NCBI GenBank assembly: GCA_007376385.1 | Contig: VMGC01000001.1 | Span: 192,001-256,000 of the forward strand | DNA length: 64,000 nt | Reading direction: 5' to 3' | Source: Parcubacteria group bacterium Gr01-1014_8 | GTDB taxonomy: Bacteria > Patescibacteriota > Minisyncoccia > Phycocordibacterales > UBA2100 | Part shown: positions 1-64,000 of the stretch, one piece after another | Numbering within the stretch: the stretch's first letter is position 1 | Layout of the letters: every line of letters begins with the position of its first letter | The notes under the pieces: model-generated | Told to the model about the DNA's origin: nothing | Database searches by the model: none | Seen by the model: only the letters and a program-made list of their open reading frames with translations | Position numbers and translations under genes: made by a program

Positions 1-2172
1 CCAGGTAATGCGGAAAGGGTAATAGGACATGGACTCGGATCGGGGACCGAAAGTGCTCAATTAGGAGATCTTACAAATATAAATTTTCTAGGGATTCAGC
101 AGGGCGAGGATATGTTCGTGGCAATCTATGAAGAACGCCCATGGCTTGGCAGTTACGACATCGAACACTTCCGTCCTTTTTTTGCGACGGGCGGTACGGC
201 TCCTCATCAGAATTATGGGTTCATCAGATTTAAATACGGTGTAGCACCCCCACCCGAGCCGGACGAACCCGACCCCGTCATCATTATTCCTGGCATTCTA
301 GGTTCGGAACAGCACAATGGGGAATGGGTGATTGACCCGATATTGCACACGTATGACGACTTGATTGCGACACTGGATGCGAATGGATATACGCCAGGGG
401 TAGATTTGTTTCCTTTTCCATACAATTGGCGAAAGTCGAATGTGGAGACCGCGATATTGCTGAAGGCGAAGATCGATGAGGTCAAAGGTATTTGCAACTG
501 CGATAAGGTGGACCTTGTTGCGCATTCAATGGGTGGCCTTGTTGCTAGGCAATACATCCAATCGGATGCGTACGAGCAAGATGTCGACCAATTAATCTTT
601 CTCGGCACCCCCCACCTCGGCGCTCCGAAAGCGTATTTGATGTGGGAGGGAGGGGAGGTAGGGCCAGATTTCAGTGAGCGTCCCATGGAGTTGATTCTTG
701 AGCACGAAGCATATGAAAAAAGATATCCCACATTATTTGCATACCTTCGTACTGAACCCATAGAATCTGTTCGAGAACTCTTGCCGATTTATGATTACCT
801 TCTAGACGGGAGCGAAAAGAGATTGTACCCCGCTGGTTATCCGAAGAATGATTTTCTTGTGTCATTGAATGAAAACGTGGGAAAGTTAGAGACTTCAGGT
901 GCGCGCATTTATAATTTCGTCGGCGATGTTGGTACACAAAACACTATTACCGAAATTAAAGTTACAAATGAACATCTGCATGCGCCGATGTGGGGACACG
1001 GATATCCGGAGGGATTTTATGAAAATTCTGGAGCTCCAGGTCTTATCAAGGGGCACGGTGATGGGACAGTACCACTTTCAAGTGCGTCTCTCATAACGTC
1101 GAATCTCTCCGCGACTTCTAGTATGCACACCGCATTGCCATCACATACGCAAGGGAAAATATACGAGATTCTTTCGGGAAAGATTGCGCAAACTATTATT
1201 CACGGCATCAATTTTCCAAACGTTCGTCTCGTGCTCATTAAAATTCTTTCCCCAGCCGACCTGCTCGTCATTGCCCCCGATGGCAAAAAAATCGGCAAGG
1301 AGAATGGTCAAGAAGTGAATGAAATACCAAACGCTTTTTACACTGGTTTCAATACGGTCACCGAATACATCGCTATTCTTAATCCGCTTGACGGCGAATA
1401 CAAAGTATTCACCGAAGGGACTGATACAGGCTCGTACACTGTAGAAACGGCATATATAAGCAATGAAAACGTTGTCGACTCATCATTTACGGGGAATACG
1501 ACACTAGGACTCGTAACAGAGCTAAATGTGCCAATTAACAATCAAAATCCACAACCTGATATTCAACCTACAGATAATGAGGCGCCTGCCATAACCATCG
1601 TAGCTCCGGGCGAAGCAGAGTATCTTCGTTCCGAGCAATTACCCATAGAAGTAAGCGCAGTTGATGCAGATTCGGGACTGCACTTTTTGGAAACGAAGCT
1701 CGACGGCATGACTATTCCGAACATTGGCTCAGTTGATTTATTCTTCCACGATCTTGGAAATCACGCGTTGTTTGCATCCTCTACTGACAACGTGAACAAC
1801 GAATCCACAGAATCACGCGCATTCAAGGTCATCGCCAACGCAACAAGCACACGAGACGACATGTCGCGAGCATATTCTTTGGAGTGGGTCACACAGAAAG
1901 TTTACGACGACTTGCTCAAGAAATTTAATGCTTGTTATAAGAAAAAGACCACACTTACAAGCGTTACCAAGACTGTCGTCGTCGCAGGCAAGAATGGTAA
2001 GCCTCCCACAACCAAGAAAGTCAACGAGAAAGTGACGAAAGTGGAAATCTACTTCGACAAAAAAACGGCGCAAGATATGCTGAAGACGTTGGATAAGTAC
2101 CGAGGGAAAGGTCTGAGTGAGGGGGGATATCGGATTATCAAGGAAGATGTTCAGTGGTTGATTAACAACTAA
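1..2172 (+). CDS. secreted alpha/beta-hydrolase (lipase/esterase-like, GxSxG = GHSMGG), 5'-partial; C-terminal beta-rich/Ig-like region
   Basis: Frame 1 is open from nt 1 (first ATG at 112), so the gene probably starts upstream of the window. Motif VAHSMGGLVARQY is a classic lipase/PGAP1-like nucleophile elbow. Long Thr/Asn-rich C-terminal half. Confidence 0.55.
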   Translation, partial: PGNAERVIGHGLGSGTESAQLGDLTNINFLGIQQGEDMFVAIYEERPWLGSYDIEHFRPFFATGGTAPHQNYGFIRFKYGVAPPPEPDEPDPVIIIPGILGSEQHNGEWVIDPILHTYDDLIATLDANGYTPGVDLFPFPYNWRKSNVETAILLKAKIDEVKGICNCDKVDLVAHSMGGLVARQYIQSDAYEQDVDQLIFLGTPHLGAPKAYLMWEGGEVGPDFSERPMELILEHEAYEKRYPTLFAYLRTEPIESVRELLPIYDYLLDGSEKRLYPAGYPKNDFLVSLNENVGKLETSGARIYNFVGDVGTQNTITEIKVTNEHLHAPMWGHGYPEGFYENSGAPGLIKGHGDGTVPLSSASLITSNLSATSSMHTALPSHTQGKIYEILSGKIAQTIIHGINFPNVRLVLIKILSPADLLVIAPDGKKIGKENGQEVNEIPNAFYTGFNTVTEYIAILNPLDGEYKVFTEGTDTGSYTVETAYISNENVVDSSFTGNTTLGLVTELNVPINNQNPQPDIQPTDNEAPAITIVAPGEAEYLRSEQLPIEVSAVDADSGLHFLETKLDGMTIPNIGSVDLFFHDLGNHALFASSTDNVNNESTESRAFKVIANATSTRDDMSRAYSLEWVTQKVYDDLLKKFNACYKKKTTLTSVTKTVVVAGKNGKPPTTKKVNEKVTKVEIYFDKKTAQDMLKTLDKYRGKGLSEGGYRIIKEDVQWLINN

Positions 2173-2185
2173 TATTATTTTCCGC

Positions 2186-2629
2186 ATGGGATCAAAAAAC
2201 TTGCTTCACAATTTTATATCTCATTTGGTTTTGTTGGTGATTTCAGTTGGGCTTACTTACTATTTGACACCACGTACGTACGAATCTCTGTATTGCAAAT
2301 ATATAAGCAACTGTGGCGGCGGATGGGTAGATTACGGCCCTGTCTTATGGATGGTAGCTTCGTATACATTTCTCGTTACGTTTCTTTTTATGACTTTCGG
2401 TAGGGCATATCGATATTGGTGGATCGGAATTTGTCTTGCACCGATATTGTTTTTAATTTTATGGATGACAATGCCTCCACTTATTTACATTAGCTCATTC
2501 GATTTTTCAGGCACCGCACTTTTATTGGGTGCTTGGGGTATTTATATACTTGCCGGATTAATTCTCGGCACAATTGCCCACAAGACCCTCCAAAAACTCG
2601 CGCGTGCGTTTATGGCGAGATTGTCGTAG
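2186..2629 (+). CDS. small polytopic membrane protein (hypothetical)
   Basis: 147 aa ORF with 4 hydrophobic helices, tightly following the upstream gene. Confidence 0.5.
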   Translation: MGSKNLLHNFISHLVLLVISVGLTYYLTPRTYESLYCKYISNCGGGWVDYGPVLWMVASYTFLVTFLFMTFGRAYRYWWIGICLAPILFLILWMTMPPLIYISSFDFSGTALLLGAWGIYILAGLILGTIAHKTLQKLARAFMARLS

Positions 2630-2661
2630 ACAGAGGCAAGTAGGGCGGTTACCATAGCTAC

Positions 2662-3219
2662 ATGAATAAACAGTGGCTCACGCTTGGCATCGCGCTTGGC
2701 ATGCCCCTCCTCCTTATCGCCGTCGTAGCCGGCTCTATCAAGATATCCGAAATGCGCGTGAGCCCTGCGTATGACGTGCTATATGCAACTGGCTATGGCT
2801 ACGCCGGCAAGTACTACTATGTCCAGGGAACTCATATTTCTTCTGACATTGTCGATGAGAGCGGCCAAATGATAAAAAAAGGGCAGTCGGCTACGAATGA
2901 CTACTCGTATACGAATCAGCAAGAGTCCGTGAATCAAACTCGATTCTATCGCTATGATCCGGTCACGGATTCATCATCGTCCGTAGGAGGCTACGCCGAC
3001 GCGCGAAAGCTGGATATAATCAGTATTGATAAATCGCCAGATGGGTATCGTGTCATAAGGGGTACTGATAGCGGCGATGCGTTCTTCTTTCCCTTTTTCT
3101 ATGACGGCGGCCGTAATACGACCGGCTTCGTTATAGAAGGCGAGAACGGGCGCAAGAATATCAGGCTCACCGGCGATGACTATTACAGGACTGATATAAT
3201 CGGATGGATAGAGAAATAG
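2662..3219 (+). CDS. hypothetical exported protein (N-terminal signal/TM anchor)
   Basis: 185 aa ORF with N-terminal hydrophobic segment LTLGIALGMPLLLIAVVAG. No recognisable motif. Confidence 0.5.
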   Translation: MNKQWLTLGIALGMPLLLIAVVAGSIKISEMRVSPAYDVLYATGYGYAGKYYYVQGTHISSDIVDESGQMIKKGQSATNDYSYTNQQESVNQTRFYRYDPVTDSSSSVGGYADARKLDIISIDKSPDGYRVIRGTDSGDAFFFPFFYDGGRNTTGFVIEGENGRKNIRLTGDDYYRTDIIGWIEK

Positions 3220-3220
3220 C

Positions 3221-4201
3221 ATGGACAAACAACAGATACTTGACCTCATCAAGACAAAGCTTGCGTCAGGCGAGTTGACGCAGCAGGACTTGAAAAATCT
3301 GTCGAGCGGGACACCAGTTCACTCGCAAGCGGGCGTCGCGGTCATTTCGCGTCCTATTTCTCCTGAAGGAGCACATGTAAATATCTCCAAGATGCTTTAT
3401 TACATTGGCGGCCTCATTGTACTCATTGGGGTCGGCGTCTTTGTGTCACAATTCTGGGACGATTTTGGCTCAGAGATACGCGTTCTGATTTCACTCGGCG
3501 GTGCCGTCATTGCGTACGGTACCGGACTCGTGTTATCGAAAACAGATGAAAAGAGCGAGATTGCATCTGCGTTTCATCTTCTTGGCGGAGTATTGTTTCC
3601 GTTTGGCGCGATTACGCTTCTGTATGAAATGGGGATAGAGGCAGAATGGGGAACGTACGCATTGCTCTTCGGCGCACTGACGTTCCTGTATGTAATGACG
3701 ATGTTGATAGTCACGTATCCGCTCGTCACGTTCTTTGCAATAGCAAATGCGACGGCCGCGCTATTCGCACTGACACAGTTTGTATTTCAAGACAACATAA
3801 TCTTCGATTTCTACTATTACTTTGCAATCGTGATGGGAGCGAGTTATTTATACCTTGGTACGCAATTCATAGGCACACGAAACGAACAGATATGTCGGCT
3901 GCTTCTCCTCATCGGCTCTGCGTGGTTTCTTGGTGGCGCATTCATGCTCTACGACTCGCTTATCGGATGGGCGCTTCTATATCCATTTCTGATCGCGGGC
4001 ACCATGGCGCTCAGTATCTACGTTAAGCGGATGTCAGTGCTTCTCATGTCTACCGTGGCCATTATGTCGTACGTCGCATACATAACTGGTAAATATTTTG
4101 CCGACAGTGTCGGTTGGCCGCTCGCGTTGATTGTGATAGGGTTTCTGTTTATCGCGACGGGTTATTTCAGTTACTATCTGCATCAAAAGTATTTTAAATA
4201 A
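3221..4201 (+). CDS. polytopic membrane protein (hypothetical, ~8 TM)
   Basis: 326 aa, start overlaps previous stop (TAGCATG). Many hydrophobic helices. Confidence 0.55.
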   Translation: MDKQQILDLIKTKLASGELTQQDLKNLSSGTPVHSQAGVAVISRPISPEGAHVNISKMLYYIGGLIVLIGVGVFVSQFWDDFGSEIRVLISLGGAVIAYGTGLVLSKTDEKSEIASAFHLLGGVLFPFGAITLLYEMGIEAEWGTYALLFGALTFLYVMTMLIVTYPLVTFFAIANATAALFALTQFVFQDNIIFDFYYYFAIVMGASYLYLGTQFIGTRNEQICRLLLLIGSAWFLGGAFMLYDSLIGWALLYPFLIAGTMALSIYVKRMSVLLMSTVAIMSYVAYITGKYFADSVGWPLALIVIGFLFIATGYFSYYLHQKYFK

Positions 4202-4260
4202 CTTACGCCTTCGTTCATGGCGAAGATTTCGTGATTTTCAAAAGTGCCGCGTGCTAGAAT

Positions 4261-4986
4261 TTGCGGATGAAATTTCTCGTGTTTCAGCATGTGCCACATG
4301 AGCATCCGGGGATGCTGGGGGATGCGGCAAAAACGTGGGGAGTAGACCTAACCGTCATCGAGCTATGGAAACCGTACATCATGCCCGTTGCAGATGAGTT
4401 TGATGCGCTCGTTATCATGGGAGGACCTATGGGAGTGTACGAGGGGAAAGAGCAGTATTCGTCAAAAGACGATGAGCTCGCGTTTATAAAAGAGAATCTT
4501 GGAAAAATGTCGGTGATAGGGTTTTGCCTCGGCGGGCAACTGCTGGCGCATGCGCTGGGGAGCCGTGTGTACCCCAATCTCACCGACGGAAAACGGCAAA
4601 AAGAAGTTGGATATCATACTGTCGAACTTACTGCCGAAGGCGCTGCTGACCCGTTATTCAAAGGTTTTTCGAGTCCAATAAAAGTATTGCAATGGCATGG
4701 TGATGCGTTCGATCTCCCGAAAGATGCGACACTTCTTGCATTCTCGTCCGCCTGTCCGAATCAGGCGTTTCGTTGGGGCACGAACGTATATGGCATGCTT
4801 TTCCACAATGAGTTCACGCCGGAGATGATAAACATGCAGCTTTCGATAGATAAGGAATGGATCCATAAGGATTACGAAATAGACGAGCGGGCGCTTCGGG
4901 ACGAAGCGCGCGCCAATGCGCCCCTTATGCGTGAACAGTGTAATCGACTATTCGGCAATTTTTGCGAGACAGCGGCACGACATTGA
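4261..4986 (+). CDS. class I glutamine amidotransferase-like protein (GATase1)
   Basis: GFCLGGQLLAHALG (catalytic Cys elbow) and LFHNEF (His/Glu) motifs; GuaA-N-terminal-like. Confidence 0.7.
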   Translation: MRMKFLVFQHVPHEHPGMLGDAAKTWGVDLTVIELWKPYIMPVADEFDALVIMGGPMGVYEGKEQYSSKDDELAFIKENLGKMSVIGFCLGGQLLAHALGSRVYPNLTDGKRQKEVGYHTVELTAEGAADPLFKGFSSPIKVLQWHGDAFDLPKDATLLAFSSACPNQAFRWGTNVYGMLFHNEFTPEMINMQLSIDKEWIHKDYEIDERALRDEARANAPLMREQCNRLFGNFCETAARH

Positions 4987-5199
4987 CAGGTTTTTTCGTG
5001 ATACACTGGTGGCGAGTCGTGCGGTAACTCATATGGAATCTCCATTCGAGTCGTTCTTGCGATTCGTCGTCGGTTTTACGGTTTTTATCTCCGTGAGTTT
5101 CGGGGTGACCTATGCCGTCAATACGTATTCACAGATGCAAGAAGTGGAAAAGCAGACAGCATCGGCATTTCAGGCGATGATTATTCCAGAGATGTAGAT

Positions 5200-5640
5200 T
5201 TACCACCGCTTGTTTCGCACCTGCCACCTTGCAAGCGCGTAACAAAGTCCAATGACACAGGATAAAATAAAAGCGGCCAATGGAATCGCATAGACCGCAT
5301 CTGAAACGAGTAGATAGATGCCTGATACGTACACTGCCCCAGATGCAAGCGCTGCTGGCGCGATGTAGGGTAAGAATGGTCTGAATTCTTCGTTGGGATT
5401 TTTTGTTAACATTGGAAAGAATAACTTTCTCAATGTTGTACTCGGCTTTTCGCCTCGCGGATTGCCAGTCGCTAATCGTGTTGCACTCCATTTTAATTGA
5501 AGAGATTGCGTAAACAATGACCACATTAAATTGGTGAAAAGAACAATACCTATAAGCGTCCACCCCACGACCGTGTTGAGCGTCCACTCTACAGTCTCGA
5601 AATATGATGCTGTTTCCCCAAACGATTGCGACGGATCCAC
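5200..5640 (-). CDS. membrane protein (hypothetical)
   Basis: 146 aa ORF, 4 predicted TM helices. Coding-like composition. Confidence 0.45.
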   Translation of the reverse strand: MDPSQSFGETASYFETVEWTLNTVVGWTLIGIVLFTNLMWSLFTQSLQLKWSATRLATGNPRGEKPSTTLRKLFFPMLTKNPNEEFRPFLPYIAPAALASGAVYVSGIYLLVSDAVYAIPLAAFILSCVIGLCYALARWQVRNKRW

Positions 5641-5995
5641 CCGAAAATTCTAGCATGTAGGTTGACCGCAGAGACAATATGTGTAAAATGCGCACAACTG
5701 GGCCAGAGAAAGTGGGTTCTGCAGAAATGCAGAGTAATGTCGAAAGACGCCTATCGAGGTCGAACCACTCCTTAGGGAGGGCCTAGATAAAAATTAGTAG
5801 GCCATTTGGGCATAGCGATATTCTCCGCAGTTAAATACGGCTTCGCCTGCTTTTGCCTTCGGCAAAAGATTTAACGGGGCATAAGATCTTCTAACTCGCT
5901 TCGCTCATATGAGAATACTCATATCACGTCTTCGCTCGGATATCATGAAAGCAAGCTTTCGCGATAATCCTCGCTAGCCGTGATAACAAAATCTA

Positions 5996-6496
5996 ATGAA
6001 TAAAACTAAACAACAGAAAGTAGAGCTGGTAGAAAATATGGCGAAGTCTCTTAAAGAGGCTGCGTCCACTGTTTTCGTCGGCTTTAAGGGGATGAACGTT
6101 GCGGACGAAAGTGCTATGCGACGTTCTCTGAGAGGCGACAGTGTGAAGTACACCGTCTTTAAAAAGACGCTGCTTCGCCGCGCGCTCGAAAGTCTCGGTC
6201 ACGCACCGAGCGAAGTGCCGCTTGAAGGGGAGGTTGCTGTCGCATATGGCGGCGGGGACGATGTCACCGCAGCGGCGAGACTTATCCATGATTTCGGAAA
6301 GAAGTTCAAGGATAGACTCGTCATTCTCGGAGGTATCTTTGAGGGCAAGCTTGCGGGGGAAGCGCTGATGCAGGAGATCGCAACAATTCCGTCGATGCTG
6401 GGCTTGCGGGGCATGTTTGCGCAGGTTCTCAACTCTCCGCACCAACGATTTGCAGTTGTGCTCAGCGCTGTTGCCGAGAAAAAATCGCAGTCTTAA
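5996..6496 (+). CDS. rplJ: 50S ribosomal protein L10
   Basis: 166 aa; typical L10 N-terminus and synteny with L7/L12 immediately downstream. Confidence 0.9.
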   Translation: MNKTKQQKVELVENMAKSLKEAASTVFVGFKGMNVADESAMRRSLRGDSVKYTVFKKTLLRRALESLGHAPSEVPLEGEVAVAYGGGDDVTAAARLIHDFGKKFKDRLVILGGIFEGKLAGEALMQEIATIPSMLGLRGMFAQVLNSPHQRFAVVLSAVAEKKSQS

Positions 6497-6521
6497 TTAT
6501 CTAATTAATCCTAATTAACGT

Positions 6522-6878
6522 ATGTCAAACGAACAAATTATTGAAGCAGTAGAGAAAATGACAGTGCTCGAACTTAATACGCTTGTGAAGGCGATTGAGG
6601 AGAAGTGGGGAGTATCCGCTGCAGCAGTTGCGGTCGCAGGACCAGCAGCGGCAGCTGGGGAAGAGAAGACGGAATTCACTGTCGAATTGACGGCTGTAGG
6701 GGAACAAAAAGTTGCCGTCATCAAGGTAGTGAAAGAAGCTCTTGCGCTCGGATTGAAGGAAGCGAAAGACTTGGTAGACGCCGCTCCCAAGGTCCTCAAA
6801 GAGAATATGAAAAAGGAGGACGCAGAAGTTCTCAAGAAAAAGCTTGAGGAAGCCGGTGCCAAAGTAGCTCTGAAATAA
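6522..6878 (+). CDS. rplL: 50S ribosomal protein L7/L12
   Basis: 118 aa; Ala-rich hinge plus C-terminal [27 protein letters not shown], highly characteristic of L7/L12. Confidence 0.92.
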
Positions 6879-6884
6879 TATTTC

Positions 6885-7265
6885 AGAGTTTTTCACCGGC
6901 TTGGGAGGGGTGAGAAGCGAATACTTGGAGCTTCACAAGGCCGGAGCCCGACGGGGCGAGGCGGGGTCGCGCAATTCGCCAGCAGGCGAATATGTGTGGC
7001 GGGGAACAGTTGGTCTCCCGTGGGGGAATAAATTGCAGTTGACTGCGATTTATCCGCTGCCGGAGGTAAGCGCCGATGCGAGCTTGCGAGCAGGCGCTAG
7101 GGCGACTTCTTCTGGTGTCGCGTTGAAAACCATGGGTGACCAAGAAAATAACGAGTGCAACGAGTATATTTTCTGAAGTACTCTTGTGGTGTTTTCAAGG
7201 AGGAGTTCTGTGATAAGCAGAGCGACGACGGGTAGTGCTAAGGTAACTCTCAAATAATTTTCTCG
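6885..7265 (+). ncRNA. candidate structured noncoding RNA (unidentified) downstream of rplL
   Basis: ~380 nt GC-rich stretch with no convincing ORF and many local helices (e.g. ggtaagcgccg...cggcgct). Ends at a strong intrinsic terminator. Identity not established. Confidence 0.2.
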
Positions 7266-7296
7266 TTCTAAACAAAAAGCCCTCGTTGGGGCTTTT
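7266..7296 (+). terminator. intrinsic terminator (aaaaagccctcgttggggctttttgttt)
   Basis: Perfect 7-bp GC stem, 4-nt loop, T-run. A second hairpin ggcggccgaagccgcc follows at 7313-7328. Confidence 0.75.
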
Positions 7297-7335
7297 TGTT
7301 TAGAGTAGAGGAAAGGCGGCCGAAGCCGCCCTTCG

Positions 7336-7596
7336 TCAGTGCTTTAGAAGATACTCGAGGATCGCAAGAGTGATAATGGGGGAAACCGCGACCAGAGCGG
7401 CAATCGCCCAAAAGAGCGCAAAGATGATCTCATCGCGCTTCCAAGGCATGACACTTCTCCTTTGCCGTAGTTGGCTGCAAATATTGAGCATGTCGGCACT
7501 TGCAGCCAACAACGAGAAGAGGTCTAGGAGAAGTACGTTGGGTGAGCGTATATACGTCAACAAAGAGGAAAGCGGCCGTGAGGCCGCTCCCGTCAC
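7336..7596 (-). CDS. small hypothetical membrane protein
   Basis: 86 aa ORF with C-terminal hydrophobic helix. Weak support. Confidence 0.25.
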   Translation of the reverse strand: MTGAASRPLSSLLTYIRSPNVLLLDLFSLLAASADMLNICSQLRQRRSVMPWKRDEIIFALFWAIAALVAVSPIITLAILEYLLKH

Positions 7597-7806
7597 TTGC
7601 CCTTCCCAAAATAGGTGACAATAAGGGCAACTATTGTGCCGCCCCCGATGCCCATACCGATAATTATTAGGTCACGCATGACGGTGCTCCTCTTCCGAAA
7701 ACCGGACGCGGGAGGCGAGTTTCTCGCTTTCTGCGTCCGGTCAGAAAAGGTCTGGGCGGAACTATGCGCCAGGCGGACTTTTTTTGCAACACTGTATTTT
7801 TGAAGG

Positions 7807-8442
7807 GTGCTGCTATACAATCTCGCCATGTCTACGGATTTTCTAGCAGCATTTATAAAAAATCCGGCTCAGGCAAAAGTCTTGCGGGTTCTCGTATCGA
7901 ATGAGACTCTGCAATTGACCGTAACGACTATCGCAAAACGAGCTGAGGTAAGTGTCGCTCTTGCCGAGAGAGAATTGCATGTGCTTGCAAGACTGGAAAT
8001 CGTAAAGAAAATTGAACCGCAATTTTCAAAGCATAAAGCAAAACAGGAGCAAGTTGAACATTGGATGTTCAATAAAGAATTTAAATATGCTCTGTCACTT
8101 ACCGCATTCGTGCAAGAGACCTCCCCCGTGGAATTCAAGAACGTCGAGCGTGCGCTTAAAAGTTCAGGACGAATTTCTGCCGTCGTACTCTCAGGTATCT
8201 TCATGGGGGACCCTACGAGGCCTGCAGATCTTCTCATCGCGGGCGACGCCTTGAACGAGAGCCGTCTTGAGAAGGCAGTGAAAACGCTTGAGCCGATGTT
8301 CGGCCGCGAGATACGGTATGCCGCCTTTTCAACACCCGAATTTCGGTATCGACTGACTATTCAGGACCGCCTTTTTAGGGATACTCTGGAATTTCCGCAC
8401 CGTATCCTGATCAGCAAGAACGGAATCTTCAAAAAGGCTTAA
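7807..8442 (+). CDS. hypothetical protein (possible N-terminal winged-helix)
   Basis: 211 aa, coding-like. Helix-rich N-terminus; no firm motif. Confidence 0.45.
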   Translation: MLLYNLAMSTDFLAAFIKNPAQAKVLRVLVSNETLQLTVTTIAKRAEVSVALAERELHVLARLEIVKKIEPQFSKHKAKQEQVEHWMFNKEFKYALSLTAFVQETSPVEFKNVERALKSSGRISAVVLSGIFMGDPTRPADLLIAGDALNESRLEKAVKTLEPMFGREIRYAAFSTPEFRYRLTIQDRLFRDTLEFPHRILISKNGIFKKA

Positions 8443-8450
8443 ATTGAGGA

Positions 8451-8873
8451 TTGAATCATATCCACATCGCATATGGGTATTCTGTTCGGTTGCATTGGAT
8501 GTGTTACAATTTGCAGATCAGTTATACCGTTATGTCTCAACAGCGAGAAGATGCAGGTCCTGGTCAATTAACTCAGGCGGAACTTCGTCAGGCTGAAGAC
8601 CTCAAGACCTCTGTATTGAGACAGTTTCATAAATGGGATTCTTCACAAACGAGCTGTGGGCGACTTTTTGATGCAGCAATTCGTGAAGGCGGTAACGACA
8701 TAAAAGCTCTCGTAACTGCGAAAGCCGCTGAACAAGTTGATAAAGTTGTCGATAGTATGTATCAAAAATTCAGTCAGTTAAATCCGGTTGGCGGGGAACT
8801 CATGGAAGATGCCAGAGGTTCAATCAAATCTGCAATATACAAGGCAAAGGGGCTTAGGTCTTCTGCGAGTTAG
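8451..8873 (+). CDS. hypothetical protein (true start probably near 8531, MSQQRED...)
   Basis: 140 aa ORF; no recognisable domain. Confidence 0.35.
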   Translation: MNHIHIAYGYSVRLHWMCYNLQISYTVMSQQREDAGPGQLTQAELRQAEDLKTSVLRQFHKWDSSQTSCGRLFDAAIREGGNDIKALVTAKAAEQVDKVVDSMYQKFSQLNPVGGELMEDARGSIKSAIYKAKGLRSSAS

Positions 8874-9189
8874 AAATAGCCTCAAATGAGCAATCGCGTA
8901 GGTGGTAATCAGAAATGTAGACTGAATTTTGCATCCCCAACCTTCCTCTTTCTCACCCCTTGAGGTGGGCTTTTAGAGGGTGTCTCGCAGCGCGACGGCG
9001 CGAGAGTCAGCGCTCCGAGAGTACGCGGAGGCAGCGATCCGAGAAAAGCCCACAGATAAAGGGTTTTTCCACTTTTCCTGTATCCACACGACTATGCTCA
9101 AAACCGAAGGCTGACCGCCTGCGATGCTATCATCTGGGTATAGGGGTCGAAACCTTTAGTAGCCATTATTAGGTATCTTTTTTGTACAT

Positions 9190-9885
9190 ATGATAGTTGA
9201 ACAATCGGCGAATGTGCTCCAAAGCTCATTCAACGACGTCTGGTTCGCTGTCGCGTCTTTCGTGCCAAGCATCCTCGCCGCAATCGTCATTTTTGTCATC
9301 GGCTGGATAATCGGTGTGATTCTCGCGAAGATAATCGAACAAGTCGTCGAGGTATTGCGCGTTGACGAAGCGTTGAAAGCAACGGGTGCAAATGACGCGT
9401 TCAAGAACACGGGCTACCAGCTCCATGTCGGCGTGCTTCTTGGCACGCTCGTGAAGTGGTTCGTCATCATCGTGTTTCTGGTCGCATCGCTCGATGTCCT
9501 CGGACTGTACCAAGTTAACTCGTTCTTGCAGGGAGTTGTCTTGCTGTACCTCCCGAACGTTATCGTCGCGGTACTCTTCTTGATCCTCGCCGCAATCGTG
9601 GCGGAGATCGTGAAGAATGTGGTGAGCGGTTCTGCTCGCGCCGCTGGCGTCACATCGGCAAATCTTGCTGGTGTTGTTGCCAAGTGGGCGATATGGATCT
9701 TCGCGATCATTGCAGCTCTCACGCAACTCGGTGTTGCAAGTGCGCTCATCCAAACTCTGTTTACAGGTTTGGTCATCGCCATCTCTCTCGCGTTCGGACT
9801 CGCGTTCGGGCTCGGTGGGAAAGATGCGGCATCGCGCGCTATCGACCGCGTACGCTCGGAAGTGGCTCATCACAACAAAGACTGA
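9190..9885 (+). CDS. membrane protein with repeated conserved-TM-helix units (MscS-associated TM_helix-like)
   Basis: 231 aa; three similar hydrophobic units (ILAAIVIFVIGWIIGVILAKII / VAVLFLILAAIVAEIVKNVV / IWIFAIIAALTQLGVASALIQ). Confidence 0.55.
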   Translation: MIVEQSANVLQSSFNDVWFAVASFVPSILAAIVIFVIGWIIGVILAKIIEQVVEVLRVDEALKATGANDAFKNTGYQLHVGVLLGTLVKWFVIIVFLVASLDVLGLYQVNSFLQGVVLLYLPNVIVAVLFLILAAIVAEIVKNVVSGSARAAGVTSANLAGVVAKWAIWIFAIIAALTQLGVASALIQTLFTGLVIAISLAFGLAFGLGGKDAASRAIDRVRSEVAHHNKD

Positions 9886-9924
9886 TTCGACCCATTTCTC
9901 CTAGAACATTGAGGATTTTAGCCC

Positions 9925-9952
9925 CGCCAGGCCGCAGCCTGGCGGGGCTCCG
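9925..9952 (+). terminator. hairpin gccccgccaggccgcagcctggcggggc
   Basis: 11-bp perfect GC-rich stem downstream of 9190..9885. Weak T-tract. Confidence 0.45.
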
Positions 9953-10099
9953 TGCTTGTCCACCGGAAATCCACACTTTAAGCGCTCTTTTACCAAAATG
10001 CCCTCTTGACTTCCTCTTTTTCCCGTCTATACTCTCCCTTACGTATATGTGTTCGGAATTTAGCCTTAAAAAGTGGCAGATGTAGCCTAAGCGTTGCTT

Positions 10100-10132
10100 G
10101 TGCTACTGAAGCCGCTTATGAGCGGCTTTTTT
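10100..10132 (+). terminator. intrinsic terminator (aagccgcttatgagcggctttttt)
   Basis: Stem gccgct/agcggc followed by T6. Confidence 0.6.
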
Positions 10133-11110
10133 CGTGCCAAATACGATAGTCCTTTGACAACTGAAGAACGACACAATTCTTGCTCGTAAGAGCAGGAGAA
10201 AAAGAAAGAATAAGAAATTTTCTGAAAAGAAAATTTCTTTTCGCGCCGTCGCTCGCGGATCATGAGAATAAATTCTCGCGATACCGCTCGCTCGGCGCGA
10301 TCAACAACATTGATTCGGCTATTGTCTTTGGCCGGATCAGTGCAGGAAAAAATGTATTTTTGCGCAACCACTTTTCACAACCACAAGGTTGTAGAAAAGT
10401 GCAGTCCTGTAATAGGGAAAGCAAAAATCAAAAACAATCCGCCTTCGCACACGTTGTGTGCTATGGCGGGACAAAGAAAGTCCCGACACGCCAAAAGGTG
10501 TGACGGGCGCAATGCTTGTCCGTCTTGTAGCGGACAAGCAAAGTAATAAACCAATAACGCGGTTCTCAAATTTCCAAACGGGAATTCTGAGAAAGGGCGT
10601 GCGGCGGATGCCTTGACAGAAGAAGGCGATGAAGGACGCAGTTCGGCGGCGATACGCTTCGGGGAGGTGCCAAGCAACCTTCGATCCGGAGATTTCCGAA
10701 TGGGGAAACCCCATAGAGCAACCCTCTATGACTCATGCTCTAAACAGCATAGAGAGCAGACCTTGGGAAGTGAAACATCTCAGTACCAAGAGGAAAAGAG
10801 ACCAATAGGTATTCCCTTAGTAGCGGCGAGCGAAACGGGAAAAGCACAAACTCAGCCACAAAATCGAAGCGCGATTTATTTCGCGAATCGATTTTGGGGA
10901 TGGGGGTTATAAGGCTACAGCGCTAGCAATAGGTAGAGTAAAAAAATGCTTAGTTAGAGGAAGCGCCTGGGAAGGCGCGCAACACAGGGTAATAGCCCCG
11001 TACTCGAAAACGAAGCATCTCTATGGCTGTAGTTCTTGAGTAACTCGAGACATGAATAGCTCGGGTGAATTTGCCGGGACTAACCGGTAATGCTACATAC
11101 TTCTTCTGAT

Positions 11111-11153
<43 letters not shown>

Positions 11154-12660
11154 GGTGAGGGGAGTGAAATAGACCTGAAACCGCATGCCTACAAGGAGTC
11201 GGAGCGGGCACCACAGTGCTCTTGAAATTTTTTGCAGAATTTTTGCAAAAGATCTTTTCGGGTGCAGTGTGGTGTCCGTCACGGCGTGCCTATTGAAGAA
11301 TGAGCCAACGAGTTAATGCATACAGCTGGCTAAGCCCTTTTCGGGTGGAGCCGTAGCGAAAGCGAGTGTGAATAGCGCGACTATAGTTGTATGTATTAGA
11401 CCCGAAGCCAGGTGAGCTACCCATGAGCAGGCTGAAGTTTATAGAAATATAGATGGAGGGCCGAACCCGTAGATTGTGCAACATCTTGGGATGACTTGTG
11501 GGTTGGAGTGAAAAGCTTATCGAACCTGGTAATAGCTGGTTCTCTCCGAAAGAGCTTTCGGGCTCGCGTCATGGATTACATATGGGGGTAGAGCACTGGA
11601 AGAAGCGGATAGGCCGAAAGGCCACTGCCTCTATCAAACTCCGAATACCATATGCGTACCGTGGCAGTTAGACGATGGGGGCGAAGCTCCATTCGTCAAA
11701 AGGGAAACAGCCCAGACCGCCAGTTAAGGTCCCTAAATCTATGCTCAGTGCATTTCCAAGGAGGTGAAATTTCACAGACAGTGAGGATGTTGGCTTAGAA
11801 GCAGCCACCATTCAAAGAAAGCGTAACAGCTCACTCACTCAGAGATTTCGCGCCACAAATGATCGGGGCTTAAGCATAGTACCGAAACTGCGGATTCAGT
11901 ACGTCTTCGGATGTACTGTCTGGTAGGAGAGCGTTCTCTGTGCGATGAAGGTAAAGGGGTGACCCATGCTGGAGCGCAGGGAAGTGAAAATGTTGGCACG
12001 AGTAACCGCAAGGCAGGTGAGATTCCTGCCCGCCGAAAGAACAAGGTTTCCTTCGCAATGGAGATCAACGAAGGGTTAGTCGGTCCTAAGCCAATGGCGA
12101 ATGCCGCAGGCGATGGATTCATGGTTAATATTCCATGACTCGGAATTGGTGCGATGGAGTGACGGAGTGTTGTACCTCAAGCATATTATGGATTTATGTT
12201 CAGGCCGTGAGGATGCTTTTCAGGAAAATCCGGAGAGCACAGTCCAAGCGGAGTGGAAAAGTGGAGGCCTCGGCCGAAACTGATTTGAGGGAGCACGCTT
12301 CCAAGAAAAACTTCTAAGCTTATAACCAATGACGAACCGTACCGCAAACCGACACAGGTGTTCTGGTCGAATAGACTAAGGCGAACGGGTGAGAGATGCT
12401 CAAGGAACTCGGCAAAAAAGTGGCCGTACGTTAGCAATAAGGCCTGCCCAATACAGTGATGTATGGGGCCGCAGATAATTATTCCCAGGCGACTGTTTAC
12501 CAAAAACACAGCTCCCTGCAAACTCGTAAGAGGAAGTATAGGGGGTGATGCCTGACCAATGCCGGAAGGTCAAGTGTGGTCGGTCTCATATAGCAATATA
12601 TGTTGCTGGCACTACATAAGCCCCGGTCAATGTCGGCGATAACTATAATCGTCCTAAGGT

Positions 12661-13360
12661 TTCCCGCTTAAGAAATTGAGCGGGGAAGGACTGGGACGAT
12701 CATAGAATCGAATAAACAGCGAAAGAAAATACCAAAGCTGCCTCTCTGTGCAGTAATGCACAAGTGGTCCTAGAAACATGGCTATATGCTGGAAACCCTA
12801 TGGTATAATTATTCCATAGATGAGTAATCAGCAGGAAAGGCCAGAGATGAAAGGGTGGATCGTCGGTTTTACCGACGGCGAAGGATGCTTTTCAATAAGC
12901 ATGTTTCGCAACAAAACCACCAAGTTTGGTTGGCAAGTATTCCCAGAGTTTGTAATAACTCAGGGAAAGAAAAGTTTGCCAGCACTCGAAACTTTCCAAA
13001 ACTTCTTTAAGTGCGGAAAGATATACGAGAACGCTAGGTACGATAATCATCGTGAATATCTGTATCGATACTGTGTACGATCAATTTCGGATTTGCGGGA
13101 GAAAATAATCCCGTTTTTTCGAAAAAACAAATTGTATACAGCCAAACAAAAAGATTTCGAACTGTTTGCAGATGTCATAGAAAAGGTGTATCGAAAAGAA
13201 CATCTTTTAGAATCGGGATTGCGAGCGATAGCGCGCAAGATCGAACAGATGAATCGCAAGAAGAAATCAACATTTCTGGAATCCTCAGAGACTACACGCC
13301 ATGCCCCTAAATCTAAATAAGATCGGGTGAAGATATAGTCCAAAGGTAATAGGAACCTAG
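12661..13360 (+). mobile_element. group I-type intron in 23S at E. coli L1917-equivalent site, carrying a LAGLIDADG homing endonuclease gene
   Basis: Inserted between GGTCCTAAGGT and AGCGAAATTCCT. Contains ORF 12820..13320. Confidence 0.7.
12820..13320 (+). CDS. LAGLIDADG homing endonuclease (intron-encoded)
   Basis: 166 aa; motif GWIVGFTDGEGCFSI near N-terminus. Confidence 0.85.
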   Translation: MSNQQERPEMKGWIVGFTDGEGCFSISMFRNKTTKFGWQVFPEFVITQGKKSLPALETFQNFFKCGKIYENARYDNHREYLYRYCVRSISDLREKIIPFFRKNKLYTAKQKDFELFADVIEKVYRKEHLLESGLRAIARKIEQMNRKKKSTFLESSETTRHAPKSK

Positions 13361-13372
13361 AGCGAAATTCCT

Positions 13373-14142
13373 AGAAGACTGGGACTATCAGTCAAAAACT
13401 ACTGATAGCAAATTCTGCTATATGCTGGAAACTCCGAGTATCCAACAGTACCCTGACGAAATGGAAGGGTAAAAATCTGTTGGTGCGGACAATCAGCAGG
13501 GAAGTCGTAATTGACCCCTCAACGACTACACGCAGAACTCCACGAAGCTCATCAATCCGATGCTGTTTCGGGAGGTGATATAGTCTGAACTGCATGGCGA
13601 CATGCAGAGTTTGGCTCGCGCCAAACCGCTTCAAACAAATTGAAGTCATTATTCTCACTAGAGAATAGTAAGTAACAGAATGTGTCTGGTAACTGGATTG
13701 CCAGTTAGTACAGCGATGTACTACAAAAGATCCGCCTGTCAGCAATGACGGTAGTAATTCGGCTTATAACGGTGGAATCCTACTCGGAGCACTTTAGACG
13801 AGGTGCGTTGATGAAAGGATAATACCGTGGGAAGTCTTGTGAGTTTCGTGGAGGGCAACCTCCGTGCGAGAGCGCCTCGCCCGGTTGAGGGCGGTCGGTC
13901 GGCATTGGTGCTGACTGTCTGATCTGGAGCCTCTGTCCAGGCTCTCGCATCAATCTTCTCATCATGGTGATGGGAACTTCCACGAAACTCGCAATGACCC
14001 CGTAACGACTTAGCGCGAAAGCGCTGGAAGTGTCTCAAAAACACTTAACACGCCGACTCTGCAATGCGCAGAAGAAGATATAGTCTAATGCCCGAAGTAA
14101 TTCGGGGAGAGTGTCATATTGCGCGAAATATGACGATCAAAC
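13373..14142 (+). mobile_element. second intron-like insertion in 23S (L1931-equivalent), no intact ORF
   Basis: A 12-nt exon AGCGAAATTCCT separates it from intron 1; exon resumes near TGAAGTTCAGACGCGCACGAATGG. Only short or antisense ORFs inside. Boundaries approximate. Confidence 0.45.
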
Positions 14143-14700
14143 TCAAATGAAGTTCAGACGCGCACGAATGGTATAACGACTTGGGAACTGTCTCGAGCAT
14201 TTGCCCGGTGAAAATACAAGGGCGGTGAAGATGCCGCCTTCCTGCAGCTAGACGAAAAGACCCCAGAAGCTTTACTGTAATTTGGTATTGAGGATACGAT
14301 TTTTCCGCGTAGCGTAAGTGGGAGGCTTTGAAGCAAGGATCTCGGTTCTTGTGGAGCCGTCAATGCAACACCACTCCTAAAAATTGTATTTTCTAACTTC
14401 CATAGCAAAACTGTGGAAAGACAGTACCTGATGGACAGTTTCGGTGGGGCGCTGTCCTCCTAAAAAGTAACGGAGGAGCCTATTAAGGTCACCTAGGTGC
14501 GAATGGAAACCGTACCGGTAGTGCAATGGCAAAAGGTGGCTTGACTGCGAGTCGTACGTGACAAGCAGGCGCGAAAGCGGAGCATAATGAACCGATGGTT
14601 CGCATTAGATGCGACCAAAGATTAACGGATAAAAGTTACTCTGGGGATAACAGGCTGGTTTCGCCTAAGAGTCCAAATCGACGGCGAAGTTCGGCACCTT

Positions 14701-15552
14701 AACAAATCGGGGTGCGACGTAAGCAATTACGTAGCTTGGCTCACACATGAGACCAAGAACCAACATGTGTGCAGTTCAAATCGTGGCTTATAACGGTGAA
14801 CTCCATGGTATTATAGAACAATCGTTCTATAGTATATGGACAATACCGTGGGAAGTTTAACTCAATTACAGCGATCAATAATTATCGGTAGTCTCTTAGG
14901 TGATGGCTACTTACGGATCGTACCGCGCAGATACAATGCGTTTCTCGAGATCAATCATTCGTATTCACAAAAAGAATATGTTGATTGGACATTCGAGATG
15001 CTCAAATCGATCTGTAGAAGCGGTCCGAAGATGCGAAACGGAAATGGTGTGCGAATTGCATACCGTTTTACGACTCGTCAAATGCCGGAAATCACCGAAT
15101 TGTTCAAAGTGTTTTATGCCAATGGCAAGAAATAAATTTCGAACAATTTAAGATTAGATCCGATAATGCTTGCTGTATGGTTCATGGATGATGGAAGTAG
15201 GTGTAGCGTTGAGAACGTGTACCTTAATACTCAGCAGTTTAATTTCGATGATCAAGAAAAATGCAGGGCAATGCTCATGCGGCTTGGTATCGAAACAACT
15301 CTCAATAAGGACAAGAAGTATTTGAGAGTGAGGATAAAAACATCCTCAATCCCAAAACTTCATAAAATTATCTCACCGCACATCATTCCATCCATGAAAT
15401 ATAAATTGGGTTATAACCCCGTAGAGACTCGCTTCTTCGGAAGCGGAGTTACTGACTCTGTAATGAGCAGTAGCTAACACGCCACCTCCTTTCAATAGAA
15501 AGGATGATGATATAGTCCGATCCTTCCAGTAATGGAAGAAAAAATGACATTG
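14701..15552 (+). mobile_element. third intron-like insertion in 23S (near L2500-equivalent, GGCACCT|CGATGTCGGCTC) with split LAGLIDADG gene
   Basis: Exon resumes at CGATGTCGGCTCATC (~15553). Contains ORFs 14836..15135 and 15166..15477. Confidence 0.7.
14836..15477 (+). pseudogene. double-motif LAGLIDADG homing endonuclease interrupted by an in-frame TAA (two ORFs: 14836..15135 and 15166..15477)
   Basis: First half carries IIGSLLGDGYL; second half carries VWFMDDGS. Spacing fits a single ~210 aa enzyme. Stop codon at 15136-15138. Confidence 0.6.
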
Positions 15553-15786
15553 CGATGTCGGCTCATCTTAGCGCGGGGCTGGAGAAGGTCCCAAGCGTAT
15601 GGCTGTTCGCCATTTAAAAAGGTACGTGAGCTGGGTTCAAACCGTCGTGAGACAGGTTGGTCTTAATCTGCTGTAGGCGTTGATTCTTGAGGAGACTCAT
15701 TTTTAGTACGAGAGGACCGAAATGAACTGACCTCTGGTCTGGGGGCTGTAGTACCAACTGCATCGCCCCGTAGCTATGTCGGGATT

Positions 15787-15819
<33 letters not shown>

Positions 15820-16004
15820 GACTCCAAGATTAGGAATCGTTATAGACTCGTGGGAGATGACCACGTTGATAGGCACCAGGTGGAAGCGCAGTAATGCGTT
15901 GAGCCGAGGTGTACTAATTAGTCGACAGAATTCTCGAAAGGAATTTTGGGAGTCGCGATACTGGTTTATTGCGACGAGCGAGGACGAAGCGAAAATTTAT
16001 TGGC

Positions 16005-16094
16005 GACGTAGGGCGAGAGAAGCGAAAATGTACTCATTTTCATTTCCGAGCCGAGGAGCCAAAATAGGGTCGAATACCCTTTATTTTCATTTCG
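16005..16094. repeat. ~92 nt dispersed repeat, copy A (between 23S and 5S)
   Basis: ttattggcgacgtagggcgagagaagcgaaaatgtactcattttcatttccgagccgaggagcc...ctttattttcat; ~88% identical to 29877..29970. Confidence 0.8.
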
Positions 16095-16260
16095 TCCGAG
16101 CGAAGGCGCAACAAAGGGTTACTACCCTTTATTGCGAAGTAACAAAACGCATTCTTTCTTTCTGTGGTTCGCCGAAGCTCGCACAAGCGAGCGTAGGAGA
16201 CTGCATTGTGTCGTTCTTCGGTTGCCGAAGGCAAAGTTCATTGCAATTGAAGTTTTTGTT

Positions 16261-16363
16261 CTGGTGATTTATCGCTGGGGTCACACCTGTTCTCATTCCG
16301 AACACAGTAGTTAAGCCCAGTTGAGGCGATGGTAGTCGCAAGGCGAGAGTAGCTAGTCGCCAG
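16261..16363 (+). rRNA. rrf: 5S ribosomal RNA
   Basis: ctggtg...CCGAACACAGTAGTTAAGCCC...GAGAGTAGCTAGTCGCCAG with terminal helix pairing. Confidence 0.85.
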
Positions 16364-16379
16364 AACAAAGATTTCAAAG

Positions 16380-16410
16380 CAACAAAAACTCCCACTCCAG
16401 GAGTTTTTTG
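16380..16410 (+). terminator. terminator after 5S (aaaaactcccactccaggagttttttgtt)
   Basis: Stem actcc/ggagt plus T6. Confidence 0.55.
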
Positions 16411-16808
16411 TTGTGATACAGTATTTTCGTGACCGACCGAATGCAAAATCAACCTCAAATGCCGAAGGACGGGGAAGCGTTGAAAGATGTGCAGTGCGGT
16501 TGCTGCGGGGAGCTTGGTAATGTAACCGCAGCAATAGTGCCGCCTAAAAAACGCTGGAGAAGAGTCTAAGTATAAATTTGAGTGCGATCCGAGCAGTACT
16601 AACGATAAGGGCAAACAGGGTTGCGGCATGTCCGTTACGATTTCAGTCAAATAACTTTCACAGAGAAAAGTACCTTTGGACGCATATGTTGGCGCTGAAA
16701 TGGAACTCGCGTATAAAAAAGACCTAGGCTCGCTGCACCATCCGAAGTAAACATTAGATTCGGCGCGTTATACTTGCATTAGTCTCGCGGTACGCGGGGC
16801 AATCTATC

Positions 16809-19190
16809 ATGCTGAAACAAGATGAGCATTGGTGGTCGCCGGGGGTGCGTAAGCGGATCATGGACGGTCCCGCCGCTGATTCGAAAATTGTGGACAGCGG
16901 CGTAGGGTCCAAAACGCCCGAGGGAAGCGGATCGTGGTCCGAAACTGCGCAGCAAATTCTCGACTCTTTGTTCGCTACTAAAAACAGCAGGAGTTTCGAG
17001 GAATATCTCGAACGAAACTTCCTTACAGAACCTCGTATCTCCGACAAAGTGACATTACAATCACTAGCATATGCCCGCGACAAGCTGGCGGCGTTGGGTA
17101 GCGACCGCCGTAACAGAGAAGACGGCACAGATGCAGAACTTATTCAAAATGCGCATGTCGCACTCGTCCGAGCAATTATAAAGGTGCGTGTCGCGCAGGA
17201 ATCCACACCCAAATCGAATAAAGAACGGGAGCCGTATAAAGACCCGACTATTGTCACAGCAGCAGAAGTCCAACAATCGGCGATAGACACGCAGCGAGAC
17301 TTGCATATTCGCGCCGAACAGACCGAGCATGAAATTCGGGTTCTTCTGGATAAGTTATTTCACGCCAGTATTCTTGGGAAAAAAGAAAGACAATCAGTCG
17401 TAGATGAGATTGAAACCTACGTAAAAGAAGCCAAAGAGAGTATCGATGAGAGGCGCTATGCGTATCTGCAGATGTCGCTCGCTTCAGTTTGGCACTCGCT
17501 TCAGGATATTGAGAGAAAAAAAGAGCCAAGCGCTGAACTACTTGCAGAACTATCGAAACGCGCCTACGACGAACTCTATGGCAAGTTACGGGAGACTGCG
17601 CGCGCGCTTTTTAATGTTGAGCTTGATTCGTACGCACTTTCTGACGAGCGGGATGTTATTTCTGTTTTCACGAATACAAGCCACACATCTCGATTGCATG
17701 AGTTGGGTTTGACAGCGGAAGAAATTGACTCGTTCCGCATCGCGGCGGGGTTTCTCCAAAAACACCAATCAGATTATCGGTTGGTCGGCTCATCGGCATT
17801 TGCCACGAAGCTATTTCTAGGTTCGTTCAATAAAGTTACGTGCAGAAATCATATAGAAAATGTCACCGTTGCGCTTGATAAAGCACTTGTGCGTCGAATG
17901 AGAGATGAGCTCGTTCAATTACTTCCCGAGCTTTGGAATGCGGGGGTATATAAGTACACACCTGAAGTCATCATAGATAAAATGATGGAAAAAGCCGACG
18001 CACAGTATCAAGCGGGATTTCGGAATAGTTATTCAAGATTGCGCCCAAAACTGGAAGAAGCATTCCGCGATGCAGAAGAGAGACTTCGAGCAAGTGGCGT
18101 TGAAGCGACGGCTCGCAAAGTGGAATTTAACGAGGAAGAATGGGCACTCGATGCGATATTGAGCGAGAATCGGGCACGGCTTGAATATCTTGAATTCATC
18201 AATCCATCGAACGGTGCCGCAGAAAAAGCGAAATTCTTTGATGCGTTGAAAAGAGGCGAAGAATATAATCCGCAATTAGAATACGCGGTGAAGGAATCTC
18301 AGGAGCAAGCACTCAAGCTTGCGTCGCATACAATAGAAAGAGCAGGAAGAATGGTGAAAACGGGTCCAAACGTCGATATATTCGTTCGGGAAATAGTAGT
18401 GCAGGAGCGTACACTTGAGTTTATACGAGGCATTGGCGCGGAACACTGGTCGCAGCGTCGTGCCGAACGACTGTTCGGTCGCATCGACAGATTTCTTCTC
18501 GATGACACAGTTGCCGAGCTCAAAGAAATGCCAAGCGGTTTTTTTGAGAACGGAGGAGAGAATCTTTCGAAAGACGAGGTTAGAACGCAGGCAATGAAGG
18601 CTTTGAAAGATGTTGGCGCTTCAGATTGGTCATTCGACTTTCATGCGCAAGAAAATGTGCCATCTGTCGTGCTCGCGAGCAGGAAGCAAGTCTTTTTCCA
18701 GAAACGCGAAGTGTATCCGGAACAATTCGTGAACATTCTCATAGCGCATGAAATTTACGGCCATGTTGCACAAGATAATAATGCTTTGAAGCACGGAGTC
18801 GGACTTCTTCAGAGCGGTCTCGGCAATTACGAGCCACTGATGGAGGGTTTTGCGCTTGATCAGGAACGGAAAGTAAATCCTCTCACGGAACTTCGCATTA
18901 AGTTCTACTACGCTGCAGTCGCGCATGCAGCTAAACACTCCTTGCATGATACGTTCCAGTATCTCAAACGATGGCTTCCCGATGAGGATGCTTATGCACT
19001 GGCGTCACGGGTGAAGCGGGGGATGCGGGACACGAGTAAGCCCGGTACGTGGCTTAAGGACAAGATATATTTGGAGGGACTAACAGAACTGGATCATATG
19101 TCGGCTGAAGATCAGGCGCTTGTGAGGCACGGCAAGTTTGAAGGAGCTCTGACGGCGAACGTTCGTCGGCTCGTTTCCAATCGGCTCTAG
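16809..19190 (+). CDS. large protein with C-terminal DUF1704/QEGLA/MATCAP-like metallocarboxypeptidase domain (HExxxH ... EGxA)
   Basis: 793 aa. IAHEIYGHVAQ (HExxxH, nt 18748-18765) followed ~25 aa later by PLMEGFALDQE (QEGLA-type motif). N-terminal ~550 aa is helical, charged and of unknown function. Confidence 0.5.
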   Translation: MLKQDEHWWSPGVRKRIMDGPAADSKIVDSGVGSKTPEGSGSWSETAQQILDSLFATKNSRSFEEYLERNFLTEPRISDKVTLQSLAYARDKLAALGSDRRNREDGTDAELIQNAHVALVRAIIKVRVAQESTPKSNKEREPYKDPTIVTAAEVQQSAIDTQRDLHIRAEQTEHEIRVLLDKLFHASILGKKERQSVVDEIETYVKEAKESIDERRYAYLQMSLASVWHSLQDIERKKEPSAELLAELSKRAYDELYGKLRETARALFNVELDSYALSDERDVISVFTNTSHTSRLHELGLTAEEIDSFRIAAGFLQKHQSDYRLVGSSAFATKLFLGSFNKVTCRNHIENVTVALDKALVRRMRDELVQLLPELWNAGVYKYTPEVIIDKMMEKADAQYQAGFRNSYSRLRPKLEEAFRDAEERLRASGVEATARKVEFNEEEWALDAILSENRARLEYLEFINPSNGAAEKAKFFDALKRGEEYNPQLEYAVKESQEQALKLASHTIERAGRMVKTGPNVDIFVREIVVQERTLEFIRGIGAEHWSQRRAERLFGRIDRFLLDDTVAELKEMPSGFFENGGENLSKDEVRTQAMKALKDVGASDWSFDFHAQENVPSVVLASRKQVFFQKREVYPEQFVNILIAHEIYGHVAQDNNALKHGVGLLQSGLGNYEPLMEGFALDQERKVNPLTELRIKFYYAAVAHAAKHSLHDTFQYLKRWLPDEDAYALASRVKRGMRDTSKPGTWLKDKIYLEGLTELDHMSAEDQALVRHGKFEGALTANVRRLVSNRL

Positions 19191-20272
19191 CCCTTCTTAT
19201 CAGGAGTACGGTCGGGCACGATAGTCACAACTGCCGGTATGAGGCCGCCACTTTGTGAGATGTTGAGCTTTTCACCGGGCAGGTCGCGGCAAGTCCTCGA
19301 CATAAAAAATATGTTGTATTTTCCCGAGTGCTTGTCTTTCATGAGATACATGTCAAGGCCGTACTTGTACGTTACGCCCTTGAAATCAAATGTTGCAATA
19401 TCAATGAATTCTTGCAGTGCATACACTACGCCCCCCGGGTTTTTTTCTTTGTCCGGCACGGGAACTTGTTGGCCGGGAAAATACACATCGTCGCCCGCAA
19501 GGCCAACACTGGCTTTACATACCCAGCCTTCAGGGACGACAAAAGTCTCGCCGGGCACGATGACTTTCTTCTGCCCTTTGGGAAGAATTGGTGATTCGAT
19601 ATCCGTAAGTTGTGATTTGTCGCCTGCACGTACTGTGCCCTGTTTATTGACCACGTCCGCCAAAGCCTCTCGTATTAAATGGTGAGAATCGTTCAATTTC
19701 TGCAACTCGGCATCCAGTGTGAATCGTAGTGCCTTATTCATATCTATGCCGGCATCTACTGCTGTCTTGATGTTCTCAAGATCGGCAGGTACTTGTGTGA
19801 ATTTCCCTCCCCACATGTGATCACTAGCTATACGAGCTTCTGCCTCGCCGACTCTCTGGACTCCTGTGTTCTCATTCGACATTACCCATGTCGGAGTCGT
19901 CATATCTTCCATGTTTTGTCCTATCGTGTCGAACGTTTGCATTTCTCCGTATGCTGCGTGTGCAATTGCGTTGAACATAACGCCGCCGGGGATCTGAGCA
20001 TTTATTTCTATGAGACGCATATCCCCGTTCTTGGTCGGTGCGAGGTCAACCCGCATAAATTCCGGTGTATTGAGCAGCCCTGCTTTCTTTGAAACCGTTT
20101 CGACAACTCGTATCGTTTCATCGACAACTCGTCTGGGAAGTTCAACATACATCGGGGGGAAAGTCGGGAATACTTTCTCGCCAATCCTTACGTAGTTATG
20201 TAACAAATCCGGCATCTCGGGCTGTCTTTCAGGATCTGGGTGTCTGACATCTTTCGGCCGCAATTCACTCAT
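19187..20272 (-). CDS. ATP-grasp-like amidoligase (motif near N-terminus; possibly permuted or atypical)
   Basis: 361 aa; MRVDLAPTKNGDMRLIEINAQIPGG (nt ~19985-20060) matches the ATP-grasp D/E-x-N Mg-binding strand. Its 3' end overlaps the DUF1704 gene by 4 nt (convergent). Confidence 0.45.
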   Translation of the reverse strand: MSELRPKDVRHPDPERQPEMPDLLHNYVRIGEKVFPTFPPMYVELPRRVVDETIRVVETVSKKAGLLNTPEFMRVDLAPTKNGDMRLIEINAQIPGGVMFNAIAHAAYGEMQTFDTIGQNMEDMTTPTWVMSNENTGVQRVGEAEARIASDHMWGGKFTQVPADLENIKTAVDAGIDMNKALRFTLDAELQKLNDSHHLIREALADVVNKQGTVRAGDKSQLTDIESPILPKGQKKVIVPGETFVVPEGWVCKASVGLAGDDVYFPGQQVPVPDKEKNPGGVVYALQEFIDIATFDFKGVTYKYGLDMYLMKDKHSGKYNIFFMSRTCRDLPGEKLNISQSGGLIPAVVTIVPDRTPDKKG

Positions 20273-20442
20273 AGCGGAATAATATCACAGCCCGTTTTGC
20301 GCTTGTCTTGCACAGCTAAATTGCAAATGTTAGCGTGTCCGAATGCATCCAAACGGACTGCAGAACATCATTTCGATTATTACTCCCGAGGAAGCGGGGG
20401 AATTTTCGATTGTGTAGGAAGTAGGTAAACCAAAACAATCAG

Positions 20443-20466
20443 AAGCCCCCGCAAGGGGCTTTTTTG
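20443..20466 (+). terminator. hairpin plus T-run (agcccccgcaaggggcttttttg)
   Basis: GCCCC/GGGGC stem with T6, lying upstream of the minus-strand ATP-grasp gene. Confidence 0.5.
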
Positions 20467-21299
20467 ATGCTTCGGATTCGGCTCTTGCAAATCGAGATTC
20501 GAATCTGGGGTCGTCAGGGCTCCAGCCGGCTTGAGCCGGAAACTCGAATGGTCTGGAGGACCCATGGGAAAGTATCCCAAACCTGATCCTTTTGCTGCGC
20601 CATTTGGCATCAACTGTCGGCATGCCTCCGATTCGGAGCCGAGGAAGCCGAAAGTCCGCCAACGCCGGAGGATGAAAATCCGAAAAGCGAAAAAAAGCAA
20701 AGCATAAGGCAGCGCTCCACCGCCTCCTTTTAAGCTAAGGCTCGTCGCGCGACTCGTTCGTGCGGCGGCCTTTCTTTATAAAAACTCAGCCGTAGCGCGA
20801 GGAGCGCTACGGCCAAGGACGTCACTCCCAGATGATTTCGACATACTCGTGTGGGCGAGCTGGGTCGACACCTGCGGGACGCAGAACCACCCTCCGTGGG
20901 GTGCGCCGCCTCCGAACGGGTGAGTTCGGGGCAGACCCCGACGCTTTCGCGTCGTCAATCCGGCTCAGCGCCAAGATTTCTTGTTTATCAGTCGTGCAAT
21001 TCCTGGGCATTTGCCACCTCGCTTTCAGCACAGGCCGTGTTCCACCGGAATGGTCATACACGGAGTCTATGCGGAGTATTCTGCACAGGCCCCGGGCCAC
21101 CACAAGGGCACTTCCATTTTTGTAACGCCTTGCGGCTAACAAAAATTGGTCGCACCCATTAAAAAAGCCCTCCTAGGTGGAGGGCTTGTCTGTATCTACT
21201 TTATTTTTCTCAACTAGACACAAGCAAAACCTCCACCAGAGTGGGTAAGAAGGAGGCTAAGGAGAAGACCTTTTATATACTTGTCGGACATGGATTTGA

Positions 21300-21632
21300 T
21301 TGTATTGGACATTTGTATCCTGTCAACGATACAATCTGTTCATGAGCGATAAGTCGTGGAAGCCGGATGCGCAGAAGCTGCCAACTCTTTCGCGAGATAC
21401 AGCCAAGAAAATGATTGACGATTTTCCAACGATCAAGAGTGCGTATTTGGCTGAAACAAGCAAAGAGGGAGGCTTGATACTAGCGACAGAACTCGCGAGG
21501 GGATATTTAGAGGATATTTTAAATCTTCCCGAAAAAGAACGGAACACGTGGGATTCAGAAATAACAGGTCTCGGAAATATTCTGTGGTTTTGGGAGCATC
21601 GACATGATCCGAATCAACGCGAGCCTCGCTGA
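21300..21632 (+). CDS. hypothetical protein (likely start 21342, MSDKSWK...)
   Basis: 110 aa ORF, coding-like. Confidence 0.4.
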   Translation: MYWTFVSCQRYNLFMSDKSWKPDAQKLPTLSRDTAKKMIDDFPTIKSAYLAETSKEGGLILATELARGYLEDILNLPEKERNTWDSEITGLGNILWFWEHRHDPNQREPR

Positions 21633-22494
21633 GCATAGTGGCAGGCAACGGAGCAAACATCAGGACTCGCAACTTATAGAATCCATGACAAACGCATTTT
21701 TCGGACGACCCAGAGAGCCAGACAGAGCGGAACAACCGCTTTCGCATGAAGACATGGTGCGCATTGCCTCGCAGTTGCATCATGATGCAATATTATCCCC
21801 GAAGAGATTTGATGACGCTGCCGATGCACGACTGCGAGTCGTCAAAGCATTTGCGAATCTCGCAATACAAACGAAGGAGTATCTCAACACGTCGTGCGAT
21901 ACCCTGATCATCGACCAAAAGAGCGGCAATTTGCCGGGTCTGTTCTTCAAGCAATTGACGGCAGATATCTACCGCAATACGGGTAAGGTCGCACCTGCTA
22001 TCCACGACATCGTTGCAAGTCTTCGTCTTCCGGATCGCGTCAATGTTCTTGAAACATACTTTCGAGACGCTTTTGAGAATCAATTGATCGGCGACCACAT
22101 TCTCATCGTCACTGAACACGCAATATCTCGAAGTAGTGCGGGTCTCGTAACGTTTGCCGATATGATTAAGCGGATTGGCGCAGAGTTTGGGAAAGAGCCC
22201 GAGATCCGCTTTGCCGCGGTTTCAGTTGGCAGAGAATTCCCGACACGTGCGCAGCGGGCGGACAAGGGGCTTGAAAATTTGTATCAATGGTACGCCGGTG
22301 AACTTGGATACTCCATCGGCTCAATGGCGTTCCACCGGGCAAATGTAAATGATCTTGCGTATATGGAAGGAAGCGCTCGTCCTCGGATAGTACCTTCTTC
22401 GGAAGCGGGTCCGGATGCCGAGGCCGCAAAAGCCGACATGATCATGCTCGCCCGTGAACTCGCTCCGCTTGTCCTTGGTAAAAAATCAACGTAA
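21604..22494 (+). CDS. hypothetical protein
   Basis: 296 aa, no firm motif; sits between the ATP-grasp gene and a GATase1 gene. Confidence 0.5.
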   Translation: MIRINASLAEHSGRQRSKHQDSQLIESMTNAFFGRPREPDRAEQPLSHEDMVRIASQLHHDAILSPKRFDDAADARLRVVKAFANLAIQTKEYLNTSCDTLIIDQKSGNLPGLFFKQLTADIYRNTGKVAPAIHDIVASLRLPDRVNVLETYFRDAFENQLIGDHILIVTEHAISRSSAGLVTFADMIKRIGAEFGKEPEIRFAAVSVGREFPTRAQRADKGLENLYQWYAGELGYSIGSMAFHRANVNDLAYMEGSARPRIVPSSEAGPDAEAAKADMIMLARELAPLVLGKKST

Positions 22495-22503
22495 GGTAGG
22501 CAA

Positions 22504-23247
22504 ATGGCGGCCAGAATTCTCGTCATACAATTCCGCTTAAGAGATCAGGCGCGCGCGGAGCAGCAGCCCTTAGAGCGCGTGCTCGGAAGCGAAAAATGCT
22601 CACTGGTTTTTAAGAACGCTTTTGTGGAAGGTATCGATTGGAGTCGCCCGGAACGTGAATTGCATGGATTCGATGCGGTCATTTTGTCAGGCTCCGGCGA
22701 CCTTTATTTTGATGGCGGTTATGCCGAGACTCACCACGGTCGGATAATTACCAGCAGGCTCGCGGAAAACGCAAAACCGTTTGCTCAATACCTCATAGAA
22801 AACAATATTCCGACCCTCGGCATCTGTTTTGGCCATCAACTGCTCGGGTATGCGGCAGGTGTGAATGTCGGCCATTCACGAATTGAGAGTAAGACAGGCA
22901 CCTACGGGGTACGGTTGACGGACATAGGAAGAACAGATCCCCTCATGAAAGACATCTCAGACCGTTTTGCAGCTCATTACGGGCATAAAGACGTACTCTT
23001 TGATCTTCCGCCCGGTGCGGTGGTGCTTGCTCATGGGGAAGACAAATGCCGCTATTCAGCTCTTCGATACGCTCCGCGCGTCTACAGCGTGCAATTTCAT
23101 CCAGAACTTTCGCGAAAGGAGATCGAGAACATCATGAGGAAATATCCCGAATATATGCCTGACGATAAGGATTGTGATGAGTTGTTCGAAGATACGGAAG
23201 AAGCCGAGCATATTTTGAAGAATTTCGTTCGTGTAGCGACACGCTAG
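22504..23247 (+). CDS. class I glutamine amidotransferase-like protein (GATase1; PuuD/GuaA-N-like)
   Basis: LGICFGHQLLGYAAG (Cys elbow) and SVQFHPE (His-x-Glu). Confidence 0.7.
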   Translation: MAARILVIQFRLRDQARAEQQPLERVLGSEKCSLVFKNAFVEGIDWSRPERELHGFDAVILSGSGDLYFDGGYAETHHGRIITSRLAENAKPFAQYLIENNIPTLGICFGHQLLGYAAGVNVGHSRIESKTGTYGVRLTDIGRTDPLMKDISDRFAAHYGHKDVLFDLPPGAVVLAHGEDKCRYSALRYAPRVYSVQFHPELSRKEIENIMRKYPEYMPDDKDCDELFEDTEEAEHILKNFVRVATR

Positions 23248-23289
23248 CGGCGCTTTTGGCTGTGGCGTCTCTGCGCTACAATTGCCACC

Positions 23290-24075
23290 ATGACCTGGGC
23301 GTCCCGCCGTCGAACCATCTACGCCTCTGGCGTTACGCTGTTTTTTCTTATCGTACTCGGCGTTCCTCTCGCGATATGGTGGTACCAGCCCGCGAATTGT
23401 ACGGATGGAGAAATGAATGGAGCAGAGACCGATGTCGACCGCGGAGGCAATTGCCCGCTTCTCGATGAACGGACGCTCATCCCGCATGCTATCCAGTGGG
23501 CGAGGGCGTTTCCGGTTCGTGATGGGACGTGGAGCGCAGTTGCGTATGTCGAGAATCCTAACGACCAAGGCGGCGTCGCCGCAGTGCCGTATCGGTTCAA
23601 GCTCTATGACGACCGCAATATCATCGTTGCAGAACGCGAAGGCACGACCTACATTATGCCGGGAGCAGTGACCCCAATTTATGAAGGCGGCATTTCGACA
23701 GGGAACCGTTCTGTGGCCCGCGCATATTTTGAATTTGCGGCGCCGTTGGTGTGGGAGAGGATGTCAGACCGGTCTCGCGCAGTCGATGTCACCGGTAAGG
23801 CGGTTTCTGATGCCGACTCAATGCCGCGCGTGACTGCGTTCGCCGAAAATACCGAAGTATCAGATGCAAAGAATGTTGAATTCGTGTCGGTCATTTTCGA
23901 TCCGGCGGGCAACGCTATCGCGGCTTCCAGCACTGTCCTCCCCCTCCTAAAAGCGGGGGAGAGGGCGAATCTTGTCTTTACCTGGCCTGATCCGTACATT
24001 CGCGCAGTCGGTCGTGTTGATGTCATTCCGTTGCGCGCCCCTGTATTGAATACCGCGAACAATAGCTTCTTCTAG
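23290..24075 (+). CDS. hypothetical membrane-anchored extracytoplasmic protein
   Basis: 261 aa with N-terminal TM segment VTLFFLIVLGVPLAIWWY. Immediately upstream of ftsW/rodA. Confidence 0.5.
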   Translation: MTWASRRRTIYASGVTLFFLIVLGVPLAIWWYQPANCTDGEMNGAETDVDRGGNCPLLDERTLIPHAIQWARAFPVRDGTWSAVAYVENPNDQGGVAAVPYRFKLYDDRNIIVAEREGTTYIMPGAVTPIYEGGISTGNRSVARAYFEFAAPLVWERMSDRSRAVDVTGKAVSDADSMPRVTAFAENTEVSDAKNVEFVSVIFDPAGNAIAASSTVLPLLKAGERANLVFTWPDPYIRAVGRVDVIPLRAPVLNTANNSFF

Positions 24076-24077
24076 CC

Positions 24078-25232
24078 ATGATAGAAATGTTGAGAACGGG
24101 AGGTCGAGAGTATTCCCGGTGGTTTTCCCACATTGATTGGTTCCTGTTCGCCTCCGCACTCGCGATATCGCTCCTAGGCCTCATCACGATGAGGCCCTTT
24201 GCCGCAGACCCCGGCGCCTTTTTTGACCGGCAGATGTTCTGGATAGCTATCGCATGCGCGGTATTTTTTATAGCGAGTATTCCTGAATACAGTATGTTGC
24301 GGCGCTCGCGCTTCGTTGTCGTTCTCTATGCGTTCATCGTAACCTTGCTTGCATTCGTGTTCGTATTTGGCGCGGTGGTAAAAGGCGCCCAGCAGCGATT
24401 CGATCTAGGGTTCATCTCGTTCCAGCCCTCTGATCCTGCAAAGTTAGTTCTCATCATCGTCCTTGCAAAATATTTTGCGCGTCGTCATGTTGAGATCGGG
24501 CACATCCGGCATATATTGGTTTCAGGAGTTTACGCTTTTCTTCTCTGCATCATGGTCTTCTTGCAGCCGGACTTTGGCGGAGCCATCATCATTGCGTCAA
24601 TCTGGCTCGGCATGGTGTTGGTCGCCGGCATTTCGTGGCGGCATCTTGCGACACTCATCATTACAGGACTCGTGTGTGCGGGTGCTCTGTGGCAGTACGC
24701 GCTCGAGGATTATCAAAAAGATCGCATCCTCACGTTCATTCATCCCCTCGCAGATATACAGGGGGCTGGCTACAACGCGTACCAAGCGACCATTGCTGTT
24801 GGTTCTGGTGAGTGGATAGGCAAGGGTATCGGACAAGGAAGTCAGTCGAAGCTGCGGTTTCTCCCTGAATATCAGACAGATTTTATTTTCGCAGCGTATG
24901 CAGAGGAGTGGGGATTCGTTGGGGTAGTACTCCTGTTCGGCCTGTACGCGGTCCTTATTTTGCGCACGCTCGCGAGCGCGCTCCATGCGTCGGATAATTT
25001 CACAACGCTTCTTGGAGTCGGCATAGCTATCATGTTCACAACCAACTTTCTCGTTCACGTCGGTATGAACATCGGCCTTCTACCTGTTACGGGAACGACA
25101 ACTCCGTTCATGAGCTACGGCGGCTCGCATTTGCTTACGGAATTCGCTGCTATAGGCATCTTGATGGGACTTAGAAAACACACGCGTCCTGCGGCGCGAG
25201 CGAGAACTCAATCACTCATTGAGGAAGTCTGA
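24078..25232 (+). CDS. SEDS-family peptidoglycan glycosyltransferase (FtsW/RodA)
   Basis: 384 aa, 10 TM; GYNAYQATIAVGSGEWIGKGIGQGSQSKLRFLPEYQTDFIFAAYAEEWGFVG. Confidence 0.85.
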   Translation: MIEMLRTGGREYSRWFSHIDWFLFASALAISLLGLITMRPFAADPGAFFDRQMFWIAIACAVFFIASIPEYSMLRRSRFVVVLYAFIVTLLAFVFVFGAVVKGAQQRFDLGFISFQPSDPAKLVLIIVLAKYFARRHVEIGHIRHILVSGVYAFLLCIMVFLQPDFGGAIIIASIWLGMVLVAGISWRHLATLIITGLVCAGALWQYALEDYQKDRILTFIHPLADIQGAGYNAYQATIAVGSGEWIGKGIGQGSQSKLRFLPEYQTDFIFAAYAEEWGFVGVVLLFGLYAVLILRTLASALHASDNFTTLLGVGIAIMFTTNFLVHVGMNIGLLPVTGTTTPFMSYGGSHLLTEFAAIGILMGLRKHTRPAARARTQSLIEEV

Positions 25233-25235
25233 TTT

Positions 25236-26381
25236 CTAACGGCCAGTGCTTGCGTTATAGACAGCAAGCGTATTCCGTATCATTGCCGCGAGTGAGAATT
25301 TTTCTGTAACACGAGTCCTTAGCGCAGAGCCGAGTCGCTCTCTCGCAGCCTGGTTCGCATACAAGAACACAAGCGCATCACACAGAGCGCGCGCATCAGA
25401 CACTGGGGTCAGTATGCCTGTTTGCGACGAGATTATTTCAGCAATGCCGCCTGTATCGCTTGCGATGACAGGCACTCCTGCGCTGCCTGCTTCGAGGATA
25501 GCGTAATTGAGACCTTCAGAGAGAGAAGGGAGAAGGAATACATCGAATGCCTTCAGGGATTCAGATGCATCAGCGACAAAGTCTGTGAGATGTACTCGAT
25601 CAGAAAGATCCATGCTTCGTATTTGTTGTTCTAAGCGTCTCTTTTCAGCGCCGCCGCCGATCATTAAATATCTTGCGTCGGGATGGTCTTTTGAGAATTT
25701 ATGAAACGCCTCGATACCGAAGGAAAGCCCTTTCACCGGATGAAGTTCCGCAATGGTGCCTATCCAAAATTCGTTTTGTTCTTTGGGACAGTGTGCAATG
25801 GTTGCAAGGTGCTGCCGTGCTTCCTCTCGGGATTTGAACAAAATAGAGGGAATGCCATTGTGCACGACAGTTATTTTGCTCTGTAATGATGGTCCTATCT
25901 GCTCCTTGACCCTTTCCGAGACTGCGATCGTTGTATGGGAGAGCATGACCGTTAATTTTGCCAAGAGCCGAATAAAGATTCGGGAGGTCCCTGGGCGAGG
26001 TGCATTGAACTCCCATGCGTGAGCAGTAAAGATGATGTGGGGAACGCCGGCCAATCGTGCCGCGATTGCCCCGATGCCGCCCATCTTAGAACTATTTGTA
26101 TGCAATATCTGAGGGCGTTCCCGCCGGAGCAGGCGGTAAAAATCGAGAAAGGATCTGAGGTCCCCAAAAATACTGACATTTCGGACCAGGGATTCGAGAG
26201 AAATGGTTCGTATTCCGGCATTGTGGAGCTTGTCCATCAGTATCCCGCGTCCGCCAGCAACGACGACTGTCTCGTATGAATCTTTAGGAAGCGATGTCGC
26301 AAGGTCGTATACATATCGCTGCGCCCCGCCATAATTCGACTGCGTTATGGCAAGCATTATTTTTATAGTTTTTCCTTGCAC
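25236..26381 (-). CDS. glycosyltransferase family 4 (GT-B, group 1)
   Basis: 381 aa; C-terminal EGLNYAILEAGSAGVPVIASDTGG. Confidence 0.8.
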   Translation of the reverse strand: MQGKTIKIMLAITQSNYGGAQRYVYDLATSLPKDSYETVVVAGGRGILMDKLHNAGIRTISLESLVRNVSIFGDLRSFLDFYRLLRRERPQILHTNSSKMGGIGAIAARLAGVPHIIFTAHAWEFNAPRPGTSRIFIRLLAKLTVMLSHTTIAVSERVKEQIGPSLQSKITVVHNGIPSILFKSREEARQHLATIAHCPKEQNEFWIGTIAELHPVKGLSFGIEAFHKFSKDHPDARYLMIGGGAEKRRLEQQIRSMDLSDRVHLTDFVADASESLKAFDVFLLPSLSEGLNYAILEAGSAGVPVIASDTGGIAEIISSQTGILTPVSDARALCDALVFLYANQAARERLGSALRTRVTEKFSLAAMIRNTLAVYNASTGR

Positions 26382-26458
26382 ATAGCCATAATAGCTCTCT
26401 TTGGCAATCGAGAGAACTGTGGCTAAAAGTCGCGATTCCTGCTATACATTCCGAATAT

Positions 26459-27826
26459 ATGAGCTCGGTACGTATTCGAGAGCTCCTCATGCTGTTCTTG
26501 GGGGATCTGATTTTTCTTGTTCTCGCATTGTGGGTGACGCTCGCTGTGCGCTATTTTGAGATTCCTTCGCGGCCGCTTCTCGAAAGTCACCTCATCCCAT
26601 TCTCGCTCCTTTTCGTTGTCTGGCTCCTTTTATTTTTTATGGCAGGTCTCTATGACCAACACACGATGATATTCCGCGCGAAATTACCGGAGCGGATCTT
26701 GCGCGCGCAAGTCTTGAACATCATCATAGCTGGCCTCTTTTTCTTTTTTGTCCCTATCTTTGAGATAGCCCCGAAGAGAAATCTTCTTATTTATCTTGTT
26801 GTCTCCCTGGTTCTCATTGTGTACTGGCGTCTCGAGCTTTTCCCGCATTTTTTGTCGAGAAAGCGCGAAGACTCGCTTCTTATCGGTGGAGGGAGCGAGT
26901 TAAAGGAGTTGATGGAGGAAGTGAATAACAACGACCGGTACCCATTCATATTCAAAGAAAGTATTTCTGTCGATCATATGGACGGAGGAGCGCTTTCGAA
27001 CAAGGTTTTTGCGCTCCTGAGGGACGAAAAGATCAGCATGGTGGCAGTCGATCTGAAGCATCGAAAATTGGCCAACATTTTACCGCATTTGTACAAGCCT
27101 CTCTTTTCGAACACTAAATTCGTCGACTTGCGCGACTTGTATGCTGAGATTTTCGAGCGTCTTCCGCTCTCGATGCTTACGGATGCCGAATCCATTCAAC
27201 ACTCTGCCAACGGAACGCCGCACTTTGTGTATGCATCATTCAAGCGGATGATGGATATTTCCGGAGGCCTCATCATGGGTTTTATCGCCATGATTCTCGT
27301 GCCCGCAGTCTGGCTCGCGCAAAGATTCGAAGGCGATGGTCCTCTTTTTATCGCGCAGCAACGTCTCGGAATGAACGGAACAAAGATGACATCGTACAAA
27401 TTCCGAACGATGCGTCTCAATGATCCATCGAGTGCATCGTGGGTGCACGAAGGGGAGAATACAGTTACACGTGTTGGCTCCTTTTTACGGCGCACGAGCT
27501 TGGATGAATTTCCACAATTCATAAATATTCTGAAGGGCGAAATGTCTCTCATTGGACCGCGCAATGATATTGAGGGCTTGGGCAAACGACTTTCGGAAGC
27601 TATCCCTTTTTATGATTTTAGATACATCGTGAAGCCGGGACTCACTGGGTGGGCCCAAATAAACCAGAAGTATGAGCAGGGGAACATTTCCCCGCAATCG
27701 ATCGAAGAGACAAAAGTGCGTCTCGCGTATGATTTCTATTACATAAAAAATCGCTCGATAATGCTTGATATCATCATTGCTCTGAAGACCGTGAAGCGCA
27801 TGGTATTCCGGGTCAGTTCTTGGTAA
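26459..27826 (+). CDS. polyprenyl-phosphate sugar phosphotransferase (WbaP/bacterial sugar transferase family)
   Basis: 455 aa; N-terminal TMs; C-terminal DEFPQFINILKGEMSLIGPR...KPGLTGWAQIN. Confidence 0.8.
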   Translation: MSSVRIRELLMLFLGDLIFLVLALWVTLAVRYFEIPSRPLLESHLIPFSLLFVVWLLLFFMAGLYDQHTMIFRAKLPERILRAQVLNIIIAGLFFFFVPIFEIAPKRNLLIYLVVSLVLIVYWRLELFPHFLSRKREDSLLIGGGSELKELMEEVNNNDRYPFIFKESISVDHMDGGALSNKVFALLRDEKISMVAVDLKHRKLANILPHLYKPLFSNTKFVDLRDLYAEIFERLPLSMLTDAESIQHSANGTPHFVYASFKRMMDISGGLIMGFIAMILVPAVWLAQRFEGDGPLFIAQQRLGMNGTKMTSYKFRTMRLNDPSSASWVHEGENTVTRVGSFLRRTSLDEFPQFINILKGEMSLIGPRNDIEGLGKRLSEAIPFYDFRYIVKPGLTGWAQINQKYEQGNISPQSIEETKVRLAYDFYYIKNRSIMLDIIIALKTVKRMVFRVSSW

Positions 27827-27835
27827 AGTACGCAA

Positions 27836-28912
27836 ATGAGCCACAAAATCCTCATTACTGGCGCCGCCGGCTATGTCGGTTTTATGCTAGTAGAGCAATT
27901 TTCGAAGCGCTCCGATGTGGAGAAAATAATCGCACTTGATAAAGAGGTAATGCCCGAATCCTTCAAGAAAGACCCGAAAATTCTTTACATTCAGGCGAAT
28001 ACAAGTGATGAGTGGGAGGCAAAAGTCGCACAACAGGCGCCTGACATCATTGTCCATGCCGCATGGCATATCCGCGACATCTACGGCAATAGTTCGAAGC
28101 AGTGGAAGTGGAATATCGCTGGTTCAGACAAGGTATTCGATTTTGCCTTCTCGCAACATTCTGTGCAAAGGCTCGTCTATTTTTCGACGGTTGCATCCTA
28201 TGCGCCGTATCCGGAGAATGAAATATCCCACGTGTTCACGGAAGAATCGCCATTTCGTTCGAGCGATTATCGCTACGCAGAAGAAAAACGCATAAGCGAA
28301 ATGCATTTGGAAGAAAAATATAAGGTTGCTACTGCAAAAAGAAAAGACATTTCTGTGTTTGTCGTTCGTCCTGCAGCCATATCCGGACCGCGCGGACGTT
28401 TTTCAAGGATTCGATTTGGCTTGCAATCGGCGCTCTCGGGTCAGCTTTCAGGTTCTTTCGTGTACAGAATCGTGACGCTTCTTACGTCGTTCGTGCCTGC
28501 GACGCCAAAATGGGCCAGGCAGTTCGTGCACGAAGATGACGTCGTTGATATTGTCGAGCTTCTCGCGTTTGACGCACCGCAATCAGGATATGATGTATTC
28601 AATCTCTGCCCGCCTGGAGAGCCGGTCTTGGCGAAAGACATGGCGCAGGCGGTTGGGAAGCGCATCCTGCCAATGCACCCCCTGCTCATTCGTTTTGCTT
28701 TTTTCCTCATGTGGCATCTTTCCCTTGGAAAGATCCCGACGACGAGGGGCGCATGGAAAGGATACTCGTATCCGATAATTGTTGATGGGAGCAAGATAAC
28801 GAAAAAGTATGGATACACCTATCGTATGGCTTCTAAAGATGCGTTCGTCTACACTGATGGCAGGTATGAGGGTGCCATACCTCGCATGTACTTGAAAAGA
28901 AAAACAGCATGA
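27836..28912 (+). CDS. NAD-dependent epimerase/dehydratase family protein
   Basis: 358 aa; ILITGAAGYVGF Rossmann motif. Confidence 0.65.
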   Translation: MSHKILITGAAGYVGFMLVEQFSKRSDVEKIIALDKEVMPESFKKDPKILYIQANTSDEWEAKVAQQAPDIIVHAAWHIRDIYGNSSKQWKWNIAGSDKVFDFAFSQHSVQRLVYFSTVASYAPYPENEISHVFTEESPFRSSDYRYAEEKRISEMHLEEKYKVATAKRKDISVFVVRPAAISGPRGRFSRIRFGLQSALSGQLSGSFVYRIVTLLTSFVPATPKWARQFVHEDDVVDIVELLAFDAPQSGYDVFNLCPPGEPVLAKDMAQAVGKRILPMHPLLIRFAFFLMWHLSLGKIPTTRGAWKGYSYPIIVDGSKITKKYGYTYRMASKDAFVYTDGRYEGAIPRMYLKRKTA

Positions 28913-29862
28913 AGATACTTGTTACCGGTGCAGCAGGATTTATTGGTTCTCACTTGGCGGAGCGGTTGGTGAAGGACGGGCATATCGTAATAGCTCTTGA
29001 TTGCTTCACTGATTACTACGATGTGCGCATTAAAGAGATAAATGCAGGAGAAGTCCAAAGTGCAGGAGCGAAATTCTTGAAATTAGACCTCGCGGAGGAC
29101 GATCTCGTTGGTGCGGTCAGCGGCGTGGAGGCGATATTTCACTGTGCGGCACAACCGGGTATCTCTTCGTCAACGCCATTTGAATCGTATGTGCGAAACA
29201 ATATTGTCGCGACAGAGCGTTTGCTTCTCGCCGCGGAAAAAGAGCCGTCACTAAAAGTGTTCATTAACTTTGCGACCTCATCGGTCTATGGTGTGCACGC
29301 AAATGGCAATGAGACGATGGAGCCAAGGCCTGCATCATATTACGGCGTTACCAAGCTTGCTGCAGAACAGCTGGTTCTTGCGAGGGCGAGGAGCCGGGGT
29401 TTTCCGGGAATTTCACTCCGTATCTTTTCTGTGTACGGGGAGCGCGAACGGCCGGAGAAGCTCTATCATAAATTGACGAAGGCGATACTTGAAGACACGC
29501 CATTTCCGCTTTTTGATGGTTCACGAGAACACGTGCGAAGTTTTACGTATGTCGGGGACATCGTTGAAGCGTGCACGCAGGTTCTTGCCGCATACGAAGC
29601 ATGCATCGGGGAGATCTTCAATGTGGGCAACGATACAACACATACTACCGACGAAGGAATCAATTTGATCGAAGGTTTAGTCGGTAAAAAAGCTACATTC
29701 GAGATGCAACCAGCACGACCTGGCGACCAACATGATACTGCCGCGAATATTGCGAAAGCACATGCTGCATTTGGGTTTGCTCCTAAAACTGACCTTCGTG
29801 AAGGATTGAAACGAGAGGTGGACTGGTACAGAGCCAAAATTTATGGCAAGCTTCGTCCTTAG
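28909..29862 (+). CDS. NAD-dependent epimerase/dehydratase (UDP-sugar epimerase-like)
   Basis: 317 aa; MKILVTGAAGFIGSHL plus a YxxxK-type active site region. Confidence 0.8.
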   Translation: MKILVTGAAGFIGSHLAERLVKDGHIVIALDCFTDYYDVRIKEINAGEVQSAGAKFLKLDLAEDDLVGAVSGVEAIFHCAAQPGISSSTPFESYVRNNIVATERLLLAAEKEPSLKVFINFATSSVYGVHANGNETMEPRPASYYGVTKLAAEQLVLARARSRGFPGISLRIFSVYGERERPEKLYHKLTKAILEDTPFPLFDGSREHVRSFTYVGDIVEACTQVLAAYEACIGEIFNVGNDTTHTTDEGINLIEGLVGKKATFEMQPARPGDQHDTAANIAKAHAAFGFAPKTDLREGLKREVDWYRAKIYGKLRP

Positions 29863-29876
29863 AACCGCCTAAGTCT

Positions 29877-29970
29877 CTTATTAGCGACGTAGAGCGAGTG
29901 AAGTGAAAGTGTACTCATTTTCATTTCCGAGCCGAGGAGCTAACAAGGGTAGAATATCCTTTATTTTCAT
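29877..29970. repeat. ~92 nt dispersed repeat, copy B (upstream of folD)
   Basis: ttattagcgacgtagagcgagtgaagtgaaagtgtactcattttcatttccgagccgaggagc...ctttattttcat; pairs with 16005..16094. Confidence 0.8.
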
Positions 29971-30787
29971 GATCGTAGACGGGAAATCGATCGCAGAGAC
30001 ACTCTATTCAAAGCTAGTCGACGAGCGCGCAGCGTTCAGTGGCCCAGTTTCGCTGGGCATTTTAGTAGGTGACAAGAATCCAGTCACCGCATCATACGTG
30101 CGCATAAAAGAGAAGGCGGCGGAACGTTTGAGCGTCACAATGGTGAGAAAAGAACTTCCTGTAGGTGCGACAACTAAGGATGCACTCTTTGCTATTGAAG
30201 AACTTGTCGGATCTGCTGATGGCGTTATCCCGCAATTGCCGATGGTAAGTATCGACGTGGATGCGGTACGCAATGCAATTCCGAAAGAGAAAGATGTTGA
30301 TGTCCTGTCCGATGAGGCGTTCAAAGCATTCGAAAAGGGAGATTGGCCTGCAATACCGCCAGTTCCCGCTGCGCTTACATACATTCTCCAGCAAAAAAAC
30401 GTGACGATAAAAGACGCGAATGTCGTTGTTGTTGGGAAAGGCAGGTTGGTTGGAAAGCCAGCCGAGATCTTGTTTGCTCAATTAGGAGGCCACGTGACAG
30501 CGTTGATGAAAGGCGACGATGTCGCATTATATACGAGGGAGGCTGATATTATTGTCTTAGGGGCAGGTTCCGCAGGGCTTCTGAAACCGAATATGGTTAA
30601 AAAGGGTGTTGCAGTCGTTGATGCTGGCACGAGCGAACTTGGCGGCAAGGTAGTGGGGGATGCTGATCCGAGCGTTGCAGAAGTAGCCGCCGTCTTTACA
30701 CCGGTGCCCGGCGGCGTTGGGCCTGTCGCCATTGCAGAGATATACAAAAATCTTTTTGCACTCAAACGAGCATATGGAAACAAATAA
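29969..30787 (+). CDS. folD: bifunctional methylenetetrahydrofolate dehydrogenase/cyclohydrolase
   Basis: MIVDGKSIAETLY...; C-terminal PVPGGVGPVAIA. Longer ORF from 29903 runs through the repeat, so an internal start is preferred. Confidence 0.85.
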   Translation: MIVDGKSIAETLYSKLVDERAAFSGPVSLGILVGDKNPVTASYVRIKEKAAERLSVTMVRKELPVGATTKDALFAIEELVGSADGVIPQLPMVSIDVDAVRNAIPKEKDVDVLSDEAFKAFEKGDWPAIPPVPAALTYILQQKNVTIKDANVVVVGKGRLVGKPAEILFAQLGGHVTALMKGDDVALYTREADIIVLGAGSAGLLKPNMVKKGVAVVDAGTSELGGKVVGDADPSVAEVAAVFTPVPGGVGPVAIAEIYKNLFALKRAYGNK

Positions 30788-32333
30788 GATACAGCGGGCA
30801 TTACTTTCGGTCTACGACAAAACCGGGCTCGTTCCGTTTGCGGAAGTATTGCACGAAGCCGGAATAGAACTCATCTCCACCGGCGGCACCGCGAAAACGC
30901 TCAAGGAAGCGGGTCTACCCGTCATAGAACTGGGCGTTTATACGGACTATCCGGAGATGTTCGGGGGTCGAGTCAAAACATTGCACCCAAAAATTCACGG
31001 CGGGCTTCTCTATATTCGAGGGAATGCAGAACATGAGAAGATTGCAAAAGAAAACGGCATCGGACCAATTGATCTTGTTGTGGTGAATTTGTATCCATTT
31101 GAGAATATTGCCGCGAAGCAAGACGCAACATCTGAAGAAATCATCGAGAATATAGACATTGGCGGTCCCTCGATGATACGCAGCGGTTCAAAAAATCACG
31201 CATCTGTCACAGTCGTCGTCGATCCTGCAGATTATTCTTCTGTTGCGGAAGAGATACAGAAAAATGGAGAGGTCTCGTTTGAACGTCGCCGCGAACTTGC
31301 CGGAAAAGCATTTTCCCGCACCGCCGCTTATGATTCCGCCATCGCCTCCCACTTTAATAACCGACATCGTATGTCGGTCATTTCGGACACATCCGGCGCA
31401 CTTTCGATACATGCTCTGCTCGTTCAAACGCTTCGCTATGGAGAGAATCCGCACCAAAAAGCGGCTCTCTACGGAAAATTCAACGACTATTACAAACAAC
31501 TGCACGGCAAAGAACTTTCATACAACAATATTCTCGATTTGACTGCAGCCGCAGAACTTATCCACGAATTCAAAACGGACGAACCGACCATCGCGATTCT
31601 TAAGCACAACAACCCGTGCGGAGTCGGGCAGGCATCCTCGCTTCGCGAAGCGTGGGATAAAGCGTTTGCGACGGACAAGCAAGCTCCGTTTGGAGGCATT
31701 ATTGCTTCGAATGTGATTATGGATGGCGACACTGCGTCGGCTATTGCCGAATTATTCAGCGAGGTCGTAGTTGCCCCGGATTTTACACATGATGCACTCA
31801 TCATACTGCAGACAAAAAAGAATTTGCGCCTTATTAAGGTGCTAAAAGATATAACTTCCGGCTCGCCATGGCGAGTACGAAGTGTTGGACCGGATACGTA
31901 TGTCTCGCAGGAAGCAGATTTGCATGAACTAAAGGAGAACGATGTAAAAATTGTGACGAAACGTGCGCCAACGCCGGAAGACATGAAGGCACTTCTTTTT
32001 GGTTGGCGAGTCGCAAAACACGTCAAATCTAACGCAATAGTCTATTCCGCGCCTGACCGCACGCTCGGCATCGGCGCGGGGCAAATGAGCCGCATCGATT
32101 CCACAAAACTCGCTATCTGGAAGGCCAAGGAAGCCGGCCTCTCACTCCAGGGAAGTGCTCTCGCAAGCGACGCATTCTTTCCGTTTCCTGACGGTCTCAT
32201 CGCTGCCGCCGAAGCCGGTGCTACCGCTATCATCCAACCTGGTGGCGCGCTCAAAGATGCCGATGTCATCGCCGCAGCTGATGCGCGAAACCTCGCCATG
32301 GTGTTCACCGGCGTTCGGCATTTTAGGCACTAA
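30774..32333 (+). CDS. purH: bifunctional AICAR transformylase / IMP cyclohydrolase
   Basis: METNKIQRALLSVYDKTGLV...STGGTAK; overlaps folD stop by 14 nt. Confidence 0.9.
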   Translation: METNKIQRALLSVYDKTGLVPFAEVLHEAGIELISTGGTAKTLKEAGLPVIELGVYTDYPEMFGGRVKTLHPKIHGGLLYIRGNAEHEKIAKENGIGPIDLVVVNLYPFENIAAKQDATSEEIIENIDIGGPSMIRSGSKNHASVTVVVDPADYSSVAEEIQKNGEVSFERRRELAGKAFSRTAAYDSAIASHFNNRHRMSVISDTSGALSIHALLVQTLRYGENPHQKAALYGKFNDYYKQLHGKELSYNNILDLTAAAELIHEFKTDEPTIAILKHNNPCGVGQASSLREAWDKAFATDKQAPFGGIIASNVIMDGDTASAIAELFSEVVVAPDFTHDALIILQTKKNLRLIKVLKDITSGSPWRVRSVGPDTYVSQEADLHELKENDVKIVTKRAPTPEDMKALLFGWRVAKHVKSNAIVYSAPDRTLGIGAGQMSRIDSTKLAIWKAKEAGLSLQGSALASDAFFPFPDGLIAAAEAGATAIIQPGGALKDADVIAAADARNLAMVFTGVRHFRH

Positions 32334-32337
32334 TTCC

Positions 32338-32760
32338 ATGAATGAAAAAGTGAGGATGGTTGAACTTGAGAAAGGAGAGCATGCTTCTGTTATTGGCGTA
32401 TCTATTTTTAGAGATAACGCTGAAGGCAAAAAGGAGATTTTACTTGTTAAGGGTCCGTCAGGAAAATGGTATTTTCCGGGAGGGAAGATGCGTAAAGGTG
32501 AGAGTATGGATCAATGCGTGAGAAGAGAACTCAAGGAAGAGTTAGGCATCAATTATTCCGGATCCTTCTCGGCTTTTAATATCGGTTCATACGCAATCGG
32601 AGGCAAGTTACTCGCAATCGCGAATATAACAGCTCTTGATTCTCTCCCTTCGGAGCCACGCATACAAAAAAGTGATGTCATCCAGGATTTTGTATGGACC
32701 ACGAGTCCTTTGGATTATGATTTGACGGAACAAGCTCGCTTCCTCTTGCAAATCAGATGA
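32338..32760 (+). CDS. NUDIX hydrolase
   Basis: Nudix box GGKMRKGESMDQCVRRELKEELGI. Start MNEKVRM chosen just after purH stop. Confidence 0.75.
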   Translation: MNEKVRMVELEKGEHASVIGVSIFRDNAEGKKEILLVKGPSGKWYFPGGKMRKGESMDQCVRRELKEELGINYSGSFSAFNIGSYAIGGKLLAIANITALDSLPSEPRIQKSDVIQDFVWTTSPLDYDLTEQARFLLQIR

Positions 32761-32849
32761 GCAGTTCTCTCCTTATCGAGAAAAAGCAGACCAGGAGTTA
32801 GCAGAAGGAGTGTTGATTTAAGCCTTCCCTAGAGGCATACTAAGCCGTC

Positions 32850-34175
32850 ATGTGGAAAACTAGGCTTATAGCATTGGGGCTTCTGGCTTTTGGCGCCCTT
32901 GTTGGCTGGTACGTGTATAGCTCTGAAATCAGCGGCTCGCGGCCGTTCCGTCTTGGGCTCGATCTCTCAGGGGGTACCCAGCTTGTCTACAAGGCGGATC
33001 TCAGTGAAATAAACCCCACGAACACGAACGATTCGATGGCTTCGCTTCGCGACACCATCGAAAGACGAGTGAACCTTTTCGGTGTGGCTGAGCCTATAGT
33101 CCAGACTGAAAAAGGCGGTGCGCTTGCAGGAGAAACAGAGGAGCGGCTTATCGTTGAACTTCCGGGTGTCACCGACACAGAAGCGGCCATCGCGATGATA
33201 GGGCAAACGCCATCGCTTGAATTTCGCCTGTTGAAAAAGGATATGCAAAGTCCGCCAGAGGGAACTCCGCTCGAGCCAATAAAAGATCTTTTTGAACCTG
33301 CATCCGTTACGGGCAAGCATGTCGAACATGCGGAACTTCAATTCGGAAATGGGGGTGGCGGCCTCTCAAACGAGCCTGTCGTAGTCCTCAATTTCAACGA
33401 CGAGGGGAAGCAATTATTTGCTGATCTTACTCGCACAAACGTGGGTCGTCCGTTCGGCATCTTTCTCGACAACGTACTCATCTCTATTCCCGTGATCCGT
33501 GAAGCTATTCCGGATGGGACCGCTGTCATTTCCGGTAATTTCACGCCTGAATCAGCCCGCGAACTCGTTCGCAATTTGAATTTCGGCGCGCTCCCGGTTC
33601 CCATCGAACTCTTAACTACTGAAACTGTAGGCGGCACGCTCGGAGGAAAAGCAGTAGAGAGCGGCCTTATGGCAGGCCTTGGCGGCGTCATTGCGGTCAT
33701 CGTTTTCATGCTCCTCTGGTACCGGCTCCCTGGATTATTGGCGTCACTCGCGCTTACGCTCTATGTCCTCCTCTCGCTCGCAGTCTTTAAGCTCATTCCT
33801 GTTACGCTAACCGCCGCCGGCATCGCTGCTTTTATTCTATCTATCGGTATGGCGGTTGATGCGAACGTGCTCATCTTTGAGCGTATGAAAGAAGAGATGA
33901 AGAAAGGAAAGAACGCACACGATTCCATCAAAGATGGATTTGCGCGTGCATGGCTCTCCATTCGCGACTCGAATATCTCGAGCATCATTACCGCCATCAT
34001 TCTCTTCTGGTTCGGCACGTCGCTCGTGAAAGGCTTTGCGCTGGTGTTCGGACTCGGTGTCATAATTTCTATGCTTACAGCCATCTCCGTGTCACGCACA
34101 TTTTTGCTTGCCCTTGGCGTTTCAACTGAGAGCAGGCTTGGCCGCTGGTTTCTTAGCAGCGGCTTCTCTCGATAA
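32850..34175 (+). CDS. secD: protein translocase subunit SecD
   Basis: 441 aa; LGLDLSGGTQLVY, periplasmic domain, 6 C-terminal TMs. Confidence 0.85.
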   Translation: MWKTRLIALGLLAFGALVGWYVYSSEISGSRPFRLGLDLSGGTQLVYKADLSEINPTNTNDSMASLRDTIERRVNLFGVAEPIVQTEKGGALAGETEERLIVELPGVTDTEAAIAMIGQTPSLEFRLLKKDMQSPPEGTPLEPIKDLFEPASVTGKHVEHAELQFGNGGGGLSNEPVVVLNFNDEGKQLFADLTRTNVGRPFGIFLDNVLISIPVIREAIPDGTAVISGNFTPESARELVRNLNFGALPVPIELLTTETVGGTLGGKAVESGLMAGLGGVIAVIVFMLLWYRLPGLLASLALTLYVLLSLAVFKLIPVTLTAAGIAAFILSIGMAVDANVLIFERMKEEMKKGKNAHDSIKDGFARAWLSIRDSNISSIITAIILFWFGTSLVKGFALVFGLGVIISMLTAISVSRTFLLALGVSTESRLGRWFLSSGFSR

Positions 34176-34180
34176 AAGTT

Positions 34181-35089
34181 ATGCTGATTGTCACCTACAG
34201 AAATGTTTTCTTTGCAATAACGGGACTGTTCGTGGTTGTTTCGATTGCCGCGGTTCTCATTTTTGGATTGAAACTTGGTACAGATTTTACAGGGGGCGTC
34301 CTTGCGGAGGCTCGGTACGAGAACAGCCGCCCCTCTGTTGAAGAACTATCCGTATCGCTTCGCGAAGCAGGATACAGCGGCTTTGCGATTCGAGAAGCCA
34401 AAGACAACGGATACATTGTTCGCGCAGGAAACATTTCAAGCGAAATGCGCGCATCGCTTCCGCAAACGCTTTCCATAAACGGTGCGTATCCCGCGACAAT
34501 GGAGCGTTTTTCCGAGATAGGACCCACTATAGGGGTTGAACTTCGAAACAAATCTCTTATTGCCATATCGCTCGTTCTTCTTGCCATTCTGCTCTACATT
34601 GCCCTTGTCTTTCGAAAAGTCTCGAAGCCGGTGTCTTCGTGGATATATGGGCTTATCGCTCTTGTGACCTTAGTTCACGATGTCATCGTGCCTATAGGCT
34701 TTTTTGCGGTGCTCGGGTACGTGTTTGGGGCTCAAGTTGATACGTTGTTTGTAACTGCGGTCCTTACAATTCTCGGCTTTTCTGTTCACGATACGATAGT
34801 TGTATTCGACCGAGTGCGAGAGAATCTTCGTCTCAATCATGAAGCGAATCGGAGAGAAGATTTTGAGCTTACTGCTGGAAGGAGTTTGCAGCAGACATTT
34901 GTCCGTTCGGTGAATACGTCAGTGACGGTCTTGATTTCCCTCGGAGTTCTTTTCTTTGTGGGTCCAGAGAGCACGCAAGATTTTGCGCTAACTCTCATTG
35001 TCGGCATTATCGCAGGAACGTTCTCTTCTATCGCGCTTGCGACACCGCTTTTGGTTACGGTAGAAAAGTGGCGTCGTAAGGACAAATAA
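34181..35089 (+). CDS. secF: protein translocase subunit SecF
   Basis: 302 aa directly after secD; TDFTGG motif and C-terminal TMs. Confidence 0.85.
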   Translation: MLIVTYRNVFFAITGLFVVVSIAAVLIFGLKLGTDFTGGVLAEARYENSRPSVEELSVSLREAGYSGFAIREAKDNGYIVRAGNISSEMRASLPQTLSINGAYPATMERFSEIGPTIGVELRNKSLIAISLVLLAILLYIALVFRKVSKPVSSWIYGLIALVTLVHDVIVPIGFFAVLGYVFGAQVDTLFVTAVLTILGFSVHDTIVVFDRVRENLRLNHEANRREDFELTAGRSLQQTFVRSVNTSVTVLISLGVLFFVGPESTQDFALTLIVGIIAGTFSSIALATPLLVTVEKWRRKDK

Positions 35090-35092
35090 ACT

Positions 35093-35830
35093 ATGCGCGT
35101 TGGCTCGGTCGGTATCATTGGGTACGGTAATTTTGGCGCGTTTTTACACGTGCTATTGAAGCGTTTTGCGCCGCAGATCACCGTCCGCGTCTTCACGCCA
35201 GAAAAGAAACCAGATGGCGCCACATTCTTTTCGATGGAAGAAGCGGCTGTGTCAGACGTTGTTGTGCTTGCTGTTCCTATCAGCGAATTTGAGAACGTAT
35301 TGGAGGATGTATTGCCACACGTCAAAGAGACCAGTGTCATCGTGGATGTCGCCACCGTGAAAATGCATACCGCAGATGTGCTCAAGCGGCTCGCGCCACA
35401 TAGGTCATATATTGCAACTCATCCGATATTCGGGCCCGAGAGCTATGCAAAACGGGAGGGGAACGTATCCGGTTTCAGAGTCGTCATTACGGACCATACC
35501 CTGTCAAAAGATGTGTACAAGGCTACTGTATCGTTCTTAAGGAAAACAGGTTTTGCGGTCATTGAAGTGAGCGCGGATGAACATGATAAACGCTTGGCAC
35601 AAACGCTCTTCTTGACACATTTTATCGGGCAAACCATCACTGAAGCAGAATTTGACAGAACTGACATCGACTCGGTTTCATTCGGATTTCTGATGGATGC
35701 TGTAGAGAGCGTTAAGCACGACAAGCAATTATTTCAAGATGTCTATCGCTACAACCCGCACTGCAAGGCGACATTGGACCGGTTTGAAAAGGCAGAAGCA
35801 AACGTGCGCCGGATGCTCGATAAAAGCTAG
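35093..35830 (+). CDS. tyrA: prephenate/arogenate dehydrogenase
   Basis: VGIIGYGNFGAF NAD-binding motif; aromatic-pathway context. Confidence 0.6.
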   Translation: MRVGSVGIIGYGNFGAFLHVLLKRFAPQITVRVFTPEKKPDGATFFSMEEAAVSDVVVLAVPISEFENVLEDVLPHVKETSVIVDVATVKMHTADVLKRLAPHRSYIATHPIFGPESYAKREGNVSGFRVVITDHTLSKDVYKATVSFLRKTGFAVIEVSADEHDKRLAQTLFLTHFIGQTITEAEFDRTDIDSVSFGFLMDAVESVKHDKQLFQDVYRYNPHCKATLDRFEKAEANVRRMLDKS

Positions 35831-36969
35831 AGGTATTCGTCAATATTGTCTACGTTGATGCAAATACTGGCGCGCACATAGCGCTCACCGTTCGTCCCAT
35901 ATGCACTGCCAGGTGTAAAGAGCACTTGTTTTTCTTTGAGCAAGTCCATGCAAAAAGTCTCTGAATCTTTTGCCGAGTCAGGTATTTTCGCCCAAATATA
36001 GAGGCTTCCTTTCGGGATTTCCAAGATGAGCCCCAGTTTTTTCATTTTCTCAGCGATGACATCACGGCGTTTTTGATAGGAAGAAAGCATTGCCGCGTGC
36101 CACTTTTCGTCACGATTATTCAGGGCGTATGCGCCGAGGAGTTGCAAGGGAAGCGACATGCCGGAATCCATTTGCGACTTCACCTTCTGCATAGCCGCAA
36201 TGATGTCTTTATTTCCAACTATCCAGCCCATCCGGAAACCTGCAAACGAGAACGTCTTTGAAAATGATCCTATTTCGACGCAATGTTCTTTTGCGCCTGC
36301 AACCTGAAGAATACTCGGCGCGACGAACCCATCGAATGTTATTTCTGCGTATGCGTTGTCATAAATAATTGGGAGGTCGTGCTTTTTTGAGAACGCCGTG
36401 ATTTCTTTGAGCTCATCGAGCGATGCAACGGCTCCGGTCGGGTTTCCGGGGAAATTCACCCACATGTATTTTGTTTTGTTCGTGATTTGCCTTGCAACAG
36501 AATCAAACATCGGCTTGAAATCATGTTCTGGCAGCAAGTCGTAATAATTGGAAGTAACTCCGAACATTGGACCTGGTTCGCTGAAAGGGGGATATCCAGG
36601 GTTCGGCGCCAGTACGTTGTCGCCTTCGTCTGCCAAGGCAAGAGGTAAGTGGCTAATCCCATCTTTACCGCCCAGTAGCGGCAGCACTTCATCATCCTCG
36701 AGCACAACATCGAATCGTTTCTTGTACCATGCTCGCACTGCATCATTGAATTCTTTGACGCCTTTATATCCGGGGTAGAGATGCGCTTTTGGGTCCCGGA
36801 CAAACTCAAAGAATTTCTGGATATACTTCTCACTCGGTGGAAAATCTGGGCTTCCCGGACCGAAGTTCAAGACTTTTCTCGCAGTCGCTTTTTCAGTTTC
36901 TACTACAGCTCTATTTAGTCTCGAAAAGATGTATTCAGGAAACTTCTCGACACGGTTCGCGATTCTCAT
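35827..36969 (-). CDS. class I/II PLP-dependent aminotransferase (possibly aromatic/aspartate aminotransferase)
   Basis: 380 aa; GSFSKTFSFAGFRMGW (Lys-PLP region). Confidence 0.75.
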   Translation of the reverse strand: MRIANRVEKFPEYIFSRLNRAVVETEKATARKVLNFGPGSPDFPPSEKYIQKFFEFVRDPKAHLYPGYKGVKEFNDAVRAWYKKRFDVVLEDDEVLPLLGGKDGISHLPLALADEGDNVLAPNPGYPPFSEPGPMFGVTSNYYDLLPEHDFKPMFDSVARQITNKTKYMWVNFPGNPTGAVASLDELKEITAFSKKHDLPIIYDNAYAEITFDGFVAPSILQVAGAKEHCVEIGSFSKTFSFAGFRMGWIVGNKDIIAAMQKVKSQMDSGMSLPLQLLGAYALNNRDEKWHAAMLSSYQKRRDVIAEKMKKLGLILEIPKGSLYIWAKIPDSAKDSETFCMDLLKEKQVLFTPGSAYGTNGERYVRASICINVDNIDEYL

Positions 36970-37244
36970 AGTTTTATGTTCTTTTGGATTGCGACGGAGT
37001 TTTTGTGGATCCTAGAGAAGATCTCATTTGCGAGTTTTGTCGATATCTTCATCGCTTTCGCCATGGCGATCCGTGATTTTATGAGCTGCGTTTTTCGTGT
37101 CTTATCGAGCGCTCTCATTCCTTTCTCGAGCTTATATTTGCCTATCACTTTCGAGAGCTTAGCCCGCTTTGCGAGCGCAGAAAGGATAATGGTGTCCACG
37201 GTGTCTATCTCTTTTCTCAGGCTTTCCAGTTCTTTCTTCTGCAT
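36966..37244 (-). CDS. chorismate mutase (AroQ class)
   Basis: 92 aa; LRKEIDTVDTIILSALAKRAKLSKVIGKYK. Confidence 0.7.
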   Translation of the reverse strand: MQKKELESLRKEIDTVDTIILSALAKRAKLSKVIGKYKLEKGMRALDKTRKTQLIKSRIAMAKAMKISTKLANEIFSRIHKNSVAIQKNIKL

Positions 37245-37269
37245 AGTTCAGAATGTAGCGTATTTGGGG

Positions 37270-37560
37270 GCTTTTGTCGCGCCTACGTTGACAGAGGGAA
37301 GAAATGGGGTAGAGTCTGGTGAGTTAAAGCTGTTCAGGTCCCGTCCGCCAGTTGGCGGAGGGGGTTGGGCCTGGATTCCTTAAGTGGGAAAGTGGTCATT
37401 GCGTAAGTGGTGACTCGGACTCCTCCGTAATCAGGATAACTGATGTCCACCAGCTGGCGGAGTCAGCGAAAGTCCGCCTCTGGCGGAAAAGTAAGGTGGC
37501 ACCGTGTCGAGAGACGCCCTTACATCGTAACGAATAGTTGCGGCGTGAGGGCGTTTTTTA
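37270..37560 (+). promoter_or_regulatory. T-box-like riboswitch leader upstream of trpE
   Basis: AAGGTGGCACCGTG (37495-37508) matches T-box core AGGGUGGNACCGCG at 12/14 positions. It is followed by hairpin acgccct...agggcgtttttt; further upstream lie repeated helices ccgccagttggcgg / ccaccagctggcgg. Confidence 0.45.
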
Positions 37561-37702
37561 TTAGAAACTGTCCAAAAAAGTCCAATTGCGTCGTTGCGAG
37601 CTGTGGTACTCCCTCACAATACGTCATGTATTGTTCGGTTCGTTCCTCGCTCGCGCCTAGCATTCGGAGCTTTTTGAAACAGTTTCGGGGCATCAGAACA
37701 GC

Positions 37703-39049
37703 ATGAAAATTCCAAAAATAAAATTAGGGCAAAAACCGACTTACGTGAAGATCGCGGAGGATGTGGATTTCTTTGATTTGTTCAAAAAGGTGGAAGAGCA
37801 TTTTGAAACGTGCTTTATTTTCGAATCACTCGGAGAAGAGGGAAAATTCTCTCGCTATTCCATTATCGGTTTCGATCCAGCTCACGTGGTATCTGCCCGC
37901 GAGAAGATACTTACATTTGATGGCGAACGATACGATGTAGAAAATCCATACGCTGCTTTGAGGCAGATCATGCCGAGGCAAACCATTGCGCGGAATTACG
38001 CAGGGGGGCTCATCGGGTATTTAAGCTACGAGGCAGTGAACTATTTTGAGCCGAAGGTTTCGGTGAAGGTTCATGATTCATTCGAGCAATTCATGTTCGG
38101 CGTTTATTTAGACGGGCTCATACTGGACAAACTTACGAACGAGCTTTTTTACTTTTACTATGACAATGATAGAAGCGGCACTCTTAAGGAAGTAATGCAT
38201 AGAGTTCCCAATAAGAAATCGTTCACAGCGGAATTTATTAAGGATGGTCTCACCCAGAAAGAACATGCGACGATAGTAGAGCGCGTCAAAGAACATATTC
38301 GAGCGGGAAATACGTTCCAGTGCGAGGTCGGTTTCAAGAGCGCGTACAAGGTAGGTGGGGACGTTGTCGCTATTTACGAGAAGTTGCGGGATGTAAATCC
38401 TTCTCCTTTTATGTATCATCTCAAGTTCGGGGCAAAACACATCATCGGGGCAAGTCCCGAGCTTTTATTTTCTCTTCGAGACGGTGAAATGACGACGCGT
38501 CCTCTTGCGGGAACTATTCGTCGCGGAAGGGATGACAAAGAGGACCAGCTGCTCGCAAGAAAGCTTCTTAGCGATCCCAAAGAGCGAGCGGAGCATACGA
38601 TGCTCGTTGATATGCATCGGAATGACATCGGGCGTGTTGCGAGGTTTGGCACCGTCCGCGTCAAAGATCTGATGACAGTCAAGAAGTTTAGCCACGTACA
38701 GCACATGTCGAGCGAAGTCGTCGGCGTCATACGGCCGGGCGAGGACATGTTCTCGGGGCTCCAGAGCAATTTTCCAATGGGAACGATTTGCGGCACGCCG
38801 AAAGTGGAGACGCTGAAGATAATAGATGCAAATGAGCCTGAAGCGCGCGGACCGTATGGTGGAGGCGTTGGGCATTTTGGATTCAACGGTGACTGCACAT
38901 TCGCGCTTACACTTCGTTCAGTATTCATACACAACTCCAACGCATATACGCAGACATGCGGCGGAATCGTGTACGACTCGACACCGGAGAATGAATATGA
39001 GGAAATTCAAAGAAAATCAGCTGCGATGAAAAAAGTACTTGGCGTATGA
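37703..39049 (+). CDS. trpE: anthranilate synthase component I
   Basis: 448 aa chorismate-binding enzyme; LLFSLRDGEMTTRPLAGT...GGGVGHFGFNGD. Confidence 0.85.
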   Translation: MKIPKIKLGQKPTYVKIAEDVDFFDLFKKVEEHFETCFIFESLGEEGKFSRYSIIGFDPAHVVSAREKILTFDGERYDVENPYAALRQIMPRQTIARNYAGGLIGYLSYEAVNYFEPKVSVKVHDSFEQFMFGVYLDGLILDKLTNELFYFYYDNDRSGTLKEVMHRVPNKKSFTAEFIKDGLTQKEHATIVERVKEHIRAGNTFQCEVGFKSAYKVGGDVVAIYEKLRDVNPSPFMYHLKFGAKHIIGASPELLFSLRDGEMTTRPLAGTIRRGRDDKEDQLLARKLLSDPKERAEHTMLVDMHRNDIGRVARFGTVRVKDLMTVKKFSHVQHMSSEVVGVIRPGEDMFSGLQSNFPMGTICGTPKVETLKIIDANEPEARGPYGGGVGHFGFNGDCTFALTLRSVFIHNSNAYTQTCGGIVYDSTPENEYEEIQRKSAAMKKVLGV

Positions 39050-39642
39050 AAATACTTATCATAGATAATTACGATTCGTTCACCTACAACCTCTATCAAC
39101 TGGTGGGGGAAATTTTGAAAGCAGAACAAGGAGATTTCACTATTGATGTTGTGCGCAACGATGAGATAACCCTCGATGAAATACAAAGGCGCGCGTACGA
39201 CAGAATAATCATCTCCCCAGGGCCAGGTGACCCGAGTGACAAACACTATTTTGGTGTGTGTGCCGATGTCATCTTGCATGTTGGCAAAAAGACGCCAATT
39301 CTCGGTGTGTGCCTTGGAATGCAAGGAATTGCGCACTATTTTGGCGGGAAGGTTGTTCGCGCAAAAGTACCGATGCATGGCAAGACAAGTGAAATAGAGC
39401 ACGATGAAAAAGGTGTCTTTGCAGGACTTCCGCAGGGTCTCGAAGTCATGCGTTACCACTCGTTGGTGGCGGAAAAAGAATCACTGCCTAGTTCGCTTGT
39501 CGTCACATCAACGGCGAAAGATTCTGGTGAGATAATGGGACTTCGCCATGTGAAATATCCGATAGAAGGTATTCAATTCCATCCAGAGTCATTTGCAACA
39601 GAAGGAGGAAAAAGACTTCTGGAAAATTTCTTGAAGGTATGA
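39046..39642 (+). CDS. trpG: anthranilate synthase component II (GATase)
   Basis: 198 aa; ILGVCLGMQ, HPES motifs. Start overlaps trpE stop. Confidence 0.85.
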   Translation: MKILIIDNYDSFTYNLYQLVGEILKAEQGDFTIDVVRNDEITLDEIQRRAYDRIIISPGPGDPSDKHYFGVCADVILHVGKKTPILGVCLGMQGIAHYFGGKVVRAKVPMHGKTSEIEHDEKGVFAGLPQGLEVMRYHSLVAEKESLPSSLVVTSTAKDSGEIMGLRHVKYPIEGIQFHPESFATEGGKRLLENFLKV

Positions 39643-40649
39643 TACTGGACTTATTAAAGAAACTCGTTGAGAAAAAAGACCTGACTGTTTCGGAGTCGGA
39701 GCAATTCCTATTGGAAGTGATGAAAGGGGGAGTGAGCCCGACATGTATCGCAAGTATTCTCGTTGCACTGCGAATGAAAGGCGAGTCAGTTGATGAGATA
39801 GTCGGATTCCTCCGCGCGATGCGCGCGAACATGCTGAAAGTGAATGCGCCGGACGCGATTGATATCGTAGGAACCGGTGGGGACGGAAGCGGCACGTTCA
39901 ATATCTCGACTACCGCGGCTTTTGTGGTTGCAGGGGTGGGAGTAAAAGTGGCAAAGCACGGTAACCGTGCGGCAAGCAGCAAGTGCGGAAGCGCGGATGT
40001 TTTGGAAGCACTTGGCGTGAATATTCAGCTTACGAAGGAACAGGCGGAAGAAGTGTTTAAAAATGTCGGGCTCGTCTTTATGATGGCGCCTCTGTATCAC
40101 CCCGCGATGAAAGAGGTTGCCGCCGTCAGAGAAGAATTAAAGATACGAACTGTTTTTAATGTCCTAGGTCCATTCGCGAACCCTGCTTCGACGCAAACAC
40201 AATTAACTGGTGTTCCGAATAAGGCCATCGCAAAGAAATTGGCGGAGGTCGGCAAGCGGCTTGGCTACAAACGACTTCTCGTTGTCTCGAGCAATGATGG
40301 GATGGACGAGATAAGTTTGTCGTCAAAGACACATATGTTCGATGTCTATCGCGGCAAAGTAAAGAAATCGCTTATCGACCCGAAAAGATATGGATTCAAG
40401 CGCTCATCCAAGAAAGATATTCTTGGTGGGGATGCAACCGAGAACGCAGCTATTATCCGAGCGATTTTGAGTGGTGGAAGCGGGGCACAGCGTGACGTCG
40501 TTGTCTTTAACAGCGCGTTCGCGCTCTATGCTGCTGGCGCAGCCGCTTCAATTCAAGAGGGAATAGAGAAAGCTAAGCAGTCTATTGATAGCGGCAGCGC
40601 GCTTCGCGTATTAGAGTCATTGATACGGGAGACACAGAACTTCGCGTAA
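39639..40649 (+). CDS. trpD: anthranilate phosphoribosyltransferase
   Basis: 336 aa; IVGTGGDGSGTFNISTTAAFVVAGVGVKVAKHGNRA. Confidence 0.88.
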   Translation: MILDLLKKLVEKKDLTVSESEQFLLEVMKGGVSPTCIASILVALRMKGESVDEIVGFLRAMRANMLKVNAPDAIDIVGTGGDGSGTFNISTTAAFVVAGVGVKVAKHGNRAASSKCGSADVLEALGVNIQLTKEQAEEVFKNVGLVFMMAPLYHPAMKEVAAVREELKIRTVFNVLGPFANPASTQTQLTGVPNKAIAKKLAEVGKRLGYKRLLVVSSNDGMDEISLSSKTHMFDVYRGKVKKSLIDPKRYGFKRSSKKDILGGDATENAAIIRAILSGGSGAQRDVVVFNSAFALYAAGAAASIQEGIEKAKQSIDSGSALRVLESLIRETQNFA

Positions 40650-40656
40650 CTAACCT

Positions 40657-41937
40657 ATGATCAGTGTTCAACTACAGCCGCTAACTGGCCCCGCCAATAC
40701 GAGCGTCGATATACCCGGCTCTAAAAGCTATACAAACCGCGCACTCCTCATGGCGACGATGTGCCGTGAGGCTGTTCGGATCCTTAAACCGCTGGTGAGT
40801 GACGACACGAGGGCGATGCTCAACTGTTTAAAGACTCTTGGTATCAAGGTTGAGGAAAAGAGCGACGAGATAACGGTGATAGGGCATATAACGGACGTGA
40901 AGAATCAGGACTACGAACTTGATGCCGACCTCTCAGGCACAACGATTCGATTTATGCTCGCCCTTTCATGTGTTTTGCCCGGTGTTCAAACATTGGTTGG
41001 AAAAGAAGGTCTCAACAAGCGCCCTATCAAGGATCTCGTTGATGGTCTTAGACAGCTCGGTGCAAAGATAGAATACCTTGAAAAAGAAGGCTTTCCGCCT
41101 CTTCGAGTTTCTTCGTATGAATTGAATCCCGGGACTATCCGCCTGAAGGGAGGGGTAAGCAGTCAATTTTTGTCTGCCATTTTGATGATTGTTCCGCAGG
41201 TGGGGGATGTCACGCTCGAGGTCGAGGGTGAGCAAATATCAAAGCCCTACATAGACATGACAATAGATACTATGTCGCGCTTCGGTGTATCAGTTGCTAA
41301 TTTGAACTACCAGCGGTACCGCGTCTCGGTTGGACAGGTCTACCAAGGTACTGAATATACGGTCGAAGGGGACGTTTCGAGCGCTTCGTACTTCGCTGCG
41401 ATTGCCGCGCTCACGAAGTCTCGCATAACGCTCGCGAACATGAATCCGCAGTCCGTGCAGGCTGACATGCATTTTTTTCACATTCTTGAGGACATGGGCG
41501 CGTCTGTCAGCTATGAGAAAGACAGAATAGTCGTGGTGGGAAATGGCGTGATGCCAATGGAAGTAGATATGGAAAATTGTCCCGACCAGGCTCAAACAAT
41601 GGCGGTTCTCTCTGCGTTTGCTCCGGGCGTAACGAAACTTTCTGGGGTGCGCTCGCTTCGTCTGAAAGAGACAGAAAGGGTGAAAGCGCTTGAAGCGGAG
41701 CTTGCGAAGATGGGCATCAAGACCGAATCAACTGAAGATATGCTCACGATATACGGAGGTTCGCCAAAAGCCGCAGCAATAGACACCTACGGCGACCACA
41801 GGATGGCAATGTCTTTCGCGGTTGCGGGGGCAATGCTTGATGGCATGCAAATAAACGATTTCGGCGTTGTAGGAAAGACATTTCCTCAATTTTGGGAGAA
41901 ACTCGAATCAATTGGAGTCGGAGTAAAAAGGGTATGA
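40657..41937 (+). CDS. aroA: 3-phosphoshikimate 1-carboxyvinyltransferase (EPSP synthase)
   Basis: 426 aa; PGSKSYTNRALL, LRLKETERV, GDHRMAMSFAVAG. Confidence 0.88.
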   Translation: MISVQLQPLTGPANTSVDIPGSKSYTNRALLMATMCREAVRILKPLVSDDTRAMLNCLKTLGIKVEEKSDEITVIGHITDVKNQDYELDADLSGTTIRFMLALSCVLPGVQTLVGKEGLNKRPIKDLVDGLRQLGAKIEYLEKEGFPPLRVSSYELNPGTIRLKGGVSSQFLSAILMIVPQVGDVTLEVEGEQISKPYIDMTIDTMSRFGVSVANLNYQRYRVSVGQVYQGTEYTVEGDVSSASYFAAIAALTKSRITLANMNPQSVQADMHFFHILEDMGASVSYEKDRIVVVGNGVMPMEVDMENCPDQAQTMAVLSAFAPGVTKLSGVRSLRLKETERVKALEAELAKMGIKTESTEDMLTIYGGSPKAAAIDTYGDHRMAMSFAVAGAMLDGMQINDFGVVGKTFPQFWEKLESIGVGVKRV

Positions 41938-42458
41938 ATATCGTACTCATCGGAATGCGCGGGAGCGGTAAATCGACTGTTGCAAAAATGCTTGCGAAGA
42001 AGCTTGGCCGGAAATATATGGAATTGGACGACGAGATAGCCAAAAAAGCCGGCGCGCGCATCTCTGAAGTCGTGGAGCAGCAGGGTTGGAATTATTTCCG
42101 CGTGAGAGAAGCGGAGGTAGTCGAAGAAGCTGCTGCAGTAGACAATACGGTCATCTCCACCGGGGGTGGTGTTGTCTTGCAGAGTAAAAACGTTCAAGCA
42201 TTGAAGAAAAACGGTATCTGTATCTTTTTAAGCGCGCCAATCGAGGAACTGCTTCCACGCATTGGTGAATCGTCTACCAGACCGCGGCTTACAGGTGCAA
42301 AGACGATGAAAGAGGAATTGGAGAAAGTATGGGAAGAGCGCAAGCCGTTGTACGAAAAAGCAGCGGACGAGACTATTGATACTACAGGCATGAAACCGAA
42401 AGATATTGCCGAGGAAATAGTGCAGAGACTTAAAAAGAAGCATATAGTGCAAATCTGA
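41934..42458 (+). CDS. aroK: shikimate kinase
   Basis: MNIVLIGMRGSGKSTVAKMLA Walker A motif. Internal start chosen to overlap aroA stop (ATGA). Confidence 0.8.
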   Translation: MNIVLIGMRGSGKSTVAKMLAKKLGRKYMELDDEIAKKAGARISEVVEQQGWNYFRVREAEVVEEAAAVDNTVISTGGGVVLQSKNVQALKKNGICIFLSAPIEELLPRIGESSTRPRLTGAKTMKEELEKVWEERKPLYEKAADETIDTTGMKPKDIAEEIVQRLKKKHIVQI

Positions 42459-42459
42459 T

Positions 42460-43542
42460 ATGGCAGGAAATTCATTCGGACAACTTTTTAGAATAACGAC
42501 ATTTGGTGAATCGCACGGCGGGGCTGTTGGGGTTGTACTGGATGGATGTCCGCCGGGGATTCAAATAACCGAAGAAGAAATCCAAATTCAGCTCGACCGT
42601 CGGAAGCCGGGGCAAAGTCATATCACGACGTCTCGCAAAGAGGCAGATAAAATAAAGATACTTTCTGGCTACTATGAGGGAAAAACGACTGGGACACCGA
42701 TACTTCTTATCGCATACAACGAAGATGCTAAGTCGGGGGATTACAAGGAACTGATGAAAGCGTACCGCCCGTCGCATGCAGATTACACGTACGAAGCAAA
42801 ATACGGCTTCCGCGATTGGCGTGGAAGCGGCCGCGCTTCGGCGCGCGAGACGCTTGCGCGCGTAGCAGCCGCGGCGATTGCACAGAAATATCTACAAGAA
42901 AAAGAGGGAATTGAGTGCCTGAGTTTCGTTGAACAAGTCGGCGACATCAAGGCGGATGTTGATGTTGAGAAAGTGCAGATGAAAGACATAGAATCCAACA
43001 TCATTCGATGTCCCGACCAGAAAGTGGCGGAGAAGATGATCGCGCTTGTTGAGAAAACGAAAGCAGAGGGTGATTCCATCGGCGGTATCATTCAGGGTGT
43101 TATTCGTGGCGTGCCAGCGGGCCTAGGCGAGCCGGTATTCGATAAAATTCCTGCTGACCTTGCGAAAGCAATGTTAAGCATCAATGCAGTCAAGGGATTC
43201 GAAATGGGGCTTGGGTTTCGAAGCGTCGGCATGAAAGGAAGTCAGCACAACGACCCGATGGAAATCCGTGATGGGAAAATTCGGACGAAAAAGAATGACG
43301 CCGGAGGCACATATGGTGGCATTTCAAGCGGCGAAACGATTCATTTCCGCGTTGCGTTCAAACCTGTCTCAACTATTGCAAAAGAGCAGGACACTGTCAC
43401 AACTGAAAAGAAGGCAACAAAACTTGCAGCCGCCGGTCGCCACGACCCGTGCGTCCTCCCCCGCGCCGTCCCCATCGTCGACGCCATGTCCGCGCTCGTC
43501 ATCATGGATCACTATCTTCGCAACAAGGCGCAAAATAAGTAG
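42460..43542 (+). CDS. aroC: chorismate synthase
   Basis: 360 aa; FGESHG, GRSSARET-like (GRASARETLARV), GRHDPCV. Confidence 0.88.
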   Translation: MAGNSFGQLFRITTFGESHGGAVGVVLDGCPPGIQITEEEIQIQLDRRKPGQSHITTSRKEADKIKILSGYYEGKTTGTPILLIAYNEDAKSGDYKELMKAYRPSHADYTYEAKYGFRDWRGSGRASARETLARVAAAAIAQKYLQEKEGIECLSFVEQVGDIKADVDVEKVQMKDIESNIIRCPDQKVAEKMIALVEKTKAEGDSIGGIIQGVIRGVPAGLGEPVFDKIPADLAKAMLSINAVKGFEMGLGFRSVGMKGSQHNDPMEIRDGKIRTKKNDAGGTYGGISSGETIHFRVAFKPVSTIAKEQDTVTTEKKATKLAAAGRHDPCVLPRAVPIVDAMSALVIMDHYLRNKAQNK

Positions 43543-43554
43543 TACAATTTCCGA

Positions 43555-44058
43555 ATGAGCATGGAAGGCGGACCAAAACCTAGGAAAGGAATTCTTTCTG
43601 GTTTACAGAGATGGCTTGAACAACGAAAAGAACGAATAACGCTTGAAGAGGTAAGAGATCACTTGAGCTTTAATCTGTGGAAAACAGCCGATGCGGTGTG
43701 CACAGAAATCTTGGAAAATCGATTAGCGCAAGGCCGCACAGCTCCTAAATACACGAAGCTTAATCTCGATCGATCAAATTACTCTGAGTGGCAGTCGTAT
43801 TTTGATATGCGTTCGAGAACATCGAACTTTTGCATCCGCTTGTTTTCGATGAGGGAAGCGGATGTTAAGCAAGAAAATGAACTTACAGATCAGGAAAGGC
43901 AATGGGCTCGAACAGGTCCATCAGATGACGATCGCAGAAAGACTTATTTTGCTAATACTGGACATCATATCCCGTATTTTCGGCTTGTTCGAGGAGGTAG
44001 TCGACGTCGTGTTGAACAAAGTGAAGGAGATTCGTCGCCGATTACGGTTAAATCTTAA
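43555..44058 (+). CDS. hypothetical protein
   Basis: 167 aa ORF at the end of the trp/aro operon, charged; no motif. Confidence 0.4.
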   Translation: MSMEGGPKPRKGILSGLQRWLEQRKERITLEEVRDHLSFNLWKTADAVCTEILENRLAQGRTAPKYTKLNLDRSNYSEWQSYFDMRSRTSNFCIRLFSMREADVKQENELTDQERQWARTGPSDDDRRKTYFANTGHHIPYFRLVRGGSRRRVEQSEGDSSPITVKS

Positions 44059-44064
44059 TTTGAT

Positions 44065-44889
44065 CTATAATTTCAGTTGAGACATCGTTTTTTCCACCGC
44101 GGAAATCTTCTTGTTCTTCTTTAGGGCGACAACAAACACACTTCCTGCGATCACAATATCCGCTACTTTGGACAAATCTTTTACATCCTTTTTTGACTTA
44201 ACACCGAATCCAACGGCCACGGGAAGTTCAGAAGTGCTTCGCAGTGTTTTTATAAATGCGGGCAAATCGGACGCAAACACACTTGTTGCTCCGGTGATTC
44301 CTTGTCGCGTTGTGCAGTACCAGAACCCCGTTGCGTCTTTTGCGAGCGTTTCAAGGCGTTCCTTTGGAACGCCGGGGGATACAACAGGAATTAATGCAAT
44401 ACCAGCTGCCTTGCACGTCGCAAGCAGAGACCAGCCTTCCATCGTGTCGAACGGACAATCTGGAACAATTAATCCGACCGCCCCAGCGTTGGAGATGGTC
44501 TTGATGAATTTTGGGATGCCCATCCGGTAAATAGGGTTGGCGTAAGTCATCACAACGACCGGCTTCTTGAATTTCGCAACCTTTTTTACGACTTCTAGAG
44601 CTTTTTTGACTGTCGCGCCTTTCTTGAGCGCCTCTTCGCACGCGACCGCAATTGTTGGGCCATCAGCCATTGGGTCGGAGAAGGGGATTTGCACTTCGAT
44701 AATATCTGCTCCACCTTTGGCGAGTGCCTTTGCGACCTGGATGGATTCAGAAATCGTCGGAAGCCCCGCGATCATGTGCGCCATGAAAAGAGATTTTTTC
44801 CCTCTGTTTTCCAATAAAACCATCAAGGCGACGCCTTGATGGTTTTTCTCAATGGAAGTTGTCATTCTAGTCATAGCGGTTGTATTCAT
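44065..44889 (-). CDS. trpA: tryptophan synthase alpha chain
   Basis: Motifs PFSDPMADGPTI, CTTRQGITGA. Start may be the internal MVLLEN... at ~44823. Confidence 0.85.
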   Translation of the reverse strand: MNTTAMTRMTTSIEKNHQGVALMVLLENRGKKSLFMAHMIAGLPTISESIQVAKALAKGGADIIEVQIPFSDPMADGPTIAVACEEALKKGATVKKALEVVKKVAKFKKPVVVMTYANPIYRMGIPKFIKTISNAGAVGLIVPDCPFDTMEGWSLLATCKAAGIALIPVVSPGVPKERLETLAKDATGFWYCTTRQGITGATSVFASDLPAFIKTLRSTSELPVAVGFGVKSKKDVKDLSKVADIVIAGSVFVVALKKNKKISAVEKTMSQLKL

Positions 44890-46078
44890 CTTTGAGGAAG
44901 TCTCTGAAGCTTTTGTCTTTGAAGGCGCGGGCGAAGTTGAAAAGGTCTTTGTCGCCGCGGCCGGAGAGTGTAGCGACGATGATGTGATCCTTTTTCATTT
45001 TTGGGGCGATTTTTATCACATGTGCAAGTGCGTGCGCGCTCTCGAGCGCGGAAATTACTCCTTCGAGTTTCGCGAAGAAATCTACCGCCGCAACCGCTTC
45101 TGTATCCAGCGCATACGTAAGTTCCAAGCGCCCTTCTTGGTAGAGGTCTGCGAGTTCGGGACCAAGTCCTGGGTAATCGAGTCCGGCGGAAATAGAATGC
45201 GTGGGCGCAATTTGACCGTCGTCCGTCTGCAGAAAGAGAGATTTGTATCCCTGAAATATCCCCAACACTCCTGCTATTTTTCGGGATGCATGCTGTCCAA
45301 CCTTTTTTCCAATTCCTCCCGCCTCCACTCCTATCAATCGCACTGAAGATTCAGGCACAAAGTCATAAAAACTGCCGATGGCGTTTGAGCCTCCGCCGAC
45401 GCAGGCAACGACTACATCCGGGAGCTTGCCTTCGCGCTCCTGTAGTTCAGAACGAATTTCTCGTCCAATGATGGATTGGAAGTATCGGTTCATTTCGGGA
45501 TATGGTTTTGGGCCAAGCACGGAGCCGATGCAGTAATGCGCTTTCTCAAGATTTTCCATCCAGAATTTTAGCGCCTCGTTCACCGCGTCTTTCAGAGTCT
45601 TGCTTCCGTATTCAACGGGAATTACTTTCGCACCGAGTCGTTCCATCAAGAATACATTTGGTCTCTGGCGGCGTATGTCTTCGTTTCCCATGAATACTAC
45701 ACACTCAAGTCCTAGTTTTGCCGCTACCGTTGCTGTTGCGACGCCGTGTTGTCCTGCGCCAGTTTCTGCGATGAGCATCTTTTTGCCCAGTTTTTTCGCC
45801 AGGAGCCCTTGTCCGAGGCAGTGCGTTATCTTATGAGCACCAGTATGGTTTGCGCCCTCGTTCTTCAGATATATCTTCGCGCCGCCAAGTTTCTTCGTTG
45901 CCCGCTCTGCAAAAATGAGGGGAGTAGGACGGCCAGAAAAATTCTTTAAGAGGTCTCTGAATTCCTTTTGGAACTCGGGGTCTCTTTTTGCTTTCTCAAA
46001 TGCGGCGATAAGCTGCTGCAGGGTCTCCCATAGCATTTCGGGTATATATGCTCCGCCGAATGTCTCACGCTCTGTCAT
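44867..46078 (-). CDS. trpB: tryptophan synthase beta chain
   Basis: 403 aa; LKNEGANHTGAHKITHCLGQ (PLP Lys), GGGSNAIG. Confidence 0.9.
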   Translation of the reverse strand: MTERETFGGAYIPEMLWETLQQLIAAFEKAKRDPEFQKEFRDLLKNFSGRPTPLIFAERATKKLGGAKIYLKNEGANHTGAHKITHCLGQGLLAKKLGKKMLIAETGAGQHGVATATVAAKLGLECVVFMGNEDIRRQRPNVFLMERLGAKVIPVEYGSKTLKDAVNEALKFWMENLEKAHYCIGSVLGPKPYPEMNRYFQSIIGREIRSELQEREGKLPDVVVACVGGGSNAIGSFYDFVPESSVRLIGVEAGGIGKKVGQHASRKIAGVLGIFQGYKSLFLQTDDGQIAPTHSISAGLDYPGLGPELADLYQEGRLELTYALDTEAVAAVDFFAKLEGVISALESAHALAHVIKIAPKMKKDHIIVATLSGRGDKDLFNFARAFKDKSFRDFLKDEYNRYD

Positions 46079-46863
46079 ATCATTGCTTTCTGAAGTTCTC
46101 GTATCTTCTCGAGGGGGTCATTAGACTCCAGAATCGCAGTTCCAACAAGGATTCCTCGGACGCCGGTTTTGCGAACACGAAGCACATCATCAGCCGTGTA
46201 AATTCCTGATTCACTCACGACGGGTATGTCTTTGGGGATGGAGTTCATCAGCGTTTCTGTTGTGCTGAGGTCTATTTCCATAGTTCGGAGGTTGCGGTTG
46301 TTGATGCCGATGAGTTTTGCATTCGCTTCTATCGCCTTTTTCACATCTTCTTCGTCGTGCACTTCAACGAGACTTCCGATGCCAAGCGATTCTCCAAGGG
46401 ATATGAGTTCAGCGAGCTTGTCTTTCTCAAGCACCGCTGCGATGAGAAGAAACGCATCGCCACCCCCGGCAAGTGTTTCGTAGACCTGGTATTCATCAAC
46501 GATAAAATCTTTTCTTAGAATTGCTTGCGGAACTTTTTCTCGCACGTGCTGCAACAATTCAAGACTCCCGCCGAAATATTTGTTGTCAGTAAGAACGGAA
46601 ATCGCGTCCGCTGCACTTTCGGCGTACAGTTCTGCAACTTTGAGCGGGGAATCGATGAGTTTACCGGCGGAAGGAGAGCGCGGCTTTATCTCTGCAATGA
46701 GAACGCTTGATCCGGGGTCGCTAAATCGCGAGCGAAATGGTCTCGCTTTTCGGTATTGTTTTTGCTCCGATATACGTGCTCGCAAGACCTCAAGCGGCAC
46801 TTTCTTCATCCTCTCTTCCAGTTCGGAGCGGGTATTAGATACTATTTCATCGAGTACTGTCAT
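46075..46863 (-). CDS. trpC: indole-3-glycerol phosphate synthase
   Basis: 262 aa; LIAEIKPRSPSAG, GINNRNL. Overlaps trpB start. Confidence 0.85.
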   Translation of the reverse strand: MTVLDEIVSNTRSELEERMKKVPLEVLRARISEQKQYRKARPFRSRFSDPGSSVLIAEIKPRSPSAGKLIDSPLKVAELYAESAADAISVLTDNKYFGGSLELLQHVREKVPQAILRKDFIVDEYQVYETLAGGGDAFLLIAAVLEKDKLAELISLGESLGIGSLVEVHDEEDVKKAIEANAKLIGINNRNLRTMEIDLSTTETLMNSIPKDIPVVSESGIYTADDVLRVRKTGVRGILVGTAILESNDPLEKIRELQKAMI

Positions 46864-46935
46864 GCTCGGCTATTATAGTGATTATCACGAATTTACCTAG
46901 CGTTTTAGCCCTTTGCAGTCTACGATGGAGCATTC

Positions 46936-47574
46936 ATGGTTAAGGTGAAGATCTGCGGCAATACGAGCAAGGAAACTGCGCTTGCCGCGCTTTCGTATGG
47001 TGCAGATATGCTTGGATTCATTGTGAATGTTTCTGGATCAAAGACTTCCATAACGCCAGAGCAGGCGCGTGAAATTATTTCTGCGCTGCCGTCTGGCGAG
47101 ACTGTGGTGGTTACAACTGCAACAGATGCTCAGGAAATAAAAAGACTTGCACAGGAAACTGGCGTTTCAACAATTCAATACCATGGTGAAGTGTCACCGG
47201 AGACAATTGCAAAGATAAAAGATGAGCTACCGAATATCGCCGCGTGGAAAGTAATCCATGTGAAAGATGAGAGTGCGATTGATGAAGCAAGGAAATATGA
47301 AAGTATCGTAGACGCGATACTTTTGGACACAGCACAGGGCGGCCAAATCGGCGGAACTGGTACTACGCATGACTGGAATATTAGCCGCATAATTGCAGGT
47401 GATTATTCCAAACCGATCATCTTGGCCGGGGGACTGAATCCAGACAATGTGGAGGAAGCAATACGGGTCGTGAAGCCCTATGCGGTAGACGTGAACTCCG
47501 GTGTTACTAACTCGGATGGCTCAAAGGACCTTGAAAAAGTGAAGCTTTTCATAGAACGTGCAAAGGGCAAATGA
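46936..47574 (+). CDS. trpF: phosphoribosylanthranilate isomerase
   Basis: 212 aa; MVKVKICGNT...GFIV, LAGGLNPDNV. Confidence 0.8.
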   Translation: MVKVKICGNTSKETALAALSYGADMLGFIVNVSGSKTSITPEQAREIISALPSGETVVVTTATDAQEIKRLAQETGVSTIQYHGEVSPETIAKIKDELPNIAAWKVIHVKDESAIDEARKYESIVDAILLDTAQGGQIGGTGTTHDWNISRIIAGDYSKPIILAGGLNPDNVEEAIRVVKPYAVDVNSGVTNSDGSKDLEKVKLFIERAKGK

Positions 47575-47592
47575 GGCCTTAAAATCGTCGCT

Positions 47593-47620
47593 TGACAGGG
47601 GTCGCAAGTCGACTATACTG
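47593..47620 (+). promoter_or_regulatory. sigma70-like promoter TTGACA-N16-TATACT
   Basis: cTTGACAggggtcgcaagtcgacTATACTg. Followed immediately by hairpin plus T7 (47627-47650) and a second hairpin gaccctcctgtgaggagggac. Confidence 0.35.
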
Positions 47621-47626
47621 TCCTGA

Positions 47627-47671
47627 ACTACCGACCTCGGTGGTTTTTTTGACCCTCCTGTGAGGAGGGAC
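47627..47671 (+). terminator. tandem hairpins after trpF (ctaccgacctcggtggttttttt; gaccctcctgtgaggagggac)
   Basis: First has T7 tail. The second is a perfect 6-bp stem. Confidence 0.5.
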
Positions 47672-48340
47672 AGAAGGCTTGAACTTTGACAACTGAATAT
47701 GAAAAATTGTACGCAAAACCAAAAAAGAAATTGGTAAGTAAAATTGTTGCCGGCGCTCGCTCGGAATTGAAAATTTATTTTCATTTCGCTCGCTCGCATG
47801 GGCAATAAGAATTCTTGTTGTTCTCAAGTTAGGAACAATAAGACACACACAAAAGCAAGAAAACAGAAAATACATATTGAGGTTCCAGGAGGATCTCATG
47901 TGTAAGTAAACAGTAATAACGAGACAAAAGATCCCCCAAGGGGACTGCGACTTTCTACGATTCAAATGAATCGTGAAAGTCGGGAGATATACATTCTTTT
48001 GTTTCGTCCATCCTAGAGATATTGAAGCAATTCAAATTCTTGAAAGTGGTGTAAAAACCATTTTTACTTAGAGTTTGATCCTAGCTCAGGGTGAATGCTG
48101 GCGGTATGGATAAGGCATGCAAGTCGAATGGGTTAGACCCATGGCAGACGAGGTAGTAACAGGTAGGTACGTCCCCGGAAGTCGGGCATAACCAGCCGAA
48201 AGGTTGGATAATTCCCGATGGTCTCGCAAGAGTAAAGATTTATCGCTTCCGGAGCGGCCTGCTTTGTATCAGCTTGTTGGTGAGGTAACGGCTCACCAAG
48301 GCTATGACGCATAGGGGACCTGAGAGGGTGACCCCCACCG

Positions 48341-48377
<37 letters not shown>

Positions 48378-48891
48378 TGCAGCCGAGAATATTCGACAAT
48401 GGGCGAAAGCCTGATCGAGCGATACCGCGTGGTGGATGAAGCGCTTCGGCGCGTAAACACCTTTTATGAGGGAAGAAATTTTGACGGTACCTCATGAATA
48501 AGGGGCTCCTAACTCTGTGCCAGCAGGAGCGGTAATACAGAGGCCCCAAGCATTACCCGGAATTACTGGGCGTAAAGGGTGCGTAGGTGGTCATATTAGT
48601 CGCCTGTTAAAACCCACGGCTCAACTGTGGAACCGCGGGCGAAACGGTATGACTAGAGAGAGTGAGAGGTGAATGGAACTCATGGTGTAGGGGTGAAATC
48701 CGTTGATATCATGGGGAACACCGAAAGCGAAGGCAATTCACTGGCACTTTTCTGACACTCAAGCACGAAAGCGTGGGTAGCGAACGGGATTAGATACCCC
48801 GGTAGTCCACGCCCTAAACGATGATCGCTGGATTTGGGGAGTATCGACCCTCTCCGAGTCGAAGCTAACGCGTTAAGCGATCCGCCTGGGT

Positions 48892-48923
<32 letters not shown>

Positions 48924-49386
48924 AGACGGGGGCTTGCACAAGTGGTGGAGCGTGTGGCTCAATTCGTCGCTAAGCGAAGAACCTTACCAGGGCTAGAAAT
49001 CCAGCTGCATACTTTGGGAAACCTTAGTAGCCTTCGAGGGTGCTGGACAGGTGATGCATGGCTGTCGTCAGTTCGTGGTTTGAATCGTTCCCTTCAGTGG
49101 GGTAACGAACGCAACCCTCGTTGCCTGTTATATTTGTCAGGCGAGACTGCCCCCTCACGGGGGAGGAAGGTGAGGATGACGCCAAGTCAGCATGTCCCTC
49201 TGATGTCCTGGGCTGCACACGCGCTACAATCGCCGTTACAACGAGGCGCAACGTCGTAAGACCGAGCAAATCTTTCAAAAGCGGCGCCAGTTCGGATTGA
49301 GGTCTGCAACCCGACCTCATGAAGCCGGAATCACTAGTAATCGCGGGTCAGCCACACCGCGGTGAATACGTTCTCAAGCCTTGTAC

Positions 49387-50231
49387 TCACAATAAAAGCG
49401 CACAGCAGTGTACATATCTATGCGGTTAAAATCCGCACCTCTCTTTCGTACAGAGAGCGTAGCAGAAGGATAGTTGTTATCCGCGAGGATGATAATGGAG
49501 GATCCTAATGCAAAGAGCAGCCATTTCGCACAAAAGCCGACCGACCTGTCAATGGGTGGTGAGGATAGGGAAGGTCCTAGAAAGGCAAGAAAATGGATGC
49601 CTAGAACAGATACGCACATAACCTGTGGAGATCTGACGCTGTTATCCCAAAGATGGGATATGATGAATCTGACGCAGCGTCAGAAGTCAGCTGAGTCATA
49701 GTATTTGCAGATATGCAAAAAAGGACTCACTCAAAGCAAAATCTTAGTCCAGATTATGTTGTTGGACTCGTAGATGGTGAAGGAAGCTTTACTGTCTACG
49801 TAAGAAATCCAGACATAGAGAAAAAAGTCGCTCGAAGAGTGGTTGTAGAGCCAAAATTCTACATAAAACTAATCGAACGCGACAAAGATATTCTCTATGC
49901 ACTTCGAGATTTCTTCGGATGTGGAAGTATTTACTTCCAAAAAGATAATCGTCCGAATCATCAACATTGCTATCGTTACGAGGTCTTCCGGTGGGAAGAA
50001 CTTCAAACGATAATCATTCCGTTCTTCAAGCGGCACGTTCTCAAATTCGCGTCAAAACGGCACGACTTTGAAGTGTTTTGCATGATGATGGAGCTTCTCA
50101 AAAAAGAAGCACATCGAACGGAAAAAGGACTACGAGAGTTGTTTAAGTTGAAACAACGCATGCATTGAGCTCGCGTAGTGCGGGAAATCCGCTCGCTACG
50201 TGGGAACATCAATTCTTAGATTCAAGAAGAT
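49387..50231 (+). mobile_element. intron-like insertion in 16S (after CTTGTAC, ~E. coli 1392) carrying a LAGLIDADG gene
   Basis: Interrupts the universally conserved TTGTACACACCGCCCGTC. Contains ORF 49713..50168. Confidence 0.65.
49713..50168 (+). CDS. LAGLIDADG homing endonuclease (intron-encoded)
   Basis: 151 aa; YVVGLVDGEGSFTVYV motif. Similar architecture to the 12820..13320 protein. Confidence 0.85.
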   Translation: MQKRTHSKQNLSPDYVVGLVDGEGSFTVYVRNPDIEKKVARRVVVEPKFYIKLIERDKDILYALRDFFGCGSIYFQKDNRPNHQHCYRYEVFRWEELQTIIIPFFKRHVLKFASKRHDFEVFCMMMELLKKEAHRTEKGLRELFKLKQRMH

Positions 50232-50480
50232 AATCGCCCGTCAACTCAGGGAAGCCGGGAGTGTCCGAAGCACATACTCGTTATGTACCAAGGCAAACTC
50301 GGTGACAAAGAGTAAGTCGTAACAAGGCACGGCTAGCGGAAGCTGGTCGTGGATTCATTCAAAATTGATTTCGATTTTCAGGTTCGCCTGATAATCGGAG
50401 CAGTCGATTTCTGTATCTCGATCGAGTACAGAAGAAGGTATGACATTGATCCTCAAACATGTCGGACAACTTGGAAAGAC

Positions 50481-50600
50481 AAGTGGATAATGGACGGAAC
50501 AAAAGAGTGTGTATATAGATCAGGTTATAGGTTACAGCTTGTAGCTTGTAGGAAATGCGAACAAACAAAAACGCCGACTCGATATGAGCACGGCGTTTTT
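50481..50600. repeat. hairpin-ended intergenic repeat, copy 1
   Basis: aatggacggaacaaaagagtgt ... caaaaacgccgactcgatatgagcacggcgttttt; shares both ends with copy 3. Confidence 0.75.
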
Positions 50601-50620
50601 GCGTGTGCTAGATTAATGCC

Positions 50621-50968
50621 ATGGGAGGCGTACCATTTGGAGTTTTTACACTGTGGGGGGTGCTCATGCTCCTTGTTGTGATTTTTCTTGAAAAGTTTGG
50701 GGAAATGTCTCCAATCGTCGCTTTTTTCGTGGTTCCTGTTTTAACTGTAATTATTGCGTTTCGAGTTGCAAAAATACTCGAAAGTATTATTCCTGAAAAT
50801 GTACCTCGCTATGAGAATGTATTGATGCGGCGTTGGTATGGAAGCCGTCTCGATGATTTTTTAATGTATATTGTTGGTGGACCGGTAAATTTTGCTCTGA
50901 TACTAGGGACCGCGATAGTTCTCGGTGTTTTTCTATTGATATATTTCACAACCGGGTCATTCTTTTAA
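50621..50968 (+). CDS. small membrane protein (3 TM)
   Basis: 115 aa, strongly hydrophobic helices. Confidence 0.5.
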   Translation: MGGVPFGVFTLWGVLMLLVVIFLEKFGEMSPIVAFFVVPVLTVIIAFRVAKILESIIPENVPRYENVLMRRWYGSRLDDFLMYIVGGPVNFALILGTAIVLGVFLLIYFTTGSFF

Positions 50969-50984
50969 CTCGGCAGGGAAAAGA

Positions 50985-51070
50985 GTGTGTATGAAGAATA
51001 GCTGGTAGCTTGTAGCCAGCAGCTTGCAGCAAATACAAAACGCCCGAAAGGGTGGTTTTGTGTTGCAGCG
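50985..51070. repeat. hairpin-ended intergenic repeat, copy 2 (degenerate)
   Basis: aaaagagtgtgtat ... gtagcttgtag ... caaaacgcccgaaagggtggttttg; same modules as copy 1. Confidence 0.55.
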
Positions 51071-51113
51071 TTCACATGAGAGAAGTTGAAACCACTCCCG
51101 CTCTTGATACATC

Positions 51114-52778
51114 GTGATATGCTTTTTGTATATGACTGACGGGTTGAAAGAATGGAAGAAGCCGGAAGTAACAGACATTTCTTCTGAAGAGCCAGTAAAG
51201 GAGAAAGCGGAGCTGACAGAAGAATTAAAAGATCATATCAGGCAAGACTTGGAATTGGATACGTACGACACACCAGAGAAAGCGAAAAAACGCCGTACGC
51301 AATTGGCAATATTTTATGGTACGAACGTGCAGCAGATTGGGGCAGTTTCTGCGTATAAAAAGCGCGATGGTAAATTAAGCTTAGAGGCAAAATTTGAAAA
51401 ACTACCTCCCGCTCCACCGAAAATCGAAACAGAGTATGACAATTTTACAAAGCGTGCATGGCGGCAGAAAATCTTCAATGCTATAAAGAACGATTTTACT
51501 CAAGAGCAGCTGCAACGTGCTCGAGTCCTATGTTTTCCCGGACAAGCTTTACAAGAGGTGACCGAAGTTTATTTGCCACTAGGTATTCGACCAGAAAATA
51601 TTGTGTGTATTGAGAAGGATCCAGATGTTGTGAAAACCATGAGAAAAAACCTCAAGGCACTCATCCAAACGAAGGTGCTGAGCCAATCTGTCTCCATTTT
51701 CGAAGGAAGTGTCGAGGAATTTTTACAGAGCTCACATGAGCCCGTAACCATCGCTTCATTCGATCTTTTGGGGCCTATGTACGAGGGATTTTTGATGAGT
51801 ATTCCCAATCTCCGTGTCGCGGATAAATTCATGGTTATTACGAATTGTTTGCAGCGCAGGGAACAGAAAAATCAGCAAGATGCATTGAAGTCAATGACGT
51901 CAGCAACGCGTGCGGTAGGGAGCGCACTCGATGCGCTCCAGAATTATAAGCACATTCTCCCGGGTGTTGGCAGCACATCTTTCGACGTGAGTCACCTCAT
52001 GGCTCAAATTGCAAGGGCAAATCAACAACCGATAGACCTTTCAGAAGCGCGAGATGAAGGTGCGGCTATCACGATGATAGCTTTTCTCTTAGGAGGTCAA
52101 GCCAAACAGTCACTCGATGATCTCTACTCTGAAGCTAGCATCGTTCCACCGCGGTTCAAGTCAGATGACGACCGACAAGCTTTTGAAGATCACACGCTCG
52201 GAACACTGATACGTGGGATTGAACAATTAGTTATAAACTATTCTAGAGTGTATTCGCGATTGTCGCTGAAATCCGACGTAAACATATTGGAAAACACCCT
52301 TAGTAGAAGCGATACCGGAAAACATGGATTTTTATTGCACTTTCTCACCGTGGCGACGCATTGCATGAGCGATCTTACGATTTGCGATTTACAACGGTAT
52401 GAATATTCAAGCGAGAAATCCGGGTCTCCATATCAGACGGATGTGATCACGTTGTTTGATTGGAAGCGGAATTTCCGCGAGAAGCATCGGGAAGCATATC
52501 ATTTCATCCGAGATTGTTTTCGAGTGATCGGTCAACACTCGGTAGATCAGATTTCCTTCCAGTTTAAAAAAGGCATCACGGTTTTACCGAAAAACTATGC
52601 TGGCAGCAACGCAAAGATAGATTTAACGGTGAACGTAAACGGCAAGCAGTTTCTCAGTATATCGTTCAGCAAACTCCTTGAGCTAGTGGCTTACTTTAGG
52701 AAAACGGAGAAAATCGTTACAAAAGGAAAAATACCACAGGACTTTTTGGAACGGCCGCGAATCAAGATAGAAACATAG
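51114..52778 (+). CDS. hypothetical protein (possible Rossmann-fold SAM-methyltransferase-like core)
   Basis: 554 aa. Pattern ARVLCFPGQA (motif I-like) ... IVCIEKD (acidic end of beta2) ... IASFDLLGPM (motif IV-like) is suggestive only. Confidence 0.3.
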   Translation: MICFLYMTDGLKEWKKPEVTDISSEEPVKEKAELTEELKDHIRQDLELDTYDTPEKAKKRRTQLAIFYGTNVQQIGAVSAYKKRDGKLSLEAKFEKLPPAPPKIETEYDNFTKRAWRQKIFNAIKNDFTQEQLQRARVLCFPGQALQEVTEVYLPLGIRPENIVCIEKDPDVVKTMRKNLKALIQTKVLSQSVSIFEGSVEEFLQSSHEPVTIASFDLLGPMYEGFLMSIPNLRVADKFMVITNCLQRREQKNQQDALKSMTSATRAVGSALDALQNYKHILPGVGSTSFDVSHLMAQIARANQQPIDLSEARDEGAAITMIAFLLGGQAKQSLDDLYSEASIVPPRFKSDDDRQAFEDHTLGTLIRGIEQLVINYSRVYSRLSLKSDVNILENTLSRSDTGKHGFLLHFLTVATHCMSDLTICDLQRYEYSSEKSGSPYQTDVITLFDWKRNFREKHREAYHFIRDCFRVIGQHSVDQISFQFKKGITVLPKNYAGSNAKIDLTVNVNGKQFLSISFSKLLELVAYFRKTEKIVTKGKIPQDFLERPRIKIET

Positions 52779-52805
52779 TAAAGATATGTGTGACCTTAGG
52801 AAAGG

Positions 52806-52938
52806 CGGGGGAATGGACGGAACAAAAGAGTGTCCCGACGCGCGAGAGCGGTCGGGATCCCGACCGAAGCGTCGGGATGTATTGAAGAAAATGCTACAAC
52901 CAAAAACGCCGACTCAACATGAGCACGGCGTTTTTTTG
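52806..52938. repeat. hairpin-ended intergenic repeat, copy 3
   Basis: aatggacggaacaaaagagtgt, then two tandem hairpins with identical stems (tcccgac...gtcggga twice), then caaaaacgccgactcaacatgagcacggcgttttttt. Confidence 0.75.
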
Positions 52939-53657
52939 ATTTGGATTTGATATTCCTCCCGGCGGCAATGCAGGCACTGCCGCCAGGAAGACTTTCCCTC
53001 ACTGGGTTGGTCGTTTCTCAAAAGCCGTTGGCTTGGCTACGGTTTTTCGTGCCCACTGGCGTGACCGCCGGTTGGCTCCGTTGCTGGGCTTGCGCCCGCG
53101 CCTCTTCTTTCGAGTACTTGTCCTGTGCCCCATTCGGCACTCCCTATGTTCGAGTAAGCATTTGCAAAGAGCGGATTCCCTCTGCCACGTCGAACGTAGC
53201 ACGTATGTAGGTGCTTTGTCACGCTTTACTAAAGTAGAGTGGTGTATACGAACATAAAAAACACCGAGACAATTCTTAGGCACAGCAGCGCTTGAATGAA
53301 CGTGTCCCAACTAAGCACCGCCGACCCGGGAGGGTCGGCGGTGCTGGTTGTTGCCAGAGAGTGGGTATCCAGCGCGAGGGCTACTTACGTCCGTGCTTCT
53401 GTTTCTTCTTCCTCTTGCCGGCATTCTTCCCGCAACGAGGATTCCAATTGGAAGCCTGACGTGCTTTCGCCTCCGAATGGTTGTGACCGCGATGGCCCAT
53501 TTTCGTACCTCTCAACGTGGCATCATTGCCGCGGCTAAAGTAGCACATGAGCCATGGTTTTGCTACCATCGCGGGTACAAGCGCGTTTAGCTCCGGCGGA
53601 TGATACAGACACATCGGTCGCAGCGAGGCGCGGTTTGGAGTAGATTGGTTTGATAAC

Positions 53658-53729
53658 GCGCGTTTAGCTCAGTGGTAGAGCATCCCTCTGATAAGGGGAA
53701 GGCCGTAGGTTCAATCCCTACAACGCGCA
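53658..53729 (+). tRNA. tRNA-Ile (anticodon GAT)
   Basis: Cloverleaf folded by hand: acceptor GCGCGTT/AACGCGC, D arm GCTC-AGTGGTA-GAGC, anticodon stem TCCCT/GGGGA with loop CTGATAA, T arm GTAGG-TTCAATC-CCTAC. No encoded CCA. Confidence 0.8.
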
Positions 53730-53933
53730 CAAAAGACAGAAACACCTGCCGCAACGGCCAGGTTTTCTGCTTTTGTGGGAGCCGGAGCGATGTTGCGCGA
53801 GTACGCGCAACCGCGAGGCCGGGTCGGGAAAATTTGTTTGGGACGACAAACAAATTATTCCTGACCACAAGTCCATGTGTGACCACACTTCGACTCAAGA
53901 CGCACTCAGTGTACACTGAGTGCGACAATATCT

Positions 53934-55235
53934 ATGAACTATCACGTCATCGGCGGGAAAAAACTCTCTGGTTCTGTGCGGACCAATACTTCAAAGAACG
54001 CTGCAGTCGTACTGCTTGCGGCATCACTTTTGAATCGCGGAACTACAACGCTGAAGAGGATGCCGAAGATAGAGGAAGTGAACCGACTTATCGAGGTCAT
54101 GAAAAGTATCGGCGTGAAAATAGAGTGGACCGACAAGGAAATGACCATAATGCCTCCGAAAGAATTCGACCTGAAGAATGTAGACAAAGTCGCTGCGCAA
54201 AAAACCCGAAGCATAGCGCTTTTTATCGCCCCCCTTGCTCACGTGATGGATTCTTTTGACCTCCCCGCGCCAGCCGGATGCGATTTGGGCAAAAGAAGTC
54301 TCGGTGCGCACATTGACGCACTGGAGCGTCTCGGTATTTACATCAGCGGGGATGAAAAAAAGAATTCATATCACACTGAAGTTAAAGATAAGCAGCTGGC
54401 AGAAATAATCATGTATGAGGCGAGCGACACAGGCACAGAAAATGTGTTGATGGCTGCTGCTAAAATTCCCGGCAAGACGGTCATTAAATTCGCGAGTGCA
54501 AATTACATGGTTCAGGATCTATGTTTCTTTCTGGAAAAATGCGGTGTCAAAATTGAGGGCATCGGTACTTCAACGTTGGTTGTTCACGGAGTGAAAGACA
54601 TTGGTCTCGATGTTGTTGATGCGCCAAGCGAGGACCCGATTGAATCAATGTTTTTCATCTCCCTCGCCGCAACAACCGATTCGGAACTGACTATTGAAAG
54701 ATGCTCCATTGATTTTCTTGAGCTGGAGCTGCTTACTCTCGAACATATGGGCTTGAAATACAAAGTGGGAAAAAAATATCTGGCCGAAAATGGGCGCACG
54801 ACCTTATGCGATATCAAGATAAATAAATCAGAATTGCATGCACCGCCGGAGAAAATAGCTCCGCGTCCATATCCCGGCATCAACATCGATAACCTTCCGT
54901 ATTTCGTTTCTATTGCGACGCAAGCAAAAGGGGAGACGCTTATCCATGACTGGGTCTACGAGATACGCTCGTCCTACTATCTGGAAATGGCAAAGCTCGG
55001 CGCAGATGTAAAAAAACTAGACCAGCATCGCGTGTTAGTCAAAGGTCCCACGCCGTTACATGGCACAAATATCAAAGCGCCGCCTGCGTTTCGTCCTGCA
55101 TCTATCCTCCTCATCGGCATGCTCGCGGCCGAAGGCGAATCAACACTTTATGATGTGTATCCGATAAACCGCGGATATGAGAATTTGCACGAGCGATTGA
55201 AGTCGCTCGGTGCAAACATTGAAGCGATTGATTAA
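53934..55235 (+). CDS. murA: UDP-N-acetylglucosamine 1-carboxyvinyltransferase
   Basis: 433 aa; EPSP-synthase fold with MurA-type N-terminus (IGGKKLSGSVRTNTSKNAAVVLLAASLL). Confidence 0.85.
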   Translation: MNYHVIGGKKLSGSVRTNTSKNAAVVLLAASLLNRGTTTLKRMPKIEEVNRLIEVMKSIGVKIEWTDKEMTIMPPKEFDLKNVDKVAAQKTRSIALFIAPLAHVMDSFDLPAPAGCDLGKRSLGAHIDALERLGIYISGDEKKNSYHTEVKDKQLAEIIMYEASDTGTENVLMAAAKIPGKTVIKFASANYMVQDLCFFLEKCGVKIEGIGTSTLVVHGVKDIGLDVVDAPSEDPIESMFFISLAATTDSELTIERCSIDFLELELLTLEHMGLKYKVGKKYLAENGRTTLCDIKINKSELHAPPEKIAPRPYPGINIDNLPYFVSIATQAKGETLIHDWVYEIRSSYYLEMAKLGADVKKLDQHRVLVKGPTPLHGTNIKAPPAFRPASILLIGMLAAEGESTLYDVYPINRGYENLHERLKSLGANIEAID

Positions 55236-55240
55236 GGTGT

Positions 55241-55735
55241 ATGGACAGAGACTTGAAGTTGCGGCAAGAGCCGAATTTTAGTATTCGTTTGCTTGGGAAA
55301 GAGGACGGCGCTCAACTTCTTGCGCTATATACAGCAAACCTCTCTCGGCTCCAAGAACTTGGTCTGCACGAAGCGCGCATTCCTGTCGAAGAGCAAATTG
55401 ACGACGTTCTCACGCCAAAAGAAGGCAGCGATCTGTTTGGAATTTTTGATCAACAGGAGTTGATTGGAGCCGTTTACATAACACGAGATTTTAGCGCGCC
55501 GCGAAGTGCCCAAATTGGTCGTTTAATAGATTCTCATTATCAGAATAAGGGAATCGGCGGTAGGGCGCTCACCAGGATTATGAACGAACTTTCAAATCGT
55601 TATGACCGTTTTTGGGCGATGACAAGGGAGGATAACGTTCTTGCAAGAAAATCACTTGAACGAGCGGGTTTTGCGGCGATGTCAGAACCGTCAGACGATA
55701 GCCCGAATGTACTGTATGTTTGGGGTCGGCAATAA
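55241..55735 (+). CDS. GNAT-family N-acetyltransferase
   Basis: 164 aa; QNKGIGGRALTRIMNEL (acetyl-CoA-binding motif A). Confidence 0.7.
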   Translation: MDRDLKLRQEPNFSIRLLGKEDGAQLLALYTANLSRLQELGLHEARIPVEEQIDDVLTPKEGSDLFGIFDQQELIGAVYITRDFSAPRSAQIGRLIDSHYQNKGIGGRALTRIMNELSNRYDRFWAMTREDNVLARKSLERAGFAAMSEPSDDSPNVLYVWGRQ

Positions 55736-55752
55736 AGGGGCGTCATTTAGGT

Positions 55753-57015
55753 TTACGTGACTCTTACAGCCTTAGCTGATTTCATCGCTTTTTCTCGCGC
55801 TTTTCTTACATCCTTTCCAATTGCAAGAGCAACTCCCATACGGCGGTGGTCAGGGGAAGACGGTTTTCCGAAAATGCGTACCCACGTGCCTGGGGTTTTG
55901 AGCGCTTTTTCGACGCCAATATATACGGGATTATCCGTTTTCATGTTCGCGAGAATTGCGACACTTGCGCCTGGACAGCACGGAATTTCAGCCTGCCTGC
56001 CGCGCCCGCGGCGCAGGCAGGGAATCGGCAGACCAAGAATTGCACGCACATGCAATTCCATCTCGCTCATATTCTGCGAGACCATCGTGACCATGCCGGT
56101 GTCATGCGGGCGAGGGGACACTTCCGAGAACCAAACCATATCGCCCTTGACGAATAGCTCTACGCCAAAAATGCCGCGGCCTGCTTTTCTGCCTGCCTGC
56201 CGCGACGCACGCGGCGCAGGCAGGCAAAGTTCGTTCACGACTTTTTTTGCAATGTGCTGCGCCCGGGCAAGCGCTTTTTTCGACATCGGATGCGGTTGCC
56301 AGCTTTCGCGATAATCACCATCGATCTGAATATGCCCGACAGGCGCACAGAAACTTATCCCGCCCGCATGGCGAACGGTAAGCAACGTAATCTCATAATC
56401 AAAATTTATCTTTCCCTCGACAATAACTTTTCCAGTTTTTCCGCGTCCTGCCTCCATCGCATGCTCCCACGCCTTCTTTAATCCCGATGGATTTTTGACT
56501 TGAGACTGTCCATGACCGGACGATGACATAGTCGGCTTGATAAAGCAGGGGAATCCAACAGCCTCGGCTCCCGCTTCAAGCTCTTCCAAACTTCCCGCAA
56601 ACCGATACGGCGACGTCGGCAACTTCAACGTCTCGGCTGCAAGTTGCCGAATGCCTTGTCTGTCCATCGTAAGACGCGTCGCGCGCGCCGTCGGGATTAC
56701 GGTCCAACCTTCTTTTTCCAGTTCGACGAGCGTATCCGTCGCGATTGCTTCGATCTCGGGGACGATAAAATCCGGCTTCTCTTGTTCGACTATTTTTCGG
56801 ATCATCGTCCCGTCTCGCATGTTAAACACGTGCGACCGATGCGCCACCTGCATCGCCGGCGCGTTCTCGTATCTATCGCACGCAATCACCTCCACCCCCA
56901 ACCGCATCGTCTCGATAACGACCTCCTTTCCAAGTTCACCGCTGCCGAGCAGGAGTATTCTGGTAGCTGATGGTTTCAGGGGTGTTCCGAATCTCGTCAT
57001 GACCCAGAATAACAT
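55753..57015 (-). CDS. purT: formate-dependent phosphoribosylglycinamide formyltransferase (GAR transformylase 2, ATP-grasp) with two in-frame palindromic insertions
   Basis: 420 aa; [13 protein letters not shown]...PEIEAIATD...[15 protein letters not shown]. Two extra ~13 aa segments ([16 protein letters not shown]; [12 protein letters not shown]) encoded by GC-rich palindromes. Confidence 0.8.
55989..56022. repeat. GC-rich palindromic element copy A inside purT
   Basis: cagcctgcctgccgcgcccgcggcgcaggcaggg (imperfect inverted repeat). Confidence 0.7.
56190..56226. repeat. GC-rich palindromic element copy B inside purT
   Basis: ctgcctgcctgccgcgacgcacgcggcgcaggcaggc. Confidence 0.7.
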
Positions 57016-57033
57016 GGGCTGTATACTTTAGTC

Positions 57034-58080
57034 ATGGCAGAACGACTGACCTTGCGAGAAGAATTAGCGCAGCGTCACCCTGTACTTTTAAAGGACTGGT
57101 TACGTAACGAAGGGGTACCAATTGGGGATGATTTTTCATGCGAAATGGAGTTTAATCTTGGACGTCACTCGCTACGCAAGGATGCGCGTCGGTTTAGAGA
57201 GTACTCAAAAGAAGCTGATATTATTTTTTCTGAACGTTTGGACTGGACTCCACTACAAACCGATGTGTATCAGCAGGTAAGTGCGGGAACATTGGATGCT
57301 GTCGGCGCAGGTAAGACAATTACCAGCGACTATTCTAAATTTCAGCAGGGAGAACTAGAACAAATATTTGAAACCGGAGCGTCGATCTACCACCTCGATT
57401 TGCCTCTGGGTGAAGAGTCTGTGGCGTTACAAAAAGATATAATTGATAAAATAATGGAGCACATATTGCTCCACGAACCACCTTTGAGCCTCGAGGAAGC
57501 GCAAAAGACTTTTCTCAACAACCTAGATAAAGATGCGACTTTACACACCGCACGTGAAGAACATGCTGCAGCTGAATTTAGGTCACTTGTTAAAAAAGCG
57601 TTAACAGAACGACCGGAACTGCTAAACCGAAAGCCACTTAGGATTCTTGTGATTTACGGGTTGGCGCATACATCTTTAAAACATCGAATAACCACTACGT
57701 ATCCTGATGTATTGGCGAGACCGTCCACAGAATATAGTACATCGTACCGAGAAGAATATCTTCAGAACAGATTATGGGGCATTGAACCAACAGAGGAGTT
57801 GGAAAAGAAAGTCTTTTTCGAGGCATGGGCAGCTTCGTCTGTACCGAAGCGTTTGTTGTCGGTCTCCCAGGACGCGGCGCGTATTTGGGGGCGTAATGTC
57901 GTAGACGCGTTATCTATACAAGAATGGCAACGCATGTACGGGAGTTGGATGGAAGGAAGTGATAGAGGGGGCGTCACAAAATTCATAAAACATAAGTTAA
58001 AGGAAGCGGGTGTACCTGACTCACACACAGGGGCGATGAAGCTGAAGAAGTGGTATAAACAACAGACTGACAAAAAATGA
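57034..58080 (+). CDS. hypothetical protein
   Basis: 348 aa, coding-like, no motif. Lies between purT and purN. Confidence 0.45.
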   Translation: MAERLTLREELAQRHPVLLKDWLRNEGVPIGDDFSCEMEFNLGRHSLRKDARRFREYSKEADIIFSERLDWTPLQTDVYQQVSAGTLDAVGAGKTITSDYSKFQQGELEQIFETGASIYHLDLPLGEESVALQKDIIDKIMEHILLHEPPLSLEEAQKTFLNNLDKDATLHTAREEHAAAEFRSLVKKALTERPELLNRKPLRILVIYGLAHTSLKHRITTTYPDVLARPSTEYSTSYREEYLQNRLWGIEPTEELEKKVFFEAWAASSVPKRLLSVSQDAARIWGRNVVDALSIQEWQRMYGSWMEGSDRGGVTKFIKHKLKEAGVPDSHTGAMKLKKWYKQQTDKK

Positions 58081-58754
58081 GTAAACCGAAATTATTGATA
58101 TTCGCTTCCGGTACCAAAATCGGAGGAGGTTCGGGCTTCGAGAATTTGGTACAAGCAAGCAGGAGTGGCGCGCTTGGCACGGAAATCGTGGGTGTAGTTT
58201 CGAATCATGAGAACGGAGGGGTACGTGAGCGTGCGGACAGACTCGGAGTGCCATTCATATATTTTGGCGGACCATGGGAAGCAGAGCACTATCAGCGTGT
58301 GGTAAAAGATAGCGGTGCCGAGTGGGTCATGCTCTCTGGCTGGCTGAAATTTGTGAAAGGACTCGATCCGATGCGTACATTCAACATCCATCCCGCGCTC
58401 CTCTCATTCGATCATGGTCGTTTCGGGGGCCCCGGTATGTATGGCCACCATATTCACGAAGCAGTCGCTGAAGCGTTGGAAAAAGGGGAGATAACCAACT
58501 CAGGATGTTCAATGCATTTTACGACCGAAGAATATGACCGCGGACCGATATTTTTCGAATATCGCGTACCGCTCGAAAAAGGAATGACCGCCGAGACAAT
58601 AGCAAAAGTCGTGCAAGCGGCGGAACACGAATGGCAACCCAAGATCACAAACATGGTTGTGCACGAATTAATCCGTTGGGATGGGAAAGATGCAAATACA
58701 CTTGTTGTGCCGAAAGGCTACTCATTTCTTCCGAATCATGACGCCGTCGCATAG
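58077..58754 (+). CDS. purN: phosphoribosylglycinamide formyltransferase (formyl transferase family)
   Basis: 225 aa; NIHPALL motif and GTKIGGGSGF N-terminus. Confidence 0.7.
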   Translation: MSKPKLLIFASGTKIGGGSGFENLVQASRSGALGTEIVGVVSNHENGGVRERADRLGVPFIYFGGPWEAEHYQRVVKDSGAEWVMLSGWLKFVKGLDPMRTFNIHPALLSFDHGRFGGPGMYGHHIHEAVAEALEKGEITNSGCSMHFTTEEYDRGPIFFEYRVPLEKGMTAETIAKVVQAAEHEWQPKITNMVVHELIRWDGKDANTLVVPKGYSFLPNHDAVA

Positions 58755-59808
58755 ACTTGGTGCTGCTGTTGTCGCGCTGCTTGTATTCTCTGCGGGTGTT
58801 GCGCACATCTCCCAATTTCACAATAGCGTCGAAGGGTATGTATTTTCGGTAAAAGGTGAGAGTGATGTGATGGACATGATGCGGCGCGATTTGCCGGGCA
58901 TAGTTGATGAAAAAGGTGCGGCATTTGTTGTAAATGTTGTAGATTCTCTTATTAAAAAGAAGATGATCACTATAGATGATTGCCATTTGCTTCTGCACCT
59001 CGTGGGGCATAAGGCATATCAAGAGCACGGTTCTGATTTTGAGAGCATGCTTGGCGTGAATAAAAAGCGAATTTGCCTTAATGCATTTGTGCATGGCATC
59101 GAGGCAGAAATTGCGTCAAAGGGAGATAAAGCGGAAATATGGCGATTTTGCGCGTTCACGGAAAATGAACATATACAGAACGGTCCCTGTTATCACGGAG
59201 TCGGACATAGCATTTTTGAGCGCACAAAAGATATACACGGATCACTCACATACTGTGATTCTCTTACTGGAGGTCCTGAACAAGATCTGTCCAATTGCTA
59301 TCGAGGTGTTTTTAGTGAATTGGGGGCCCAAGTTGACGGGTATGATACGAATACCGGCCTTTCAATTCAGCCGCTCGATCTGGTGAGCCAAGGTTTCTAT
59401 GTCGACAAGCCCTATGCGTATTGCTCGAGACTCTCTGCACGGTATCAGGATTCGTGCTATTCTCAGCTATCGAAACTTTTATTTTCTTCAGATAACCCTC
59501 TCGGCAGTGTACAGAAATGCAATGTAGCGTCTACGGAACATGCGCGCAGTGAGTGTGTTAGTACGGTGACAGGCATGAGTGTCAGAATATTGCTTGATTC
59601 CGGCGGTGCGGAGGAGGCCGCAAATTTTTTGAATTCAATTGGGGTACGATCGCAAAAGAACGCCCTTCTTGGCGTACAGGACGGCTATATGTCACATTGC
59701 GATACAAAGGAAGACCTCTTTTCGTGGCGTTCTTTCTGCACATTGCTTACGAACGTGGATACGCGGCAGCAGTGTGGGGTGTTATCGCCGTGCTCGGGAA
59801 TCCATTAA
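58738..59808 (+). CDS. hypothetical Cys-rich exported protein (signal anchor)
   Basis: ORF from 58681. Preferred start MTPSHRLGAAVVALLVFSAGVAHI. 14 Cys; no motif. Confidence 0.45.
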   Translation: MTPSHRLGAAVVALLVFSAGVAHISQFHNSVEGYVFSVKGESDVMDMMRRDLPGIVDEKGAAFVVNVVDSLIKKKMITIDDCHLLLHLVGHKAYQEHGSDFESMLGVNKKRICLNAFVHGIEAEIASKGDKAEIWRFCAFTENEHIQNGPCYHGVGHSIFERTKDIHGSLTYCDSLTGGPEQDLSNCYRGVFSELGAQVDGYDTNTGLSIQPLDLVSQGFYVDKPYAYCSRLSARYQDSCYSQLSKLLFSSDNPLGSVQKCNVASTEHARSECVSTVTGMSVRILLDSGGAEEAANFLNSIGVRSQKNALLGVQDGYMSHCDTKEDLFSWRSFCTLLTNVDTRQQCGVLSPCSGIH

Positions 59809-59821
59809 AAAGCGTCCGGTA

Positions 59822-60202
59822 CTATTTTTTCTCGAAGTGACTGGCAACCATTTGGACTATCTCGCTTGGGTCGTGGTCAGCCTTTTGTACGAAAAGTGTA
59901 ATGTTCGCCTCCATTGCATCTGCAAGATTTTCCGCATTTATCGAGTTGGTTAAAATGACAAAGAATGTTTCAGGTGCGGATGCGCGAGTTTCTTTTACAA
60001 GCTCGATACCCGAGCGCTCAGGGAGCATTAGATCGACTATAGCGACGGCAGGAGAATCTTTCTTGATAGCTGTGAGACCTGCTTCGTATGAGATCGCTCC
60101 TTCAACTTCAGCACCCGCATCAGCGAATAATTTTGAGAGTACGTCAATAACACGCGGGTCGTCATCAACTATAAGCACCTTTTTTCCTTTCATTCGAGAC
60201 AT
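59822..60202 (-). CDS. response regulator receiver-domain protein (CheY-like, stand-alone)
   Basis: KKVLIVDDDPRVIDV...VAIVDLMLPERSGIELV. Start ATG overlaps the kinase stop (TAATG). Confidence 0.8.
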   Translation of the reverse strand: MSRMKGKKVLIVDDDPRVIDVLSKLFADAGAEVEGAISYEAGLTAIKKDSPAVAIVDLMLPERSGIELVKETRASAPETFFVILTNSINAENLADAMEANITLFVQKADHDPSEIVQMVASHFEKK

Positions 60203-61569
60203 TATACATTGGCAGGAAGCGTGACAGTGAATGTCGTGCCGTTTGCTTCTGACGAATTGCACGTGATAGTGCCCCTGTGAAAATCAACTATTTTTTTGGA
60301 GATATACAAGCCGAATCCAGTCCCCATCGCGCCTGACTCTTCGGCATTGGTGCCTCGGAATCCCTTGAATATCGAGTCGAGGTCAGTTTTTGAAATACTG
60401 ATGCCGCGATTGTGCACTTGGAACATTCTGGATGTTTGATCGTCTACATAGGAGATTGAGACCACTGAACCGGGGGGAGAATATTTAACTGCATTGGATA
60501 GCAGATTATCGAATACAAGGCGCAGTTTCTCTGCGTCGCCCATAACCATCGCCGACGTGTCCGGCCCGATATCGGACTGAATGGTGATATTTTTGGCTTT
60601 TCCTAAGGAAAGCCCGTCGGCGATAGCACTTCTGAGGACACGGGCAACATTGACCGGCTTGAAATCAGCCCTACGCATGAGACCGTGGTCGGCTGACGTT
60701 GTCAGCAGGAACGTGGAGGTCAAGTCGATGAGCGAACATATGCGGAGGTAAATGTCGTTCAATGTGTCTCGCATTTCTGGTCTCAGCGAGGTGTCCAGCC
60801 TCAGTGTCGAAAGGCTCCATCGCAAAGAAGCGAGCGGTGAGCGCAGTTCGTGCGATGCGACGGCTACGAAGTCTTCTTTCATTTTGACGAGGTCTTGCTC
60901 TCTCTTATTAAAAACGTATAGCATGCTGACGAGCGAGAGCAGTGCGATGGTTGCTAGGAGTACAAGACCCGATTGCAGGTAGAAAACTAAGCGGTGGGTG
61001 TCTGCATTTTGATCAAATCCAATGAGTGCAACTGTTGTTCCGCTGGCATTCACGACAGGTGCCAGGGCAGATATCCAATTGCCCCAGCGGTCTGCGTATA
61101 TTTCTAGGACGAAGGGAACATTGGGGTTCCATCCATTTATCAGAGCCGGAGATGCCTCTACATACTCCTGCCCAGGAGGAGAGTAATCTTCGGACGAAGG
61201 GTCCTCCGAATCGAGCATGAAGTACACGCGGCCATTCCGCATTGCCATCAAGTACGCAAAACGCAGGTCTTTGTTGGCATCCTTTAGTGCGGTGATCTTT
61301 TTCTTCAGCAAGATGTATACGGGGTTGTCGAGGTCTGCTTCAGACAGTGTTAGTTGAGACATCTCCGCAGGCTCAAGAACAGTAGCAACAGACTGCACGC
61401 GCCTCACCAACTGCTCGTAGGTCTGGGTGTTTGTTGTGTGGCCGACATAAAAGAATGCGAGCGCACTTACTGCAAGTATCGCTACGCACGCGACGTAGTA
61501 GAGAATATCCTCTCTCTTCAAGCCCCGCTTGCCGAAAGGCATAGAGGAATTATACGGGACATTTAGCAT
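60202..61569 (-). CDS. sensor histidine kinase
   Basis: 455 aa; N-terminal TM plus extracytoplasmic domain; H-box VASHELRSPLASL; HATPase_c motifs NLLSNAVKYSP, GTGFGLYISKKIV. Confidence 0.85.
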   Translation of the reverse strand: MLNVPYNSSMPFGKRGLKREDILYYVACVAILAVSALAFFYVGHTTNTQTYEQLVRRVQSVATVLEPAEMSQLTLSEADLDNPVYILLKKKITALKDANKDLRFAYLMAMRNGRVYFMLDSEDPSSEDYSPPGQEYVEASPALINGWNPNVPFVLEIYADRWGNWISALAPVVNASGTTVALIGFDQNADTHRLVFYLQSGLVLLATIALLSLVSMLYVFNKREQDLVKMKEDFVAVASHELRSPLASLRWSLSTLRLDTSLRPEMRDTLNDIYLRICSLIDLTSTFLLTTSADHGLMRRADFKPVNVARVLRSAIADGLSLGKAKNITIQSDIGPDTSAMVMGDAEKLRLVFDNLLSNAVKYSPPGSVVSISYVDDQTSRMFQVHNRGISISKTDLDSIFKGFRGTNAEESGAMGTGFGLYISKKIVDFHRGTITCNSSEANGTTFTVTLPANV

Positions 61570-61630
61570 GGAGCTTTTACTGTGTGGATAAATTGGTAGA
61601 CGCTACTAGTCTCAGGATAAAATTGAGAAT

Positions 61631-62386
61631 GTGAAAAGAGGACCGAAACCGAAAGGGCAGGTAAGTACAAATTGGTCATCGGACTTTGCTTACGTCATTG
61701 GATTAATTACTGCCGATGGTTGTCTGCTTAATGATGGCCGACACATTGATTTTACTTCAAAAGATCGAGAGCAAGTTGCAACGTTCAAAAAATGCTTAAA
61801 GCTCAAAGCCAAGATCGGCATCAAACATTCTGGGATCGGAAACGAGTACTACCGCATACAATTTGGCGATGTTTTGTTTTATGCATTTCTTGTTAGCATC
61901 GGCTTATCTCCTGCAAAATCAAAAACAATCTCTCACGTGCTTGTTCCTGATGAATATTTTCTGGATTTTCTCAGAGGTTACTTCGATGGAGATGGCACAA
62001 GTTATTCTTTTTACGATTCAATCTTCCCAAAAAGTTACCGATTCTATATATCGTTTATGTCGGCAAGTCCCGTCTATATTCATTGGCTAAGAAAAAAGAT
62101 AAGTGATTTTTTACACATTCAGGGGCATCTCGACCGCAGTGGTAACAAGCCGTACATTCAACTCAAATTCTCAAAGAAAGAAGCAGTGATACTAGCCAAA
62201 GGTATGTACTATTCTAGCGGCATTCCGTGGTTAACGCGGAAGCATTTGAAGATTCAGCGATCTTTACGCATAATCGAGGCAGGCCGCGGTGGTGAAATTG
62301 GTAAACACGCTGCGTTCAGAACGCAGTTCTCGCAAGGGGTTGGGAGTTCGAGTCTCCCCCGCGGCACATCAAAATTTGCTCATTAA
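61631..62386 (+). CDS. free-standing double-motif LAGLIDADG homing endonuclease whose reading frame runs through tRNA-Leu
   Basis: VIGLITADGCLL (motif 1) and LRGYFDGDGTSY (motif 2). No in-frame stop before the tRNA, so the last ~35 codons overlap the tRNA. Confidence 0.7.
   Translation: MKRGPKPKGQVSTNWSSDFAYVIGLITADGCLLNDGRHIDFTSKDREQVATFKKCLKLKAKIGIKHSGIGNEYYRIQFGDVLFYAFLVSIGLSPAKSKTISHVLVPDEYFLDFLRGYFDGDGTSYSFYDSIFPKSYRFYISFMSASPVYIHWLRKKISDFLHIQGHLDRSGNKPYIQLKFSKKEAVILAKGMYYSSGIPWLTRKHLKIQRSLRIIEAGRGGEIGKHAAFRTQFSQGVGSSSLPRGTSKFAH
62283..62366 (+). tRNA. tRNA-Leu (anticodon CAG), type II with long variable arm
   Basis: Acceptor GCCGCGG/CCGCGGC, D stem GTG/CAC with 11-nt loop, anticodon stem CTGCG/CGCAG with loop TTCAGAA, long variable arm, T arm GGGAG-TTCGAGT-CTCCC. 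Confidence 0.7.
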
Positions 62387-62792
62387 CTGGCGCGGAATTC
62401 CGAGATACACTCTGTTCGCCAGCGGATATTCTCCGAAGATGGCAAAGCCCTGAGGTCTTGGCACTCCCTTTTCTTGTATTGGCAGTTTGTATCCTGAAGG
62501 CGTTCCTGTCATGCCAGCATCTACTACGACGACCGGAGTTACCCCTCCTTTAAATATCACCACCCTCATTTTTTTTGTGATCGCCGCTGACTATCAAAAT
62601 TCTCACCGTAACATCCTCGCCTGCAAGTTGTAGTGGAAAAAGTTTCTCTTTGATGTGCTCAGTATCTGGGTAAACTTGAATTCCGTGTTGCAAAACGTGA
62701 GCGAAAAGTTCCTCAGCCAATTTCCGTCGCTCTTCCTGCGTGCCTTCGGTCGCCGCGACGAAGTCGACTATTTTGAAATACTTTTCGGGCAA
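62369..62792 (-). pseudogene. possible dCTP deaminase/dUTPase-family gene split by a frameshift (ORFs 62550..62792 and 62369..62569)
   Basis: C-terminal piece VVVDAGMTGTPSGYKLPIQEKGVPRPQGFAIFGEYPL loosely resembles Dcd DPGWSG...KLPL.LRPG..IGAL.FEPL. Two overlapping frames. Confidence 0.25.
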
Positions 62793-62977
62793 GGGAATTC
62801 CTTGCTAGACTGAAGGCTTCTCAATCAGCTCTTCTGCTCGTGGAGTTTCAGGAGCATCTTTTTCTCCTGCGCGTCCGCCGACCCAGCGAGAACCCCCCAC
62901 AATGCCTACTGCCCCGAGCGTTCTTCTTATCCCCCTGGCAAGGTCGTCTAATCCCATTGGCCCATTATACTGTCAGC

Positions 62978-63430
62978 ATGGACATCAAGGAGCACACACA
63001 GCCAGCGAAACTCGAGCGGTATAGCTTTCTCTGGTCCGAAGTTCGTCTCGTCATCGCTGCCGTGGCGCTTCTTCTGGGCGGGATCCCGCCAGCATTGTAT
63101 CTTCTGCCGATTCCCGCTCTGTACGGTCTTATCATAGTTCTTTTAAAACTTGCGTGGATTGTTTCAGGTGCGGCGTCTGCTTACTTGCTCTACCGATGGT
63201 ACATCGGGGGGCGGAAAGTATTCGGCGGTAATGACATGAAAGATAACGTTGCGTTCTTCGTGAGTGTCATTTCCGGCATTAATCTTGGCATCGTGGGGCT
63301 GCTCGGCACGAATATCGGCATGTCCATAACGAGCAACTATATCGTTTTTGTCATCGTCGCGCTCCTCTATCTTGCGGCAGCGTATCAACTCTACACGCGT
63401 TGGAAATCACACGGAGAGAAGATTTCCTAG
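62978..63430 (+). CDS. membrane protein (4 TM, hypothetical)
   Basis: ORF from 62840. Preferred start MDIKEHTQ. Hydrophobic helices. Confidence 0.45.
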   Translation: MDIKEHTQPAKLERYSFLWSEVRLVIAAVALLLGGIPPALYLLPIPALYGLIIVLLKLAWIVSGAASAYLLYRWYIGGRKVFGGNDMKDNVAFFVSVISGINLGIVGLLGTNIGMSITSNYIVFVIVALLYLAAAYQLYTRWKSHGEKIS

Positions 63431-63489
63431 ATAATCCGCGTTCCTCCTCTTTCCTTGCTCTCAACATATTACTCAGTTAGAGTCCGAGA

Positions 63490-64000
63490 ATGATTGCGTT
63501 CCTTAGAGTCATCGGGTTTTTGCTCGTGTGCCTACTTTTGCTTATCGCGGGAATCGCTGTATTTTTTGTAATTAAAGATTACCCAATAGTTCGCCAAGTG
63601 CCTGAACACGTTGAATGGATCGAGAATTTCTATACAGCGAATTCACGTTTTCCAAGTAAAGCAGAGTTTGAAAGTCAGTTTCCCGGCGTATTAAGTTCCA
63701 ATCCTCATTGGCATACTGGCACACATTACCGCATGTATGGAGACCAGGAATCAGCGCAGCATTACTATTATTCATACCCCATTTCGCATATAGGGAAATG
63801 GCTTGGAATTGCAGACCAAGGCTCTCCTTTCACGGGCGTTCTTGGATATGAGGGCTATTACACCGTTGATCCATGTCCTCGATGGGCAGATGTCGGGTTG
63901 GGTGACTCGTATCCTCACGATGCGTACGTGTATCCTCCTGAGGGCTTAATTCGAAGCAACTTCCATAAAGGCACCATTTATTTTTGGGATAGTAAGATAA
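63490..64000 (+). CDS. hypothetical membrane-anchored protein, 3'-partial (runs off window)
   Basis: ATG at 63490 (MIAFLRVIGFLLVCLLLLIAG...). Open to the end of the window; Tyr/His/Gly-rich ectodomain. Confidence 0.45.
   Translation, partial: MIAFLRVIGFLLVCLLLLIAGIAVFFVIKDYPIVRQVPEHVEWIENFYTANSRFPSKAEFESQFPGVLSSNPHWHTGTHYRMYGDQESAQHYYYSYPISHIGKWLGIADQGSPFTGVLGYEGYYTVDPCPRWADVGLGDSYPHDAYVYPPEGLIRSNFHKGTIYFWDSKI

Follow-up and report, generated by a model that had tools for sequence, protein, structure and literature searches.

In a bacterium of the Patescibacteria (CPR), the 23S rRNA gene is in all likelihood interrupted by four mobile group I introns, located at L1931, L1943, L1951, and L2500. 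They are denoted introns A, B, C, and D below. Introns A, B, and C all lie within 21 bases of exon; a micro-exon of 12 nt separates A from B, and one of 8 nt separates B from C. The analysis covered a DNA stretch of 64 kb, which is called the window throughout.

Layout of the 23S rRNA gene

The window contains a single LSU rRNA gene, which is bacterial and complete and extends from 10579 to 15938 on the plus strand (Rfam LSU_rRNA_bacteria, 2090.8 bits). Its length is 5360 nt, compared with 2925 positions of the model. Alignment to E. coli rrlB placed four group I introns after U1931, U1943, U1951, and U2500, all features being on the plus strand. Exon 1 (10579-12660, E. coli 1-1931; Rfam and rrlB alignment) ends with ...GTCCTAAGGT and is followed by intron A (12661-13360, 700 nt, with an intact LAGLIDADG_1 gene), micro-exon 1 (AGCGAAATTCCT, 13361-13372, 12 nt, E. 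coli 1932-1943), intron B (13373-13682, 310 nt, no ORF, ending with ...AACAGAAUG), micro-exon 2 (TGTCTGGT, 13683-13690, 8 nt, E. coli 1944-1951), and intron C (13691-14149, 459 nt, no ORF, ending with ...CAAAUG). The next exon (14150-14699, E. coli 1952-2500) leads to intron D (14700-15552, 853 nt, with a broken LAGLIDADG_2 gene, ending with ...ACAUUG), and the last exon (15553-15938; Rfam and alignment) covers E. coli 2501 to the end of the gene.

In the alignment, conserved exon sequence breaks off after ...GTCCTAAGGT (12660), AGCGAAATTCCT (13372), and ...GGCACCT (14699), and it picks up again at AAGTTCAGAC (14150, E. coli 1952) and at CGATGTCGGCTC (15553). The predicted joins are 12660/13361, 13372/13683, 13690/14150, and 14699/15553, yielding the exon junctions GGTCCTAAGGT-AGCGAAATTCCT-TGTCTGGT-AAGTTCAGAC and GGCACCT-CGATGTCGG in the spliced RNA. 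When the spliced product was aligned to E. coli rrlB, the conserved sequence was uninterrupted at all four junctions.

An earlier interpretation made without database searches (the sequence-only reading) had recognized insertions that break conserved 23S sequence, and the Rfam LSU match and the rrlB alignment show that they are real. Its outer borders are exact: intron A begins at 12661, and intron D ends at 15552. Of the sites that it had named, L2500 stands, whereas L1917 contains no insertion, and the breaks that had been assigned to L1917 and L1931 are located after U1931 and U1943. The sequence TGTCGGG, which had been quoted as part of a junction, is not a junction anywhere in the window.

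The sequence-only reading had counted three insertions, which makes the segment from 13373 to about 14149 a single intron without an ORF. The segment indeed contains no ORF and looks like one block by eye. However, Rfam Intron_gpI matches show that it houses two group I cores, each complete and distinct from the other, one for B (13363-13607) and one for C (13743-14107), and the 8 nt between them correspond to E. coli 1944-1951. Moreover, one related locus (L267) has the L1943 element only and another (L002) has the L1951 element only, 8 nt apart and with the same ends, and the arrangement of B plus C recurs in a further locus (L275). The chance of a single middle intron is practically nil, and that reading is already refuted. 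The absence of an ORF from 13373-14149 was correctly noted, but the segment consists of intron B, TGTCTGGT, and intron C, and the gene has four introns.

Group I ribozyme features

With the Rfam model Intron_gpI (RF00028), the scores were 67.1 bits for intron B (E = 7e-16), 32.4 bits for D (9e-6, 3′ half only), 24.7 bits for C (0.002), and 17.5 bits for A (0.26-0.53). Only B exceeds the gathering score of 50. Introns A, C, and D formally fail this threshold, which counts against them, but the low scores are explicable, as the model is split by ORFs (A and D) and by long P6 and P7.1/P7.2 insertions (C and D). P3, P4-P6, P7, and P8 could be located in canonical order, including the P3/P7 pseudoknot, in all four introns; the core of C and D was assigned from the sequence itself and from the match of the 3′ core to the Rfam model, and covariation was counted for the A family. 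The sequence-only reading had considered that no group I core might be detectable, and a P3-P8 core was found in each of the four elements. Two of the checks that it had proposed, borders by Rfam and alignment of the exons to a reference 23S, were run and gave the LSU and Intron_gpI matches and the rrlB junctions.

All four introns share a P1 helix with an exon-terminal U·G pair at the 5′ splice site, GAUAUAGUC as the 3′ strand of P7, and a terminal guanosine (omega-G) before the 3′ exon (...CCTAG in A, ...GAATG in B, ...AAATG in C, and ...CATTG in D). For all four sites, related genomes contain homologous introns at the same position as well as an exactly empty site. The closest 23S genes, about 87% identical, are from Ca. 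Kaiserbacteria and other metagenome-assembled genomes of Patescibacteria; among them, L267 is devoid of A, C, and D, and L002 of B and D. Accordingly, the empty L1931 site is seen in L267, the empty L1943 site (AGCGAAATTCCT-TGTCTGGT) in L002, and the empty L1951 site (contiguous TGTCTGGTAAGTTCAGAC) again in L267.

Intron A and its endonuclease gene

P1 of intron A is formed by the exon bases AGGU (12657-12660) and the internal guide sequence GCCU (12740-12743). P3 comprises 12777-12782 and 13298-13303, P4 comprises 12787-12792 and 12828-12833, and in P7 GACUA (13290-13294) pairs with UAGUC (13336-13340). Pair counts were obtained for 14 family members from which the ORF had been trimmed. For the 57 proposed pairs, 88% of the cells are paired, compared with at most 38% when the partners are slid. 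Both sides have changed in 24 pairs, and the observed values were reached in none of 500 shuffles. Compensatory changes affect four of the six P3 pairs, P7 pairing amounts to 91%, and the U1931·G pair is present in 13 of the 14 members. The insertion site is constant as well: in 75 of 75 HE-A loci with locatable junctions, the intron lies between ...CCTAAGGT and AGCGAAATTCCT.

The guide of intron A is located about 80 nt inside the intron and past two hairpins, unlike a textbook P1. The notion that intron A does not have a normal P1 was dropped, as GCCU proved to be invariant in the family alignment and can serve as a guide for AGGU, with U1931·G among the pairs. Intron A represents a type 2 RNA variant, in which the intron opens with a hairpin at base +1 and the GCCU guide follows about 80 nt downstream. 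In type 1 L1931 introns of the same set of loci, a GCCUUAG guide is found directly after the splice site. An additional observation, which does not favour the assignment, concerns the conserved CUGGGAC of intron A, which can form a competing and likewise conserved helix with GUCCUAG or with the exon sequence GUCCUA. This exon sequence (E. coli 1922-1927) lies five bases upstream of the L1931 splice site.

The endonuclease gene of intron A (12820-13320, plus strand) is intact, in agreement with the sequence-only reading. It encodes a single-motif protein of 166 aa with the motif GFTDGEG, which matches Pfam LAGLIDADG_1 with 89.9 bits (cut-off 23.1; E = 2.3e-25). There are 2203 homologues, the closest of which is 96% identical. 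The 3′ end of the gene is coded by the ribozyme core (J6/7-P7-P3′-P8), and in the alignment of the homologues the conserved C-terminus ...SSETxRHAP overlies the P7/P3′ sequence. The putative target of the enzyme is the intron-less L1931 site, GTCCTAAGGT|AGCGAAATTCCTTGTCTGG.

Intron B and the L1943 lineage

In intron B, UUCCU|AG pairs with CUGGGA (13379-13384) to form P1. It is followed by P2 (13385-13408), P3 (13413-13418/13532-13537), P7 (13524-13528/13581-13585), P8 (13538-13574), and P9 to P9.3 (13590-13668). Compensatory changes are visible in P1, P3, P8, P9, and P9.1 of the family. L1943 introns with the same ends as B were found in L161, L189, L267, L269, L271, and L273-L277. These relatives, which stem from metagenomes and Patescibacteria genomes, resemble B in site, 3′ end (GTAACAGAATG), P3, P7, P9, and P9.1; the first 13 bases (AGAAGACTGGGAC) agree with B in most members.

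In contrast to B, all ten distinct relatives (L161, L189, L267/268, L269/270, L271/272, and L273-L277) have a LAGLIDADG ORF of about 285 aa; the contig of L161 stops within the ORF, and the 5′ part of the endonuclease gene is present. The relatives have lengths of about 1100-1230 nt, versus 310 nt for B. The comparison indicates that intron B has cleanly lost its endonuclease gene. The L1943 endonuclease lineage, with proteins of about 285 aa, comprises at least 260 protein clusters.

L1943 was not named as an intron site in any paper of the literature searched, and a query for "L1943" plus intron retrieved irrelevant papers; a review of bacterial group I introns (PMC3984707) does not use L-numbering. 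The site is the one mildly new point; multi-intron rRNA genes are already well documented in these bacteria (PMC11270868). A metagenome scan with TAAGGTAGCGAAATTCCTV had at least 120 matches, mostly natural variants of U1944 to A or C in ordinary 23S genes; the true L1943 introns among the matches listed are L161 and L189, and the scan supports no frequency estimate. The pattern DAGCGAAATTCCTV has too few fixed bases for scanning whole collections, and the looser pattern AGCGAAATTCCTVN{2,14}GGGA gave 65 matches in viral contigs, all by chance and none in an rRNA context.

Introns C and D

Intron C has a P1 of CUGGU and GCCAG (13700-13704), a GC-rich P6 extension of about 170 nt (13830-14003), and P7.1 plus P7.2 (14013-14046) between P7 and P3′. 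It is homologous to the L1951 introns of L002 (nhmmer, 73 bits, and alignment) and L275. L1951 introns are present in L002, L012, L021, L052, L060, and L275. Intron C has lost its endonuclease gene, which other introns at L1951 still have.

In intron D, P1 is formed by GCACCU and GGGGUGC (14709-14715), P3 by 14783-14787 and 15481-15485, P7.1 by 15431-15444, P8 by 15487-15504, and the 3′ strand of P7 by 15509-15518. Its P1 and 3′ core are shared by the L2500 introns of nine loci (L027, L030, L034, L037, L040, L071, L076, L081, and L273). As the sequence-only reading had noted, the ORF is split, namely by an in-frame TAA (15133-15135) within the LAGLIDADG_2 gene. The N-terminal half (14836-15135, plus strand, 99 codons) contains the motif LLGDGY and ends at this codon. 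The C-terminal half (15136-15477, plus strand) is in the same frame, contains the motif WFMDDGS, and has a possible restart ATG at 15166. The halves score 72.8 and 47.3 bits apart but 132 bits when joined, and then cover Pfam LAGLIDADG_2 profile positions 1-168, of which the C-terminal half accounts for 99-168. Intact relatives of the gene are also located at L2500. In uninterrupted relatives, the codon at the position of the TAA specifies Ile (L040 and L034) or Ser (L273).

The gene of intron D is probably a young pseudogene, because it has a single nonsense codon and other visible damage is absent. LAGLIDADG enzymes consist of two similar halves, and the gene might still be alive, either because both half-ORFs are made and form an active two-piece endonuclease or because the TAA is read through. 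We regard this as unlikely. The shared frame, the identity of 60-67% to intact relatives over the whole length with no other lesions, and the ATG 10 codons past the stop are compatible with it. However, TAA is the ordinary stop codon of the intron A gene in the same window, an observation that also led us to reject a recoded TAA. Furthermore, inspection revealed no obvious ribosome-binding sequence upstream of the ATG at 15166, and all relatives of the protein that were found are single-chain. A change of one base, from the Ser codon TCA to TAA, accounts for the stop.

Micro-exons and splicing

The predicted RNA of each intron would fold as a group I ribozyme and be excised by two transesterifications that are started by an external guanosine; joining of the exons would yield a 23S rRNA of 3038 nt. 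At the DNA level, an intron-encoded LAGLIDADG endonuclease would cut an intron-less allele, and repair would copy the intron into it. In this reading, the four introns are at different stages of the usual cycle of gain, decay, and loss. One gene displays all stages of endonuclease decay, from an intact gene (A) via a gene with one nonsense codon (D) to introns from which the ORF is gone (B and C).

Two other explanations of the insertions were considered. Intron-derived elements might no longer be spliced and ligated, but either be retained as expansions or be excised without ligation, resulting in a fragmented 23S rRNA. There are precedents, namely intervening sequences of bacterial 23S rRNA that are processed by RNase III and excised without ligation, and the L1931 intron of Simkania, the site of intron A, which is reported to be unspliced. 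Decay is also in progress here, as B and C do not have ORFs and the ORF of D is broken. In contrast, the ribozyme cores are intact, and the A and B families exhibit covariation-type constraint. Two regions are affected, H69-H71 and the peptidyl-transferase region, and a working ribosome would hardly be compatible with retained inserts of 300-850 nt or free fragments of 8 and 12 nt there. In addition, the window has only one LSU gene, and according to PMC11270868 CPR genomes usually have one copy and rRNA insertions of CPR are removed from transcripts. Loss of splicing is therefore quite unlikely, and excision with ligation is the preferred reading.

The crowding of the introns might also be a metagenome assembly chimera of introns from different strains, since mis-assembly is a classic problem of rRNA genes and relatives differ in the introns that they have. 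However, the micro-exons of 12 and 8 nt are shorter than typical assembly k-mers, so that the intron-microexon-intron junctions would lie within single k-mers or reads. An independent assembly, the unrelated metagenome contig L275, has the same order as the window (L1931, 12 nt, L1943, 8 nt, L1951) with an identical 8-nt exon, and its exons are 86-93% identical to the 23S gene of the window. A chimera is thus very improbable, and we take the crowded arrangement to be genuine.

The sequence-only reading had called a 12-nt micro-exon between two introns unusual. However, it is recurrent: six of the nine distinct L1943-intron genes that were examined for context (L269 and L273-L277) have a 12-nt exon between an L1931 and an L1943 intron. 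Because A, B, and C are located within 21 nt of exon, each micro-exon must serve two introns. Micro-exon 1 would be the 3′ exon for A and the P1 partner (UUCCU) for B, and micro-exon 2 would be the 3′ exon for B and the P1 partner (CUGGU) for C. We tentatively propose, with less than even confidence, that L1943 is a homing site unnamed in the literature with its own lineage of endonucleases of about 285 aa, and that its packing with L1931 and L1951 forces ordered or interdependent splicing. If this is true, the L1943 lineage would often have an L1931 intron at a distance of 12 nt and, in two or more organisms, an L1951 intron at 8 nt as well, and the 8-nt exon would rank among the shortest known between neighbouring bacterial group I introns. 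The target sites of three endonucleases would overlap. The shared exon bases would be used for recognition of the upstream 3′ splice site and then for the downstream P1, and this use in turn would make splicing ordered or mutually dependent.

Comparison with known rRNA introns

The gene is a crowded but ordinary case of a phenomenon already described for Patescibacteria/CPR. As the sequence-only reading had pointed out, the insertions are of a kind reported for CPR, Coxiella, Simkania, and Thermotoga, namely group I introns that carry LAGLIDADG genes and occupy conserved sites of the 23S gene. Insertions in the same host group have been described (Brown et al. 2015, as cited; Tsurumaki et al. 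2024, PMC11270868). According to the latter study, 82% of CPR 23S genes have insertions, with up to 16 in a single rRNA gene, and group I introns make up 45% of the 23S insertions. Frequent LAGLIDADG_1 sites are 1917, 1931, 1952, 2593, 2604, and 2657, and I-ShaI, a CPR enzyme of the LAGLIDADG class, has been shown to be active. As in the present gene, several group I introns with LAGLIDADG ORFs occur in the 3′ half of the CPR 23S genes described there; another similarity is that in the 16S gene, too, position 1400 is occupied by an intron, which is of group II type and contains a LAGLIDADG gene. L1943, which is occupied here by intron B, is not among the sites named in the text of that study.

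Existing knowledge of CPR rRNA genes is unchanged by the present case, which is a well-resolved example of dense packing of homing introns in H69-H71. L1943 with its own endonuclease lineage is a candidate addition to catalogues of rDNA intron sites, and the micro-exons of 12 and 8 nt would offer a compact substrate for asking whether adjacent group I introns are spliced in a fixed order. There is also a consequence for annotation: standard rRNA callers report one match of 5.4 kb and miss the 8-nt exon, and only removal of the four introns at the right bases would give a correct mature 23S sequence (3038 nt) and correct phylogenies based on it.

The L1931 intron of Thermotoga (2007, PMC1995217) has the same insertion site as intron A and similar sizes, i.e. 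698-700 nt with an endonuclease of 162 aa, compared with 700 nt and 166 aa for intron A. In both cases, the ORF extends into the ribozyme core (P7/P3/P8). Coxiella burnetii has tandem introns in H69-H71, Cbu.L1917 and Cbu.L1951 (Raghavan et al. 2007, as cited), one of which shares the L1951 site with the gene described here. Its L1951 intron encodes an endonuclease of 157 aa, whereas intron C has no ORF. The exon between the two Coxiella introns is 34 bp long, in contrast to exons of 12 and 8 nt and three introns within 21 nt in the present gene.

Four introns interrupt the 23S rRNA gene

A complete bacterial LSU rRNA gene was identified with Rfam on the plus strand of the window (10579-15938), with a length of 5360 nt versus the 2925 positions of the model. 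The sequence-only reading had proposed three insertions in this gene. Instead of finding no group I core, a permissive Rfam scan of the 23S region with the group I intron family RF00028 (gathering score 50) yielded four separate matches. The 3′ strand of P7, GAUAUAGUC, is present in each of them, which first pointed to four introns instead of three.

The borders were derived by aligning the trial spliced product to the fetched E. coli K-12 gene rrlB, and sites are named after the E. coli position that precedes the intron. Exon 1 extends to 12660 and ends with ...GTCCTAAGGT at E. coli U1931. It is followed, all on the plus strand, by intron A (12661-13360, L1931, 700 nt), the 12-nt micro-exon 1 AGCGAAATTCCT (13361-13372, E. 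coli 1932-1943), intron B (13373-13682, L1943, 310 nt), the 8-nt micro-exon 2 TGTCTGGT (13683-13690, E. coli 1944-1951), intron C (13691-14149, L1951, 459 nt), a 550-nt exon AAGTTCAGAC...GGCACCT (14150-14699, E. coli 1952-2500), intron D (14700-15552, L2500, 853 nt), and the last exon, starting at 15553 with CGATGTCGGCTC (E. coli C2501 onward). Without the four introns the 23S rRNA has 3038 nt.

The insertions reported earlier are real, but they were mis-counted and mis-numbered. The rrlB alignment confirmed the outer coordinates, 12661 and 15552, as exact and the junctions after ...AAGGT, after AGCGAAATTCCT, and between GGCACCT and CGATG as correct. However, the pair of sites named L1917 and L1931 is L1931 and L1943, and the “second insertion” comprises two introns, separated by an 8-nt exon. 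Compared with the Rfam consensus, the 5′ domains of the 23S additionally contain short lineage-specific expansion hairpins of ~32 and 60 nt (10860-10892 and 11209-11268), which are too short to be introns; the 23S length varies at these places among relatives, too.

Group I ribozyme features

Relative to the gathering score of 50, the RF00028 match of intron B (13363-13607) exceeds the threshold with 67.1 bits, while the values are 32.4 bits for intron D (15438-15539, E=9e-6), 24.7 bits for intron C (13743-14107, E=0.002), and 17.5 bits for intron A (13154-13352, E=0.26-0.53). In all four cases the last base of the 5′ exon is U, the last base of the intron is G, and a guide sequence pairs with the last exon bases, placing a U·G pair at the splice site. 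The minimum-free-energy fold of intron B contains P1 (UCCUAG with CUGGGA), P2, P3, P4, P5, P8, and P9 to P9.3. Introns A and B share GCUAUAUGCUGGAAAC and AAUCAGCAGG. Introns C and D have the core sequences GGCUUAUAACGGUG and AAUACCGUGGGAAGU in common, and in both the 3′ strand of P3 is separated from P7 by two additional hairpins, P7.1 and P7.2, a trait of subgroup IA.

The weak score of intron A results from its ORF, which extends from the P5 loop via P6 into P7, P3′, and P8. We therefore counted pairs in 14 family members after removal of the ORF (alignment A2), with the structure written on the window's row. Standard pairs were found in 88% of the cells, versus 33-38% when the partners were slid by 1-3 columns, and 24 of the 57 pairs showed changes on both sides. 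The observed values were reached by none of 500 shuffles, a control that does not represent a probability; the structure itself had been taken from one of the counted rows. P3 was 100% paired, with compensatory changes at four of six pairs; in P1, the pairing of exon AGGU with the guide GCCU (12740-12743) was invariant, and 13 of the 14 sequences had U1931·G. The slid controls and the changes on both sides make the case for intron A as a predicted group I ribozyme.

Endonuclease genes

The earlier proposal of group I introns with LAGLIDADG genes was borne out by the Rfam matches, the P1 and P7 features, and the Pfam endonuclease hits. Its ORF contents (intact in the first insertion, none in the middle, split in the last) also held, except that the middle one is not a single insertion: in introns B and C, no ORF of at least 40 aa with a detectable endonuclease was found.

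Intron A has an intact, conserved ORF (12820-13320). The sequence of J6/7-P7-P3′-P8 encodes its last residues, ...ETTRHAPKSK, and ...SSETxRHAP is kept in the family alignment. This overlap with the ribozyme core agrees with the double constraint known from other introns at L1917 and L1931 (PMC1995217). Relatives of intron B carry an endonuclease ORF in the P6 region, where intron C has a GC-rich, strongly folding P6 extension of ~170 nt (13830-14003) instead.

When its two pieces are joined, the gene of intron D matches the full LAGLIDADG_2 profile (132 bits). Codon 100 is TAA (15133-15135), while uninterrupted L2500 relatives, 57-67% identical over the full length, have Ile or Ser; TCA to TAA is a single base change. 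The TAA may be a sequencing error, or the halves may form a two-piece enzyme. As the gene has no other damage, it is probably a recent pseudogene.

Homologous introns at the same sites

More than 2200 homologues of the intron A endonuclease (HE-A) were identified, and genomes scanned with an alignment built from these yielded 80 loci, mainly from Patescibacteria, with a few labelled Acidobacteriota, Gemmataceae, and others; the nearest is from a Ca. Kaiserbacteria genome (85% amino-acid identity). At all 75 loci with locatable junctions, the gene lies inside an L1931 intron, flanked by ...CCTAAGGT and AGCGAAATTCCT. The 23S genes with such introns and labels outside the candidate phyla radiation (CPR) were L052 (OY970256.1, a Pyrinomonadaceae chromosome), L054, L069, L079 (Acidobacteriota), and L076 (Gemmataceae), some of them on very long contigs or complete chromosomes, showing that the HE-A family is not confined to Patescibacteria. 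Five HE-A loci additionally contain an L1951 intron (L002, L012, L021, L052, and L060), and none contains an L1943 intron. In L002, AGCGAAATTCCT and TGTCTGGT are contiguous and followed directly by AACTGGATTGCCAG..., i.e. an empty L1943 site adjoins the L1951 intron; this intron has the same start as intron C, to which both of its ends align.

The L1931 introns of the window and these loci (L002-L081) fall into two RNA designs. In type 1, the guide GCCUUAG directly follows the splice site, and type 2, including intron A, has a hairpin from base +1. Type 2 contains a conserved CUGGGAC, which can pair with intron GUCCUAG (these intron elements are at 12691-12697 and 12767-12773 in the window) or exon GUCCUA (1922-1927); in L026 and L048, with exon U at 1924, the motif is CUGGAAC. 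An identical CUGGGA is the true guide sequence of intron B.

For L1943, metagenomes were scanned for TAAGGTAGCGAAATTCCT followed by a non-T base. Most of the matches listed were ordinary 23S genes in which base 1944 is A or C. E. coli has U at this position; in many environmental 23S genes (L147-L266; TTCCT-AGTC, TTCCT-CGTC) it is occupied by A or C and thus not universally conserved, which limits junction-pattern searches for L1943 introns. Among the matches listed, two contigs, L161 and L189, contain introns that share the start AGAAGACTGGGAC with intron B and include a LAGLIDADG-type ORF, which has 284 aa in L189 and is truncated at the contig end in L161. For the L189 endonuclease, at least 260 clusters of homologues were found, some of them with the label Patescibacteria or Vogelbacteria. 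We inspected eight homologues on their contigs; together with L189, the gene lies inside an L1943 intron in nine of nine distinct contexts.

The nearest 23S gene to that of the window (L267/L268, ~87% identity) has only the L1943 intron, and its L1931, L1951, and L2500 sites are empty. In L269/L270, L273, L274, L276, and L277, an ORF-less L1931 intron is followed by the 12-nt exon and an L1943 intron. L275, an independent assembly with exons 86-93% identical to the window's, repeats the triple arrangement: L1931 (endonuclease), AGCGAAATTCCT, L1943 (endonuclease), TGTCTGGT, and L1951 (no ORF). Compared with intron B, compensatory changes among the L1943 introns occur in P1 (+1 A-U to U-A in L269), P3 (UUCUGC/GCAGAA to CUUUGC/GCAAAG), P8 (three different helices), P9 (CUGCAUG to CUGUAUG), and P9.1, which is altered on both sides.

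The predicted ORF-less L1931 introns directly upstream of the 12-nt exon and L1943 intron have ~185 nt in L273 (3171-3355), L274, L276, and L277, which is short for a group I ribozyme. Outside L1943, the closest RNA relatives of intron B (nhmmer, 42-62 bits) are introns near E. coli 2300, with the L1931 intron ~370-410 nt upstream of them (L030 1274-1464, L022 1334-1584, L081 1621-1854, L061 8936-9166), so that the same ribozyme lineage occupies several 23S sites.

At L2500, introns that share both P1 (GCACCU with GGGGUGC) and the 3′ core with intron D were located in nine other loci. In several L2500 introns (L027, L030, L034, L037, L076), motif-based junctions place A, not G, as the last base before CGATGTCG. 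These introns may be without the canonical terminal G, as one Coxiella intron reportedly is; alternatively, the actual junction is shifted.

Comparison with published introns

In the survey of 348 CPR 23S genes by Tsurumaki et al. (2024), 82% had insertions of at least 100 nt, with up to 16 in a single rRNA gene, and 45% of the 23S insertions were group I introns (PMC11270868). LAGLIDADG proteins represented most insertion ORFs with a known protein domain, and LAGLIDADG_1 genes were concentrated at 1917, 1931, 1952, 2593, 2604, and 2657 (PMC11270868). Removal of CPR insertions from transcripts was reported by Brown et al. (cited in PMC11270868). Haugen et al. (2007) described bacterial endonuclease-bearing introns at L1917, L1931, L1951, and L2593; the Thermotoga L1931 introns (698-700 nt, 162-aa endonuclease) have almost the same size as the 700-nt intron A (PMC1995217). 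L1943 was not mentioned in the literature searched, the coverage of which was incomplete and lacked the relevant figures, so that this is absence of evidence only. In Coxiella, two introns flank a 34-bp exon (reference in PMC11270868). The window introns belong to a well-described class, and the micro-exon arrangement, previously regarded as unusual, is ordinary for Patescibacteria and recurs elsewhere, e.g. in L275.

Intron cycle and close spacing

The sequences, structures, site-specific homologues, and empty alleles are direct observations. By analogy with known group I introns, guanosine-initiated transesterification would excise each intron from the precursor rRNA, and the exons would be ligated. 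A working endonuclease would cut empty alleles and the intron would be copied in at repair, leading to its spread; once the intron is fixed, the endonuclease gene would decay. The window 23S shows three stages of this gain and decay cycle within one gene.

Micro-exon 1 would provide the P1 partner of intron B (UUCCU), and micro-exon 2 that of intron C (CUGGU). GUCU of micro-exon 2 and AGAC of the intron B guide region may form a P10 helix, to which we attach little weight because L269 does not preserve it. As LAGLIDADG targets are roughly 20 bp long, an L1951 intron 8 bp away should disrupt the target of the L1943 enzyme; in that case, the order of invasion or co-conversion is relevant.

The 16S rRNA gene

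The 16S gene is also interrupted, by an 844-nt insert (49391-50234). The exon sequence extends to 49390 (E. coli C1399), ending with ...GCCTTGTACTCAC, and continues at 50235 with CGCCCGTCA. The Rfam 16S match covers 48063-49422 and a 3′ piece extends to ~50350; as the gene continues past the insert, the Rfam end at 49422 is misleading. The insert contains a match to group-II-D1D4-1 (49639-49726) and a 151-aa LAGLIDADG_1 ORF (49713-50168, 56.5 bits), matching the LAGLIDADG-bearing group II intron reported at 16S position 1400 in CPR bacteria (PMC11270868). The 5S rRNA gene lies downstream of the 23S gene (16260-16365), and the 16S gene is distant, near 48 kb. The 23S-5S pair (10579-16365) is unlinked from the 16S gene (48063-50350), which lies ~32 kb downstream of the 5S gene on the same strand and is followed by tRNA-Ile(GAU) at 53658.

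Follow-up and report, generated by a model that had tools for sequence, protein, structure and literature searches.

A MATCAP-family peptidase gene linked to a rare family of circularly permuted ATP-grasp ligases in bacteria

In the tubulin tyrosination cycle, an ATP-grasp enzyme (TTL) and a MATCAP-family carboxypeptidase (the MATCAP/TMCP detyrosinase) act on a single C-terminal carboxylate. The characterised MATCAP-family enzymes all cut protein C-termini (tubulin), and E281 is the catalytic residue of human MATCAP (PMC10499314). An annotated, uncharacterised alphaproteobacterial operon, found in S. meliloti (pSymB), Aminobacter and Shinella, joins an FGase gene to a QEGLA gene (TIGR02421/DUF1704/MATCAP) and to a GshB-type 'glutathione synthetase' gene. 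In GspSA, which we consider alongside trypanothione synthetase-amidase, the hydrolase is a fused CHAP cysteine amidase. E. coli YgiC and YjfC, peptide-spermidine ligases according to work cited in PMC12568646, adjoin DUF1190 genes, and Cp1B of the E-64 pathway is encoded in a fungal gene cluster; a MATCAP peptidase partner is lacking in both cases. Within the papers covered by our literature search, no link turned up between DUF1704, KIAA0895 or QEGLA and ATP-grasp enzymes; a 2009 amidoligase survey by Iyer et al. reportedly described DUF1704/ATP-grasp/GCS2 neighbourhoods. We know of no established function for bacterial MATCAP-family proteins. The name that NCBI gives them, 'flavohemoglobin expression-modulating', is uninformative on their chemistry.

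We analysed a stretch of 64,000 nucleotides (the window) from the genome of Parcubacteria group bacterium Gr01-1014_8, for which the original prediction had proposed a reversible C-terminal modification cycle encoded by a DUF1704/MATCAP-like peptidase and a convergent ATP-grasp ligase. Both ORFs and their 4-nt overlap were found where they had been placed (Table 1), as were the quoted peptidase motifs IAHEIYGHV (H647/E648/H652) and MEGFALD (E679). The family assignment of the peptidase held as well, at a level far above chance: PF08014 matches residues 481-765 of the 793-aa protein (65.4 bits, cutoff 27; E = 6e-18), and human MATCAP (PDB 7z5g) is a homologue in a phmmer comparison (E = 1.4e-10), a sequence alignment that places HEIYGH opposite HEIGTH and MEGFA opposite EEGLA. 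The HExxxH motif, the EGxA motif (the E, G and A of MEGFA) and an RVKRG..T..G..K..Y..G block are invariant across the aligned partners from eight loci. The peptidase domain is 31-49% identical to the ligase-linked MATCAPs of the eight other loci with a complete gene and 27% identical to one stand-alone DUF1704 protein. Against the TIGR02421 equivalog model the protein scores 71.2 bits, below the cutoff of 338.65. Judged by sequence, it is a member of the TIGR02421 superfamily but of another subfamily than the proteobacterial QEGLA equivalog.

Table 1. Positions in the window of the two convergent genes, their predicted domains and their motifs
Feature	Position	Strand	Basis
MATCAP-family protein, 793 aa, G01um10148_208 (NCBI name)	16809..19190	+	ORF; PF08014 E=6e-18
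N-terminal extension, residues 1-440	16809..18128	+	coding; no detectable homologue; specific to this genome
MATCAP/DUF1704 zinc carboxypeptidase domain, residues 441-793	18129..19187	+	profile matches and alignment with human MATCAP
HEIYGH predicted zinc/catalytic motif, H647/E648/H652	18747..18764	+	invariant in peptidase alignment A4; opposite HEIGTH of human MATCAP
MEGFA motif, E679 the predicted third zinc ligand	18840..18854	+	aligned with EEGLA of human MATCAP
CTAG, stop-codon overlap of the convergent genes	19187-19190	.	TAG on either strand
Circularly permuted ATP-grasp amide ligase (predicted), 361 aa, G01um10148_209; family without Pfam model	19187..20272	-	
K219 and K253, predicted ATP-binding lysines, and start of Gly-rich loop	19514..19618	-	both lysines invariant in A3
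R74-x-D76 ... E89-x-N91 Mg/ATP strand pair	20000..20053	-	invariant or nearly so in A3

The peptidase domain is preceded by an extension of approximately 440 residues, shorter than the 550 initially proposed: homologues align from about residue 441, the TIGR02421 match begins at residue 451 and the Pfam match at residue 481. This region has no in-frame stops, versus 12-30 in the other frames, and its GC content by codon position (0.59/0.39/0.47) resembles that of neighbouring genes. Searches of the extension against Pfam, PDB, PHROG and PADLOC gave no match, nor did tblastn in any of the related loci; the MATCAP partner in locus L002 begins about 10 aa ahead of the conserved domain. Kinship with the N-termini of FGase type that proteobacterial QEGLA proteins carry (S. 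meliloti) was ruled out, as there is no similarity.

The ATP-grasp assignment of the 361-aa protein is sub-threshold on sequence alone and was made solid by a structure model. Its best Pfam match, PF03738 (GSP_synth), stays at 13.1 bits versus 29.3 (E = 0.053), outside that family, and the best of 12 members of the ligase family reaches E = 8e-4. A search of the PDB with the ligase profile returned nothing, and another gave marginal VanA/Ddl matches (E 0.26-1.1), a likeness limited to the universal Mg-binding hairpin, where R-x-D..E-x-N aligns to the C-terminal RVD..EVN of VanA/Ddl. AlphaFold2 (AF2) with three close homologues gave an unusable model (pLDDT 45), and with the 12-member alignment a usable one, which has the permuted-topology ATP-grasp fold. 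The quoted Mg-binding strand, MRVDLAPTKNGDMRLIEINAQIPGG, is present, and its residues R74/D76/E89/N91 align to R100/D102/E115/N117 of YgiC. This strand pair lies near the N-terminus of the ligase domain instead of at the C-terminus. K219 and K253 align to YgiC K267 and K302, with a spacing of 34 versus 35 residues, and the order of the motifs (R74, D76, E89, N91, then K219, K253 and Q287) is collinear with YgiC. The protein has neither the classical domain order nor the nearest structural similarity to RimK/TTL that the originally proposed ligase type implies. On the strength of the model, it is a predicted permuted ATP-grasp ligase of the GspS/YgiC/eukaryotic glutathione synthetase/Cp1B group, with only 13-14% sequence identity to YgiC/YjfC and Cp1B. 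Its close structural relatives all act on small carboxylates or peptides. The ligase family itself is distinct, very rare, previously undescribed and absent from current domain libraries.

We next consider the genomic linkage of the two genes. Of 11 independent loci with the ligase, 10 also have a MATCAP gene next to it; the hosts range from 23 to 56% GC and include Parcubacteria, Gracilibacteria and an organism that reads UGA as Trp. In the linked loci the two genes lie directly side by side, except at locus L010, where a GCS2-like ligase gene sits between them, and they occur in three arrangements (ligase->MATCAP, MATCAP->ligase and convergent). The eleventh locus, L015, carries two M20 peptidases in place of MATCAP, with GCS2, Peptidase_C26 (9e-46) and DdaG-like ligase genes around the ligase. 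The module consists of two genes only in nine of the 11 loci, and ligase and MATCAP are the sole gene families kept within +-4 kb across loci; no third gene or precursor peptide of at least 35 aa is conserved in that range. Between loci, ligase identity and MATCAP identity rise and fall together (pairwise comparisons, r = 0.83). A ligase neighbour is absent from 12 more distant DUF1704 loci, metagenomic ones included. Our metagenome scan with ligase patterns gave no match, and that with MATCAP patterns recovered only distant stand-alone DUF1704 loci, 10 in number, in which ligase, GshB, FGase and GCS2 neighbours are absent.

The surroundings in the window are not part of this module. A stand-alone class I GATase (22504..23247; PF00117, 1.4e-20), which had been grouped with the system, does exist, but other loci lack a homologue and it was ruled out as a component; the only other GATase-fold gene, Peptidase_C26 of L015, has no tblastn match to this GuaA-like GATase. 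The two unknown proteins said to accompany it (ORFs 21300..21632 and 21604..22494) are likewise present and have no family match. We rejected orf110, orf296 and orf261 as components, since other loci lack homologues; orf296 has no match in Pfam, NCBIfam, PDB, PHROG or PADLOC. PADLOC and PHROG searches without a match ruled out a defence-system or phage origin. The rRNA neighbourhood, like the GATase and the two unknown ORFs, is specific to this genome. We rejected the ribosomal target that had been suggested from it, and the rRNA operon lies outside the module, as do the GATase and the neighbouring ORFs. Further downstream are FtsW/RodA (24078..25232; PF01098, 7e-88) and, at 25236..28912, ORFs that by appearance are candidates for envelope biosynthesis.

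Compared with the closest described systems, the module resembles the rhizobial-type operon in setting a MATCAP metallopeptidase beside an ATP-grasp enzyme of the glutathione-synthetase kind, across genera with different flanks. The ligase of that operon, however, belongs to the classical, non-permuted GshB/RimK type (PF02955, 1.4e-50), whereas the present one is permuted and without a Pfam model. Its MATCAP scores 325-342 bits on PF08014, against 65 bits for the divergent protein here, and its FGase gene or fused domain has no counterpart here, no protein of the window matching PF05013 or PF02955. Glutathionylspermidine synthetase offers an analogy, in that its synthetase/amidase pair would follow the logic proposed for the module. 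In contrast to the fused amidase of GspSA, the hydrolase here is a separate, predicted zinc carboxypeptidase, and the 361-aa protein is single-domain and has no CHAP match.

Because the pair is kept together in very different bacteria, the two enzymes probably share a substrate, to which one attaches a terminal residue and from which the other takes it off. Of the modification cycle first put forward, the ligase/peptidase pairing stands, and the ligase type and the ribosomal target assigned by rRNA position do not. We favour, with a probability of roughly 0.55, a self-contained two-gene module in which ligase and carboxypeptidase act on one carboxylate substrate, with a small glutamyl-type peptide more probable than a ribosomal protein. 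Beyond the folds, the conserved catalytic residues and the linkage shown above, we infer the shared substrate, its identity and the direction of the cycle as follows. Using ATP/Mg, the ligase would activate a terminal carboxylate by phosphorylation and then couple it to an amine, an amino acid being the most plausible one. The MATCAP zinc carboxypeptidase would take the C-terminal residue off the same molecule, which may reverse or limit ligation, or may expose the acceptor carboxylate. The substrate, not encoded in the module, would be a rather small, probably glutamyl-type, peptide or pseudopeptide. This leaning, based on the accessory genes of two of the 11 loci and on analogy, arises because the close structural relatives of the ligase use small substrates, because L010 carries the GCS2-like ligase and L015 the GCS2, Peptidase_C26, DdaG-like and M20 genes, and because in rhizobial QEGLA operons the partners of MATCAP are FGase and a synthetase of the GshB type.

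Alternatively, the pair may carry out reversible, TTL/MATCAP- or RimK-like tagging of protein C-termini, the ligase adding one or more residues to an abundant conserved protein (a ribosomal one, FtsZ or the like) and MATCAP removing them. Trimming of protein C-termini is what the MATCAP-family enzymes with a known function do (PMC10499314), and YgiC/YjfC join spermidine to peptide C-termini, as reported in work cited in PMC12568646 and reflected in their RefSeq names. A module that spreads between unrelated hosts, with no substrate gene linked to it, needs a ubiquitous substrate, which a conserved protein would provide, and the 440-aa extension, specific to this genome, could serve to recruit a protein. 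We regard this as possible yet unlikely. Somewhat more doubtful is a biosynthetic role, in which the ligase makes a pseudopeptide with bioactivity (resembling E-64 or a dapdiamide, or else an analogue of glutathione) and the peptidase acts in maturation, self-protection or salvage instead of reversing the reaction. Here, the two-gene composition of nine of the 11 loci, where further biosynthetic, export or resistance genes are not conserved, speaks against it, and a two-gene antibiotic pathway lacking an exporter is unlikely in small-genome, host-dependent candidate-phylum bacteria.

We find it very improbable that the enzymes remodel or recycle cell-wall peptides, the carboxypeptidase trimming the peptidoglycan stem peptide and the ligase re-extending it. 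The downstream FtsW/RodA and envelope-biosynthesis-like ORFs would fit such a role, as would Ddl/VanA being the only sequence-level PDB matches of the ligase, but this context is not kept at other loci, the Ddl/VanA likeness is confined to the hairpin noted above, no signal peptide is evident in either protein, and cytoplasmic ATP is required by the ligase. That the genes adjoin by chance and serve unrelated processes is scarcely credible: being convergent here, they form no operon and are not co-transcribed, but the linkage recurs in 10 of 11 loci, in distant hosts and three arrangements with otherwise unrelated flanks, and the identities co-vary.

The present locus connects one MATCAP subfamily with permuted ATP-grasp ligases of a very rare family that had not been described before. 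Taken with the QEGLA/GshB operons of rhizobia, it suggests that bacteria repeatedly use a unit of ATP-grasp ligase and MATCAP peptidase, built at least two times from different ligase lineages. It is a long shot, but the module might be a mobile prokaryotic counterpart of the tubulin tyrosination/detyrosination cycle, placing a residue reversibly on the C-terminal tail of a universal protein, such as a ribosomal one or the tubulin homologue FtsZ, with the extension as a targeting domain; if so, ATP-grasp ligases and MATCAP would have been paired before eukaryotes arose. The module provides a compact two-protein system for finding what bacterial MATCAP enzymes cleave, and lets the eukaryotic ligase/MATCAP logic be tested for a bacterial precedent.

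The two convergent genes (see the table) encode a genuine ligase/peptidase module, in which a MATCAP-family enzyme is paired with a permuted ATP-grasp ligase from a new and very rare family. ORF calls and a sequence check recovered both reading frames and the motifs quoted in the original prediction, together with the 4-nt convergent overlap, a CTAG palindrome (19187-19190) common to both stop codons.

Features of the module and its surroundings in the window
Feature	Position	Strand	Description
23S rRNA gene	10579-15938		5.36 kb
Insertions in 23S	12820-13320, 13363-13607, 14836-15477		group I intron, LAGLIDADG_1 ORF, LAGLIDADG_2 endonuclease split in two ORFs
Peptidase gene	16809..19190	+	793-aa ORF; protein identical to G01um10148_208
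Ligase gene	19187..20272	-	361-aa ORF; protein identical to G01um10148_209
Gene-free gap	20273-21300		1 kb
GC-rich stretch	20780-21165	-	GC 0.60 vs ~0.48 nearby
Strong intrinsic terminator	20817..20785		closes GC-rich stretch
Second terminator hairpin	21187..21165		upstream of GC-rich stretch
Near-consensus promoter	21326..21299		11/12; upstream of GC-rich stretch
296-aa ORF	21604-22494	+	9-nt gap to GATase gene, tightly packed
GATase gene	22504..23247		class I amidotransferase, PF00117, 1.4e-20
16S rRNA gene	48063-49422		1360 nt for full model length
Group II intron D1-D4 match	49639-49726		42 bits, cutoff 35; ~200 nt downstream of 16S

We compared the peptidase to known MATCAP proteins. Residues ~441-793 match the Pfam MATCAP profile (PF08014; E=6e-18, 65 bits, cutoff 27), in line with the predicted DUF1704/MATCAP assignment of the 793-aa protein; the TIGR02421 (QEGLA) profile also matches this region (9e-20), but far under its equivalog cutoff. 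A PDB match is human MATCAP (KIAA0895L, 7z5g/7z6s; phmmer E=1.4e-10), with HEIYGH aligned on HEIGTH, MEGFA on EEGLA and RVKRGMRDTSKPGTWLKDKIYLEG on RAKRGQTDTSLPGCFSKDQVYLDG. E281 of the aligned motif is the catalytic residue in the human enzyme (PMC10499314). Across an alignment of the window peptidase, eight ligase-linked homologues and two stand-alone DUF1704 proteins, H647, E648, H652, E679, G680 and A682 (alignment position + 440) are invariant, as is a C-terminal R-V-K-x-G...T...G...K...Y..G block. Together, these matches and invariant residues establish, at the sequence level, MATCAP membership and an intact active site. The N-terminal extension is ~440 residues long, not 550 as first thought. 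It is coding, with no in-frame stops (12-30 in the other frames) and codon-position GC like that of neighbouring genes; nothing similar came up in Pfam, PDB, PHROGs, PADLOC or any related locus. The partner MATCAP gene in locus L002 begins ~10 residues ahead of the conserved domain, and in L001, downstream of an assembly gap, the gene adds just ~85 residues. The extension is therefore confined to this genome, and we rejected it as a module part because other loci lack a counterpart.

Pfam returned only sub-threshold matches for the ligase (GSP_synth 0.053, R2K_3, Dala_Dala_lig_C, R2K_2), all at residues 52-115, and single-sequence evidence thus only weakly suggests an ATP-grasp enzyme. A word-indexed search covering 5.8 billion proteins yielded three family members. 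Scanning 1.84 billion representatives in full with HMMER returned 14 matches, 12 of them credible full-length homologues. When these 12 are aligned, R74, D76, E89, P95, N209, K219, K253, Q287, R326 and G342 are invariant and N91 and N337 nearly so; these residues are the ATP-grasp catalytic set. The R-x-D...E-x-N Mg-binding hairpin is N-terminal rather than C-terminal, and the 361-aa protein falls in the permuted GspS/YgiC/eukaryotic-GS group of ATP-grasp ligases. The ATP-grasp assignment thus stands, but the RimK/TTL type does not, since the enzyme belongs to the permuted group, where it forms a separate new family without a Pfam model. One member (P0019, 539 aa, sharing a 90% cluster with P0016) begins with roughly 190 additional residues, a domain that resembles CYTH (triphosphate tunnel) at a score below threshold (E=7e-4; 19.9 bits for a cutoff of 23.2); its many Trp residues, some in columns mostly Gly elsewhere, suggest mistranslated UGA codons.

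We next considered 11 independent loci containing a ligase-family member, the window included. The genes are convergent in the window; the ligase gene precedes MATCAP in L001 (Candidatus Gracilibacteria HE327_NSB042), L002, L007 (4-nt overlap), L012 and L016, and follows it in L005/L006, L008/L009, L013/L014 and, behind a GCS2-like gene, L010/L011. Only L015 has the ligase without MATCAP. Ligase and MATCAP thus occur together in 10 of the 11 loci. Three gene arrangements are represented, the flanks are unrelated, and host GC ranges between 23 and 56%. All-against-all clustering of ORFs of at least 35 aa within 4 kb identified ligase and MATCAP as the only families common between loci. The window MATCAP domain shares 31-49% identity with ligase-linked MATCAPs, against just 27% with a stand-alone DUF1704. 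Pairwise identities, which are not independent of one another, rise and fall together for ligases and MATCAPs (Pearson 0.83, Spearman 0.68). At twelve loci holding more distantly related DUF1704 genes, no ligase, GshB, FGase or GCS2 gene lies alongside. Ligase and MATCAP form a coherent, co-inherited module. Both module genes in L016 (468-2549) contain in-frame TGA codons, one aligning with a Trp invariant in all eight other partners; this 23% GC host therefore reads UGA as Trp. L015 (3634-10830) encodes, in a row on one strand, GCS2, Peptidase_C26, an AMP-binding/DdaG_C ligase, the permuted ATP-grasp ligase and two M20 peptidases, an array suggestive of a pathway for a small peptide or pseudopeptide.

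A tblastn search of plasmids with a canonical QEGLA protein returned 90 records. S. meliloti pSymB, Aminobacter and Shinella share a conserved trio made up, in this order, of N-formylglutamate amidohydrolase (FGase), QEGLA (617-628 aa) and "glutathione synthetase", in agreement with the proteobacterial pairing named in the original prediction. The trio ligase is a classical GshB-type ATP-grasp (PF02955, 1.4e-50), whereas the window ligase belongs to a different, permuted lineage. In rhizobia, FGase has its own gene upstream, and QEGLA keeps a ~275-aa N-terminal region without a Pfam match; the canonical QEGLA protein of a Vibrio sp. HDW18 plasmid (L018, 4113-6104) fuses an N-terminal FGase domain (PF05013, 2e-11) to MATCAP. 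MATCAP plus ATP-grasp ligase is thus an existing, uncharacterised bacterial pairing, of which the window is a variant with a permuted lineage in the ligase role. Among the papers searched, none described the permuted-ligase/MATCAP or the GshB/QEGLA pairing; DUF1704/ATP-grasp/GCS2 neighbourhoods were reportedly noted by Iyer et al. 2009. Glutathionylspermidine synthetase/amidase is a direct precedent, joining a permuted ATP-grasp synthetase to a hydrolase that undoes its reaction.

The nearby GATase is of class I, as predicted, and the top-scoring NCBIfam models for it are generic "glutamine amidotransferase" ones, none of which reaches its cutoff. It was rejected as a module part along with orf110, orf296 and orf261, as no other locus has a counterpart. 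Pfam, NCBIfam, PDB, PHROGs and PADLOC returned nothing for the 296-aa ORF. On the minus strand, the GC-rich stretch forms a more stable fold than its shuffled versions (z=-4.07, against -2.95 for the plus strand). Rfam returned no match for it, so the stretch could represent a structured RNA not yet described or an extended leader ahead of the ligase gene. The intron-bearing 23S gene and the unlinked 16S, 32 kb away, fit the candidate-phylum host, Parcubacteria group bacterium Gr01-1014_8, whose proteins the two enzymes match exactly.

Our comparisons document the folds of both enzymes, their conserved catalytic residues and tight gene linkage. The ligase would activate a terminal carboxylate as an acyl-phosphate and couple it to an amine, and the carboxypeptidase would then take a C-terminal residue off the common substrate. 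The added group would more plausibly be an amino acid than a polyamine, because the partner is a carboxypeptidase and an amino acid has a free carboxylate. We lean towards a small glutamyl-type peptide as substrate, on the following grounds: the close structural relatives of the ligase all use small carboxylates or peptides; in L010 the ligase and MATCAP genes are separated by one for a GCS2-like gamma-glutamyl ligase; L015 has two M20 peptidases in place of MATCAP, together with GCS2, a true Peptidase_C26 and a DdaG-like ligase; and the rhizobial operons include FGase. A protein target, which we rate as unlikely, is nevertheless a live rival, because protein tails are what all characterised MATCAP enzymes trim, and YgiC/YjfC act on the C-termini of peptides. 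The argument from gene position for a ribosomal substrate fails, as none of the 10 other ligase loci has an rRNA gene or riboswitch. The predicted C-terminal ligation/trimming system is thus partly supported, as a linked enzyme pair though not in its ribosomal target. The module matters mainly for the compact route it offers into bacterial MATCAP function.

Follow-up and report, generated by a model that had tools for sequence, protein, structure and literature searches.

An ATP-grasp signature near the N terminus

This locus raises the question of why an ATP-grasp signature should stand near the N terminus of a protein, with most of the chain following it. The protein is encoded in the window (the whole 64-kb stretch of DNA that was analyzed) by an open reading frame with an ATG start, and its 361 residues are identical to the NCBI entry "hypothetical protein G01um10148_209" of Parcubacteria group bacterium Gr01-1014_8. 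Its N terminus is supported by two aligned homologs with the same starting Met. No Pfam or NCBIfam model matched the protein at its cutoff; the Pfam model GSP_synth (PF03738) reached 13.1 bits against a gathering cutoff of 29.3 (E = 0.053) over residues 72 to 115 only, and the best GSP_synth score among family members, 19.1 bits for P0014, also fell below that cutoff. PADLOC and PHROGs searches for a defense-system or phage origin were without matches. The features assigned to the gene, with their basis, are listed here.

19187..20272, minus strand: gene for a predicted 361-aa circularly permuted ATP-grasp ligase of a new, unclassified family
19982..20053, minus strand: beta-hairpin R74-x-D76...E89-x-N91-AQIPGG, residues 74 to 97 (conservation, model, hhalign)
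19658..19981, minus strand: alpha/beta (Rossmann-like) middle domain, residues 98 to 205, presumed to bind substrate (model, conservation)
19217..19657, minus strand: ATP-binding half, residues 206 to 352 (invariant residues, hhalign, sub-threshold ATP-grasp_3 matches)

The original prediction had placed an ATP-grasp signature near the N terminus with some 260 residues after it. This was confirmed: residues 73 to 97 read MRVDLAPTKNGDMRLIEINAQIPGG, that is, D76-x6-G83-x3-L87-I-E89-I-N91, and 264 residues lie C-terminal to G97. The predicted pattern, D-x(n)-G-x-x-x-L-I-E-I-N, was found a single time when the 64-kb window was translated in all six frames, as was the stricter R-x-D-x(9-16)-[LIVM]-E-x-N-x(2-3)-P, and their frequencies in 20,000 shuffled versions of the protein were 0.0005 and 0, respectively. 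In an alignment of 12 family members with 19 to 48% identity, R74, D76, and E89 were invariant and N91 was present in 11. Several Pfam models (GSP_synth, R2K_3, Dala_Dala_lig_C, and R2K_2) gave sub-threshold matches to the hairpin in the same register, as did ATPgrasp_YheCD in a relative. When the family profile was compared with the PDB, the hairpin was matched to the C-terminal RVD...EVN hairpin of VanA and Ddl, at residues 260 to 308 of 343 (E = 0.26 to 1.1), and hhalign placed it on R316/D318/E330/N332 of GspS and on residues 100 to 124 of YgiC. Given its uniqueness in the window, the shuffling result, the invariance in the family, and these in-register matches, the N-terminal motif is real, conserved, and unusually placed. 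In the predicted model, the hairpin is formed by strands 72 to 80 and 85 to 91. Judged from the alignments, R74, D76, E89, and N91 would make up the Mg2+/acyl-phosphate site, which is found near the C terminus in canonical ATP-grasps. The counterparts of these residues in Cp1B, R139/D141/E163/N165, are required for activity (PMC12568646).

The rest of the chain completes a permuted fold

In the model, the hairpin is followed by alternating helices and strands over residues 98 to 196; within this middle domain, an A-x-Y-G109 motif and R183 are conserved and the remainder is variable. The ATP-binding half holds N209, K219, K253, a Gly-rich loop at 256 to 262 (GLAGDDV), a Q287-E288 hinge, R326, and N337-x-S-x-x-GG. 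Among the same 12 members, K219, K253, Q287, and R326 were invariant and N337 nearly so. Residues 182 to 292 were aligned by hhalign with YgiC 236 to 341 (E = 3.7e-4), bringing K219/K253/Q287 into register with YgiC K267/K302/Q336; the probability rose only to 36% because the YgiC-family profile was built only from orthologs at least 77% identical. Two relatives gave sub-threshold ATP-grasp_3 matches over this half, and R326 may correspond to GspS R598, going solely by order along the chain. The two Lys, the Gly-rich loop, the Q/E hinge, and the R-x-D...E-x-N set were therefore all present and conserved.

The order of these elements is not that of a standard RimK/DdlA layout, as had been predicted. 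The hairpin (74 to 91) comes first, ahead of the substrate domain and of both lysines (219 and 253), and the same order is found in YgiC (100 to 117, then 267 and 302) and GspS (316 to 332, then 498 and 533). Structure prediction, proposed at the outset as a check, gave a confident model with an ATP-grasp fold. This model aligned with GspS, YgiC, and Cp1B over ∼284 residues; the match to permuted ATP-grasps was collinear and near full length, whereas canonical ones matched only in part. It rests on the 12-sequence alignment, in which two rows (P0013 and P0014) were translated with the wrong genetic code, the correct one being code 25. An earlier AF2 model made from three sequences only (pLDDT 45) was set aside.

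At the level of sequence, the likeness to any known ATP-grasp is below significance, with hhalign probabilities of 11 to 36% and PDB profile matches at E = 0.26 or worse. Moving the N-terminal ∼97 residues to the C terminus in ten members gave no better canonical ATP-grasp scores in a Pfam scan, and a profile of the rotated alignment matched canonical ATP-grasps among PDB sequences no better; the similarity was too faint in both cases for this outcome to speak against the permutation. In the comparison with GspS that had been proposed, hhalign put the hairpin residues in register; the GSP_synth HMM stayed below its cutoff. For COG2308/COG2307, likewise named for comparison, no CP_ATPgrasp_1/2 match was obtained at E values up to 1.

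[quoted passage not shown] The original prediction had left a choice between such a permutation and a fusion, in which a large novel domain would be attached C-terminally to an ATP-grasp. The fusion would fit the ∼264 residues after the motif that have no significant Pfam match, but the model assigns these residues to the alpha/beta domain and ATP-binding half of one and the same ATP-grasp. They align with GspS, YgiC, and Cp1B within the ∼284-residue match, and they carry the invariant lysines, Gly-rich loop, and Q-E hinge that align with YgiC K267/K302/Q336. We therefore regard a fusion as very improbable. Even less credence is due to a chance motif in an unrelated fold or an open reading frame that is not a real gene. 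The absence of any curated HMM at threshold and the extreme rarity of the family would agree with either, but homologs at 19 to 48% identity keep both the motif and the full length, the model is confident with specific fold matches, the motif arises in at most 0.05% of shuffles, and the gene keeps the same neighbor in 10 of 12 loci (see below). The outcomes named beforehand as refuting the prediction, a model lacking the ATP-grasp fold or a motif due to chance, were thus not seen.

A rare family paired with a MATCAP-like gene

Some 13 relatives of the putative ligase were found among 15 billion proteins. A profile search through a word-indexed database added one further member, P0013; a genome scan led to a single genome, that of P0003, which is labelled Candidatus Gracilibacteria, and two metagenome scans for further members found none. 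The 12 aligned sequences diverge too much to yield a pattern for scanning. The family is very rare, unclassified, and detected by no HMM library.

In the window, the gene is convergent with a partner gene that it overlaps by 4 bp (19187 to 19190), so co-transcription of the two is impossible here. The partner has the following features.

16809..19190, plus strand: 793-aa protein with a C-terminal MATCAP/DUF1704/QEGLA gluzincin carboxypeptidase domain (Pfam, TIGR02421, and PDB matches)
18129..19190, plus strand: MATCAP-like catalytic domain, residues 441 to 793 (ortholog identity; Pfam/NCBIfam span 451 to 765)
18747..18764, plus strand: HEIYGH, a degenerate HExxxH zinc-binding signature, residues 647 to 652 (HExxGH in partners)

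The partner protein matched Pfam MATCAP (E = 6e-18), TIGR02421 (E = 9e-20), and human MATCAP (PDB 7z5g; E = 1.7e-9). Its residues 441 to 781 are 47% identical to a 449-aa ortholog encoded beside P0003; residues 1 to 440 are a lineage-specific N-terminal extension for which homologs were not detected. HExxGH was present in all seven partner proteins examined, and HExxxH is the signature of the MATCAP family (PMC13522474).

A MATCAP-like HExxxH gene lay directly beside the ligase gene in 10 of 12 members. Order and orientation varied, with gaps of −4 to 193 bp and one wider gap of 1,297 bp in which a GCS2 ligase gene is located. Divergence of the partner peptidases parallels that of the ligases (47% versus 42% identity). 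The two members without a MATCAP neighbor were L015, whose locus holds GCS2, GATase/C26, a DdaG-like ligase, and two M20 peptidases, and L009, with an M14-like fragment. GCS2 carboxylate-amine ligase genes were present in two of the 12 clusters (L011 and L015), and nine loci consisted of the ligase-peptidase pair only. A search beside the pair for a conserved third gene, or a small open reading frame that could supply a peptide substrate, found none.

A GATase/C26 gene 2.2 kb away in the window was considered as a further member of the system and rejected. It and the L015 GATase are not orthologs, as they match over only 64 residues around the catalytic motif, and no such gene is found near the closest homolog.

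Comparison with known systems

The GspS family (E. coli Gss synthetase domain and the YgiC/YjfC peptide-spermidine ligases; PDB 2io7, 7uka, and 7uk6) is only ∼10 to 13% identical to the ligase, which is ∼25 residues shorter than YgiC. In GspS, a permuted ATP-grasp synthetase is fused to an amidase that reverses its reaction. This CHAP amidase is N-terminal in Gss, whereas the protein described here is a single ATP-grasp in the model and has no CHAP match. Cp1B, the ATP-grasp of the fungal E-64 pathway (PDB 9cjn), has 502 aa and is encoded in a secondary-metabolite cluster alongside an oxygenase and an ANL ligase, with no MATCAP-like partner. Glutathione and homoglutathione synthetases of the eukaryotic type (PDB 1m0w, 3kal, and 5oet) are larger, at 450 to 480 aa with extra elements; the GSH_synth HMM did not match the ligase, and the gamma-Glu-Cys ligase-like GCS2 accompanies only the two members named above. 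COG2308/CP_ATPgrasp proteins (Mfla_0391, PDB 3n6x) have Alpha-E (COG2307) and transglutaminase-like partners, and no gene of either kind was found in the window or in 11 homolog loci.

The eukaryotic tyrosination-detyrosination cycle likewise combines an ATP-grasp ligase, TTL, with a HExxxH gluzincin carboxypeptidase of the MATCAP family, although the ligase described here is not of the TTL family. Human MATCAP was recognized as a tubulin detyrosinase only recently, and we know of no established function for bacterial MATCAP/DUF1704 homologs. A bacterial parallel was found on plasmid C of Sinorhizobium americanum, where FGase is followed by a MATCAP-like (DUF1704/QEGLA) gene and then a GshB/RimK-like ATP-grasp. 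This cluster shares the MATCAP-like peptidase directly beside an ATP-grasp amidoligase, but its ligase is canonical and non-permuted (GSH-S_N plus GSH-S_ATP), while the window and its relatives have the permuted family and no FGase. DUF1704/ATP-grasp neighborhoods have been predicted before, probably in the work of Iyer et al. 2009 on amidoligases, and the Sinorhizobium example agrees with this. RimK-RimB provides a second bacterial precedent for a ligase and protease (PMC11957791).

Proposed function

The reading that we favor, with a probability of about 0.55, is that the protein is catalytically active, joining an amino acid to a peptide-like carboxylate as an ATP-dependent carboxylate-amine ligase, and that the paired carboxypeptidase removes or trims it. 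ATP would phosphorylate the substrate carboxylate, and the resulting acyl-phosphate would be attacked by an amine to give an amide bond. Since a MATCAP-type carboxypeptidase needs a free C-terminal alpha-carboxylate, the amine is probably an amino acid, and the acceptor probably a short peptide or peptide-like molecule that receives it at its C-terminal carboxylate; that the partner is a separate metallocarboxypeptidase also argues for an amino acid rather than a polyamine as nucleophile. The neighboring peptidase may then remove the added residue or trim the acceptor to expose its carboxylate, and the two genes would constitute an add-and-remove module. Genomic linkage points to this coupling, and GspS and the Sinorhizobium cluster offer precedents for it. 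Speaking against it are the faint sequence similarity to known ATP-grasps, the convergent arrangement in the window, the two members that lack a MATCAP neighbor, and the chemistry of the permuted clade, whose characterized enzymes, to our knowledge, all use small molecules or attach polyamines, with none adding amino acids to protein ends.

An ATP-grasp fold with other chemistry, for instance kinase-type phosphotransfer of the sort seen in inositol-phosphate kinases or the formation of an ester or lactone, appears improbable. A ligase for a small metabolite, either as the second enzyme of a glutathione-like gamma-glutamyl peptide pathway or in polyamine conjugation as with GspS/YgiC, the MATCAP-like enzyme degrading or recycling related compounds or being unrelated in function, deserves more weight, even if we do not expect it. 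The closest structural matches all use small substrates (glutathione with spermidine, gamma-Glu-Cys with Gly, or epoxysuccinate with an amino acid); GCS2 genes occur in the L011 and L015 clusters, the whole L015 locus resembles a small-peptide pathway, and the window has its GATase/C26 gene nearby. Against this, GCS2 is absent from the nine loci with the pair only, and the GATase genes of the window and L015 are not orthologous. The polyamine version is further opposed by its product, which would have no free alpha-carboxylate and would require an amidase rather than a carboxypeptidase, and by the absence of a CHAP amidase domain from the ligase.

The favored add-and-remove reading could be extended to a writer/eraser module for a protein C-terminal tail, in which the permuted ligase adds an amino acid and the MATCAP-type enzyme removes it. 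We consider this doubtful. To name FtsZ or a ribosomal protein as the owner of the targeted C-terminal tail is pure speculation. If true, such a module would be a prokaryotic counterpart of tubulin tyrosination-detyrosination with a non-TTL ligase and would give bacterial MATCAP homologs their first functional context.

Significance

Permuted ATP-grasp ligases form a small group whose diverse chemistry yields glutathione, trypanothione, peptide-spermidine conjugates, and E-64. One more family is added to it here, with a confident model and a clear catalytic constellation. Its detection indicates that a catalytic motif found "out of place" can reveal a circular permutation overlooked by sequence searches. 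The near-obligate pairing of ligase and MATCAP-like genes offers a concrete way to test what bacterial MATCAP/DUF1704 proteins do. If the Sinorhizobium pattern holds widely, the peptidase partner would be constant while the ligase is swapped for an unrelated one, which would argue that ligase plus MATCAP is a functional unit.

Sequence motif and family of the ligase

19187-20272, minus strand: putative ligase ORF, 361 aa

A sequence identical to the ligase is recorded at NCBI as a "hypothetical protein" from Parcubacteria group bacterium Gr01-1014_8. The original prediction had placed an ATP-grasp motif at residues 73 to 97, and the sequence there, MRVDLAPTKNGDMRLIEINAQIPGG, matched the description exactly. 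Translating the window in all six frames gave one occurrence of that pattern and one of a stricter R-x-D...E-x-N..P pattern, and in 20,000 shuffled versions of the ligase they appeared in 0.05% and 0%, respectively. The motif stretch gave sub-threshold Pfam matches in the correct register to GSP_synth (positions 87 to 130 of 371), R2K_3, Dala_Dala_lig_C, and R2K_2, and the family profile aligned it to the C-terminal RVD...EVN hairpin of VanA/Ddl (residues 260 to 308 of 343; E, 0.26 to 1.1). Taken alone, these profile matches are suggestive and not significant.

A word-indexed search of 5.8 billion proteins yielded two homologues, with 48% and 42% identity. When 1.84 billion cluster representatives were searched exhaustively with a profile, 14 matches were obtained at E<1e-3, of which 12 were full-length relatives of 317 to 370 aa; the other two were long repetitive proteins and were set aside. 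Nine of the ten family clusters looked up held one sequence and one held two, and a family member was found in 1 of 185,579 genomes (species representatives). The family is among the rarest to be met. No member had a significant match in Pfam, NCBIfam, PADLOC, or PHROGs, and the ligase is outside every curated family.

In an alignment of 12 sequences (19 to 48% identity to the window ligase), R74, D76, E89, P95, N209, K219, K253, Q287, R326, and G342 were invariant, and N91, R183, N337, and P346 were nearly so. UGA has a sense meaning in the source genomes of two relatives, P0013 and P0014 (loci L009, L010, and L016). Their database translation followed table 4 (Trp), and these two rows show W at likely G positions. 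Table 25 (Gly) improved the motifs, restoring the Gly-rich loop of P0013 and bringing out GISAGVHGNEKAG in the ORF downstream of it.

Predicted fold and chain order

AlphaFold2 gave a pLDDT of 45 with a 3-sequence input and of 89.7 (pTM 0.90; five models, 81.6 to 89.7) with the 12-sequence alignment. Foldseek returned 42 PDB matches at E<1e-3, all permuted-type ATP-grasps, among them YjfC (7uk6; 5.9e-9), YgiC, E. coli GspS, Mfla_0391 (3n6x), eukaryotic glutathione and homoglutathione synthetases with nematode GS-like effectors, trypanothione synthetase, and 3k1t. Canonical ATP-grasps formed a lower tier past a gap (ArgX/LysX, 7.5 and 7.1; Ddl, 6.3; TTLL11, 6.2; GshB, 5.9; RimK, 5.3), with only ∼165 to 181 residues aligned. 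Both structure-comparison programs align sequentially, and therefore the predicted chain order is that of the permuted group rather than of RimK/Ddl. The secondary structure of the model agreed, with three strands and a helix preceding the hairpin (72-80/85-91), an alternating alpha/beta domain at residues 98 to 196, and C-terminal strands bearing K253, Q287-E288, and R326.

The key positions of GspS, which we take from its structural literature to be R316, D318, E330, N332, K498, K533, and R598, were all present in the E. coli K-12 Gss translation. With hhalign, the family RVD...EIN fell on Gss R316-D318...E330-N332 and also on YgiC 100-124. The best local alignment with the YgiC-family profile (ligase 182-292 versus YgiC 236-341; E, 3.7e-4; probability, 36%) paired K219, K253, and Q287 with K267, K302, and Q336, all without variation across the YgiC family. 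From chain order only, R326 would correspond to GspS R598. In Cp1B, whose domain A comprises residues 5 to 200 and 444 to 502, the hairpin equivalents R139/D141/E163/N165 line the active site, and Ala substitutions abolish or attenuate activity (PMC12568646).

The original prediction had offered either a circular permutation or an ATP-grasp fused to a large novel C-terminal domain, with structure prediction and Foldseek as the check; these returned an ATP-grasp fold of the permuted type. Chain order in the model, structure matches, and residue mapping all support permutation. The fold and residue mapping assign the ∼260 residues past the motif to the remainder of a single ATP-grasp, and the fusion was thus rejected. 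Its predicted fold and putative catalytic residues place the ligase clearly within the permuted group of ATP-grasps.

Conserved pairing with a MATCAP-like gene

16809-19190, plus strand: MATCAP-like partner, 793 aa, adjoining the ligase gene
16809-18128, plus strand: N-terminal extension of the partner, 440 residues

The C-terminal ∼350 residues of the partner matched Pfam MATCAP (6e-18), TIGR02421 QEGLA (9e-20), and, directly, the human MATCAP/KIAA0895L structures 7z5g and 7z6s (1.7e-9). The degenerate HExxxH signature of the MATCAP gluzincins is present in the partner as HEIYGH. Its N-terminal extension had no match in Pfam, NCBIfam, or PDB and was missing from the 449-aa orthologue beside the relative P0003 and from partners of 335 to 393 aa elsewhere. 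Identity between the partner and this orthologue was 47%, similar to the 42% between the corresponding ligases. The partner ORF starts close behind the 5S rRNA gene.

The neighbourhood was retrieved for every family member (12 loci counted), with the following arrangements.

P0002 (L002), P0003 (L001), P0006 (L008), P0008 (L021), P0014 (L016): MATCAP-like gene directly downstream of the ligase
P0004 (L006/L007), P0005 (L020), P0009 (L013): MATCAP-like gene directly upstream
P0007 (L011): MATCAP-like gene upstream, with a GCS2 ligase gene between
P0001 (window): MATCAP-like gene convergent, 4-bp overlap
P0011 (L015): no MATCAP; GCS2, GATase/C26, DdaG-like ligase, two M20 peptidases
P0013 (L009): no MATCAP; fragment with an M14-type "HGNE" motif under code 25

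A MATCAP-like neighbour was thus present at 10/12 loci; the spacing between the two genes was -4 to 193 bp, rising to 1297 bp where GCS2 intervenes. The window arrangement recurred in an independent Logan assembly. Flanking genes beyond the pair differed at every locus, and no conserved third gene or small ORF accompanied it across the family loci. The class-I glutamine amidotransferase gene of the window (22504-23247) was rejected as a conserved component; just upstream of it, a 296-aa protein (21604-22494) had no match in Pfam, NCBIfam, PADLOC, PHROGs, or PDB sequences. At the P0006 locus (L008 2-2753), the pair is flanked on one side by the 3' end of the gene for the beta subunit of ATP synthase and on the other by the gene for the epsilon subunit, and it therefore appears to be inserted into an atp operon. 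P0011, the most divergent MATCAP-less relative, lies in a cluster (L015 1634-8830) of GCS2, GATase/peptidase C26, AMP-binding/DdaG_C ligase, permuted ATP-grasp, and two M20 peptidases, a layout recalling dapdiamide-type small-peptide pathways.

A ligase beside a MATCAP-like peptidase is not unique to this family, since on rhizobial plasmids a MATCAP-like gene lies between FGase and a canonical GSH-S_N/GSH-S_ATP ATP-grasp. An example is Sinorhizobium americanum plasmid C (L019 4004-7779), with FGase, a MATCAP-like ORF of up to 725 aa, and a canonical GshB/RimK-like ATP-grasp; this locus is unannotated in PLSDB. By tblastn, 103 plasmid records, most of them for rhizobial megaplasmids, held similar MATCAP-like genes. 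The ligase slot is thus filled by a canonical ATP-grasp there, whereas the window pair has a permuted, unrelated family.

Other features of the window

10579-15938: 23S rRNA match, 5.4 kb versus a 2.9-kb model
14836-15135 and 15166-15477: two adjacent LAGLIDADG-like ORFs within the 23S rRNA match
48063-49422: 16S rRNA, 32 kb from the 23S rRNA
49639-49726: group II intron D1-D4 match, after the 16S rRNA

The 23S rRNA match, with marked subregions 13363-13607 and 14836-15477, contains a group I intron, and the LAGLIDADG-like ORFs are possibly one interrupted homing-endonuclease gene. The rRNA genes (23S, 5S, 16S) and intron content are consistent with a candidate-phyla-radiation (CPR) genome. 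Between the ligase gene and a divergent operon lies a noncoding gap of ∼1 kb (20273-21340), a length unusual in a small CPR genome. Predicted folding over 866 nt was much stronger than that of shuffled sequences (z, -6.8 for the minus strand and -5.9 for the plus strand), and the gap held 10 terminator-like hairpins against 3 expected. Several of these lie on the minus strand, downstream of a sigma-70-like promoter (11/12; 21326-21299). No Rfam family, tRNA, or tmRNA was found in the gap, which may represent an unknown structured RNA or serve as a long leader for the ligase gene. The closest homologue does not conserve it and has a gap of 120 bp upstream of the ligase.

Proposed activity of the pair

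In the proposed mechanism, K219 and K253 would hold ATP together with the Gly-rich loop and the Q287-E288 hinge, and D76, E89, and N91 would hold Mg2+. An acyl-phosphate would form on the substrate carboxylate, stabilized by R74 and R326, and would then be attacked by an amine. A carboxypeptidase needs a free alpha-carboxylate, and with such a partner the amine is read as an amino acid joined to a C-terminal carboxylate. On the most economical reading, the ligase adds this amino acid and the MATCAP-like peptidase removes it or readies the acceptor. More speculatively, a role in carboxylate binding would fit R183 of the substrate domain. There are precedents for ligases coupled to hydrolases of the same bond: TTL with MATCAP on tubulin, RimK reportedly with RimB on the ribosomal protein S6, and Gss, in which a CHAP amidase is fused to a synthetase of the permuted ATP-grasp type. 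The acceptor may be a small peptide or metabolite, consistent with GCS2 at two loci and with the habitual action of the permuted clade on small molecules, or it may be a protein tail, as suggested by the precedent of MATCAP and by a module of only two genes. The conserved pairing of the ligase with a MATCAP-like gene is the most interesting outcome and is directly testable.

Follow-up and report, generated by a model that had tools for sequence, protein, structure and literature searches.

A probable tRNA-Trp-sensing T-box attenuator with a reduced Stem I upstream of a trpEGD-aroAKC operon in a Patescibacteria bacterium

Control of trp operons by T-box leaders is ordinary in Firmicutes. In structural work, the long Stem I that provides a platform for the tRNA elbow is regarded as typical of T-boxes operating co-transcriptionally, and T-boxes devoid of this platform as mostly translational. 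Members of the CPR/Patescibacteria are generally thought to be without amino-acid biosynthesis. Described T-boxes fall into several classes that differ in the build of their 5' half. Class I (RF00230; Bacillus subtilis tyrS type) includes the Trp T-boxes of Dehalococcoides, which are found at trpE and at a trpB-like gene (PMC2494555). In class IV (Actinomyces odontolyticus ileS) the specifier resides in a side bulge flanked by a pair of Stem I helices, and in class III (Nocardia farcinica and Mycobacterium tuberculosis ileS) in the apical loop; the apical-loop specifier of N. farcinica ileS defines the latter class, and members of both classes are mostly translational and depend on a K-turn and on the Stem II S-turn (PMC10482949; PMC7583486). 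The glycine-specific class II (glyQS) is likewise a reduced T-box and tolerates loss of the S-turn function of Stem II, which was ascribed to the G+C-rich codon-anticodon duplex (PMC7583486). No literature linking T-boxes with CPR, Patescibacteria, Parcubacteria or Saccharibacteria was found in a search whose coverage is incomplete and which leaves novelty unproven.

The leader described here was found in a stretch of 64,000 nt (the window, i.e., the whole DNA that was analysed). It belongs to a region (37270-37560) between two divergent genes, coding for chorismate mutase (36966-37244, minus strand) and TrpE (37703-39049, plus strand). A first-pass annotation had proposed a T-box-like leader in front of a trpEGD-aroAKC operon, and Pfam indeed assigns trpE, trpG, trpD, aroA, aroK and aroC to the downstream genes (37703..43542), which abut or overlap on the plus strand; the adjoining ORF 43555-44058 is possibly a further member of this operon. 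The T-box leader itself spans 37329-37559 on the plus strand. Upstream of it, a sigma-70-like promoter (TTGACA-16 nt-TAGAGT; 37288..37315, plus strand) is predicted from sequence only, the position of which suggests a transcript start at about 37322; the -10 hexamer TAGAGT recurs at the equivalent position in two related loci (L002 and L001). The nearest TrpE loci in the genome collection are all from Patescibacteria MAGs, namely from Candidatus Kaiserbacteria (85 % identity), a MAG carrying the label Saccharibacteria (78 %), a member of the 'Patescibacteria group' (59 %) and Magasanikbacteria (53 %). The host belongs to the CPR/Patescibacteria and not to the Firmicutes.

At the Rfam gathering score, no T-box was reported in the window. 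In E-value mode, RF00230 matched 37324-37524 along its entire length (model positions 1-219) with 29 bits, to be read against a gathering score of 93 bits (E = 1.4e-4 in a search of 601 nt and 0.015 for the whole window). The family search suggested with the original T-box proposal hence returns the complete model, at a sub-threshold score. The match falls well short of the gathering score owing to the truncation of Stem I (53 nt in the alignment versus 87 in the model), while the T-box core is present. The discriminator half is well aligned, Stem II is shorter than in the model, and 27 nt are inserted after the IIA/B element. Sub-threshold matches were obtained at the corresponding position in front of trpE in L005 (48.7 bits), L002 (30.4 bits) and L001 (25.7 bits), and in L003 a T-box core and terminator were recognised by eye. 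The fold of the 253-nt leader has a z-score of -6.55.

Relatives of the leader were collected by scanning metagenome contigs with a pattern that joins two conserved motifs (TCCTCCGTAA-N38-68-AAGGTGGNACCG). Apart from two chance matches, the 47 loci retrieved represent about 40 distinct leaders. A covariance model (R1) was built from 15 leaders, with the structure projected from the window. It detected exactly one copy in the window, at 37327-37524 with 147.5 bits. The loci yielded 41 more, one of them an additional L018 copy missed by the pattern, for a total of 42. Within the R1 alignment, 93.1 % of the cells form standard pairs in the proposed structure versus 39-51 % when the 3' partners are slid by 1-3 columns, and 38 of the 51 pairs have changed on both sides. 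The covariation score is 0.431, whereas the slid partners attain no more than 0.105, and none of 500 shuffles reached the observed values. Since the alignment was fitted to the model structure and the search pattern had fixed parts of the pseudoknot and of the T-box core, invariant stretches are uninformative in this respect; the signal is carried by helices outside the fixed motifs, i.e., lower Stem I, Ib, Stem II, the extra helix, Stem III, A1 and A2.

The base of the decoding module (37329..37393, plus strand) is formed by a closing helix P0, Stem I and a hairpin Ib, meeting in a three-way junction at the place of the K-turn, and the same bases are paired in the Rfam alignment. P0 (37329-31 with 37391-93, plus strand) displays compensatory changes among the relatives (GCU/AGU, ACU/AGU, AUCC/GGAU, CGUCU/AGACG, GCCU/AGGC, GUCU/AGGC). 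It is only 50 % paired in the automatic alignment, where junction lengths differ among rows, and in a separate check an automatic helix picker mispaired several rows including that of the window, such that support for P0 is partly by eye. The short Stem I (about 45 nt; 37332..37376, plus strand) comprises a lower helix (37332-39 with 37369-76) and an upper hairpin (37340-63). All eight pairs of the lower helix show changes on both sides (95.9 % of cells paired), and the CCC/GGG pairing of the upper part is found in 100 % of cells. This upper part forms a simple hairpin with differing tetraloops (AGUU in the window, GAAA in L002, AGAU in L001). Neither an AG bulge nor a distal loop nor an elbow platform was detected in Stem I of the window, and the plain upper hairpin means that an AG-bulge/distal-loop platform for stacking of the tRNA elbow cannot form. 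The leader thus has no provision for the elbow contact used by canonical transcriptional T-boxes. The paired helices previously noted upstream of the T-box core, ccgccagttggcgg and ccaccagctggcgg, do exist as hairpins, but are not mutual partners: the former (37346-37359) caps Stem I as its apical hairpin, and the latter (37447-37460) is the tip of the extra helix described below.

Hairpin Ib (UCCU-UAAGU-GGGA; 37377..37389, plus strand) constitutes the third arm of the junction, as indicated by covariation of all four pairs (81 % of cells paired). No K-turn was recognised in the window leader when tandem G.A candidates were sought, while about ten relatives without Ib possess a recognisable GUUGA.../UGA K-turn at that place. 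From this mutually exclusive occurrence we infer that the K-turn and the three-way junction with Ib may be interchangeable. The junction is followed by a mini Stem II, a 22-nt hairpin (37394..37415, plus strand) with an invariant UGC-N4-GUG tip, six of whose nine pairs have changed on both sides (98.6 % paired). Rfam aligns its AGUG to the AGUA of the S-turn, and the invariant UGC next to the tetraloop replaces the GAA strand. The module ends with the Stem IIA/B pseudoknot (37416..37436, plus strand), in which IIA (element 37416-27) pairs CGG with CCG (37416-18 with 37425-27) and IIB is formed between the loop UCCU (37421-24) and AGGA (37433-36); the F-box-like sequence is CCGUAA. All of the 164 cells of this pseudoknot are paired, with most copies invariant and the motif fixed by the search pattern; a double compensatory change (UCUC with GAGA) occurs in one relative, the L018 copy at 4328-4535. 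An alternative pseudoknot between the IIA loop ACUCC and GGAGU (37459-63) was rejected: UCCU/AGGA, 9 nt downstream, is conserved, and GGAGU forms part of the extra helix.

The candidate specifier resides in a one-sided bulge, GU-UGG, on the 3' side of Stem I (37364..37368, plus strand), with the tryptophan codon UGG at 37366-37368 and the subsequent G37369 paired with U37339. A UGG in Stem I had been named earlier as something to look for, and of the three UGG triplets that the window leader has in its 5' half, the one in this bulge is alone conserved across the relatives. In short-stem relatives the bulge always reads NN-UGG, with variable NN (AU, GU, AC, AA, GC, or shorter), and the base following UGG is G, pairing with U or, in L013, with C. 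The first genes downstream of NN-UGG leaders are trpE (7 distinct leaders), trpB, genes for TrpB-like PLP enzymes, a trpD-like gene, and genes for a glutamine amidotransferase, a GCS2/YbdK-like ligase (9 loci) and a few others. Apparent targeting of tyrS (L027, L030), considered as contradictory, was dismissed: in both loci the T-box is followed by a small Cys-rich ORF, which has a terminator of its own, and tyrS lies beyond. Leaders preceding PGDH-like genes (L018a, L028, L038) carry UUCGG in the Stem I bulge instead; the register is ambiguous, reading UCG (Ser, fitting serA) if both 5' U pair with G, and CGG otherwise. In two further leaders (L040 and L021), the 3' half found in the short-stem leaders is joined to a canonical long Stem I whose specifier loop reads GAA-UGG-A; the L040 leader precedes the same GCS2-like gene family as do short-stem leaders.

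As the relatives were gathered with two motifs fixed and may therefore all belong to a single Trp-specific subfamily, invariance of UGG by itself does not separate a specifier from a structural constant. The PGDH-like UUCGG exception together with the canonical relatives with long Stem I speaks for the specifier, and UGG 37366-68 is thus supported as Trp specifier, in agreement with the trp genes presumed to be regulated. Bacterial tRNA-Trp carries G73 as discriminator base. On the contig of L040 a tRNA-Trp(CCA) gene was found that ends in G73-CCA, and the T-box bulge of L040 is UGGC; within the 64-kb window no tRNA-Trp gene was detected. Other relatives contain UGGU, in agreement with U being common at the variable position of UGGN in Trp T-boxes (46 %; PMC7778990).

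Between the pseudoknot and Stem III, the leader contains an extra helix (P-ins, CUGAU...GUCAG; 37440..37466, plus strand), which represents the 27-nt insertion relative to RF00230 in the Rfam alignment. All five of its pairs covary (96.2 % paired), and the hairpin AUCAG-GAUAA-CUGAU of the minimum-free-energy (MFE) fold was rejected, the relatives keeping the long-range CUGAU/GUCAG helix. The subsequent segment (37468..37489, plus strand) consists of the purine string GAAAG, Stem III (UCCGCC/GGCGGA with loop UCU; 37473-78 with 37482-87) and AA, and corresponds to RRRxG-Stem III-AA, the discriminator motif of T-boxes (PMC7583486). All six pairs of Stem III covary; the close relatives L001, L032 and L049 have no separate Stem III and carry the extra helix in its place.

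The T-box core assigned in the first-pass annotation, AAGGTGGCACCGTG, is present at 37493-37506, i.e., 210 nt upstream of the trpE ATG (37703). It forms part of an antiterminator (37492..37522, plus strand) indicated by folding and covariation, which is composed of helix A1 (UAAGG/CCUUA), the 7-nt T-box bulge UGGCACC (37497-37503) and helix A2 (GUGUC/GACGC) closed by the loop GAGA. Folded alone, this element attains -11.9 kcal/mol. The first pair of A1 is UA in 19, AU in 14 and CG in 6 relatives, and A2 covaries as well; the A2 pair next to the bulge is G37504-C37517 in the window and G-C or G.U in 21 relatives each. The MFE fold also pairs CCACC with the GGUGG of the T-box bulge, which was rejected for lack of conservation. 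Downstream, an intrinsic terminator (37509..37559, plus strand) comprises a G+C-rich core (37514-37554) with the loop GAAUA and a run of six U (U6, 37554-37559). The previously noted hairpin acgccct...agggcg with TTTTTT is found here (37514-37559), and the terminator fold reaches -33.2 kcal/mol (z = -8.1). An alternative antiterminator overlapping the T-box, looked for as a hallmark of the switch, exists as well: the 5' arm of the terminator includes the 3' strands of both A1 and A2, bases 37513-37522 being common to the two folds. Antiterminator and terminator are mutually exclusive, as in the classic T-box switch. Of the 39 distinct relatives whose sequence extends far enough downstream, 37 possess a comparable hairpin (-21 to -42 kcal/mol) bordering on a U run, which makes the family transcriptional. 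From the U6 end of the terminator, a structured spacer of 145 nt extends to the start of trpE.

Compared to class I, the leader shares the purine string, Stem III, the UGGN-ACC bulge, the terminator and the IIA/B pseudoknot, and with class I Trp T-boxes including those of Dehalococcoides also the kinds of regulated genes (trpE, TrpB-like). It differs from class I by absence of the platform in Stem I and location of the specifier in a one-sided bulge, by a three-way junction where class I has its K-turn, a Stem II of only 22 nt and the additional covarying helix, by a G-C pair closing A2 rather than the G.U wobble described as steric sensor, as well as by its Patescibacteria host and a score of 29 bits versus the threshold of 93. 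The side-bulge specifier between two Stem I helices is shared with class IV, while some of the relatives (L044, L047, L029 and L003) have an apical-loop specifier as in class III. Common to these two classes and the present leader are the lack of an interdigitated T-loop platform and the location of a Stem II domain with IIA/B pseudoknot beside Stem I. However, class III/IV T-boxes are Ile-specific (AUC, ileS), actinobacterial and mostly equipped with a sequestrator of the Shine-Dalgarno sequence (translational, a typical rather than strictly defining trait), whereas the leader in the window displays UGG in front of a trp operon of a CPR bacterium and an intrinsic terminator with U6. They further depend on the K-turn and on an S-turn in Stem II that comes with a 5-purine string, whereas in the window copy the K-turn is replaced and the GAA strand not recognisable. 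The class II glyQS leader, in contrast to the one studied here, has kept the long platform Stem I and is devoid of Stem II and pseudoknot; by analogy to its G+C-rich duplex, the two G-C pairs of UGG:CCA could explain the reduced Stem II in the window. Overall, the leader combines a class-IV-like Stem I with a class-I-like expression platform.

We consider this leader to be a functional, tRNA-Trp-sensing T-box transcription attenuator of the trpEGD-aroAKC operon with a probability of roughly 0.85, as judged from its sequence and that of its relatives. The individual sequence elements, the mutual exclusivity of the two folds, the covariation and the link to trp genes are direct observations. By analogy to described T-boxes, we infer tRNA binding and read-through. 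Transcription would begin near 37322, and the nascent leader would adopt a compact decoding module consisting of the short Stem I with its UGG, the three-way junction, mini Stem II and the pseudoknot, which should pair with the CCA anticodon of tRNA-Trp. In case of uncharged tRNA, its 3' GCCA end could pair with UGGC of the T-box bulge, and this pairing along with GAAAG-Stem III-AA would stabilise the weak antiterminator, allowing RNA polymerase to read into trpE. With charged tRNA, the antiterminator could not close, the stronger terminator would form instead and transcription would stop at U6 (37554-37559). The tRNA-Trp-responsive antitermination originally put forward for this operon thereby gains support from the overlap of the switch, the conserved UGG, the covariation of helices in about 40 relatives and the fit between UGGC and G73 in L040.

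Other readings of the leader were weighed against this one. The missing Stem I platform, K-turn and canonical S-turn strand together with the low Rfam score would fit a decayed T-box relic, in which the truncated Stem I does not bind tRNA and the terminator is constitutive or otherwise controlled. However, the remaining helices have been kept by compensatory changes over about 40 diverged copies, with UGG and UGGN-ACC invariant, and platform-less class III/IV T-boxes bind tRNA tightly (PMC10482949). A relic would escape constraint of this kind, which renders this interpretation very unlikely. Even less probable is a working T-box that responds to a different specifier or tRNA. Several UGG triplets do occur in the window leader, such that the one in the Ib loop (37385-87), the one in GUGG (37392-95) or a register shifted one base upstream (UUG) might be considered, and the register of the PGDH-like leaders is ambiguous between UCG and CGG. 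The Ib-loop UGG is, however, replaced in L002 (AUCAA) and L001 (CGCAA), GUGG turns into GUGA in L001, and the shifted register would read CUG, AUG and UUG (Leu, Met, Leu) in front of the same trpE, whereas UGGC fits G73 of tRNA-Trp in the relative L040.

The terminator could in principle also serve a different type of attenuation, as by an E. coli-type leader peptide rich in Trp, a TRAP-like protein that recognises (G/U)AG repeats or a Trp repressor. These mechanisms are in use at other bacterial trp operons, and at a more distantly related Magasanikbacteria locus (L006) a gene of the Trp_repressor family is located just upstream of trpE in the absence of a T-box. Yet, tandem Trp codons are absent from all reading frames of the leader, as is a regularly spaced GAG/UAG array, no Trp repressor gene adjoins the trpEGD-aroAKC operon in the window, and the conserved UGGNACC bulge and pseudoknot would be left unexplained; we regard this as the least probable of the alternatives. 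An extended version of the attenuator reading adds a second layer of control, acting on mRNA stability or translation, to the T-box proposed here. The candidate is a palindrome of 123 nt (37564-37686) within the spacer, a long imperfect hairpin (z = -3.4) directly upstream of the start-codon region. L001 and L002, the closest relatives, do not have it, however, their terminator lying immediately next to the ATG, and such a second layer seems rather unlikely. Neither a repeat copy in the window or the loci nor an Rfam match was found for the spacer (37558-37702), and the palindrome looks like a lineage-specific insertion.

Beyond the attenuator as such, the window copy and its about 40 relatives may, as a tentative proposal about which some doubt is in order, constitute an undescribed class of T-boxes, that terminate transcription and would capture tRNA during transcription without elbow contact. 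Many of its members lack the K-turn, replaced by the three-way junction, as well as a canonical S-turn, and there is an additional conserved helix. The class would be widespread in CPR/Patescibacteria, which no work found had connected with T-boxes before, with Stem I, within one clade, forming a series from class-I-like via class-IV-like to class-III-like. If this holds true, the near-identical discriminator domains would provide a natural series of Stem I reduction. The combination of a platform-less module with an intrinsic terminator further raises the question how tRNA capture is fast enough during transcription, and with a length of about 200 nt these leaders represent small natural scaffolds for structural work or engineering.

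For genome annotation, the leaders suggest that T-box regulation exists in Patescibacteria and is missed by standard procedures, because every copy found scores below the Rfam threshold; the R1 covariance model may be used for annotating genomes of this group. The leader marks a complete and presumably regulated cluster for tryptophan and shikimate in a CPR genome. It also links gene families of obscure role to tryptophan, i.e., the GCS2/YbdK-like ligase and small Cys-rich ORFs. Independent of the leader, the rRNA genes in the window are unlinked and the 23S rRNA gene extends over 5.4 kb with group I introns; unlinked rRNA genes and an intron-bearing 23S rRNA gene are usual in CPR/Patescibacteria.

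A complete cluster for aromatic amino-acid biosynthesis was identified at 35093–47574 of the window, comprising genes for prephenate dehydrogenase, an aminotransferase and chorismate mutase, the trpEGD-aroAKC operon, minus-strand trpABC, and trpF. The CPR radiation is generally described as devoid of amino-acid biosynthesis, and a complete cluster is unusual for its members. Since the family model (covariance model R1) detects a single copy in the window, the T-box is confined to the trpE operon. An ORF of 167 amino acids (43555–44058, plus strand) lacking a Pfam match lies at the end of the trpE-aroC operon, of which it may be a part.

The segment separating the T-box terminator from the start codon of trpE carries an inserted imperfect palindrome of 123 nt (37564–37686; arms 37564–37589 and 37660–37686; fold z = −3.4). 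The trpE-bearing relatives L001 and L002 lack this element, which has no second copy in the window or the related loci and yielded no Rfam match. In loci L005 and L033 the equivalent terminator–trpE position is occupied by another inverted-repeat insertion, unlike that of the window.

Among the relatives, leaders of the same class were also found ahead of phosphoglycerate-dehydrogenase-like genes (L018, 2679–2860; L028, 1238–1444; L038, 855–1041). These carry UUCGG in the specifier bulge rather than NNUGG, which would give the codon UCG (Ser) in one register and CGG (Arg) in another, and their upper Stem I is much longer. The L018 contig harbours a second leader (4328–4535), detected by the covariance model only, with IIA loop UCUC and partner GAGA; this double compensatory change supports the IIB pseudoknot. 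The trpE leader of a relative with 73 % TrpE identity (L003, 2790–2990; MAG labelled Gammaproteobacteria) is an additional architectural variant: the K-turn is present, Stem I is ultrashort and displays UUGGA in its apical loop, and the middle region differs, lacking the CGGNNUCCUCCGUAA motif. In the Magasanikbacteria relative L006, no T-box was detected ahead of trpE; a Trp_repressor-family gene (2595–2879; Pfam E = 4.7e-18) is located directly upstream, with two terminator-like hairpins in between. Trp regulators thus differ between related CPR lineages.

In nine metagenome loci, the first gene behind the Trp T-box encodes a GCS2/YbdK-like carboxylate-amine ligase of ~260 amino acids (L024, 4728–5585; L040, 5224–6063, minus strand; L025, L026, L034, L035, L037, L045 and L048), which implies a putative tryptophan-linked role for this ligase; one of the nine leaders is of the canonical GAA-UGG-A type. 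Small Cys-rich (zinc-ribbon-like) ORFs without Pfam match directly follow Trp T-boxes in L027 (6598–6822) and L030 (about 2206–2382), both on the minus strand; they have their own terminator, and tyrS is located further downstream.

The rRNA genes of the window (regions 10579–16365 and 48063–49726) are unlinked, with ~32 kb between 23S-5S in the former and 16S in the latter. The 23S gene extends over 5.4 kb and contains one clear group I intron (13363–13607) and two weaker group I matches (13743–14107 and 15438–15539). The full 16S model is covered within just 1360 nt, and a group II intron domain match (49639–49726) is located shortly behind 16S.
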